This document shows positions 1-64,000 of a stretch of DNA of 64,000 bases, piece after piece (positions within the stretch are counted from its first letter, which is position 1; each line of letters opens with the position of its first letter). Position numbers and translations under genes: made by a program. The DNA lies in the NCBI GenBank assembly GCA_964016885.1, contig OZ024746.1, positions 54,994,001 through 55,058,000 on the forward strand, in the 5' to 3' direction. Below the pieces are notes generated by a model that had not been told where the DNA came from, did not search any database, and was given only the letters and a program-made list of their open reading frames with translations. This DNA is from Eledone cirrhosa. Its lineage: Eukaryota.

Positions 1-812
<812 letters not shown>

Positions 813-1320
813 ATCCTCAGCATTCTCGTGTAGCACCCATCCACCATCTGAGTGAGTTTCTTGGTCAGTGTCTGAGTCTCAGACCCATACAGCAGCACAG
901 ACTCCACTACAGCAATGAAGAGGCGTATTTTGAGGTCTCTACGAAGGTCCGACTTCCACACCGATCTCAAGCTGTGGCACGCCGCCCAGGCCTTGATCTT
1001 CCTCTCAACCACATCATCCTCCGTATTCCCAATATTTGCTCCCAAATACAGGAAGTCCTCAACCAATTCCAGCGGCTTCCCGCCTACATTAGTGATCCCC
1101 TCTGGCTTCTCAACATTCTCTACCAGATATTTTGTTTTAGTCTCATTCATTCTCAGCCCCACACTCATCGACACAGTCTCAACCTCCCGCATCAAATCCT
1201 CTGCCTCCTTCACTGTATTTGTCACCAACACTATGTCGTCGGCAAATTCAGCATCCGATACCTTTTTCGCCCCAACTCTCCTGCTCTGAGCCGGTGCTAC
1301 AGTAAAGCCATTAATCAGTA
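813..1320 (-). mobile_element. RTE-X-like LINE fragment (RT C-terminal half), inverted relative to its own 3' end
   Basis: Minus strand reads [29 protein letters not shown]...[12 protein letters not shown]...DFLYLG...[10 protein letters not shown]...GCYTRMLR. This has the FADD catalytic motif and RTE thumb motifs. Confidence 0.88.
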
Positions 1321-1325
1321 TACAC

Positions 1326-1639
1326 TGAGGATGAAAAACTCAGAGCTGTATGGGAGCATCCCAAAAGTCAGCTCAAATGTGACACAGAGGAGACTGAGGT
1401 TGGCTGGACATGCTCACCGACATCCAGAGTTGACATTGCACTCAGTGCTCCTTTGGGAGCCCCTACATGGACACACTAGAAGAGAAAGACCAAGGTTAAC
1501 ATATGTTGATGCCCTAAGGACAGACACTGGTCTGTTGGAGATGCAGGATATGGCAGCGATAATGAGGGACAGAGACCGCTGGAGAGAACTCGTCCATGGA
1601 TCTCGGGAATTTTACCCGCCTTAGATAGATAGATAGATA
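1326..1639 (+). mobile_element. 3' end of the same RTE-X-like LINE with (GATA)n tail
   Basis: MKNSELYG...RRLRLAGHAHRH...LLWEP...RPRLTYVD...DRDRWR, stop at 1622-1624, then tagatagatagatagat. Confidence 0.85.
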
Positions 1640-1695
1640 TATGTATATATATATATGTATATTTATGTACATATATGTATATGTATATATGTATA

Positions 1696-1794
<99 letters not shown>

Positions 1795-1913
1795 GTATAT
1801 ATGTATATGTATATATATATATGTATAAGTATATATATATATGTATATATAGATATGTATATATATATGTATATGTATTTATATATATGTATATGTATAT
1901 ATATATGTATATG

Positions 1914-1996
<83 letters not shown>

Positions 1997-2297
1997 GTAT
2001 ATATATATGTATATATATATATATATATGTATATGTATATGTATATATATATATGTATATGTATATATATATATGTATATGTATATATATATATGTATAT
2101 ATATATATGTATATGTATATATGTATATATATATGTATATATATATATGTATATATATATGTATATATATATATGTATATATATATGTATATATATATAT
2201 GTATACATATATGTATATATATATATGTATACATATATGTATATATATATATGTGTATATATATATGTATATATATATGTATATATATATGTATATA

Positions 2298-2360
<63 letters not shown>

Positions 2361-2581
2361 GTGTATATATATATGTATATATATATGCATATGTATATGT
2401 ATATATATGTGTATATATATATGTATATATATATGTGTATATATATATGTATATATATATATGTATATATATATGTATGTATATATATGTATATATATAT
2501 ATATATGTATATATATATGTATATATATATATGTATATATATATATGTATATATATATGTATATATATATATATGTATATT

Positions 2582-2656
<75 letters not shown>

Positions 2657-2701
2657 GTAGATATATATATGTATATATATATGTATATATATATGTATAT
2701 A

Positions 2702-2777
<76 letters not shown>

Positions 2778-2802
2778 AATTCAGCGAGAATCGCATTTAG
2801 GC

Positions 2803-2888
<86 letters not shown>

Positions 2889-2909
2889 GTTTGTGTGTGT
2901 TTGTATGAG

Positions 2910-3009
<100 letters not shown>

Positions 3010-3137
3010 TGTTTATGTGTGTATTGACAAACTTACGACACATATACATGTAACTTCTCGCAAGTATTTTATTTTTCATATTGAAGTTGGTTGTGAAAAA
3101 ACAAAAAAAGTAAAATAATATAACAATACCAAAACGA

Positions 3138-3153
3138 TAATAATAATAATAAC

Positions 3154-3236
<83 letters not shown>
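3138..3236 (+). repeat. (AAT)n microsatellite
   Basis: Direct reading. Confidence 0.95.
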
Positions 3237-3237
<1 letters not shown>

Positions 3238-3960
3238 GTGATATGAATAACAATAACAGCAGCAGCAGCAGTAAATAAATGGAAAGCAGACAGAAGCTGG
3301 AGAGATTTTTCTTGACAATATTTCGATATTAGCTTTCATAAGAGAATGGAGATAGGTTGTTCAGAGAAGGGTGGTATAGAACGCGGTGGTGGAGAGAAAT
3401 ATAGTATGAAATTGATATTAATCTATTGGTGAAAATAGAAAATAGAAAACATAATTCTTTTTATCGTCAAACGTTCAAACTGTACTTTATCATATTATAC
3501 AATTTTTCACATATTCACACACGGCAAAATAGAAACTAGAAAGAATGTGCTCTCCTTGTGCTTATATGTTGAAGATATGAATGTTGTTGATATAAAACAG
3601 ACGCCATTGTGTGTGTTTCTCTCTATGCCTGTTGTGGATGCTATTATTTTTGTTGTTATTATTATTGCTTCAGTTGGGCCGACTCTGATCATGCGCCTGT
3701 ATGCTGGCGAATTTGAGGAAGAGAGGGCTGCCCTTCACGAGTGCTCTCGAAGCGTCGGGTGGTTCAGGATTTTTTGGGTCCCATAATCAACCCTGGGTGG
3801 TTATCCTCCCTACTGAGCACTTGTTCATTGTTGTATTTTTCTTGTTTATTGTTATTGTTTTCTTATCGTTTACTCGATTTTTATGTAAAACCTCCACTAT
3901 TGTATTGTTCCCTATATGTCGGCCCTTGTGGCCAATACATGAAACCATTATTATTGATTC

Positions 3961-4156
3961 GGCGGATTGGCAGTATCAGTAGAACTTCGGACGCCATACT
4001 TTGACGCAAAGAATTACGTCCCTCTACGATCTGTGTTCAAATCCCGCCGAGGTTAACTTTGCCTTTCATCATTACAGGGTCGATAAAATAAAGTATCAGT
4101 AATGTACTTTCATTGTAATTACTGGCCTCGTACCAAAAGTAGAAACAATTATTATT
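3961..4156 (+). mobile_element. tRNA-derived SINE (Nin-domain-like family)
   Basis: A-box-like TGGCAGTATCAG, B-box GTTCAAATCC, core gcctttcat...gggtcgataaaataaagt, and (ATT) tail. The same family occurs at 22552, 57165, 58075, 60338 and 61485. Confidence 0.8.
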
Positions 4157-4328
4157 GCTTCTGTTCTATTATCTCTTTATTTTTGTTTTTTCCTGAAATT
4201 GTCATCGTTGTTAAGGTTTTTGTGTAGAAGTTATGGATGTAGTTTTATTTCTTATTGTCATTGCTTATGTTATAGTTGTTATCCTTGTTGTCGTCATCTC
4301 TGCTGTTATTGTTGTTTTCGTTGTAGGG

Positions 4329-4625
4329 CAGAGATTCTCAATGTGGGCACTACTGCTCCTCAGGGGGCGTTGATAAAGTCCAGGGATCGCTGGGACCTAA
4401 CGGGGTGGTATATATTATAAAATGATGCATATTATGTATATAGTAAAATAAAAAAAATATATAATATTTTTTATACATAGTATAATATATAAATTAAAGA
4501 TTTTATTTATTATATATTATTTACAACCTGTGTATAGGCAGGTCTATATGGAAATAGTTGTGCGGAGCGCTGAGGTTATTACGTGGCTCTGAATGGGGGT
4601 GGCTAAACAAACTTGTGAGCATCTG
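4329..4625. mobile_element. Old hAT/Charlie-like MITE
   Basis: Ends CAGAGATTCTCAA... and ...TTGTGAGCATCTG form a degenerate CAG-starting TIR. The flanking 8-mers TTGTAGGG (4321-4328) and TTGCAGGG (4626-4633) match 7/8, consistent with a hAT TSD. Confidence 0.55.
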
Positions 4626-5906
4626 TTGCAGGGTAACTATCAGTAGTGAGACTTCTTTCGTTTCTTGGTTATTATTATTTATTTGGTTCTTTGAAGAAAG
4701 ATCTGTGCATCGTTGAACAGTTTGACTATTATTTCCACGACTTTAATTATTTTGTAATATTTTGTCTCCCAATAAATTGGATTCATGCCGCTTTCTGTCC
4801 AAATATTTTGGACTTAAAATCTGCAGAACCATTTCTGAATGTACACTAACATTTTACTGTGATAAACTAATTACATGTATTGGCAATTTTATGACACAGC
4901 GATAATGAAATACACTGTATTTACATAATTCATAAAGATTTATTAAAATTAATTATATCAATTATCCAGTTGATATTTGAACACGTAAACTCTCCAAATA
5001 CCGGTCGCTCTTCAACAGTTTTACGATCGAGTCCGTAGCAGTGGAGATGACTGGTGCCATTGGCCCTAGGACCACCTCCCTACTCATTACCATCGGCACG
5101 GAGTTGGCTACGCGCAGGTGTAAGCTTTAAGAGCTGGAATGTTTCTTCCAAAGCGTCTCCTTCACCATGCTCCGGCGAAGCACTTTTTCTATTCTGTCCG
5201 CCGTGACCAGGAGGCGGCATGCCTGTGGGCTCCCATTAGCACATAATAGTGAGAAATGATGAGAGCGAGAGAGATGGAGGCAGAGGGTGAATGAGAGAGT
5301 ACTTGATAAGTCACATGTTCTATCATGAAAATTTGTTTATATAAGTTTTATCTCTTATTTATAATTATGCCCCTAATCCCCAACCACCACCTAACTTTTT
5401 ACTTAACTAGAACTTATATAAAATTATACCAGAGGATTTCAAACAGGAATATTTTAACGTGGGAGGGGGGGGATTTGTTTCCTAGACAAAGAGTATTCAT
5501 GACAGGTTGGTTAAGAAGATGAACACGGGTTGACTTGGAATTTCCGGAATTTTGCTTCCATTTGAAGAAGATTCGACATTAGATTTGAATAAATTCAGAA
5601 ACGTTATAAACAGGCACCTATACCGAACAATAATGCTGGAACAAACTCAATACATATGTAGAGTACTATGTAATGCATTACAGTGAATCTATATCAGTGA
5701 CCTGAAGGCTTAAGTTTACTTACAAAATTTGTTTCATAAGTGCACTTAAGCACAAATCAACATGGCCACAAACCACTAGAATAGCTTTGCAACTATAAGA
5801 AGTAGTCGTAGATACACACGTACACAGACGTGTATGTATACTCACATATACACACGGACACACACACACATATATATACATATATATGTATACACGTATA
5901 TATATA

Positions 5907-6085
<179 letters not shown>

Positions 6086-6147
6086 ATATATATGTATACA
6101 TATATATATAAGTATATATATGTATATATATGTATATATATATAGAC

Positions 6148-6178
<31 letters not shown>

Positions 6179-6470
6179 CATATGTATATATATGTATATA
6201 TATATATAGACATATATATATATATGTATATATATGTATATATATGTATATACATATGTATATACATGTATATATACATATGTATATATATGTATATATA
6301 TACTGTATATATACCGTATATATATGTATATGTATGTATATGTATGTATATATATGTATATGTATGTATATATACTGTATGTATATATATATATATATAT
6401 TTACTGTATATATATGTAATATATATATATATATATACTGTATATATATGTATAAATATGTATATGTATG

Positions 6471-6508
<38 letters not shown>

Positions 6509-6613
6509 CTGTATATATATGTATTATATATATATATATATATACTGTATATATATGTACATATATATATACTGTTGTATATATCCTATAAATATGTATA
6601 TATATATATATAC

Positions 6614-6745
<132 letters not shown>

Positions 6746-6832
6746 GTATATACTGTATATATATGTATATATATATATGTATATACTGTATATATATGTA
6801 TATATATATATATATGTATATACTATATATAA

Positions 6833-6912
<80 letters not shown>

Positions 6913-6974
6913 CTGTATATATATGCATATATACAATATATATATATATATATGTATATACTGTATATATATGC

Positions 6975-7005
<31 letters not shown>

Positions 7006-7719
7006 GTCGTATATACTGTATATATATGTATATAAAGAGAAATGATATATCGTCCAGGTGTGTGAACGACATCTCATCTTTCTAAGATTATTAATTAAAA
7101 CAGAACGGCTTTCGATAACAAGGCTAATCTTTTATTAAATGATTAATTTAACAAAACACAACATAATAATTACATTCATAGGACATAGCCTGCAAGCTAA
7201 ACGGCAATGGCTTAATTCTTACATTCAAGAAGAGATATGAAAATCTCTTGGTCAAAAACAGGCGTTTCTACAAAGTACGTCCACGTGGCAGGTCAAAGGC
7301 GACTGGAATTGAAAACCAAATCTCTTGAGTTTTGCATTGGCGTCTCTTCTTTTAGAGAACGCCGAGATAAGGGAAGTAATTCGCTATTTTTTTCTGTTAC
7401 CCACAGGTGCGACACTGCGTTGCTACAGTCAACACACTGTCGCCATAGTTACTACAATCACCTCCGACCAGATTTTTAATAAAAATCGTAAACAAACGAT
7501 AGCATGGAGGAACTAGAAGTTGTAAATTGGTGCAAGAAAAATTCCTGTAGTATATAACAATGAAGCCAAAGCCTTACAAGGTACTCTTTACAAGTTGTTG
7601 AAACTGGTTTCAAAACGAACAATATAGTGGTGAAATAGGTTAATGCATGCAAGCATTACACAAAAAATATACAACAAATGCAATAATTATACATATGATC
7701 CGGACTAACAATTCGTAAT

Positions 7720-8160
7720 CTTCCTTGCGTCAGCTGTGGGAATGATTTTAACAAACTGTGATACTGGTTGCCCACTTCAGCCAAGAAAAAAGCAGGGCTT
7801 ACTGTGGCGATCTCCGGCTTTGTACCCTCGAACGATAGGCCTGTATTAGCATCAAAAAGTCGTTGTCTGCGGATGTCAATCGACAAGGAAAAATGGTGGA
7901 GAAAATCCGCTCCCAAAATGGCGTTATGGCAAGTCGGCGATAGTAAACTTCCACTTCAATTCACGAAGCAAATTTTTTAACCGAAGAGGAAGCGAAATTT
8001 GCCCATACGTTCGAATAGCCGTGTGGTTGACTGCTCGTAAATTTATATTTGATTCAGATGGGTTTTTTTTTTAGATAACTGACTGGCCAAATACTCAGCG
8101 ACGCGCCAGTATCGACAAGGAAAAATGTTTTTGACCGCAGGTCGTATACGAAAAGATGGC
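7720..8160 (-). pseudogene. Gypsy aspartic protease remnant
   Basis: FLVDTGA at ~8103-8123 and ILGADFLHHFSLSIDIRRQRL at ~7860-7920. Confidence 0.8.
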
Positions 8161-8196
8161 GGTTCGGTCGATTTTCCCAGAGTTCACTAGCCGCCC

Positions 8197-9066
8197 CTAG
8201 TGGCTCTTCTTTGCGTTTTCCGATCTCTTGTAATTAAAGGGCGTGCGACAACGTTGTGCCCTACTGCCGAAGTTAGCATGATACCAACAAAACGAAGAAT
8301 TATTGTTGTCTACGTTGTAGTGCTGGCGATGAATAGAAGACGGCGGCGAACGGTACTCGTAGCGGTTTCGAGGAATAGCAGACGGAGCCGAACGGTACTC
8401 GTAGCGGTTTCGAGGAATAGCAGACGGAGGCGAACGGTACCTCAAACGTTGAGAAGGCTCTCTGTGTTGTACGGTCAAATCCTCCACTTTTTGGGTGAGC
8501 TTTTCTATCATCTCCAACAGTTTGCTGTCGGCCACAGAAGAATTGCGTGGGGGGAGCAGAAGAAAAAGCCACACAAGGATTATGCCGACTGCTGTTAGAG
8601 TCCACCTCTAGTATTCTATCCGCGGAAGCGGCAAGTTGATCTAACGATTCCCTCTCCAAATTATTGACCAAGACCATCTGCGCACTTGGCGGTAAACGAG
8701 AGAAAAATAGTTGTTTGAGGAATGGGGTGTCCATCCCCTGGGAGTCGCTCAATTCCCGCAGATGTTGCAAATAGGAGCTTGGCGTCCTGTCACCCATTTG
8801 CGCATCATCTAACAATTCTCTAAAATGACTTTCCGCTGACTTGGTATTCCTCCGAATAATTTCCCTTTCAACGAGCCATAAGTAATGTCTGCGGCTAAAT
8901 TGGTTACCACATCCTTCACGGAATATGCCAACGACACAGGAAAGCCACTAACTAGTACCTTCAGTTTATGCTGCTCTTTGGTTTTGGTTAAATCAAAATA
9001 GCATTTAAGCTGCAAAAACCATAATTTGATGTCGCCTGCAAAGGACGGCAAATGATGTGGATTCAT
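8197..9066 (-). pseudogene. gag: Frameshifted Gypsy gag
   Basis: Three overlapping frames: LPSFAGDIKLWFLQLKCYF, MGDRTPSSYLQHLR...LKQLFFSRLP...LAASADRILE, and C-terminal CWYHANFGSRAQRC. Confidence 0.85.
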
Positions 9067-9729
9067 GATTGCCGAAGAATCTCCCAGGACAAAACTATGT
9101 CTTTGAAGCAGCCACTCGACCAAAAGGCCACACTGAAATTCAAAATCTTATTCACGCGAATTCAACTGAACATTTTTTGAAAATTCTCGCCGGCCAAAAT
9201 AAAATTTGCATAATAAAAAAAAATATTTTCCATGAAAATTATTTGGTAAGAAAATCCCAAGATGGCTGATTGAAAAATGTGTTTGTGATGAAGAAGCCGT
9301 CATGTGTCACGATGCAGCCAATCAGATGGCTGGGATTGAAGAAGACAAGCTGTACGCGGGGAAAACAACATTTTTGAGTCTCCATTTTGTTATTTTAACA
9401 GAAGGTTGAAAGCAAAATTTTATATCCAGAGAAATCCTTTTTTTTTTTTCTTTTTTCTTTTTTAAGAGAGAAGTTGATGCAAAAGGAAAAATATGTTCAC
9501 CCAAAGACAAGATACCAAACAACAACGGGCCTGAATTCCATATATAATATATGTGCAGCGTCGTACACTTTGTACATAAAATAATATCATTGTTGATAAA
9601 ACGCTGGATGAGTTGTGTTAATTTTTTTTTGTTTTTATCTAACTATGCTTGCAAGGCAGGTCAGAAGGAGATACAATTCAGCAATACAGAAGAATTTTAA
9701 ATACAGAAGAATTTTAAAAGTTGTTCTTA

Positions 9730-9742
9730 GTCGGGGTCACCA
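9730..9742 (-). promoter_or_regulatory. Primer-binding site (tRNA-Trp type)
   Basis: TGGTGACCCCGAC immediately follows the 5' LTR and is complementary to the tRNA-Trp 3' end ...GUCGGGGUCACCA. Confidence 0.8.
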
Positions 9743-10166
9743 ATAAAGAGAAATGATATATCGTCCAGGTGTGTGAACGACATCTCATCTCTCTAAGATT
9801 ATTAATTAAAACAGAACGGCTTTCGATAACAAGGCTAATCTTTTATTAAATGATTCATTTAACAAAACACAACATAATAATTACATTCATAGGACATACC
9901 CTGCAAGCTAAACGGCAATGGCTTAATTCTTACATTCAAGAAGAGATATGAAAATCTCTTGGTCAAAAACAGGCGTTTTTTACAAAGTACGTCCACGTGG
10001 CAGGACAAAGGCGACTGGAATTGAAAACCAAATCTCTTGAGTTTTGCATTGGCGTCTCTTCTTTTAGAGAACGCCGAGATAAGGGAAGTCATTCTCTATT
10101 TGTTGGTGTTACCCACAGGTGGCGCCACTGCGTTGCTATAGTCAACACACTGTCGTCATAGTTACT

Positions 10167-10211
<45 letters not shown>

Positions 10212-10384
10212 CTGTATATATATGTATATAAATATATATATATATATGTATATACTGTATATATATGTATATAAATATATATATATATATGTATATACTG
10301 TATATATATGTATATAAATATATATATATATATGTATATACTGTATATATATGTATATATATATATATATATATATGTATATAA

Positions 10385-10442
<58 letters not shown>

Positions 10443-10538
10443 CTGTATATATATGTATATATATATACTGTATATATATGTATATATATATATATTTATA
10501 TATACTGTATATATATGTATATATATATTGTATATATA

Positions 10539-12768
<2,230 letters not shown>

Positions 12769-12849
12769 CTATGTATATATATATATATGTATATATATGT
12801 ATATATATGTATATGTATATGTATATATATATATATATGTATATATATA

Positions 12850-12935
12850 CGAGTGCTTTGCTAACCCATCACTTCATATAAGTAGGCCGAATTTACTTGC
12901 AAACCGCCAGAGATTCAATTTTACTGATTTCCCAT

Positions 12936-13013
<78 letters not shown>

Positions 13014-13068
13014 TATATACATATATGTATGTATATATATATTATAGATGCATATATATGCTTATATA

Positions 13069-13146
<78 letters not shown>

Positions 13147-13206
13147 CATATATATATATATATATATATATTTATACATATATATATATACATATATATA
13201 TATATA

Positions 13207-13250
<44 letters not shown>

Positions 13251-13487
13251 CATAATATATATATACATATATATATATATACAAATATATATATATACAA
13301 ATATATATATATATGTATATATGTATATATATATATATGCATATATATGTATATATATATGTATATATATGTATATATATATATGTATATATATGTATAT
13401 ATATGTGTATATATATGTATATATATCTATATATGTGTATATATGTATATATATGTATATATGTTATATATGTATAATATATATATG

Positions 13488-13518
<31 letters not shown>

Positions 13519-13693
13519 GTATATATATATATGTATATATATGTATATATATATATTATAGTATATATATGTATATATATATATATATGTATATATATAT
13601 GCATATATATGTATATATATATGTATATATATAGCATATATATGTATATATATATATGTATATATATATGCATATATATGTATATATATATGC

Positions 13694-13727
<34 letters not shown>

Positions 13728-13795
13728 GCATATATATATATATATATGTATAAAGATATGCATATATATATATATATATGTATATATATATGCAG

Positions 13796-13829
<34 letters not shown>

Positions 13830-13865
13830 GCATATATATATATGTAGAACATATGTATATATATA

Positions 13866-13930
<65 letters not shown>

Positions 13931-14049
13931 GCATATATATATATATGTATATATATATGCATATATATATATGTATATATATATGCATATATATATATAT
14001 ATGTATATATATGTATATATATATAAGTATATATATATGTATATTTATA

Positions 14050-14137
<88 letters not shown>

Positions 14138-14272
14138 ATATTATGTTATTATATATATATATGTATATATATACATGTATATATATACGAGTACTTTGCT
14201 AACCCATCACTTCATATAAGTAGGCCGAATTTACTTGCAAACCGCCAGAGATTCGATTTTACTGATTTCCCA
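12850..14272 (+). repeat. Two copies of an ~85-bp unique segment (12850-12935 and 14189-14272) separated by microsatellite
   Basis: gagt(g/a)ctttgctaacccatcacttcatataagtaggccgaatttacttgcaaaccgccagagattc... occurs twice, and the following TA variants are also similar. Confidence 0.85.
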
Positions 14273-14293
14273 TACGTATATATATATATATGT

Positions 14294-14325
<32 letters not shown>

Positions 14326-14440
14326 GTATATATATTTATATATATATACATATATGTATGTATATATATATATTATATATGCATATATATGCTTATATAT
14401 GCATACATATATATATGTATATATATATATATATGTATAT

Positions 14441-14930
14441 TCCCAAAGTATAACAATATGTAGGCGTCTGTCATCTTACCATCCCATTCCTACTGACTAG
14501 CCTCTGTGTCACGTGATTGATTCTTTAGAATCGGCCATATGATCAGTGCCAGTGAGAATTTTCAGTGGCTGGAATCCAGTCCTCGATAGCTGTTCCATTT
14601 GCCGAATTATTATTATTTTTATATGAGTCCCCAGTGTCCGCGCATCGCCTGGAGACTCGGCTGAGAATGACCTCCCTGATGACGCAATGAAATTCTCAAC
14701 AGTTCATTACGTAACTGTCTTTATCTCATTGCAGAAACTAATTAGTTGGAGTGAAAATTTAAGTAAGTAAATTTTTTTTTAAATATTTTTTAAAGAAATT
14801 TTCTTATTTTACGTCTTATATATTATTGTTCTGCATTCTCCTGCATTGAACCACCTAGATACTATGACATAACCTGTGTATTTGCTGGCATTAGCGTACA
14901 TCTGTGCGCTTATGTTAGTAGATATATTAA
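14441..14930 (+). mobile_element. Retrozyme-like non-coding HHR element, copy 1
   Basis: Homologous to 38795-39350 and 52834-53768. No ORF. HHR at 14672-14751. Confidence 0.8.
14672..14751 (+). ncRNA. Type I hammerhead ribozyme motif
   Basis: ctcc-CTGATGA-c-gcaatga...tcattgc-a-GAAA-ctaattag-TT-ggag, with palindromic stem III. Confidence 0.78.
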
Positions 14931-15159
14931 ACTATCTATCTATATATATATATATAAATATATATATACATATATATATATACAAATATATATATATACA
15001 AATATATATATATACAAATATATATATATGTATATATGTATATATATACATATATATATATGTATATATATATGTATATATATGTATATATATATATTGT
15101 ATATATATGTATATATATGTGTATATATATGTATATATATGTATATATGTATATATATG

Positions 15160-15222
<63 letters not shown>

Positions 15223-15287
15223 GTATATATATATATATGTATATATATTGTATATATATGTATATATATATATGTATATAAATGTAT

Positions 15288-15843
15288 ACTCTTTTACTCT
15301 TTTACTCTTTTACCTGCTTCAGCCATCCGGCTGAGGCCATGCTGGGGCACCGCCCTTGTTGCTACACATTTTATCTCCAGCCTGTATAGGTTGGCCACTG
15401 GTGTAGGAGGGAGTTTGTTGCTGCTGCCCTTAGGTTTCCCTCGTGTCTTGCTGTGGGCTCATCCGGGATCCTGGATGACAAGGTGTCGAGATATTTCTTA
15501 AAGACATCCACTTCCACGTCATGCAAGTCTCGCAGATGCCTCGGCAGCCTGTTGAAGAGTTGAGGGCCCTTGAATCCCAGGCTATTGCAATACCTGCTCC
15601 TTATTCTAGATGTGGAAGACGGGACCTTTGGCACCACACAGTGACATCCTGTTCGACGGTTGGTCAGCTCCCAATGCCAAAGTTTGGTGCTAGTTCCTCC
15701 AGGATTTTCCACATGTAGATCACTGCGTATCTCTCCCGTCTTCGCTCCAAGGAGTAGAGGTTCAGTTCCTTCAGCCTCTCCCAGTAGCTTGTCTCACTCA
15801 TCTTGGCAATCCTCTTGGTGTAGCTTCGCTGGATTGCCTCAAG
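15288..15843 (-). mobile_element. CR1-group LINE 3' fragment
   Basis: LEAIQRSYTKRI...[21 protein letters not shown]. Same family as 24515-26125, with a (GTAAAAGA)n tail. A duplicated-block copy is at 26842-27323. Confidence 0.88.
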
Positions 15844-15867
15844 TATATATATATATATATATAAGTG

Positions 15868-15985
15868 AAGGCGTGTGGCTGAGTGGTTAGAGAATTGAAT
15901 TCGCAATCGTAAGGTTGTGAGTTCGATTCCTGGACCAGGCGATGCGTTATGTCCTTGAGCAAGACACTTTATTTCACGTTGCTCC
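15868..15985 (+). mobile_element. tRNA-derived SINE head, truncated
   Basis: A box TGGCTGAGTGG, B box GTTCGATTCC, then gtccttgagcaagacacttt. A duplicated-block copy is at ~27350-27467. Confidence 0.75.
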
Positions 15986-16090
15986 TTCTACCTGGAGTTG
16001 CGACCGATAGATAGTATTAGCAATTGGAAAGACCAACGGAAACATTGTTCCCTCGGTCCGATTTGACAAAAAGTAGATCGTTTAAGATAT

Positions 16091-16122
<32 letters not shown>

Positions 16123-16400
16123 AATATGTATAATATATATGTATATATATATATGCATATATATGTATATATATATGCAAATATATATATATGTATATAT
16201 ATATGCATATAAAATATATATATGTATATATATATGCATATATAGATATATGTATATATATATGCATATATATATATATATATGTATATATATATTCATA
16301 TATATATATATATGTATAATATATATGCATATATATATATATATATATATATAAATATGTATATATATATGCATATATATATATATGTATATATATATGC

Positions 16401-16436
<36 letters not shown>

Positions 16437-16647
16437 GCATATATATTATATGTTATATATATATGCATATATATATATATGTATATAAATATGTATATAT
16501 ATATAAGTATATATATATGTATATTTATAATATATATTTATATATATAATGTATATATATATATATGTATATATATATATGTATATATATATATATGTAT
16601 ATATATATATGTATATATATGTATATATATATGTATCTATATATATG

Positions 16648-16678
<31 letters not shown>

Positions 16679-16805
16679 GTATATATATATGTATATATAT
16701 GTATATATATATGTATATATATATGTATATGTATATATATATGTATATATATATATGTAAATATATATGTATATATATGTATATATGTATATATATATAT
16801 ATATG

Positions 16806-16915
<110 letters not shown>

Positions 16916-16983
16916 GTATATATATATATGTATATATATATGTTATACTTTATATATATACATATATATAAATATACATATAT

Positions 16984-17048
<65 letters not shown>

Positions 17049-17063
17049 CATATATATATATAC

Positions 17064-17117
<54 letters not shown>

Positions 17118-17199
17118 GTATATATATATATATATGTATATATATGTATATATATATATACGTATATATACATATATATAAAGATATACATATATATAA

Positions 17200-17638
<439 letters not shown>

Positions 17639-17653
17639 ATATATCTATATATC

Positions 17654-17735
<82 letters not shown>

Positions 17736-17739
<4 letters not shown>

Positions 17740-19397
17740 AAGAAAAAGAGATGAAATCGAAAATGCAACTGATGTCTTATTTAAAAAAAATATATATATA
17801 TTTATTTGGTTCCTTTACCGGTTTCGCAGTTCTTCTGCTTTTCAAAAGGTGAGTTGAGATGGAGGGTCTGTGGTTTTTCTCACATCTGGTTGGTCTCTGA
17901 ATGTTACTTGTTTTATATGGAAAAAGTGGCTCGAAAGCAAGGTTTTTCGAGAAGTAATTTGATTGGTTTGTCAATAATTATAATAAATTTCGCGCCAGTT
18001 CGCGTTACAATAGTTCTTCAAATAAGAGAGGGGGGGGTTTGTTACAGGTTGTTTTTTCATATATGAGTATTTGAATTTCTTTTTACTTGAAAAAAGGAGG
18101 CTCACGAAGGCTTTTACCTGTGCGCTAACAATACAACAGAACAAATGCGAATAAATAAGGAAAATATGTTTATTCAAAAATATAGACCAACATTAAATAA
18201 GGTTTAATATACATTATGTCACCACCACAATATGACATACACACACACACACATAACACCTTCTACTTTAGAAAATAAAAACCCGAACTAAATAAACCTT
18301 AACATACGTTTGCACTGGCAATACAACAGCAAACACGAAAAAGTCAGGAAAATATGTTCATTCAAAAATATTCCTACTAAAGGAATCACTTTCCTACACA
18401 CACACATACACACACACACAATATATATATATATATATTCTCTTCATCTTAACATGCTAACCATACTCCCACACACATAACACCCATACACACACATAAC
18501 AACCCCCACACCTACAACTCCCTCCCCATTTCTACTAATAGAACCACTTTCCTACACACATATATATATACACACACACAAAATATATATTCTCTCCATC
18601 TTAACATACTCGCACACACACACATAACACCCATATACACACACACACAACTCCCTCCCCCATCTCTACTAATAGAATCATCTTCCAATACACACATACA
18701 CACACACACATACACACACACAAGCACACAAATAAACACATATCTTCAGTCTCAATAGAAAATCTGAACTCTGACACCTGAACTCTGACAGCTGGCCATA
18801 TTCACTGAACCAGAACATTTCTCCCAATCCCTTTTCCCTTGACCATTGTCATAACATTCACTATAAAGACTACAGAATAGTTTTCCAAATAAGGGCGCAA
18901 AAATGTAATGAAAACTTGTTCACGTGACAGCCAAATTTCATTTATAACCAACCAAAAAAAAGCCTTTGTGAGCCTCCATTTTTCAAGTAAAAAGAAATTC
19001 AAACACTCATATATGAAAAAACAACCTGTGACAAACGCCCCTCTCTTATTTGAAGAACTATTGTAACGCGAAATGGCGCGAAATTTATTATAATTATTGA
19101 CAAACCAATCAAATTACTTCTCGAAAAACCTGGCTTTCGAGCCACTTTTTCCATATAAAACAAGTAACATTCAGAGACCAACCAGATGTGAGAAAAACCA
19201 CAGACCCTCCATCTCAACTCACCTTTTGAAAAGCAGAAGAACTGCGAAACCGGTAAAGGAACCAAATAAATATATATATTTAAAAAAAAAATAAGACTTC
19301 AGTTGCATTTTCGATTTCATCTCTTTTTCTTTATACTTCCACTCGTGTAGGACACCTCGGTTACTTTTCATTTTGTAAAAAAAACCTCACTTTCTAA
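17736..19397 (+). mobile_element. Non-coding PLE derivative: inverted pseudo-LTR pair plus 3' extension
   Basis: ~380-bp IRs at 17736-18115 and 18958-19335, a CA-rich spacer and a 60-bp extension. Motifs are shared with the Neptune 3' region. A duplicated-block copy is at ~29204-30870. Confidence 0.75.
19222..19259 (+). ncRNA. Minimal hammerhead ribozyme motif, U3-A8 core (mirror copy 17812-17849 on minus)
   Basis: cctt-TTGAAAA-gcag(aagaa)ctgc-GAAA-ccgg-TA-aagg. Confidence 0.7.
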
Positions 19398-19416
19398 TAT
19401 ATATATATATATATAC

Positions 19417-19537
<121 letters not shown>

Positions 19538-19560
19538 CACATAAATATATATATATATAC

Positions 19561-19607
<47 letters not shown>

Positions 19608-19618
19608 CATATATATAC

Positions 19619-19691
<73 letters not shown>

Positions 19692-19704
19692 CATATATAT
19701 ATAT

Positions 19705-20048
<344 letters not shown>

Positions 20049-20054
20049 ATATAT

Positions 20055-20665
20055 GTGTCAGGTCACCAGTTGGTGCTACTGGTAACATGTATCCCAGTAC
20101 AACCTGTCCCATGGTCGAGTCGTTGGCGACTAAACTGGCAACCCCACCAAGGTTTCTTGGTGAGGAGGGTGACTTTGGACATCCTGCAGGACTAAAAACA
20201 AAACCTGTCAAAGGGCAAAGGTGTTCTTAAAAGTCAATGGCCATCCAAAATCACCGGGAGAGATGACCCCTTAGCCTTTGTCAAGGCAGAATTCTAGGAG
20301 AAGGAAAACTCTGATATAACACCTGCAACCCTGATGGTATCCAATGATGTTGACTTGTTCTTCTTTTTGGTAAATATCATCTTGGTTAAGAGAGTGGGAC
20401 TGGCTTTGTGCAGTGGCTTTGCTCACTATAAACGCTTTACAGCTCAGGCATTGCTTTATATCTGGAGATCTCTCTGCACTTGTTGTCACATGGTACCATG
20501 GGCCCAGCACTATGTGTCAATAATTGTCACAAGTGTAGTGTTTGTAACAGAGTTTTCAAGTCGCTGGTTGGACTAAAAAGTCACACTCGTTCTGCGCATC
20601 GGTAAGGGTTCTCCTACATGGATATGAAGTAGTGGCCGTACTCGAAAACGAGTTGGCAGCCACCA
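20055..20665 (+). mobile_element. Short non-autonomous RTE derivative (5' UTR joined to 3' end)
   Basis: RTE-like 5' UTR motif tctaggagaaggaaaactctga, C-terminal C2H2 finger [22 protein letters not shown], and 3' hairpin actcg-aaaa-cgagt before the (TA)n tail. A duplicated-block copy is at 31515-32126. Confidence 0.7.
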
Positions 20666-20705
20666 TATATATATATATATGTATATATGTATATATGTAT
20701 ATATG

Positions 20706-20738
<33 letters not shown>

Positions 20739-20746
20739 GTATATAC

Positions 20747-20824
<78 letters not shown>

Positions 20825-20844
20825 ATATATATATATGTATATAC

Positions 20845-21047
<203 letters not shown>

Positions 21048-22551
21048 AACGTTCTATTTAAAGTTGTTGGGATACAACAAGTAAATATTTTTTTAACTGA
21101 TATAAAGCACTCGACAAATTTTTGGAGTAGATATACGATATTAATAAATGGAAACTATATTTATAAAACCATATTTATTTCATTATAACTAAAAATGTAG
21201 TGTACAATTGTAATGTTAAAACTAATTTAAATTCATTTAACTCTGTTGGTTCCACCTCTACAGAATCTAAATTTCGCTTCAATAATCATAAGAACTCTTT
21301 CACAGATCCAAACAAAAAATCTTCAACTTTGCTATCGAGCCTACTATGGGACCTAAAACGAGATAATATTAAATATTCGATGAATTGGAATATTATTTCA
21401 AAATCTACTCCTTTTAATTCCTCTTCAGAAAATTGTGATCTTTGTATTGAAGAAATATTCTTTATATTAAAGTCCAAAAATTCCCTTAATCTGAGGAACA
21501 ATTTATTCAGTTGCTGCAGACATAGATTGAACTCAACGTTAAATATAAATATAAATTTAAAATGTAGTATAATTAATTAAGTAATTTTAGTATATACTAT
21601 ATATACTAAACTACTCGAAAATGTCTATACTTCCAATGTATTAAATAATATATACGTAAGGTAAATTTCTATATTAAATATAAGGTTATCTGTAGAATCA
21701 TTGGGTTTTTTAAATTTTTTAAATCTTTTAAATTATTTTTAATTGTTTTGATTATGATAGCTTCTCATAATTTTCACAAGTCTACCCTCTCAATATCTTG
21801 ATTGAGATATACGTAGGATAAATTTCTATACTAAATATATAAAACATATTATTCTAACTTAAGAAACTCTATAGTGTTTTAATGATATTTAATGCTTTGA
21901 TATTTCTAGATTTCTTTTGTCTATATAGTTGCATTTCCAAAATATATTCCTTTCGTATTTTAAATTTATATTGTTATGGTTATATTTACAAATTATAATC
22001 CTTTGTTAATTTATTGATATTGGATTATCTCTATACAAATGCATAGGTGTGTATTAACATGCATAGAAAGTATTATAGATTTTTTTGTGTTTGTATGTGT
22101 CTGTATATATACATGAGTGATGCATGAGGACGCACGCAAATATTTATTTATACATATGTATGTGTATATATGTATGTGTATATATCTATGTGGTTGAGAG
22201 GTATGTTGCATATGTGCATAATATTAAACACATGAATGGTAATCGTATATATGAGGACATGATTGTTAATCGTATATATTTGTATATATATACTGTGAAA
22301 TTTTTATAACACAATGAGTGTATAGCAGTGATTAAGAGAAATCATTTACGTTTTGTATGGCTATATTGTTGGCTTGAGTAAACATAATTTCTATTTTCAG
22401 GACGTGCGTATCTATATGTATTTGTATATACACATATATTTGTATGTCTTTGCATAAAATACTAATCTCTATAGCAAGGATACATTTTGAACTCAGATTT
22501 TGGTATATTGATCTCAAGTTTCTAAACTAAACATATGGTCATTATTGAACA

Positions 22552-22658
22552 CAAATCCCGCCGAGGTTAACTTTGCCTTTCATCCTTACGGGGTCGATAA
22601 AATAAAGTACCAGTAATGTACTGGGTAATTTTCTGGCCTTGTGCCAATAGTAGAAACA
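22552..22658 (+). mobile_element. 5'-truncated SINE inserted in the Naiad B UTR, with 11-bp TSD
   Basis: ATTATTGAACA at 22541-22551 and 22659-22669. A single empty site is present at 48857-48867. Confidence 0.9.
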
Positions 22659-23167
22659 ATTATTGAACAATGTTTAATTTCTCATATTATATATGTATGT
22701 CCCATTCATGAATATTGATACTTATATTTATATTTTTATTATTCATTTCATATAAATTGTTAACTCAACTTAATATGACATGACGTAAAGTTGTCACTGT
22801 CCCCCTCTCTCTATATAGTATTTCTCTCTCTTGAGTTCCTCTTTCTGTATGATGACTTGAAATCTCTCTGTTGCTTTCCTTTGTTTTTCTTATTACTTCC
22901 TTTTCTTTCGTTTTTAATTCCTCCTATCTTTATCTATCTCTTTCTTCTCTCCATACATTTCTCTCTCTCTCCGATATTTCTCCAGGTTTTCTTTCTCTTT
23001 TCTTTCTCTCTCTCTGTCTTTGTTCTTTTCTCTTTCTTTCTCTCCGTCTTTTTCTAATTGTGCTTAACACTATGAATTATTAGATAAACAAATCACTATC
23101 CAGACAGCCTCCAAACGTAATGGTTGTATTTTAAAGGGTACGTCAAACGTATTTGTAAAACTGTTAT

Positions 23168-23243
23168 ATATTGTATTTTACCTGATGAAGGCATACCATA
23201 ATTTAATGTGGTATCCCTGAAATATGTATAATGAAATAAATAT
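23168..23243 (+). ncRNA. Hammerhead ribozyme motif of Naiad B pLTR
   Basis: CTGATGA-aggcataccat(aatttaat)gtggtatccct-GAAA-tatgta-TA. A duplicated-block copy is at 34653-34728. Confidence 0.8.
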
Positions 23244-23277
23244 GGTTTTATAAATATAGTTTCCATTTATTAATATC

Positions 23278-23381
<104 letters not shown>

Positions 23382-23382
23382 G

Positions 23383-23490
<108 letters not shown>

Positions 23491-23498
23491 TATGTATG

Positions 23499-23529
<31 letters not shown>

Positions 23530-23567
23530 GTATATATATATATGTATATATAAATATATATGTATAT

Positions 23568-23642
<75 letters not shown>

Positions 23643-23646
<4 letters not shown>

Positions 23647-24190
23647 AAATAAAGTTAAATAAAAGTCAAATGATTAAAATTTAGCTTCGTTTATTACTGC
23701 TATATATATTTCAGTGACAGCCATCATTGGCTGTTACCTCTTCAGGCAGTTTGAATTAGTATGGTATAGACAAGTACATATGTTGTTTAGGTGTATAATA
23801 TTGTCAATACTCTGATATGTCCAGTTCCTTGTTGGTTTGTTAATTCACTGAGGAACTGGAGTCATATCTTATATGACTCCAGTTCCTCAGTGAAATAACA
23901 ACCCAACAACGAACTGGGCATATCAGAGTATTGACAATATTATACACCTAAACAACATATGTACTTGTCTATACCATACTAATTCAAACTGCCTGAAGAG
24001 GTCACAGCCAAAGATGGCTGTCACTGAAATATATATAGCAGTAATAAATGAAGCTAAGTTTTAATCATTTGACTTTTATTTAACTTTATTTTACACTACT
24101 CCGGAGTAACCAAACCAACCTGCGCACTTCGTCGAGTGCTCCAGCCTGCATACTGAGGTATTGGTATACAACCAACACAAACTCAAAATA
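23643..24190. mobile_element. 453-bp palindrome (23643-24095) of two inverted HHR-bearing pLTRs plus 3' extension
   Basis: Arms of ~225 bp around a 3-nt centre at 23868-23870. HHRs at 23696-23750 (minus) and 23988-24042 (plus). A duplicated-block copy is at 35104-35650. Confidence 0.85.
23988..24042 (+). ncRNA. Hammerhead ribozyme motif (mirror copy 23696-23750 on minus)
   Basis: actgc-CTGAAGA-ggtcacagcca(aaga)tggctgtcact-GAAA-tatata-TA-gcagt. Confidence 0.8.
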
Positions 24191-24230
24191 TATACATATG
24201 TATACATATATATATATATATATGTGTATA

Positions 24231-24267
<37 letters not shown>

Positions 24268-24270
24268 ATA

Positions 24271-24354
<84 letters not shown>

Positions 24355-24394
24355 CATATTTATATGTATATATATATATGTATATATACCTATA

Positions 24395-24451
<57 letters not shown>

Positions 24452-24456
24452 ATATA

Positions 24457-24499
<43 letters not shown>

Positions 24500-24514
24500 G
24501 TATATGTATATATA

Positions 24515-26125
24515 TTTTTATTAAAATATGTAAGCTGGCCTTAGCAACTCCACTGAAGATGCTCTTCAGAAGCTCCTTGGCTAGCGGTGTACTACCCAGG
24601 GAGCTGAAAGAAAGCACAATATGCCTATCCATAAAGGAGGTAGTAGAGCTGAGGCCAAGAACTATAAGCCAGTCTCCCTGACGTCGCATATCAGTAAGGT
24701 CATGGAGCGAGTCATCAGAAAGAAACTAATCACTTTCCTCGAAGAAAATGACCGCCTGACTAGCACGCAACATGGCTTCCGCCCAGGAAGAAGCTGCCTT
24801 ACACAGCTGCTACATCACTACGACTGGGTACTGAGACAACTACTAGACAGCTCACATGTGGACGTGATATATCTTGACTTTGCGAAGGCCTTTGACAAGG
24901 TCGACCACGGAATGATATGTCACAAACTACACGGACTCGGCATAACTGGAAAAGTAGGTGAGTGGCTGCATGGCTTCCTAAGGGGCAGAAGCCAGGCAGT
25001 CGCAGCAAATGGGGCCCTCTCGACGGAAACACCATTAACAAGTGGGGTGCCCCAGGGGACAGTCCTGGGACCACTACTGTTTTTGGTGGCTCTCTCGGAC
25101 ATGCCCGCTGTGGTGCATGCAACAACATCCCTCACTAGCTATGCTGATGACACTAAGGTGGCACAGGCAATCAAAAACCCGGCTGACGCTGCCCTTTTAC
25201 AGCAGGATCTGGATGCCATATGCAAATGGGCGGAAGAAAACAACATGCAGTTTAATGCTGGCAAATTCCAAGCCCTACAATACAAACCTGCAAACACAAA
25301 TATAGTGGAACACAGCTACACAGGACCAGGAGGGACCGATATCCCCGTGTCAAAATCGATACGAGACCTGGGCATAGACATGAGCGATGATGCATCTTTT
25401 TCTGCGCACATCATGAAAGTGGCGACAATGTGCAGACGACACGCTGGCTGGATCTTGAGGACTTTCCGGACAAGAGACCGAGACACCATGTTGACACTGT
25501 GGAGGACCTTTGTCCTAAGCCGCCTGGACAACTGCTCCAAGTTGTGGTCACCCCATAGTGTCAAACTAACCACGGAGCTTGAGGCAATCCAGCGAATCTA
25601 CACCAAGATGATTGCCAAGATGAGGGAGACAAGCTACTGGGAGAGGCTAAAGGAACTGAACCTCTATTCCTTGGAGCGAAGACGGGAGAGATACGCAGTG
25701 ATCTACATGTGGAAAATCCTGGAGGGACTAGCACCAACCTTTGGCATTGGGAGCTGGACCAACCGTCGAACAGGACGTCACTGTGTGGTGCCAAAGGTCC
25801 CGTCTTCCACATCTAGAATAAGGAGCAGGTATTGCAATAGCCTGGGATTCAAGGGCCCTCAACTCTTCAACGGGCTGCCGAGGGATCTGAGAGACTTGCA
25901 TGACGTAGAGGTGGATGTCTTTAAGAAACATCTCGACACCTTGTTATCCAGGATCCCGGATGAGCCCACAGCAAGACACGGGGAAAACCTAAGGGCAGCA
26001 GCAAAAAACTCCCTCTTACACCAGTGGCCAACCTATACAGGGTGGAGATAAAATGTGTAGCAACAAGGGCGTTGCCCCAGCATGGCCTCAGCCGGATGGC
26101 TGGAACAGGTAAAAGAGTAAAAGAG
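24515..26125 (+). mobile_element. 5'-truncated CR1-group LINE
   Basis: RT ORF followed by a short 3' UTR and GTAAAAGAGTAAAAGAGTA tail. No APE domain. A duplicated-block copy is at ~35980-37591. Confidence 0.92.
24621..26051 (+). CDS. Non-LTR reverse transcriptase ORF (CR1 group), 5'-truncated
   Basis: [56 protein letters not shown]. Confidence 0.9.
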
Positions 26126-26137
26126 TATATGTATATA

Positions 26138-26218
<81 letters not shown>

Positions 26219-26263
26219 GCATATATATATATATGTATATATATATGCATATATATATATATG

Positions 26264-26344
<81 letters not shown>

Positions 26345-26641
26345 GTATATATATATATGTATATATATATATATGTATATATATATATGTATATATATAT
26401 ATACATATATAGAGATGACCCCTTAGCCTTTGTCAAGGCATAATTCTAGAAGATGGAAAACTCTGATATAACACCTGCAACTCTGATGGTATCCAATGAT
26501 GTTGACTTGTTCTTCTTTTTCGTAAATATCATCTTGGTTAAGAGAGTGGGACTGGCTTTGTGCAGCGCCTTTGCTCACTATAAAAGCTTCACGGCACAGG
26601 CATTCCTTTATATCTGGAGATCTCTCTGCACTTGTCGTCAC

Positions 26642-26841
26642 NNNNNNNNNNNNNNNNNNNNNNNNNNNNNNNNNNNNNNNNNNNNNNNNNNNNNNNNNNN
26701 NNNNNNNNNNNNNNNNNNNNNNNNNNNNNNNNNNNNNNNNNNNNNNNNNNNNNNNNNNNNNNNNNNNNNNNNNNNNNNNNNNNNNNNNNNNNNNNNNNNN
26801 NNNNNNNNNNNNNNNNNNNNNNNNNNNNNNNNNNNNNNNNN
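26642..26841. other. Assembly gap (200 N)
   Basis: Run of n characters. Confidence 1.
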
Positions 26842-27567
26842 GCCCTTGTTGCTACACATTTTATCTCCAGCCTGTATAGGTTGGCCACTGGTGTAGGAGG
26901 GAGTTTGTTGCTGCTGCCCTTAGGTTTCCCTCGTGTCTTGCTGTGGGCTCATCCGGGATCCTGGATGACAAGGTGTCGAGATATTTCTTAAAGACATCCA
27001 CTTCCACGTCATGCAAGTCTCGCAGATGCCTCGGCAGCCTGTTGAAGAGTTGAGGGCCCTTGAATCCCAGGCTATTGCAATACCTGCTCCTTATTCTAGA
27101 TGTGGAAGACGGGACCTTTGGCACCACACAGTGACATCCTGTTCGACGGTTGGTCCAGCTCCCAATGCCAAAGTTTGGTGCTAGTTCCTCCAGGATTTTC
27201 CACATGTAGATCACTGCGTATCTCTCCCGTCTTCGCTCCAAGGAGTAGAGGTTCAGTTCCTTCAGCCTCTCCCAGTAGCATCTTGGCAATCCTCTTGGTG
27301 TAGCTTCGCTGGATTGCCTCAAGTATATATATATATATATATATAAGTGAAGGCGTGTGGCTGAGTGGTTAGAGAATTGAATTCGCAATCGTAAGGTTGT
27401 GAGTTCGATTCCTGGACCAGGCGATGCGTTATGTCCTTGAGCAAGACACTTTATTTCACGTTGCTCCTTCTACCTGGAGTTGCGACCGATAGATAGTATT
27501 AGCAATTGGAAAGACCAACGGAAACATTGTTCCCTCGGTCCGATTTGACAAAAGTAGATCGTTTAAG

Positions 27568-27599
<32 letters not shown>

Positions 27600-27878
27600 T
27601 ATAAATATGTATATATATATGTATAGTATATATGCATATATATGTATATATATATGCAAATATATATATATGTATATATATATGCATATAAAATATATAT
27701 ATGTATATATATATGCATATATAGATATATGTATATATATATGCATATATATATATATATATGTATATATATATTCATATATATATATATATGTATATAT
27801 ATATGCATATATATATATATATATATATATAAATATGTATATATATATGCATATATATATATATGTATATATATATGC

Positions 27879-27914
<36 letters not shown>

Positions 27915-28016
27915 GCATATATATATATATGTATATATATATGCATATATATATATATGTATATATATATGTATATATATATAAGTATATATATTATGTA
28001 TATTTATATATATATT

Positions 28017-28061
<45 letters not shown>

Positions 28062-28128
28062 GTATATATATATATATGTATATATATATATGTATATATA
28101 TGTATATATATATGTATCTATATATATG

Positions 28129-28159
<31 letters not shown>

Positions 28160-28262
28160 GTATATATATATGTATATATATGTATATATATATGTATATA
28201 TATATGTATATATATATGTATATATATATATGTAAATATATATGTATATATATGTATATATG

Positions 28263-28321
<59 letters not shown>

Positions 28322-28330
28322 AATATATAT

Positions 28331-28395
<65 letters not shown>

Positions 28396-28467
28396 GTATA
28401 TATATATATGTATATATATATGTATATATACATATATATATATACATATATATAAATATACATATAT

Positions 28468-28532
<65 letters not shown>

Positions 28533-28547
28533 CATATATATATATAC

Positions 28548-28579
<32 letters not shown>

Positions 28580-28679
28580 TTATACATATATATATATGTA
28601 TATATATATATATATGTATATATATGTATATATATATATACGTATATATACATATATATAAAGATATACATATATATAA

Positions 28680-28746
<67 letters not shown>

Positions 28747-28973
28747 ATATTCGAAAATATTCTGTATGTTTATAATAAACATGTTGAAGACCCAATCGCT
28801 ATAGAATAGAATACGTCACGTATTACAATGTGAGATTCTCGATAAAAGCAAGGGAAGTAACCTACGCGTTTCATTGATTGGGTCTTCAAAATGTTTATTA
28901 TAAACATACAGAATATTTTCGAATATTCTATGTTTGTCTTCACATATATATCGCTATTTCAGAGCATTAAATC

Positions 28974-29112
<139 letters not shown>

Positions 29113-29127
29113 ATATATCTATATATC

Positions 29128-29207
<80 letters not shown>

Positions 29208-30889
29208 AAGAAAAAGAGATGAAATCGAAAATGCAACTGATGTCTTATTTAAAAAAAATATATATATATTTATTTGGTTCCTTTACCGGTTTCGCAGTTC
29301 TTCTGCTTTTCAAAAGGTGAGTTGAGATGGAGGGTCTGTGGTTTTTCTCACATCTGGTTGGTCTCTGAATGTTACTTGTTTTATATGGAAAAAGTGGCTC
29401 GAAAGCAAGGTTTTTCGAGAAGTAATTTGATTGGTTTGTCAATAATTATAATAAATTTCGCGCCAGTTCGCGTTACAATAGTTCTTCAAATAAGAGAGGG
29501 GGGGGTTTGTTACAGGTTGTTTTTTCATATATGAGTATTTGAATTTCTTTTTACTTGAAAAAAGGAGGCTCACGAAGGCTTTTACCTGTGCGCTAACAAT
29601 ACAACAGAACAAATGCGAATAAATAAGGAAAATATGTTTATTCAAAAATATAGACCAACATTAAATAAGGTTTAATATACATTATGTCACCACCACAATA
29701 TGACATACACACACACACACATAACACCTTCTACTTTAGAAAATAAAAACCCGAACTAAATAAACCTTAACATACGTTTGCACTGGCAATACAACAGCAA
29801 ACACGAAAAAGTCAGGAAAATATGTTCATTCAAAAATATTCCTACTAAAGGAATCACTTTCCTACACACACACATACACACACACACAATATATATATAT
29901 ATATATTCTCTTCATCTTAACATGCTAACCATACTCCCACACACATAACACCCATACACACACATAACAACCCCCACACCTACAACTCCCTCCCCATTTC
30001 TACTAATAGAACCACTTTCCTACACACATATATATATACACACACACAAAATATATATTCTCTCCATCTTAACATACTCGCACACACACACATAACACCC
30101 ATATACACACACACACAACTCCCTCCCCCATCTCTACTAATAGAATCATCTTCCAATACACACATACACACACACACATACACACACACAAGCACACAAA
30201 TAAACACATATCTTCAGTCTCAATAGAAAATCTGAACTCTGACACCTGAACTCTGACAGCTGGCCATATTCACTGAACCAGAACATTTCTCCCAATCCCT
30301 TTTCCCTTGACCATTGTCATAACATTCACTATAAAGACTACAGAATAGTTTTCCAAATAAGGGCGCAAAAATGTAATGAAAACTTGTTCACGTGACAGCC
30401 AAATTTCATTTATAACCAACCAAAAAAAAGCCTTTGTGAGCCTCCATTTTTCAAGTAAAAAGAAATTCAAACACTCATATATGAAAAAACAACCTGTGAC
30501 AAACGCCCCTCTCTTATTTGAAGAACTATTGTAACGCGAAATGGCGCGAAATTTATTATAATTATTGACAAACCAATCAAATTACTTCTCGAAACGAAAA
30601 ACCTGGCTTTCGAGCCACTTTTTCCATATAAAACAAGTAACATTCAGAGACCAACCAGATGTGAGAAAAACCACAGACCCTCCATCTCAACTCACCTTTT
30701 GAAAAGCAGAAGAACTGCGAAACCGGTAAAGGAACCAAATAAATATATATATTTTAAAAAAAAATAAGACTTCAGTTGCATTTTCGATTTCATCTCTTTT
30801 TCTTTATACTTCCACTCGTGTAGGACACCTCGGTTACTTTTCATTTTGTAAAAAAAACCTCACTTTCTAATATATATATATATATATAC

Positions 30890-31004
<115 letters not shown>

Positions 31005-31010
31005 CACATA

Positions 31011-31076
<66 letters not shown>

Positions 31077-31087
31077 CATATATATAC

Positions 31088-31154
<67 letters not shown>

Positions 31155-31167
31155 CATATATATATAT

Positions 31168-31515
<348 letters not shown>

Positions 31516-32166
31516 GTGTCAGGTCACCAGTTGGTGCTACTGGTAACATGTATCCCAGTACAACCTGTCCCATGGTCGAGTCGTTGGCGACTAAACTGGC
31601 AACCCCACCAAGGTTTCTTGGTGAGGAGGGTGACTTTGGACATCCTGCAGGACTAAAAACAAAACCTGTCAAAGGGCAAAGGTGTTCTTAAAAGTCAATG
31701 GCCATCCAAAATCACCGGGAGAGATGACCCCTTAGCCTTTGTCAAGGCAGAATTCTAGGAGAAGGAAAACTCTGATATAACACCTGCAACCCTGATGGTA
31801 TCCAATGATGTTGACTTGTTCTTCTTTTTGGTAAATATCATCTTGGTTAAGAGAGTGGGACTGGCTTTGTGCAGTGGCTTTGCTCACTATAAACGCTTTA
31901 CAGCTCAGGCATTGCTTTATATCTGGAGATCTCTCTGCACTTGTTGTCACATGGTACCATGGGCCCAGCACTATGTGTCAATAATTGTCACAAGTGTAGT
32001 GTTTGTAACAGAGTTTTCAAGTCGCTGGTTGGACTAAAAAGTCACACTCGTTCTGCGCATCGGTAAGGGTTCTCCTACATGGATATGAAGTAGTGGCCGT
32101 ACTCGAAAACGAGTTGGCAGCCACCATATATATATATATATGTATATATGTATATATGTATATATG

Positions 32167-32199
<33 letters not shown>

Positions 32200-32207
32200 G
32201 TATATAC

Positions 32208-32285
<78 letters not shown>

Positions 32286-32305
32286 ATATATATATATGTA
32301 TATAC

Positions 32306-32532
<227 letters not shown>

Positions 32533-34762
32533 AACGTTCTATTTAAAGTTGTTGGGATACAACAAGTAAATATTTTTTTAACTGATATAAAGCACTCGAC
32601 AAATTTTTGGAGTAGATATACGATATTAATAAATGGAAACTATATTTATAAAACCATATTTATTTCATTATAACTAAAAATGTAGTGTACAATTGTAATG
32701 TTAAAACTAATTTAAATTCATTTAACTCTGTTGGTTCCACCTCTACAGAATCTAAATTTCGCTTCAATAATCATAAGAACTCTTTCACAGATCCAAACAA
32801 AAAATCTTCAACTTTGCTATCGAGCCTACTATGGGACCTAAAACGAGATAATATTAAATATTCGATGAATTGGAATATTATTTCAAAATCTACTCCTTTT
32901 AATTCCTCTTCAGAAAATTGTGATCTTTGTATTGAAGAAATATTCTTTATATTAAAGTCCAAAAATTCCCTTAATCTGAGGAACAATTTATTCAGTTGCT
33001 GCAGACATAGATTGAACTCAACGTTAAATATAAATATAAATTTAAAATGTAGTATAATTAATTAAGTAATTTTAGTATATACTATATATACTAAACTACT
33101 CGAAAATGTCTATACTTCCAATGTATTAAATAATATATACGTAAGGTAAATTTCTATATTAAATATAAGGTTATCTGTAGAATCATTGGGTTTTTTAAAT
33201 TTTTTAAATCTTTTAAATTATTTTTAATTGTTTTGATTATGATAGCTTCTCATAATTTTCACAAGTCTACCCTCTCAATATCTTGATTGAGATATACGTA
33301 GGATAAATTTCTATACTAAATATATAAAACATATTATTCTAACTTAAGAAACTCTATAGTGTTTTAATGATATTTAATGCTTTGATATTTCTAGATTTCT
33401 TTTGTCTATATAGTTGCATTTCCAAAATATATTCCTTTCGTATTTTAAATTTATATTGTTATGGTTATATTTACAAATTATAATCCTTTGTTAATTTATT
33501 GATATTGGATTATCTCTATACAAATGCATAGGTGTGTATTAACATGCATAGAAAGTATTATAGATTTTTTTGTGTTTGTATGTGTCTGTATATATACATG
33601 AGTGATGCATGAGGACGCACGCAAATATTTATTTATACATATGTATGTGTATATATGTATGTGTATATATCTATGTGGTTGAGAGGTATGTTGCATATGT
33701 GCATAATATTAAACACATGAATGGTAATCGTATATATGAGGACATGATTGTTAATCGTATATATTTGTATATATATACTGTGAAATTTTTATAACACAAT
33801 GAGTGTATAGCAGTGATTAAGAGAAATCATTTACGTTTTGTATGGCTATATTGTTGGCTTGAGTAAACATAATTTTTATTTTCAGGACGTGCGTATCTAT
33901 ATGTATTTGTATATACACATATATTTGTATGTCTTTGCATAAAATACTAATCTCTATAGCAAGGATACATTTTGAACTCAGATTTTGGTATATTGATCTC
34001 AAGTTTCTAAACTAAACATATGGTCATTATTGAACACAAATCCCGCCGAGGTTAACTTTGCCTTTCATCCTTACGGGGTCGATAAAATAAAGTACCAGTA
34101 ATGTACTGGGTAATTTTCTGGCCTTGTGCCAATAGTAGAAACAATTATTGAACAATGTTTAATTTCTCATATTATATATGTATGTCCCATTCATGAATAT
34201 TGATACTTATATTTATATTTTTATTATTCATTTCATATAAATTGTTAACTCAACTTAATATGACATGACGTAAAGTTGTCACTGTCCCCCTCTCTCTATA
34301 TAGTATTTCTCTCTCTTGAGTTCCTCTTTCTGTATGATGACTTGAAATCTCTCTGTTGCTTTCCTTTGTTTTTCTTATTACTTCCTTTTCTTTCGTTTTT
34401 AATTCCTCCTATCTTTATCTATCTCTTTCTTCTCTCCATACATTTCTCTCTCTCTCCGATATTTCTCCAGGTTTTCTTTCTCTTTTCTTTCTCTCTCTCT
34501 GTCTTTGTTCTTTTCTCTTTCTTTCTCTCCGTCTTTTTCTAATTGTGCTTAACACTATGAATTATTAGATAAACAAATCACTATCCAGACAGCCTCCAAA
34601 CGTAATGGTTGTATTTTAAAGGGTACGTCAAACGTATTTGTAAAACTGTTATATATTGTATTTTACCTGATGAAGGCATACCATAATTTAATGTGGTATC
34701 CCTGAAATATGTATAATGAAATAAATATGGTTTTATAAATATAGTTTCCATTTATTAATATC

Positions 34763-34862
<100 letters not shown>

Positions 34863-34863
34863 G

Positions 34864-34955
<92 letters not shown>

Positions 34956-34963
34956 TATGTATG

Positions 34964-34994
<31 letters not shown>

Positions 34995-35038
34995 GTATAT
35001 ATATATATGTATATATAAATATATATGTATATATACAT

Positions 35039-35107
<69 letters not shown>

Positions 35108-35727
35108 AAATAAAGTTAAATAAAAGTCAAATGATTAAAATTTAGCTTCGTTTATTACTGCTATATATATTTCAGTGACAGCCATCATTGGCTGTTACCT
35201 CTTCAGGCAGTTTGAATTAGTATGGTATAGACAAGTACATATGTTGTTTAGGTGTATAATATTGTCAATACTCTGATATGTCCAGTTCCTTGTTGGTTTG
35301 TTAATTCACTGAGGAACTGGAGTCATATCTTATATGACTCCAGTTCCTCAGTGAAATAACAACCCAACAACGAACTGGGCATATCAGAGTATTGACAATA
35401 TTATACACCTAAACAACATATGTACTTGTCTATACCATACTAATTCAAACTGCCTGAAGAGGTCACAGCCAAAGATGGCTGTCACTGAAATATATATAGC
35501 AGTAATAAATGAAGCTAAGTTTTAATCATTTGACTTTTATTTAACTTTATTTTACACTACTCCGGAGTAACCAAACCAACCTGCGCACTTCGTCGAGTGC
35601 TCCAGCCTGCATACTGAGGTATTGGTATACAACCAACACAAACTCAAAATATATACATATGTATACATATATATATATATATATGTGTATATATATGTAT
35701 ATATATATATATATATATATGTGTATA

Positions 35728-35817
<90 letters not shown>

Positions 35818-35857
35818 CATATTTATATGTATATATATATATGTATATATACCTATA

Positions 35858-35920
<63 letters not shown>

Positions 35921-35931
35921 ATATATATATG

Positions 35932-35964
<33 letters not shown>

Positions 35965-36085
35965 GTATATGTATATATATTTTTATTAAAATATGTAAGC
36001 TGGCCTTAGCAACTCCACTGAAGATGCTCTTCAGAAGCTCCTTGGCTAGCGGTGTACTACCCAGGGAGCTGAAAGAAAGCACAAT

Positions 36086-37516
36086 ATGCCTATCCATAAA
36101 GGAGGTAGTAGAGCTGAGGCCAAGAACTATAAGCCAGTCTCCCTGACGTCGCATATCAGTAAGGTCATGGAGCGAGTCATCAGAAAGAAACTAATCACTT
36201 TCCTCGAAGAAAATGACCGCCTGACTAGCACGCAACATGGCTTCCGCCCAGGAAGAAGCTGCCTTACACAGCTGCTACATCACTACGACTGGGTACTGAG
36301 ACAACTACTAGACAGCTCACATGTGGACGTGATATATCTTGACTTTGCGAAGGCCTTTGACAAGGTCGACCACGGAATGATATGTCACAAACTACACGGA
36401 CTCGGCATAACTGGAAAAGTAGGTGAGTGGCTGCATGGCTTCCTAAGGGGCAGAAGCCAGGCAGTCGCAGCAAATGGGGCCCTCTCGACGGAAACACCAT
36501 TAACAAGTGGGGTGCCCCAGGGGACAGTCCTGGGACCACTACTGTTTTTGGTGGCTCTCTCGGACATGCCCGCTGTGGTGCATGCAACAACATCCCTCAC
36601 TAGCTATGCTGATGACACTAAGGTGGCACAGGCAATCAAAAACCCGGCTGACGCTGCCCTTTTACAGCAGGATCTGGATGCCATATGCAAATGGGCGGAA
36701 GAAAACAACATGCAGTTTAATGCTGGCAAATTCCAAGCCCTACAATACAAACCTGCAAACACAAATATAGTGGAACACAGCTACACAGGACCAGGAGGGA
36801 CCGATATCCCCGTGTCAAAATCGATACGAGACCTGGGCATAGACATGAGCGATGATGCATCTTTTTCTGCGCACATCATGAAAGTGGCGACAATGTGCAG
36901 ACGACACGCTGGCTGGATCTTGAGGACTTTCCGGACAAGAGACCGAGACACCATGTTGACACTGTGGAGGACCTTTGTCCTAAGCCGCCTGGACAACTGC
37001 TCCAAGTTGTGGTCACCCCATAGTGTCAAACTAACCACGGAGCTTGAGGCAATCCAGCGAATCTACACCAAGATGATTGCCAAGATGAGGGAGACAAGCT
37101 ACTGGGAGAGGCTAAAGGAACTGAACCTCTATTCCTTGGAGCGAAGACGGGAGAGATACGCAGTGATCTACATGTGGAAAATCCTGGAGGGACTAGCACC
37201 AACCTTTGGCATTGGGAGCTGGACCAACCGTCGAACAGGACGTCACTGTGTGGTGCCAAAGGTCCCGTCTTCCACATCTAGAATAAGGAGCAGGTATTGC
37301 AATAGCCTGGGATTCAAGGGCCCTCAACTCTTCAACGGGCTGCCGAGGGATCTGAGAGACTTGCATGACGTAGAGGTGGATGTCTTTAAGAAACATCTCG
37401 ACACCTTGTTATCCAGGATCCCGGATGAGCCCACAGCAAGACACGGGGAAAACCTAAGGGCAGCAGCAAAAAACTCCCTCTTACACCAGTGGCCAACCTA
37501 TACAGGGTGGAGATAA
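36086..37516 (+). CDS. Same CR1-group RT ORF in the duplicated block
   Basis: Translation is identical to 24621-26051. Confidence 0.85.
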
Positions 37517-37602
37517 AATGTGTAGCAACAAGGGCGTTGCCCCAGCATGGCCTCAGCCGGATGGCTGGAACAGGTAAAAGAGTAAAAGAGTATATGTATA
37601 TA

Positions 37603-37675
<73 letters not shown>

Positions 37676-37720
37676 GCATATATATATATATGTATATATA
37701 TATGCATATATATATATATG

Positions 37721-37797
<77 letters not shown>

Positions 37798-37863
37798 GTA
37801 TATATATATATGTATATATATATATATGTATATATATATATGTATATATATATATACATATAT

Positions 37864-38269
37864 AGAGATGACCCCTTAGCCTTTGTCAAGGCATAATTCT
37901 AGAAGATGGAAAACTCTGATATAACACCTGCAACTCTGATGGTATCCAATGATGTTGACTTGTTCTTCTTTTTCGTAAATATCATCTTGGTTAAGAGAGT
38001 GGGACTGGCTTTGTGCAGCGCCTTTGCTCACTATAAAAGCTTCACGGCACAGGCATTCCTTTATATCTGGAGATCTCTCTGCACTTGTCGTCACATGGTA
38101 CCATGGGCCCAGCACTATGTGTCAATAATTGTCACAGGTGTGGTGTTTGTGCCAGAGTTTTCTGGTCGCTGGCTGGACTAAAAAGTCACACTCGTTCTGC
38201 GCATCAGTAGGAGTTCTCCTACATGGATATAAAGTAGTGGCCGTACTCGAAAACGAGTTGGCAGCCACC

Positions 38270-38270
<1 letters not shown>
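37864..38270 (+). mobile_element. Second, diverged and 5'-truncated copy of the short RTE derivative
   Basis: Homologous to 20260-20665 with scattered substitutions. A partial copy at 26410-26641 runs into the gap. Confidence 0.75.
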
Positions 38271-38323
<53 letters not shown>

Positions 38324-38378
38324 GTATATATATATATGTGTATATATATATGTATATATATATATATATGTATATATG

Positions 38379-38409
<31 letters not shown>

Positions 38410-38410
38410 G

Positions 38411-38441
<31 letters not shown>

Positions 38442-38450
38442 GTATATATG

Positions 38451-38481
<31 letters not shown>

Positions 38482-38482
38482 G

Positions 38483-38513
<31 letters not shown>

Positions 38514-38794
38514 GTATATATATATTATTAAGTGTAATAAATTCTTTTACAATGGAATTAGCTCGAAGAAAGAAATATTTCTGAGCCGTGTATAAACTAT
38601 ATGTATATATGTATATGTATATATACGTATATATATATATATGTATATATGTATATGTATATATATGTATATATGTATATATATATATATGTATATATGT
38701 ATATGTATGTATATATATGTACGTATATATATATGTATATATATATATATGTATATATGTATATATGTATATATATATATATGTATATATAAAG

Positions 38795-39350
38795 AATTAA
38801 TATATCTACCGACATATGTATACAGATGCATACCTACGCTAGCAGATATATATGTTTTGTCTTAGTAACGTTGTAGTTATATGCAGGGGAATGCAGAACA
38901 TTTATATGAAAGACGTAAATAAGAAAGTTATGAAAATTGACTTACTTACTAAAATTTCACTCCAACTAATTACTTTCTGTAAGGGGATAAATACAGTTAT
39001 GTAATACCTGTAGAGAAGCCTTACGTCATCAGGGAATCTATTCTCAGCTAAGCCACCAGGCAATGCGGGGACACTGGAAGCTTATATAACAATAATTCAG
39101 TGGATGGAAAAAAGCGAAAAAATCGAGCGGGGCTAGATTCTAAGCCACTGAAAAATTCGCTGCCTTCTTGGTCAAGTGGCAAATTCAAAAGAATTAATCA
39201 CGTGACACTGAGGTTAACCAGCTCTGAGTGGGGTGCTATTAAGACAGAGCCTAGCCACTACTATCACTCACAGTAGTAATTTGGCAAATTTTGCTCAACA
39301 AATAATTTGGAGCAGAATAAAAAAATTAATATATCTACCGACATATGTAT
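38795..39350 (-). mobile_element. Retrozyme-like non-coding HHR element, copy 2, terminally redundant
   Basis: 27-nt direct repeat AATTAATATATCTACCGACATATGTAT at 38795-38821 and 39324-39350 (period 529). HHR at 38959-39037. Confidence 0.82.
38959..39037 (-). ncRNA. Hammerhead ribozyme motif
   Basis: Minus strand: attcc-CTGATGA-c-gtaagg...ccttac-a-GAAA-gtaattag-TT-ggagt. Confidence 0.72.
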
Positions 39351-39365
39351 TCACCAAACTTCTAA

Positions 39366-41678
39366 TTGAAAAAAACTGACTCTTTCGTAAGAAGACTTAG
39401 ATGGATAGCCTATTTCTATGACCAGCGCCTAAAAGGGAACTTCTATACCAAAGAACATAACCTCCTCGATCATCTATTTAATTCTGGAAGAAATCCTCCT
39501 TCCAACAAAAATCTTGTGCAATTCGAGGAAGAATTAACTAAAATTATAAAAAATCTTAAATTCAAGAGATACCCTTACAAAGGACAAGAGCACCTTGTAA
39601 ATCTCAAGAACACAATTTCAGACCTAAATTCCTCAAAAAATGTTTTAGTTCACTCTGACAAAACCAATAACTTATATGGTATTTCCAAGGATAATTATAA
39701 CAATCTTATCCTAAAGGAACTTAGGAAAAAATATCGTAAAACCAACCATGAAAATTTAGAATACATAAACTTTGAAGCCTCTGAGATTATGTCAAAACTT
39801 GGCATTGAAAAAAAAACAGAACGATTCCTCCCAAGAACTCCGAGGATAAATCTCAAGGATCACAAAAACAATTTTCGCACTGAACTACCTGTTAGATTAA
39901 TCGCCCCCTCTAAATCAGATCTGGGGGTTGTTAGTAAAGCCATCTAGGATAGAATTATCCCACAGGTTCGTTCTAATTGCTCTTCTTTGAACCTAAATTT
40001 ATGGTTTGGTACTTCTGAAGTGATTAGCTGGTTCAACAAATTGAATAATAAAAACAAACTAAAATTTGTTCAATTTGATATTGCCAGCTACTATTCTTCT
40101 ATTTCGCCTTCACTTCTCAATAATGCTCTATCTTTCGCACTTAAATATTCTGACAGCACCACGGATGAACTTCACATCATTCTCACCGCACGTAAAACCA
40201 TCCTAGAGTTCAACAACGAATATTGGACCAGAGCCGATACCACTAACAACTTCGACATCACAATGGGAGCATCCGATTCATCCCAATTGACAGATTTAAT
40301 TGGTATCTTTATTTTGAACTCTTTGAGTCGGAAAATTCCTCAACTTCGCGGTGGAATTTATCGTGACGATGGACTCTTTACTATCATAAATTGCAACATA
40401 GTTAACCTTAATATTATTAAGAACAATATACGTAATCTCTTTAACCAACATAACCTAAAAATTGAATTTGATAACAGCATCAAACTAGCTAATTTCTTGG
40501 ATGTATCTCTTAATCTTGACACTGGCCTATATTACCCTTACCATAAAAACAATGAGAACCTAAATTATGTTAACTTTAAATCTAACCATCCTACTAATAT
40601 CAAGAATGCTATAGTTAGTAATATTGGAAAAAGAATATCTAACCTATCTTCTAATAAACACATCTTTGATGCTAACGCCAATTACTATAATAACGCGCTT
40701 TCTAAAGCCGGCTATCCTGATAAAATCAAATATAGTAAAGAAACAAATTCTAGAAGAAATTACAGTAGAATAATTAATCATGGTCATTCCAATAACTTTA
40801 ATAAAAGACCTAGATACAAAAACATAATCTGGTATAATGCTCCTTTCTCCATCTCTATTAATAATAATATTCCTGAATTATTCTTTAGTGCCTTAAATAA
40901 ATGCTTCCCTCCCTCACATATCTATAGTAAAATATTTAACAAACACACTATAAAATTTTCCTATTCTACATCCTCCAACATTTCCAACATTATCTCTAAA
41001 CACAACAATAAAATACTAAATACCAAATCTCTTCCTTCCAACACTGAATATCATAATAATAGTACTCCCGACGTCATTGTAAACCCTAGGCTAATTTCTA
41101 CAAACCCAAATACAACGTCAAACACAACTTCGCTAAATGTTCTTAATCCCATTCAAGAAACTATTATTCCTATCGCAAATAACTTCTTCAATCCAATTCC
41201 TTCTATAGATAACAATAGGTCACTCATTAATAATCTCTCTAATCGCAATTGCAATTGCCCTATTAAAAATAAATGTCCTCTCAACAACCATTGTCTTGAT
41301 AAAAACCTAATTTACGAATGTAAAGTTATAACTGACACCAATTCCTTCACCTATTTTGGCTCCACTTCCACCTCTTTTAAAGCTCGTCTTTATAACCATC
41401 ATTCGTCTTTTAAATACAAACTTAAAAGAACCAACACGGCTCTCTCAGAACTCATATGGTCCTTGAAAGACAAAAATATTAAATATAGCATCTTTTGGAA
41501 GAAGGTTTCTTCTGCGTTTTCATACTTGAACAGTTCTCTATCCAAAATTTGCATTCTCTGTCTAAATGAAAAGTTTACCATTATTTCTAATTTAGATTCT
41601 ATAATAAATAGACGCACTGACTTGTTTTCTATCTGCTTGCATAAGTTCCATAAAACATTTCACAAAGTATACAGCTAA
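39366..41678 (+). pseudogene. PLE RT/GIY-YIG endonuclease ORF with one in-frame TAG (39945-39947)
   Basis: FVRRLRW, FDIASYY, FDITMGASDS, GIYRDDGL, FLDVSL, SNHP, CNCx5CPLx3CL, LIYEC...YFGST...FKARLYNH, CILCLNEK, CLH. ORFs 39366-39947 and 39987-41678 are in the same frame. Confidence 0.9.
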
Positions 41679-42542
41679 TATTCAATTCTTTATCAATTTA
41701 TAATCTTTTTCTCAAAGGCACATATATATATACACTTCTTTTAAAAATATACCCATCTTTCTACCTTATTTCAAAGGTTATTATACATTCTATAATACTT
41801 GTTACTCATTCTACATCACTCCTATTTATCACTTCCCTTTCTTCTCTTCTTCTTTTAATGTCTAACCCCTAATCTGTACCTTTTCTCACTCTTGCCTAAC
41901 ATAGAATCAATTATTACATAATACAATACATTCTTACTCTATATCACCTTGTAAAAATCCTTCGTAAACATATACATTTTTTGACGTTAGATTATTCATC
42001 CTAAATTCATTATTCTTTTTCTCCCTTTCATCTAACTCATTCATGCTCATCTCACAATATTTCCTTACTTAAATAACCTGTTGTTCCTTTTAATAATACA
42101 TATCTACATTTTCTTAACATCGCACATATTATTGAACCCTTAAATATTATTCTCAATACATATTAACATTTTCTTTTTCATCGCACATATTATCAAACCC
42201 CTCAATATACAAACCTTAACTTTACATTATTTTTTTCTCTTCGTTAATTTTCAAATTCATTTAATTTATACATTATCTTCCAACGATTTTCAACCTCTCT
42301 ATGTAAAACAATATATCTTTCTCAGTTATAAAAGCGATCTCTCTCTCTCTATCACCCATCTCTCCTCCTATCTCATCCTTCCTCATTATACTCCTCCTTC
42401 TCCACTTTTTACTCTCATCTCCCCCACCCCCCCTCGAAATAAAATATTTTTCCCAATATCACACATCAATCTAAAACTACTTCTGATATGTTGACTTAAA
42501 ACTGAACTATCCACAAGTGTTTTTTAACCTTCATATCATGTC

Positions 42543-42624
42543 TTCCTGTTTTATCTGATGAAAACACAAATATTATTGCATGATGATATTTATTTTTGAA
42601 ATGCGCATAATAAAATACATGGAA
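42543..42624 (+). ncRNA. Hammerhead ribozyme motif of Naiad A
   Basis: tcctgttttat-CTGATGA-aaacacaaatat...atatttattttt-GAAA-tgcgca-TA-ataaaatacatgga. Confidence 0.8.
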
Positions 42625-42765
42625 CTCTTTTAACCATCTTTTGTTCTTATATATATATTATATAAATATATATATATACATATATATATACAGATATATA
42701 TACAGATATATATATATACACATATATACACATATATATATATAAATATATATATACATATATAT

Positions 42766-42805
<40 letters not shown>

Positions 42806-42831
42806 ATATATATATATATATATATACATAC

Positions 42832-42908
<77 letters not shown>

Positions 42909-42919
42909 TATATATATAC

Positions 42920-42966
<47 letters not shown>

Positions 42967-42972
42967 GTATAT

Positions 42973-43018
<46 letters not shown>

Positions 43019-43102
43019 ATATATATATATACAATTGTATATATTTATATATACATATGTGTATATATATATATACATATATATATATATACATATATAT
43101 AT

Positions 43103-43153
<51 letters not shown>

Positions 43154-43154
43154 C

Positions 43155-43187
<33 letters not shown>

Positions 43188-43224
43188 CATATGTATATAT
43201 ATATATATACATATATATACACAC

Positions 43225-43262
<38 letters not shown>

Positions 43263-43265
43263 ATA

Positions 43266-43297
<32 letters not shown>

Positions 43298-43303
43298 CAC
43301 ACA

Positions 43304-43338
<35 letters not shown>

Positions 43339-43377
43339 GTGTGTATATATATATGTATATATATATATATACATATG

Positions 43378-43408
<31 letters not shown>

Positions 43409-43438
43409 GTGTGTATATATATGTATATATATATATAC

Positions 43439-43546
<108 letters not shown>

Positions 43547-43610
43547 ATATATATATATATACAAATATATAGATACATATATATATATATATATACATAT
43601 ATATATACAC

Positions 43611-43769
<159 letters not shown>

Positions 43770-43979
43770 TATATACATATATACATTTAAAGTGTACGAT
43801 AAACACGAAATGTGTTTACTTTGCAACAGACAAAGTTAGCCATTTAGCCAAACTAATAAAAGTGAATACAATTTGTCTGTCTCGATATAAGTCAATAAAG
43901 ACAATATTATATTGGCAACAGCCATGATTCCTGGACATATTTAAATTTCAAAATTCAAACCTGTTCTGTAGACGAATTT

Positions 43980-45097
43980 GGACACAATCATAGGCAGGGA
44001 CTACCATGCATCACTAATTGACAATGGAATCCAACGAGTCCTAAAACTCAGTACCCAGGACCTTAGATACCCTAAAGTAAATCAACCGAAACTAAAAGCT
44101 CTTCCATTCATCTCCACACACAACCCCCTCAACAATGAGGCCTTTGACACCATCCTTCAGAACATCCCTGTGTTGAAAAAGGACCATAGAATGAACCAAA
44201 TTCTACGAACACATGATATCATAAAGAGCAAAAGACAATCCAAGTCAATGAAAAACATCCTAACACATGCCAAAGTACTGCCAACCACAACAACGAAACC
44301 CACAGTAAAACACATGCGATAGACCCAACTGTGGCATTTGCATCAACCTAATAGAGGGTTCGGAATTCTATTTCAAAGATGGACAACGTTTTATAGTAAA
44401 ACACAATTTCACATGTGCATCGGAAAATCTAATATATGTATTAACTTGCTCAGGTTGTCGAGAACAATACATAGGCCAGACCAAAAACAGCCTCCGCCAA
44501 CGCATGACTGTCCATAGATCCCAAATTAAAATACGAGAATACAGGAAAATACCACTGAGTGAACACATTGATACCTGTGCCGCCCAAAATCATCCCAACT
44601 TCAGAATCTTTCCCATCTTCAAATTTAAAGATAATGCCACCCACACCCAGCGCATCAGCAAGGAATCTTACTTCATTAACAAATACGGACCCCGTCTAAA
44701 CACTTCTCCCTAAGACGAACCCACAACATACACACGTCAACATACATACCTACATCAGCACACATCTCTACCCACATATAAACACAATGACATACGTAAA
44801 TACACATGCTCTATGGTGCAACACAAAAAAATATGTGTATGTATATGTATATATATATGTATGTATATATATATATATATATATATATAGTGAATATATG
44901 TATGTGTATATATATATAGTGAATATCATTTCACACCTTTTATTGTTAAGATTTTTGATGTTCTAATAAGAGAACCGATTTTACTGAAAAAATCGAATAA
45001 TGTACACCATTTTACCAGGGGGAAAAATACTGGTCCACCCATACACACATATATACACACACACATACACACGCGTACATTAACATACAAAGAGACT

Positions 45098-45128
<31 letters not shown>

Positions 45129-45177
45129 TTCTCCGTATAAGACAAAAGCTGAAAAATATCTACCACGAATTACTCTG

Positions 45178-45240
<63 letters not shown>

Positions 45241-45829
45241 CTTATCTTAATAGCCATTTGACACACATCCCTGAAAACCATTATCACAACATCGAACACC
45301 TTACTACTACTACACACACACACAAACACACACATATTTGTTGTGAAAGAGTCATTTCACAATCTTGGCTCAAAACCAATTTTTTATTCACATGACCTCT
45401 ACCGACCCAATCAAAATTGTTTTGACCACAAGAATTTTTGCAAACACCAAGTAGCGCTGGAGCCACTTTTTTAACATAAAAACATTCTTGGCGCAAAATC
45501 AATTTTTTACATTCACATGACCTCTACCGACCAATCAAAATTGTTTTGACCACAAGAATTTTTGCAACACCAAAGTAACGCTGGAGCCACTTTTTAAACA
45601 TAAAAATAGGTAGAATTCCAAAAACTAATCAGATCAGAGCAAACAGCACGGACACTCTATCTCAAAAATTATTTTGAAAAGCATTTAGAAATGCGCAACC
45701 GGTAAAAAATTGAAAACTTAAAACCACAACTGAATACTAACCGATACAATCACTAATACTCTTTTATTCCTAATTAAACCATTTTCAACTGTGAACAAAT
45801 TGTCAGCAATTTCTATTCCATTTACCAAT
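43980..45829 (+). mobile_element. Neptune-type PLE, 5'-truncated copy 1
   Basis: Linker C-x4-C-x2-C plus FTCASENLIYVLTCSGCREQYIGQT...RMTVHRSQI (43978-44713, frameshift near 44315). CA-rich 3' region. Confidence 0.85.
45667..45711 (+). ncRNA. Variant HHR-like motif in the Neptune 3' end (mirror copy ~50708-50745 on minus)
   Basis: TTGAAAA-gcattt(ag)aaatgc-GCAA-ccgg-TA, positionally homologous to 19222-19259. Confidence 0.5.
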
Positions 45830-45851
45830 ATATATATATATATATATACAC

Positions 45852-45883
<32 letters not shown>

Positions 45884-45886
45884 CAC

Positions 45887-46020
<134 letters not shown>

Positions 46021-46031
46021 ATTTATATGTG

Positions 46032-46064
<33 letters not shown>

Positions 46065-46103
46065 ATAAACATATAAATATATATATATATATAAATATAT
46101 ATA

Positions 46104-49100
46104 TGCAAAAGTTCTATTTAAAGTTGTTGGGATACAAGTAAATATTTTTATAACTGATATAAAGCACTCGACAAGTTTTGGGAGTAGATATACGATATTA
46201 ATGGAAACTATATTTATAAAAGCATATTTATTTCATTATACATATATCAGGGATACCACATTAAATTATGGTATCCCTTCATCAGACAAAATACAATATA
46301 TAACAGTTTTACAAATAGCTTTGACGTACCCTTTTAAAATTCAACCATTACATTTGGAGGCTGTCTGGATAGTGATTTCATCTATCACTCCTAATCTACC
46401 GAATAAGGCACTAAATTACGCATTTAAACATACTGTCCTAACTAGCAATGAAATGCACATTATATTATCGGCAAGGAAAACATTGATAGAATTTAATAAC
46501 CAACTCTGGACTAGGGCAGATAGAAATAATAATTTCGACATAACTATGGGATAATCAGACTCAGCTGAGGTAACGGATCTTGTGGGCCTATTTATAATTA
46601 ATTCGCTACATAGAAAAATACCAGGTGTAACCGGAGGATTATATCATGATGATATGCTTATACTTATAGAAAATAATAGCTGTGAACTAAATAGAAAAAG
46701 AAAACAATTATACAATTTTTTAATTACCTTAATCTAAAAATAGAAATAGAGAATAACCATAGAATAGTCAATTTTCTTGATGTAACACTAAATCTCAACA
46801 CATGTCTTCATTATCCATTTCACAAACTAAATGAGAACTTGAATTATGTCAACTTTAACTCTAATCACCCCATATCTGTTAAAAATACTATAGTGAACTC
46901 TGTTCAAGAACAAATTTCAAGAATTTCATCTAATAAAAATATATTTGATGAAAAAGCGGAGTATTACAACGAAGCGTTAGGTAGAGCTGGATATAGAAAT
47001 AAAATTAAATACATCGATAATAATAATAATAAGCAAACTAACCAAAATAATAACAATTTCAATTACGGTAACAACTTTAACAACTATAATAGAAAACATT
47101 ACAATAATTCTAAAAGCCGAAAAAGGAATAGAACTAGAAATATATTATGGTTTGCTTCCCCTTTCTCACTAAATATTAAAACCCCTATTGCTAAACTATT
47201 CTTTAAAGCTCTTGACAAACGCTTCCCTAGAACACATAAATATTACTCAATTTTTAGTAGACATACTATAAAATTAACTTACTCGTCCACCAAAAATTTA
47301 GCACAAAAACTATTAATAGAATTAATAATAGGAATTTAAAACCTAACCAAAATACCAATAATAATCCAAACAATATTCAATTAAATAACTGTAACTGTAG
47401 AAATAAATCTAACTGTCCGTTAAATAACAACTGCTTAGCTAAAAATGTAGTGTACAATTGTAATGTTAAAACTAATTTAAATTCATTTAACTATGTTGGT
47501 TCCACCTCTACAGAATTTAAATTTCGCTTCAATAATCATAAGAATTCTTTCACAGATCTAAACAAAAAATCTTCAACTTCGCTATCGAGCCTACTATGGG
47601 ACCTAAAACGAGATAATATTAAATATTCGATGAATTGGAATATATTCTCATAAGCTACTCCTTTTAATTCCTCTTCAGAAAATTGTGATCTTTATATTGA
47701 AGAAATATTCTTTATATTAAAGTCCAAAAATTCCCTTAATCTAAGGAACAATTTATTCAGTTGCTGCAGACATAGATTGAACTCAACGTTTAAATATAAA
47801 TATAAATTTAAAATGTAGTATAATTAATTAACTAATTTAGTTAATATATGAAACCTGTCGATAAATCATTAGATTCCTTCACCTTTTTCTTTTTAAACTT
47901 TCTTCCAAAATATAAACATGGATATAATAAACTACTCTAAAATGTCTATACTTCCAATGTATTAAATAAAATTATACGTAAGATAAACTTCTATACTAAA
48001 TATAAGGTTATCTGTAGAATCATTGGGTTTTTTAAATCTTTTAAATTATTTTTATTTATTTGTTTTGATTCTGATAGCTTCTCATATCTTTCATAAGTCT
48101 GCCCTTTCAATATCTTGATTGAGAGATACGTAGGATAAATTTCTATACTAAATATATAAAACATATTATTTCAACTTAAGATACTCTATAGTGTTTTAAA
48201 GATATTTAATGCTTTGATATTTCTAGATTTCGTTTGACTATACTAATATATTCCTTTGCTATTTTAAATTTATATTGTTATGCTTATATTTACAAGTTAT
48301 AATCCTTTAGTAATATATTGATATTTGTTTATCTCTATACAAATGCATATGTGTGTATTAACATGCATATAAAGTGTTATAGTATTTTTTGTGTTTGTAT
48401 ATGTGTCTGTATATATACATGAGCGATGCGGGAGGACGCACGCAAATATTTATTTATACATATGTATGTGTATATATGTATGTATATATATCTATGTGGG
48501 TGAGAGGTATGTTGCAGATATGCATAATATTAAATACATGAATGGTAATCGTATATACGAGGACATGAATATTAATCGTATATATTTATGTATATATACT
48601 GTGAACTTTTTATAACACAAGGAATTTATAGCAGTGATTAAGAGAAATCATTTACGATTTGTATGGCTATATTGTTGGCTTGAGTAAACATAATTTATAT
48701 TTTCAGGACGTGCCTATGTGTGTATATATATATATATACATATATATTTGTATGTCTTTACATAAGATACTTATCTCTATAGAAAGGGTACATTTTGAAC
48801 GATTTAACACAGATTTTGGTATATTGATCTCAAGTTTTTAAACTAAACATATAGTCATTATTGAACAATGTTTAATTTCTCATATTATATATGTATGTCC
48901 CATTCATGAATATTGATACTTATATTTATATTTTTATTATTCATTTCATATAAATTGTTAACTCAACTTAATATGACATGACGTAAAGTTGTCACTGTCC
49001 CCCTCTCTCTATATAGTATTTCTCTCTCTTGAGTTCCTCTTTCTGTATGATGACTTGATATATCTCTGTTGCTTTCCTTTGTTTTTCTTACTTCTTCCTT

Positions 49101-49557
49101 TTTACTTTCTTTTTTTATTTTCCTCCTATTTTTATTTTTCTGTTTCTTTTCTCCATACATGTCTCTCTCTCCGATATTTCTCCAGGTTTTCTTTCTCTCT
49201 CTACGTCATTTTTTCTTTCTCTCCGTCTTTTTCTAATTGTGCTTATGCTTAACACTATGACTTATAAAATAATATAAACAAATCACTATCCAGACAGCCT
49301 CCAAATGTAATGGTTGCATGTTAAAAGTGTACGTCAAAGCTATTTGTAAAACTGTTATATATTGTATTTTGTCTGATGAAGGCATACAATAATTTAATGT
49401 GGTATCCCTGAAATATGTATAATGAAATAAATATGGTTTTATAAATATAGTTTCCATTTATTAATATCGTATATCCACTCCAAAAACTTGTCGAGTACTT
49501 TATATCAGTTATAAAAATATTTACTTGTATCCCAACAACTTTAAATAGAACTTTTGC
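46104..49557 (+). mobile_element. Naiad-type PLE family B with inverted 5' pLTR
   Basis: 46104-46376 is the reverse complement of 49281-49557. Disrupted ORF 46377-47790 (FDITMG, GLYHDD, FLDVTL, CNCRNKSNCPLNNNCL, VVYNC...YVGST). HHRs at 46224-46299 (minus, GAAA>GATA) and 49359-49434 (plus). Confidence 0.88.
49359..49434 (+). ncRNA. Hammerhead ribozyme motif of Naiad B pLTR
   Basis: CTGATGA at 49373-49379, stem II, GAAA-tatgta-TA. Confidence 0.75.
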
Positions 49558-49599
49558 ATATATATATTTATATATATATATATATTTATATGTGTATAT

Positions 49600-49632
<33 letters not shown>

Positions 49633-49643
49633 CACATGTAAAT

Positions 49644-49720
<77 letters not shown>

Positions 49721-49793
49721 AATATATATATATATATAAATATATATATATTTATATGTATATATATACATATATATATATACACATATAAAT

Positions 49794-49926
<133 letters not shown>

Positions 49927-49961
49927 CATATATATTTATACAGATATATATATATATACAG

Positions 49962-49992
<31 letters not shown>

Positions 49993-50014
49993 TATATATA
50001 TATATATACAGATA

Positions 50015-50065
<51 letters not shown>

Positions 50066-50220
50066 ATATATATACAGATATATATATATATATACAGATA
50101 TATATATATATATACAGATATATATATACATATACATATATATATATATATACACATATATATATATATATACAGATATATATATATATACATATAAATA
50201 TATATATATATAAATATATA

Positions 50221-50530
50221 ATATAAGATCAAAAGATGGTTAAAGGAGTTCCATGTATTTTATTATGCGCATTTCAAAAACAAACATCATCATGCAATAA
50301 TATTTGTGTTTTCATCAGATAAAACAGGAGAACATGATATGAAGGCTAAAAAACACTTGTGGATAGTGCAGTTTTAAATCAACATATCTGAAATGCGCAT
50401 AATAAAATACATGGAACTCCTTTAACCATCTTTTGATCTTATATTATGTATACTCCAGTCCTACAAACTGTAGAGTGCTTCTTATCCGATATCTGCATTG
50501 CTTTATTGTACTACAATAAAACTCACCTCC
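50221..50530 (-). mobile_element. Solo inverted pLTR pair of Naiad A with HHR (50249-50329, minus)
   Basis: 50221-50390 is the reverse complement of ~42484-42652. 50390-50445 repeats the 3' half of the HHR in the opposite orientation. Confidence 0.82.
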
Positions 50531-50582
50531 TACATATAAATATATATATATATACACATATAAATATATATATATATAAATA

Positions 50583-52833
<2,251 letters not shown>

Positions 52834-52838
<5 letters not shown>

Positions 52839-53764
52839 GTATATTTACCAACATATGCTAGCAAATACATAAGTTATGTCATAGTACCTAGGTGGGTCAA
52901 TGCAGGAGGGTGCAGAACAATTATAGAAAGACGTAAAATAAGAAAATTTTAAAAATTAAAAATTAACTTACTTACTAAAATTTTCACTCCAACTAATTAG
53001 TTTCTGTAATGGGATAAAGATAGTTACGCAATGTAACCATCGAGAATTGATTACGTCATCAGGGAGTCTATTCTCAGCTAAGTCTCCAGGCAATGCGCGG
53101 ACACTAGGGACTCATATAAAAATAATAATAATTCGGTGGATGGAACAGCTAGCGGGGACTAAATTCCATAGCACTGAAAAAGTTCACTGTCTCTGGTCAA
53201 ATGGCAGATTCTAAAGAACCAATCACGTGACACTGAGGCTAGTCAGAAGGAGTGGGATGGTATAATGACAAAAGCCTACTACCACTACAATGAATTAGTA
53301 GTGGATTTGGCAAGTTTGCTCAACAAATAAATAATTTGGAGATAAATATTGAGAATTAGTATATTTACCAACATATGCGTACAGATGTACACTAATGCTA
53401 GCAAATACATAAGTTATGTCATAGTACCTAGGTCGTTCAATGCAGGAGGGTGCTCTGACTAGCCTCAGTGTCACGTGATTGATTCTTTAGAATCTGCCAT
53501 TTGACCAGAGACAGTGAACTTTTTCAGTGCTATGGAATTTAGTCCCCGCTAGCTGTTCCATCCACCGAATTATTATTTTTATATGAGTCCCTAGAGTCCG
53601 TGCATTGCCTGGAGACTTAGTTGAGAATAGACTCCCTGATGACGTAATGAATTCTCGATGGTTACATTGCGTAACTATCTTTATCCCATTACAGAAACTA
53701 ATTAGTTGGAGTGAAAATATTTGTAAGTTAATTTTTAATTTTTAAAATTTTCTTATTTTACGTC

Positions 53765-53768
<4 letters not shown>
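52834..53768 (-). mobile_element. Retrozyme-like HHR element, copy 3: ~1.2-mer (52834-53453, minus) plus inverted partial copy (53454-53768, plus)
   Basis: aattagtatatttaccaacatatgc at 52834 and 53354. 53454-53768 is the reverse complement of 52926-53247. HHRs at 52986-53067 (minus) and 53631-53712 (plus). Confidence 0.85.
53631..53712 (+). ncRNA. Hammerhead ribozyme motif (mirror copy 52986-53067 on minus)
   Basis: actcc-CTGATGA-c-gtaatg...cattac-a-GAAA-ctaattag-TT-ggagt. Confidence 0.8.
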
Positions 53769-53851
<83 letters not shown>

Positions 53852-53910
53852 TATATATATATATATATATATATACAGATATAAATATATATATATACAG
53901 ATATAAATAT

Positions 53911-53987
<77 letters not shown>

Positions 53988-54043
53988 TATATATATATAT
54001 ATATATATATACAGATATATATATATATATATATACAGATATA

Positions 54044-54085
<42 letters not shown>

Positions 54086-54172
54086 CAGATATATATATAT
54101 ATATACAGATATATATATACAGATATATATATATATACAGATATATATATATACAGATGTATATATATATAC

Positions 54173-54273
<101 letters not shown>

Positions 54274-56474
54274 TAAACAAATAATGAATAAACAATGAAA
54301 CAGTTCCTTATATTAAACAAAAAAAGTTCATTATTTAACGATCGTTTCTAGGATATATATGTGTTAGAATTGGCATGCATATTCAACAGATCTATGTACA
54401 AAATTATACAAAATTATACAAACTATCAAGATTAAATATACATACCAACACATATATACGCCGTCTATTCTACATATATATATATATATATACAGATATA
54501 TATATATATATACAGATGTGTGTGCATTGTATGCATGTATATTGTATATATATATATATATGTATATTGTATGCATGCGTATTATATTCTGTGTATGTGT
54601 ATATGTGACATGTATGTGAATATATGTATGTATGCGTATGAGTGTGTATGTGTAAGTGTATGATGTGTGTATGTATGTGTATATGTATGTATACTTTTCG
54701 GTAGAAATTCTCTCTATATGTGGTGTGTGGCACGAATTCCTCCTATAATACTCTTCTCTGAGAGGAGCACGATATGCAGAGTAACACATATGTATTGTCG
54801 AAGTTGAAACTGAGAACCACACCCCTCCTGCTGACCCAAATGTTTACTAAGGACCAGAACACCATTCTCCGCAATATAAGAGCGAAATGCGCTTGCCGGA
54901 CTATTGATGACCATAACATCACATTCCAAGGTAATGGCAAAACACAGTGAATGCTATGCACGACCAGAACACCACAGCGTGCATATCCGAGCAAAACAGA
55001 TATAATATCAATAGGGGAATCCACTGAATTTTTTGAGTTGATCGGACACACGTACACATAAAGAAGCTGTTGACCTAAATATACCTGTCATGCCTGTCTG
55101 AATTCCTAAGGGAATTGTCGGCCAGTTGCTGTCTTGACCGATTGTAGTACCAGTGGGTGAATCATTTGAGTTTTTTGAGTTGAAATACATATAAATATGT
55201 GTCTGTGTGTTTCGGACACACGTACACATAAAGAAGCCGCCGACCTAAATGTGCCTGTCATGCCTGCCTGAATTTTCGGTCAGTTGCTGACTTGACCGAT
55301 TAACCCCACAATTACTACGTAGCGGTTCATGCACGTGACTGCTGGACCCGGATGAAACGAAGACGAAGAATTTCCTTGCGTACCGTTTTGTACCACAGAT
55401 GCGATCTCACCCTGCCTCGTTAATGTCCTATCGACACCAAAGTTCAACGTTCGGCCGAATAGATTTGAATCCAACCACCAACAACATAGCTGAATGACCG
55501 ATAATCACACCAAACCGGAGTACTGTGATCCTTGTGATTTCCAGATATACAACCACTGACACTGTTACGAAGACAAGAAAACCATACTCCATATATTGAA
55601 CCAAGTGATTGATATGTGCGACCAAAATAACACCAAACACATATTGAACTAGGAATATTGGATCCTCCGTCAATGTCCGGGTGAGCAAAAATAGATTTCT
55701 ATCTGCATTGGAATTTACGAACTTGTGCATCGTCTGTGGTGTCAAAAACAAACGCACATGACCGCACAAATAAACAATGGACCATGCCACGTGGCTTGAA
55801 CCCGTAAGTGAATTAAAGGTTCTGCAACTCTGATACACAGATTATTTATTATTAAGATGTATAAACTTGACATAACTATTATCATCTTATATTCTCTCAA
55901 CTAATCACACCTGATCATATTTCTCTATCCCGTTTTCTCCCCCCATAATTATTATATTTTTATTATTATTTGAAAAAAATCGTTTTTTTTTACATTGTGT
56001 TTTCCCCTCCAAATATTCGATTATATTTCTTTATATATTCTCTATATATTTTTTTATCTTTATTTTTTTATCTTTATTATTTCCACTCTTATCCTCCTTT
56101 ATATTTTACCTTATTCTTACTTTTATACCTTATTATAGTGTAATCTTCCCCATGCCTTATTGTTACTCTTTTTCCATTTCTAATTACCTCATGTATATTC
56201 TCCTCCGCTATATATATATATATATTGTACGCCATTTGTGTTTGTGTAGCCTCTGCGCACCCTCTGCACCATACTATCGACGCCACCCCATCTATGGTTC
56301 AGCTAACCACCCGACTCCCGGGAATGAATATGACCGCAGCTAGTAAACAAGGACCCACACCCCACCATCCTGCACCAAACTTAGACTTATCGTCCCCTAC
56401 TTTTGCTCTTTACTCTCTTTACTCTTTGTTCTTGAATAATTGGTTGGTAGAGTCCATAACACCAATCAAACCCC

Positions 56475-56534
56475 TTTTATAGCTCTGACGAATCCTACGG
56501 TTACGTAAGGAAGAAACATTGTAAGCCAATAAAA
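56475..56534 (+). ncRNA. Hammerhead ribozyme motif
   Basis: ttttatagct-CTGACGA-atcctacg(gtta)cgtaaggaa-GAAA-cattg-TA-agccaataaaa, ~40 nt before a (TA)n array. Confidence 0.7.
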
Positions 56535-56608
56535 ATCTTTTGATGTTGTAGACGCTCTTGTGTTCAATTTTCTTATATACAGATATATATATATATATAT
56601 ATATATAC

Positions 56609-56731
<123 letters not shown>

Positions 56732-56760
56732 TATATATATGTATATACATTTATATATAC

Positions 56761-56819
<59 letters not shown>

Positions 56820-57164
56820 TATAAATATATATATATATATACACATATAAATATATATATATATACACATATAAATATATATATATTTATATATATATAC
56901 ACATATAAATATATATATACACATATAAATATATATATTTATATATATATGTATATGAATATATACTATTATGTATACGAAAAGATATATATATTCCTCT
57001 CATGCTTACCACAGTCGGTCTATTTACATTTTTTTGTTTACTAGATTTGTATACTTTTTTCAGATATGGCTGCTAGCTATGTTTCATTTCTTGTTATTTC
57101 TAAGCGGGAAATTTTGTATATTTTTATTTAAGTTTGAGTTTAGTTATTGAAATTTTTGTGTATA

Positions 57165-57350
57165 TATTATTGTTTCTCGTTTAGGCAGAAGGCCAGCAAT
57201 TACCCAGTTCATTACTGGTACTTTATTTTATCCTTCCTGGATGAAAGGCTGAGTGAACCTCGGTGGGATTTGAATTCAGACCGTAAAGGGACGTAACTAT
57301 ACTGGAAAGCATGGCGTCCGACTCTCTACCGATACTGCCAATCCACCGCC
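57165..57350 (-). mobile_element. SINE (same family as 3961)
   Basis: Reverse complement of ggcggtggattggcagtatcggtagag...ttcaaatcccaccgagg...gcctttcatcc. Confidence 0.75.
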
Positions 57351-58074
57351 CTGTGTATATACAATGGACCACGTAAAGACTATCAACGTTATAAAACCAC
57401 ATAGACACACACACACGCTTACATATCCATATGTACACATACATATAGATGTATGCATACAGATAAATTCATACACACACATACATATGTATGTGTATTT
57501 ATGTATAAATGATGTCGCTTATGAGAGAAAACAGATTTTGCACATCACTAATGTTTACAGACTGTAAACACGGACATGTTCTTGTTTCTAGTTAAAGTGC
57601 TTCAAGAGTGTAAAGACAAGAACACATATTGCACGCAACATGTATTATATAGACTAATGTGGAGGTGATGATTATGTAGAAGATGAGTACACAATTTCAC
57701 TCACAAGGAAACCAGGACTTCCTGACTAAGAGACAGCTTGTTTGTCTATTCAAACATATTTGCATCCAGCTCCACACGTATTCACACAATCATATGTATG
57801 TATGTGTATGCGTGTCTATGCGTGCGTGTGTATGTGCATATGTGAGTGGGTGCGTATAAGAACAGAGTTTACATAGTATTGCAGCTTACGTGAATTAGAA
57901 GCTGTAAATAATTTTAACTTTTTCTACATGGAATCAATAAAAAAGCCCTCAGTGTGGCGAAAAATGTCGCTCCTGTATATTTGTCGAAGACATGTAGAGA
58001 AATTTTCTGAAAATCGATCCAGATTTTCTTAGAAATAGCCTGGGGCAATACTGGCCGAAACCTATCTAAGTTAT

Positions 58075-58195
58075 ATTGGATTGGTAGTATCGGTAGAGCG
58101 TCAGACACCATGCTTTACGGGATTGATAAAAGGAGCACCAGCAATGCACTGGGGGTAATTGCTGACCTTGTGCCAAAAGTAGAAACAATTATTAT
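58075..58195 (+). mobile_element. SINE, internally deleted
   Basis: ggattggtagtatcggtagagcgtcagac joined to tacggg.ttgataaaa...ttgtgccaaaagtagaaacaatt. Confidence 0.7.
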
Positions 58196-58734
58196 AATTA
58201 GTAGTAGTAGTACAGATTAAAAGTTTTAGCAATAATTTTCTTTCCTCCTATGCGGGATAATCTAAACCCGAGAAAAATCAATGTGTAGACGCAGTAAAAA
58301 TATTTCAAAAACATTCCGATCAATTATTGCCCTTTGAAAACAAGTAGACATAACGGTAGTGTGTGAAGACGTTCTCTCGAGAGGAGCGAAATGTATGCAA
58401 GGATAATTAAGACATTGTGGAGCGTGAAGAGCAAATTCATGCTATGGAAACAAACAACATATTTTCTATAAATACTAACACACACATATGGAAATAGAAT
58501 ACGATGATTTGTCCGCCACTATGACTGAATCAAAAATGTCTAATAAATCAATAAAAATAACAAACCTATATCGGGCCCGATATAGTTTTGTTATTTTTAT
58601 TGACTTATCACTTTAAATCGAGTCAGGCAAAAGCGTATTATTTTAGATTAGTATTTTGTCAACCTAGCTAACTTGGTCCTTTGCAATTGGAACACATGTA
58701 TACTTATATCTGTGTTTATCTCTCTCTTATATTC

Positions 58735-58793
<59 letters not shown>

Positions 58794-58957
58794 TATATAT
58801 ATATCACAGAAAAAAAAGAATCAGTGTTGCGACGAAAGGAATTCATTGGACATATTACAATTGTTACTCAGGCGACCAGCTCGAGGCACGACGACGTGGT
58901 TATCAAACCAGACTCTGAAATCGCGCGGTCCCCGGATACGTCTCTATGACGGCATCG

Positions 58958-59013
<56 letters not shown>

Positions 59014-60003
59014 TATATAGGTATTATTGCACAAACGGGACAAACAAAGCACGTTAGATTAATATAAATACATTATTTTACCTGAGATTTGGGTGCCAGA
59101 TGATTCTTTCGTCAGAAATCATAACTGATTGATGTGATAAGTAACCATCTTCGCGAAATTCTTGTTCATACAGTCACTCGTATAGCTCCACACCTATAAT
59201 GAATGATAATGTTGGCAGCAGAATTACTAATATAAGTATAAAAACACAGTCTTTTATGGAAAACTTGACGAGATACGTGTAAAAAATATAGATCTATTAT
59301 ATTTCAGCTGCATCGTGTATGAATAGATCTCAATACACACCGAGCAACTAAATGAATCAACTGTTCCCTCGACAAATCTCATGTAGAACCAAATGTTAAT
59401 GACACTCTTAAACACACACATACACACACATATACACACTCACAGAGACACAGAGATAATTAGTTGTAACTAATTATACTTAACTTACCCTTACCCTTGG
59501 GTATATTTACCAACCTTGTATTAAAGTACATATGAACATATATACGAATATATATACATATATGTATCCATGTACATATATGTACATACATATACATACA
59601 TACCTATGTATATGTGCGTGTGTATATATATATATTGAGTGTATGTATATGTGTATATGTTACTAACTATTATCACTGAAAATATGTCATTCATTGTAAT
59701 CCCGGGAGAGGCACGCGACCTACACTTCGCTATAGAACCGATCGGGTGATCGATAACACGTGAATTACATTTCCAAGATTTTCCAGCCGTGAAATGAAAA
59801 TCAGTGACTTTGAAAAAAATGTCATAGAGATCGTTATGTATCAGCATAGTTTGTGATTCGCTGCACGAATTCAGACATCAGACAACAAACAGAAAATCGT
59901 ATAGTCAGTTACATGCAGATACACAGTTAAACATACACACATATTTACATATATACACACTTTCTTACTCTCTCACTCACACACATATGTATATATGTGT
60001 CTG

Positions 60004-60039
<36 letters not shown>

Positions 60040-60159
60040 TTTAAGAATTGTCATTTTCTGTGCGAGTTCTATTCCATTCAGTAAAGAAATCACCAAAAAT
60101 CCGCTTTACACCGTTCCTTCATTGAATACAACAGAAATAGTCATGTAAAATACGCGCGT

Positions 60160-60192
<33 letters not shown>

Positions 60193-60337
60193 TACACATA
60201 CACACACACACATAATCAGGCGCATAAACACAAACTCACGTACACGCCTACAGTATATTTAAACATGTTTCATTGTGCAAAAGGATGAAACAAAATGCAT
60301 GTATTTTCGCAGACTGAGTGACCAGTCAAATAATATT

Positions 60338-60528
60338 GGTGGATTGGCAGTATCGGTAGAGGGTCGGACGACATGCTTTGCAGCAAAGAGTTACGGCCCT
60401 TGCCATTCTCAGTTCAAATCCCGCCGAGGTTAACTTTGCCTTTCATCCCTACGGGGTCGATAAAATAAAGTACCAGTAATACACTGGTATAATTGCTGGC
60501 CTTGTGCCAAAAGTAGAAACAAATATTA
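60338..60528 (+). mobile_element. Full-length SINE (same family as 3961)
   Basis: A-box-like head, GTTCAAATCC B box, gcctttcatccctacggggtcgataaaataaagtacc core. Confidence 0.82.
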
Positions 60529-61077
60529 TGCGCCCATTGGCATGTTCACTGCTGATACTATCTGTAGGTCGGAATTCCAGACAAATCGTTACAGCGTTTT
60601 TCGTGAGAAAAATTGGGAATTTAACTTATAACTCTCAGGGCCTGAATAGATATTACAAAGTATCTAGAGAACATGTATTAATTTATCTACCTCGAAAGAA
60701 GTAAAGGTAAAGCTGTGCTCCCTGTCAATCGAACTCAGGGCGTAGAGAGCATGTGTTGATACGTCTCCCCTAACAGTACTTCCAGTTTACCGCGTTTTGA
60801 AAAAGATGTATGAAAAATACCAAGATATGACGAGTGTCCTATAAGATTACATATATTCCACATTATCCTTATAGTTGTCTTCGGTGGGATTTGATTCCGA
60901 GCGTAGTGAATCGAATCGAATGTAGAGAGCTTTCAATCTGACGCTCTAACGAGTATTCCATTTGACATCAATCCGTATGAAGCGACGTGACGAAAGAAGA
61001 GACACACAATTTCGGAATTGTAAAATGTCTTTCATTTTAGTTTATTTGTTTCAACATTTTCTCTTATCCGTCCAGTG

Positions 61078-61297
61078 GAGGCACGTGGCCTAGTGGTAAG
61101 GGTGTTCGACTTATGATCAAAATGTTGTGGGTTCGATTTCTGGGACACTTCATTTTACGTTGCTCCATTATACTCAGCTGAAAATGAGTACCAGCAATAG
61201 CTGGTTGTTTAACCCTGTGATAGACTGGCGTCCTGTCCAGGAGGGAGTCTTGTACTCTTAGTTGCTTCACGCCATGAAACCGGGATAAGCACCGGCA
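61078..61297 (+). mobile_element. tRNA-derived SINE with Meta-domain-like body
   Basis: TGGCCTAGTGG A box, GGTTCGATT B box, ccctgtgatagactggcgtcctgtccagg...gaaaccgggataagc. Confidence 0.72.
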
Positions 61298-61484
61298 AAA
61301 TGATGCTTCTAGCTTAAGACAGACTTTAGACGTTTTAGACTTATCCGTCCGAGGTCGATGATATAAAGTATCCAGTGAAATACTGAATTATAATTGACAT
61401 TTTTCTCCCCCAAAATCTGCTGGTTCCGTGCTTAAATTAGAAATAATTTTAGTTCAATTTTGCAAGAACTGATGAGTACGATGA

Positions 61485-61642
61485 TAATTGTTTCTAATTT
61501 AGGCACAAGGCCAGCAATTTGAAGGGGAGGGAAAGTTGATTAAATCGACTGGTGCTTTATCGACACCATGAGGACGAAATGCAAAGAAAACGGGCGCAAC
61601 TCTATACCGCAAAGCAGATTGTCCGATGCCAATCCACCGCCC
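61485..61642 (-). mobile_element. Degenerate SINE
   Basis: Reverse complement of ggcggtggattggcatcggac...gtcgataaa...ttgctggccttgtgcctaaattagaaac. Confidence 0.6.
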
Positions 61643-61899
61643 TATTATAATAAACTCCTTTATTTCTTATTGTTGCGATAATTTATTTTAAATAAAAGCT
61701 AGCTTTTTACTATCATAGAAAGCATTAATATATTTGAGTCACATGTCGTTGATTCTGGCACCATATTGTATCTCTGAGCATCATATTTTGTTTCCTGCTG
61801 CTCGAATCCACCTAGATGGCGACAAAATGAGATGCACTTGTAATTGAACGGGGAGGGCTCACATGATCTTCTTTTTCTTTTTTATTTCCTTTCTCTTTT

Positions 61900-62600
61900 T
61901 CTTTTTTCCTAGTGGGGAATGCCGTGGGGGTAGATTTCTCAAACACTCCTTCCACGTCCTCTTAGAAGCAACTTACTCCAAACTCCGGCTGGTTCCCCAA
62001 ATGGGACAACCAACGTCATGGATCTTATCCAACAATCTTGATCGGTGTCTACTCCTGCGTCTCCAACCGGTTGGTTTTGCCCGTAAAATCTGTCCAGCCA
62101 TTTTTTCTAAGTTATTTTATAAACAAATCCATAGTATTGGAGGTGTGTTCTCTCATTTCGGAGAAGTAGCAGCTCTATCTATTCTGATCTCCAAGCTACG
62201 CACCCTATCGAATAACGTTACTCCAAATACCCTTCAGGGGAACCCCATTTCGACCGCTTGTATTCTCGATCGCATTCTTTCGGTCATTACACAATATACA
62301 TGACCATACGTAAGGAGTGGCACGAATACCGAATTGAAGATAGCGAGTTTGGCTTTTACACTTACCTCCTTTCTTGAACTTCTCTATCTACTTCAATGAA
62401 ATTTCATTCACATGTAGAAGACAGCGCATGGTTCCTTGAGAGGACGAATGTCTCAGTTTTAGCAGTACGGATTTTCATTCCAGCCATAGAGTATCGGAGG
62501 TATGAAGTGTAAGTTGGAGATCAGCTTCTGTCGCGTTATGTAGCTCATGTCATCTACAAATCCCAGCTGGATATCATCTCTAAGTTAAAAAACTGTTTAT
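61900..62600 (-). mobile_element. Old RTE LINE 3' fragment
   Basis: FVDD remnant near 62550, VKAKLAIFNSVFVPLLTYGH, VMTERMRSRIQAVEMGF..RVFGVTLFDRVRS. Confidence 0.75.
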
Positions 62601-63489
62601 TTCAAATCGATGAATTATATGTATCTAACAATTCTCCATCATCATTATATACAAAAATCTAAGTTTTATACCAAACATCAGCTTAATCATAATATTAGTC
62701 ATCTTACTAAATCCCTCATCATTTTTAATTATATTCAAAATTATTTGAAAACCATAGACAGTGTATTGTATTAAATATATGGTAATCATAGGATAATTCC
62801 ACATATGACTCAACTTCGATAAAACAACAACAACAAAAAATGAAGGAAATCCACATGAAAATCATATAGAAGTATTCACAGAGTCAGACAGACACGTACC
62901 TATGTTGCATTTAAGATTTCATTTTACATAAAGAAATCTGACTTGACTACATACTATTTTCATAGTCTTATGACGCCCTCGAGCGATCGTTTTGCAAGTC
63001 TAATACATATGTGTCTTTCACGCGTAAAAATCTACATATATTTTCTCATCTTTTTCTCGTTTCTATTCTTATCTTTATTTTCTTTAGCTTATAATATTTA
63101 CAGCAAAATAATCAAGGCACGTTATCAGTTTCCGCTTTCATGGATTTCAAATTGATTTTTGGCAAAGCATAAATGCAATCTCCATTATTCTATGTTAAAC
63201 ATGTATTTCCCCATTTTCACAATAACATTGCTAGATTTTACACCATCTTTTTCTAGGCAAATGATAAGGCACGTTCATGTGATAAAATAAAAGTGATAGA
63301 GCGAGTGAAACTGAACCCCCCCCCCCAACCCACCCTCATTAATGAAAATACAAAATACAATAAGTCAGATTTTACGTAGGCAATTTTTACCCTACCACAC
63401 ATGATTGAATAAACATAGTTGGATGCGTTTACACATGTGGGTATGTGTATATTTATTACATTATTACACATATATATAAGCATATTAAT

Positions 63490-63538
<49 letters not shown>

Positions 63539-63823
63539 CATACATGGTGTACCAAAGAATGTATAACCACTTTGGTTACCTGTACAGCAATATTTATTGG
63601 AATGCTGTTGGAGTGTGTATTTTTTTGGTCCCCCTTTATATATACACATGTGATATTGAGGAATGTGAGAAAAAGTGCTCAAATAGAGAAGTAGAGTTTA
63701 AACTTTCTATATTAAGGCTTAGTGATGAATCTTATTACTCTGGCGTTTCCTCTTTGCACTCACGGAAACACTGTATACTCTTATAATCATGTACATATGA
63801 ATGTAAATGTATATGACTATGTT

Positions 63824-63892
63824 TTTTGCTATATATTAGAGGTATATATTTGCTATATATTAGAGGTATATATTTGCTATATATTAGAGGTA
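63824..63892 (+). repeat. 24-bp tandem repeat, about 3 copies
   Basis: tttgctatatattagaggtatata repeated. Confidence 0.85.
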
Positions 63893-64000
63893 AATTCGTA
63901 AATTAATGGCCTTTAATTTTGTTTTTTCATTCAAGTGTCTACGATTACGTGTGCCAGTTTACTACTAACTACTCTATGAAGAAATCTCATTCCTTCATGA

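What the first reader, a model, noticed from the sequence alone, without database searches (positions are those of the whole stretch)
38795..42650. Retrozyme-like HHR RNA fused, inverted and without spacer, to a Naiad PLE ORF
Seen: the non-coding HHR element (38795-39350, minus) abuts the truncated 5' end of the Naiad A ORF at 39350/39351 with no (TA)n between them, and the composite is flanked by TA arrays. Seen: in Naiad B (46104-46376) this inverted 5' slot is filled by the element's own pLTR. Here it is filled by a different family, whose HHR differs from the Naiad A HHR at 42543. Established: PLE insertions often carry an inverted 5' pLTR, and metazoan non-LTR retrozymes have been proposed to borrow PLE reverse transcriptase. 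Inference: this junction may record a single insertion event in which one RT copied both RNAs, giving a direct physical link between a helper PLE and a small ribozyme parasite.
Basis: partly seen in the sequence, partly recalled or inferred. Interest (0 to 1): 0.8.

Follow-up and report, generated by a model that had tools for sequence, protein, structure and literature searches.

The report
Two jumping RNAs in one insertion
A small non-coding ribozyme repeat is joined head-to-head to a Hydra-type Penelope-like retrotransposon, likely because two different RNAs were copied into one DNA break; such joins recur in this genome with many partner families, so this one does not single out a helper.

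Summary
The junction is in the assembly as described. The left part (U, 38792-39350, minus) is 1.05 units of a 531-bp non-coding hammerhead repeat with thousands of copies. It starts at the family's fixed 'tail' end on (TA)n and meets the PLE 61 nt after its ATG through a 2-nt microhomology. 0 of 29 other copies of that PLE carry U upstream. The PLE is not a Naiad: its endonuclease is C-terminal and it has the Hydra-clade motifs and a hammerhead. U has PLE-type anatomy (83 two-armed copies, all tail + tailless), which supports PLE mobilisation better than the junction does. A second U-A head-to-head join exists at another breakpoint, but U also joins at least seven other PLE-like families. Foreign partners mostly run outward to their own 3' end (10 vs 2, against 10 vs 36 for plain neighbours), which favours one insertion from two RNAs. 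Against: the end-type rule holds in only 5 of 10 cross-family joins, and no read spans the junction. Verdict: likely a two-RNA insertion (0.6), deletion between neighbours 0.3; a specific A-U helper link is not shown.

The parts
38270..38791 (.). left (TA)n target array, interrupted near 38525-38595 by a fragment of another repeat
38792..39350 (-). U arm: 1.05 units of a 531-bp non-coding hammerhead repeat (retrozyme-like non-autonomous PLE); 3' end at 38792, 5'-truncated at 39350
   Evidence: longest ATG-started frame in a unit dimer 50 aa
38792..38899 (-). 108-nt 'tail' between the two fixed ends of U (38792 and 38900); folds into hairpins
38959..39037 (-). minimal type I hammerhead motif of U (palindromic stem III, predicted cut between 38964 and 38963); stem III mutated in this copy
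   Evidence: no Rfam hit
39349..39350 (.). 2-nt microhomology (AT) at the head-to-head junction
39351..41678 (+). Hydra-clade PLE 'A' ORF remnant, truncated 61 nt after the ATG; RT then C-terminal GIY-YIG-type endonuclease; in-frame stop at 39945-39947
41679..42647 (+). A 3' UTR and pLTR, ending at the tailless end; hammerhead motif at about 42549-42615
42648..43783 (.). right (TA)n target array
46104..49558 (+). comparison element B (related Hydra-type PLE) with its own inverted pLTR at 46104-46378; both ends carry the tail

Best explanation
The composite is likely one retrotransposition event in a (TA)n array, in which one strand was primed on the RNA of a non-autonomous hammerhead element (U) and the other on the RNA of a Hydra-clade PLE (A), and the two truncated cDNAs were likely joined at a 2-nt microhomology. 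Shown: both outer ends are the canonical family ends on (TA)n; the arms are head-to-head; the junction has AT overlap; U has PLE-type two-armed anatomy; U-A joins recur. Taken from the literature: a PLE protein nicks and extends both target strands and starts at two nearby RNA sites (PMC11167929). Inferred: simultaneous insertion; one complex holding two RNAs or two complexes at neighbouring nicks; a Hydra-type RT as U's usual helper. The partner choice looks non-specific.
For: U begins at its tail end and A stops at its tailless end, as in normal two-armed inserts: U 83 tail+tailless among 157 insertions, and A 15 of 15 two-ended copies among 29 with both flanks. Second U-A join at C1:54.04 Mb, with a different A breakpoint, a different U subfamily and short templated pieces of both arms at the junction. 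Of 36 foreign junctions, 14 (13 insertions) hit a PLE-like family; partners run outward in 11 insertions (10 without the window) and inward in 2, against 10 outward and 36 inward among 46 PLE neighbours of 250 TA-flanked ends (Fisher p = 1.5e-4). PLE-like families cover 7-9% of flanks (smaller library). Private substitutions: U 10 of 558, A 23 of 2172, p = 0.19. No residual TA at the junction.
Against: The tail + tailless rule holds in only 5 of 10 scoreable cross-family joins (for: window, L234, L002, L186, L085; against: L323, L337, L003, L334, L310), which is chance level. 22 of 36 foreign junctions hit no PLE-like family in my library, and some are LINEs or a GC-rich tandem repeat, so other joining routes such as deletion occur. 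The family library was built from the partners themselves, which inflates the share of hits. Samples came from best hits and exact patterns, mostly on C1 and C2. Equal age is a weak test. No read or contig listed spans the junction.
Confidence: 0.6

Rival explanations
1. Two independent insertions in the same TA array were joined later, or at the second insertion, by a microhomology-mediated deletion that removed the spacer and any inner arms.
For: PLEs pile up in TA arrays: 46 of 250 nearest neighbours are PLE-like. End types are random in cross-family joins (5 of 10). Many U junctions have non-PLE partners. Single-armed U copies joined to TA are common (25 cases), 3 of them ending at unit positions 17-41, where this arm ends.
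Against: Neighbours mostly face inward (36 of 46), while junction partners face outward (10 of 12 without the window) with no remnant of a proximal arm. No TA is left at the junction. L234 shows templated pieces of both arms at its junction. Mutation loads are similar.
Confidence: 0.3
2. A is the dedicated helper of U, and the junction records that partnership.
For: Two U-A joins (window, L234). U's hammerhead-to-end distances (about 70 and 190 nt) resemble those of Hydra-type A (60/150), B (60/150) and Y (70/180) more than Neptune-like N (about 160/240).
Against: No similarity between U and A beyond short AT-rich matches. U is also joined to B-like, C, J, N, W, X and Z families. Only the window has an A partner among 157 insertions of its own subfamily.
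Confidence: 0.1
3. The junction is an assembly or library chimera.
For: No listed contig or read bridges it; it is unique among 40 scored candidates.
Against: Those runs differ from the assembly at common sites and hold at most 0.41 of the stretch's words, so they likely come from other individuals. A 2-nt overlap gives an assembler no repeat to misjoin (inference). Similar joins occur at about a dozen other loci.
Confidence: 0.04

Closest known systems
Hydra clade of Penelope-like elements (Craig et al. 2021, PMC8557442; read section 11 and passages)
   Same: A has a C-terminal endonuclease, DKT, a CxCX5C linker, CxxC and CxH motifs, no CCHH, a hammerhead motif and a (TA)n target.
   Different: Unit about 3.5 kb (the paper says generally under 3 kb); RWI in place of RWK; tail about 95 nt (30-40 bp described for other PLEs).
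Metazoan non-LTR retrozymes (Cervera and de la Pena 2020, PMC7229834, passages; Li et al. 2026, 10.64898/2026.07.22.740005, parts 1-3 of 5)
   Same: Non-coding tandem unit with a type I hammerhead, low GC (37%), thousands of copies; proposed to be PLE-derived and PLE-mobilised.
   Different: 531 bp; minimal PLE-type hammerhead; dispersed two-armed insertions with two fixed ends; circular RNA and cleavage untested; no parent pLTR found.
Tail-forming two-site initiation of Poseidon PAc (Frangieh et al. 2024, PMC11167929; parts 1-2 of 4)
   Same: Two fixed start sites, both target strands nicked and extended, AT-rich target, predicted dimer.
   Different: The parts read use one RNA species and describe no two-family products; the tails here are longer.
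L1 twin priming and U6-L1 chimeras (recalled, no call)
   Same: Inverted 5' arm joined at microhomology; two RNAs in one insert.
   Different: Twin priming uses one RNA, and U6-L1 chimeras are same-sense template switches; here two families are head-to-head, each from its own 3' start site.

Membership tests
Naiad PLE (element A) | N-terminal GIY-YIG endonuclease | tested here: not met
   The endonuclease-like domain follows the RT at the C-terminus; definition
Naiad PLE (element A) | no canonical hammerhead; DKA motif | tested here: not met
   Hammerhead motif at 42549-42615; motif reads DKT
Hydra PLE (element A) | single ORF, C-terminal endonuclease without CCHH, CxCX5C linker, CxxC and CxH motifs | tested here: met
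   CNCPIKNKC, CILC and CLH in the translation, read by eye; Pfam gives no hit
Hydra PLE (element A) | DKT and RWK motifs | tested here: inconclusive
   DKT present; RWI, not RWK
Hydra PLE (element A) | hammerhead present, (TA)n target | tested here: met
Hydra PLE (element A) | placement in the Hydra clade of an RT tree | not tested
   no reference set fetched
non-LTR retrozyme (U) | non-coding tandem unit with a type I hammerhead in each unit | tested here: met
   531-bp period, arms up to about 2.8 units; longest ATG frame 50 aa; stem II pairs T-A 216, C-G 42, A-T 12 and G-C 215, T-A 50 of 274 motifs
non-LTR retrozyme (U) | match to an Rfam hammerhead model | tested here: not met
   no hammerhead family at E up to 10; A's motif is also missed
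non-LTR retrozyme (U) | self-cleavage and circular RNA | not testable with these tools
   no RNA run listed
non-autonomous PLE (U) | inverted two-armed insertions with a tail at one end, in microsatellites | tested here: met
   83 tail + tailless; 3 apparent tail + tail rows are filter artefacts
non-autonomous PLE (U) | similarity to the pLTR or 3' end of an autonomous family | tested here: not met
   none against the 9 families then held; other families not searched

The most novel reading that the evidence does not exclude
The inverted arm of a PLE insertion can be primed from a second, unrelated RNA, so PLE integration complexes mix templates. Several per cent of insertions in this genome are two-family products, and the retrozyme-like U travels on Hydra-type machinery. 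This would be a direct genomic record of retrozyme-PLE co-mobilisation and a handle on how PLE inverted repeats form.
Probability: 0.45. Interest if true: 0.7.

Novelty: new variant of a known kind. Interest (0 to 1): 0.5.

Why it matters
How PLEs form their inverted 5' arm, and whether one or two RNAs are used, is named as open in PMC8557442. That retrozymes use PLE enzymes rests on co-occurrence and pLTR similarity in the papers read. Two-family head-to-head inserts make both questions countable in a genome and testable in the existing in vitro system. I found no description of such inserts in five searches (result listings only). The library lacks most subscription papers, including older Penelope work, and I did not open supplements.

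Tried and rejected
Rfam scans: only TA-repeat miRNA noise among the 150 rows shown of 452, and no hammerhead in the two targeted scans. Reads: no RNA holder listed. Contigs X1-X3 and X5, and contigs or reads X1, X2, X4 and X11, show only the two parental continuations at 39349/39350; one search hid 146 loose ends and 3447 pieces, so this is inconclusive. End complementarity looked like support at 5 of 5 and fell to 5 of 10 when the sample grew, so I do not count it. Junctions exactly at U's predicted cut site (L002, L192) are 2 of 254 against 11 of 2292 at control positions: not significant. The hit at C4:105.45 Mb that seemed to share the junction is A only. The second candidate U-A pair (L235) has TA between the two. 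The microhomology census of U-U junctions is rough and not relied on. No direct genome-wide search for U-A pairs was possible; only the first 54 Mb of C1 were cross-matched. Earlier-findings look-ups returned nothing. A search for the Adineta Penelope retrogene paper found nothing.

Full report
Observation. The window shows (TA)n, then 559 bp of segment U (38792-39350), then a 5'-truncated PLE ORF with its 3' UTR (39351-42647), then (TA)n. The first and last 28-30 bp of U are a direct repeat because U is 1.05 units of a 531-bp tandem unit. Full-length copies of the PLE read ...TGAAT|TCACC where the window reads ...TGTAT|TCACC, so the overlap is AT and the break lies 61 nt after the ATG. None of 29 other copies has U upstream. 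The junction query spans both sides only in the window among 40 scored candidates. The organism was not identified.

The PLE is not a Naiad. Naiads have an N-terminal endonuclease and lack canonical hammerheads (PMC8557442). Element A has RT first, then CNCPIKNKC, a YFGST core, CILC and CLH, with DKT upstream and a hammerhead motif in its pLTR. These fit the Hydra clade as defined in section 11 of that paper, except RWI for RWK. Element B is related (65% nucleotide identity in the RT). The window's A copy has an in-frame stop at 39945-39947.

What U is. A 23-nt motif of its hammerhead has 9077 exact matches in the genome; A's end motif has 8099. U has no ATG frame over 50 codons. Rfam misses the ribozyme, but the core is kept in most copies (CTGATGA 126 and GAAA 137 of 141), and two stem II pairs change on both sides between subfamilies. 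This copy has a stem III mismatch and is likely impaired. U copies sit in (TA)n as two head-to-head arms with two fixed ends 108 nt apart. Among 157 insertions of the window's subfamily, 83 have both ends canonical and all are tail + tailless; three further rows scored tail + tail are divergent copies cut by my identity filter. A obeys the same rule in 15 of 15. The window's B copy is an exception, with a tail at both ends. A tail at one end is a known PLE feature, explained by two nearby initiation sites and extension of both strands (PMC11167929). So U is mobilised like a PLE. Its end spacing resembles the Hydra-type families more than the Neptune-like one, but it shares no sequence with A or eight other families.

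Is the join recurrent? Comparing the listed places of U and A motifs over the first 54 Mb of C1 gave two candidates. One (L234, C1:54.04 Mb) is a second U-A head-to-head composite: A tailless end, break near the ORF's end, short pieces of both elements at the junction, then U to its tail end. The other has TA between the two. U also joins B-like, C, J, N, W, X and Z families. Some of these are head-to-head; others are same-sense switches within one arm (L165, L176, L002, L073). Only the window has an A partner among the 157.

One event or a deletion? One search lists 45 non-canonical U ends not on TA. I dropped 9 (U itself or a divergent U: 3; simple repeats: 4; a W piece inside one U copy: 2). 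Of the other 36, 14 junctions in 13 insertions hit a PLE-like family; 11 insertions run outward to the partner's own 3' end (10 without the window) and 2 face inward. Among 250 TA-flanked U ends, the next non-repeat sequence is PLE-like in 46 cases, 10 outward and 36 inward (Fisher p = 1.5e-4). Against a 50:50 expectation, 10 of 12 gives about p = 0.02 (my arithmetic). The window's two arms carry 10 of 558 and 23 of 2172 private substitutions (p = 0.19). These points favour co-insertion.

Results against. The tail + tailless rule holds in only 5 of 10 scoreable cross-family joins, so it gives no support. It may mean that two RNAs choose their start sites independently, or that many joins are deletions. 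22 of 36 foreign junctions have no PLE hit, and some are LINEs or a GC-rich tandem repeat. The library was built from the partners, and the loci are not a random sample. No listed contig or read bridges the junction, though the runs differ from the assembly.

Verdict. This is a real-looking composite of a retrozyme-like non-autonomous PLE and a Hydra PLE, most likely from one insertion with two primed RNAs (0.6). Deletion between neighbours stays open (0.3). The junction does not identify A as U's helper. The parts are known kinds, and a 2026 preprint already argues that animal retrozymes derive from PLEs. The recurring two-family insert was not found in my searches and is the point worth following.

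Noticed in passing
window 16001-26641 and 27482-38093: Tandem duplication of about 10.7 kb at 98.5% identity just left of the composite; real or an assembly effect is untested.
   Followed up: partly
L166 (G000:C1:299.08 Mb): A two-armed U insertion in which all three hammerhead positions carry the same deletion of the ribozyme, suggesting the hammerhead is not needed for mobilisation.
   Followed up: partly
L002 and L192: U stops exactly at the predicted hammerhead cut site and continues into foreign sequence; not above control (2 of 254 vs 11 of 2292).
   Followed up: yes
L323 and L003: The foreign partner is little more than the tail segment of family B or a J-like family, joined to a U arm.
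   Followed up: partly
L073 (G000:C1:56.41 Mb): About one U unit is sandwiched between two inverted arms of another hammerhead family (Z) whose ends are atypical.
   Followed up: partly
window 14461-14930 and 52832-53776: Divergent U-family copies (72-77% identity) with compensatory changes in hammerhead stem II.
   Followed up: partly
loci L001-L343: At least ten hammerhead-bearing, TA-targeting families (A, B, H, J, K, N, U, W, X, Y, Z) with tails of roughly 65-150 nt, longer than the 30-40 bp described for PLEs.
   Followed up: partly
L198 1347-3911: Long open Hydra-type ORF (854 aa, family C) joined to U, with no hammerhead found in its 3' region by my pattern.
   Followed up: partly
window 43785-45828 and 51775-52680: Two copies of a Neptune-like PLE with a GIY-YIG Pfam hit; no hammerhead seen in the 3' region.
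   Followed up: no
window 46104-49558: Element B has the tail at both ends, unlike the other two-armed copies scored.
   Followed up: partly
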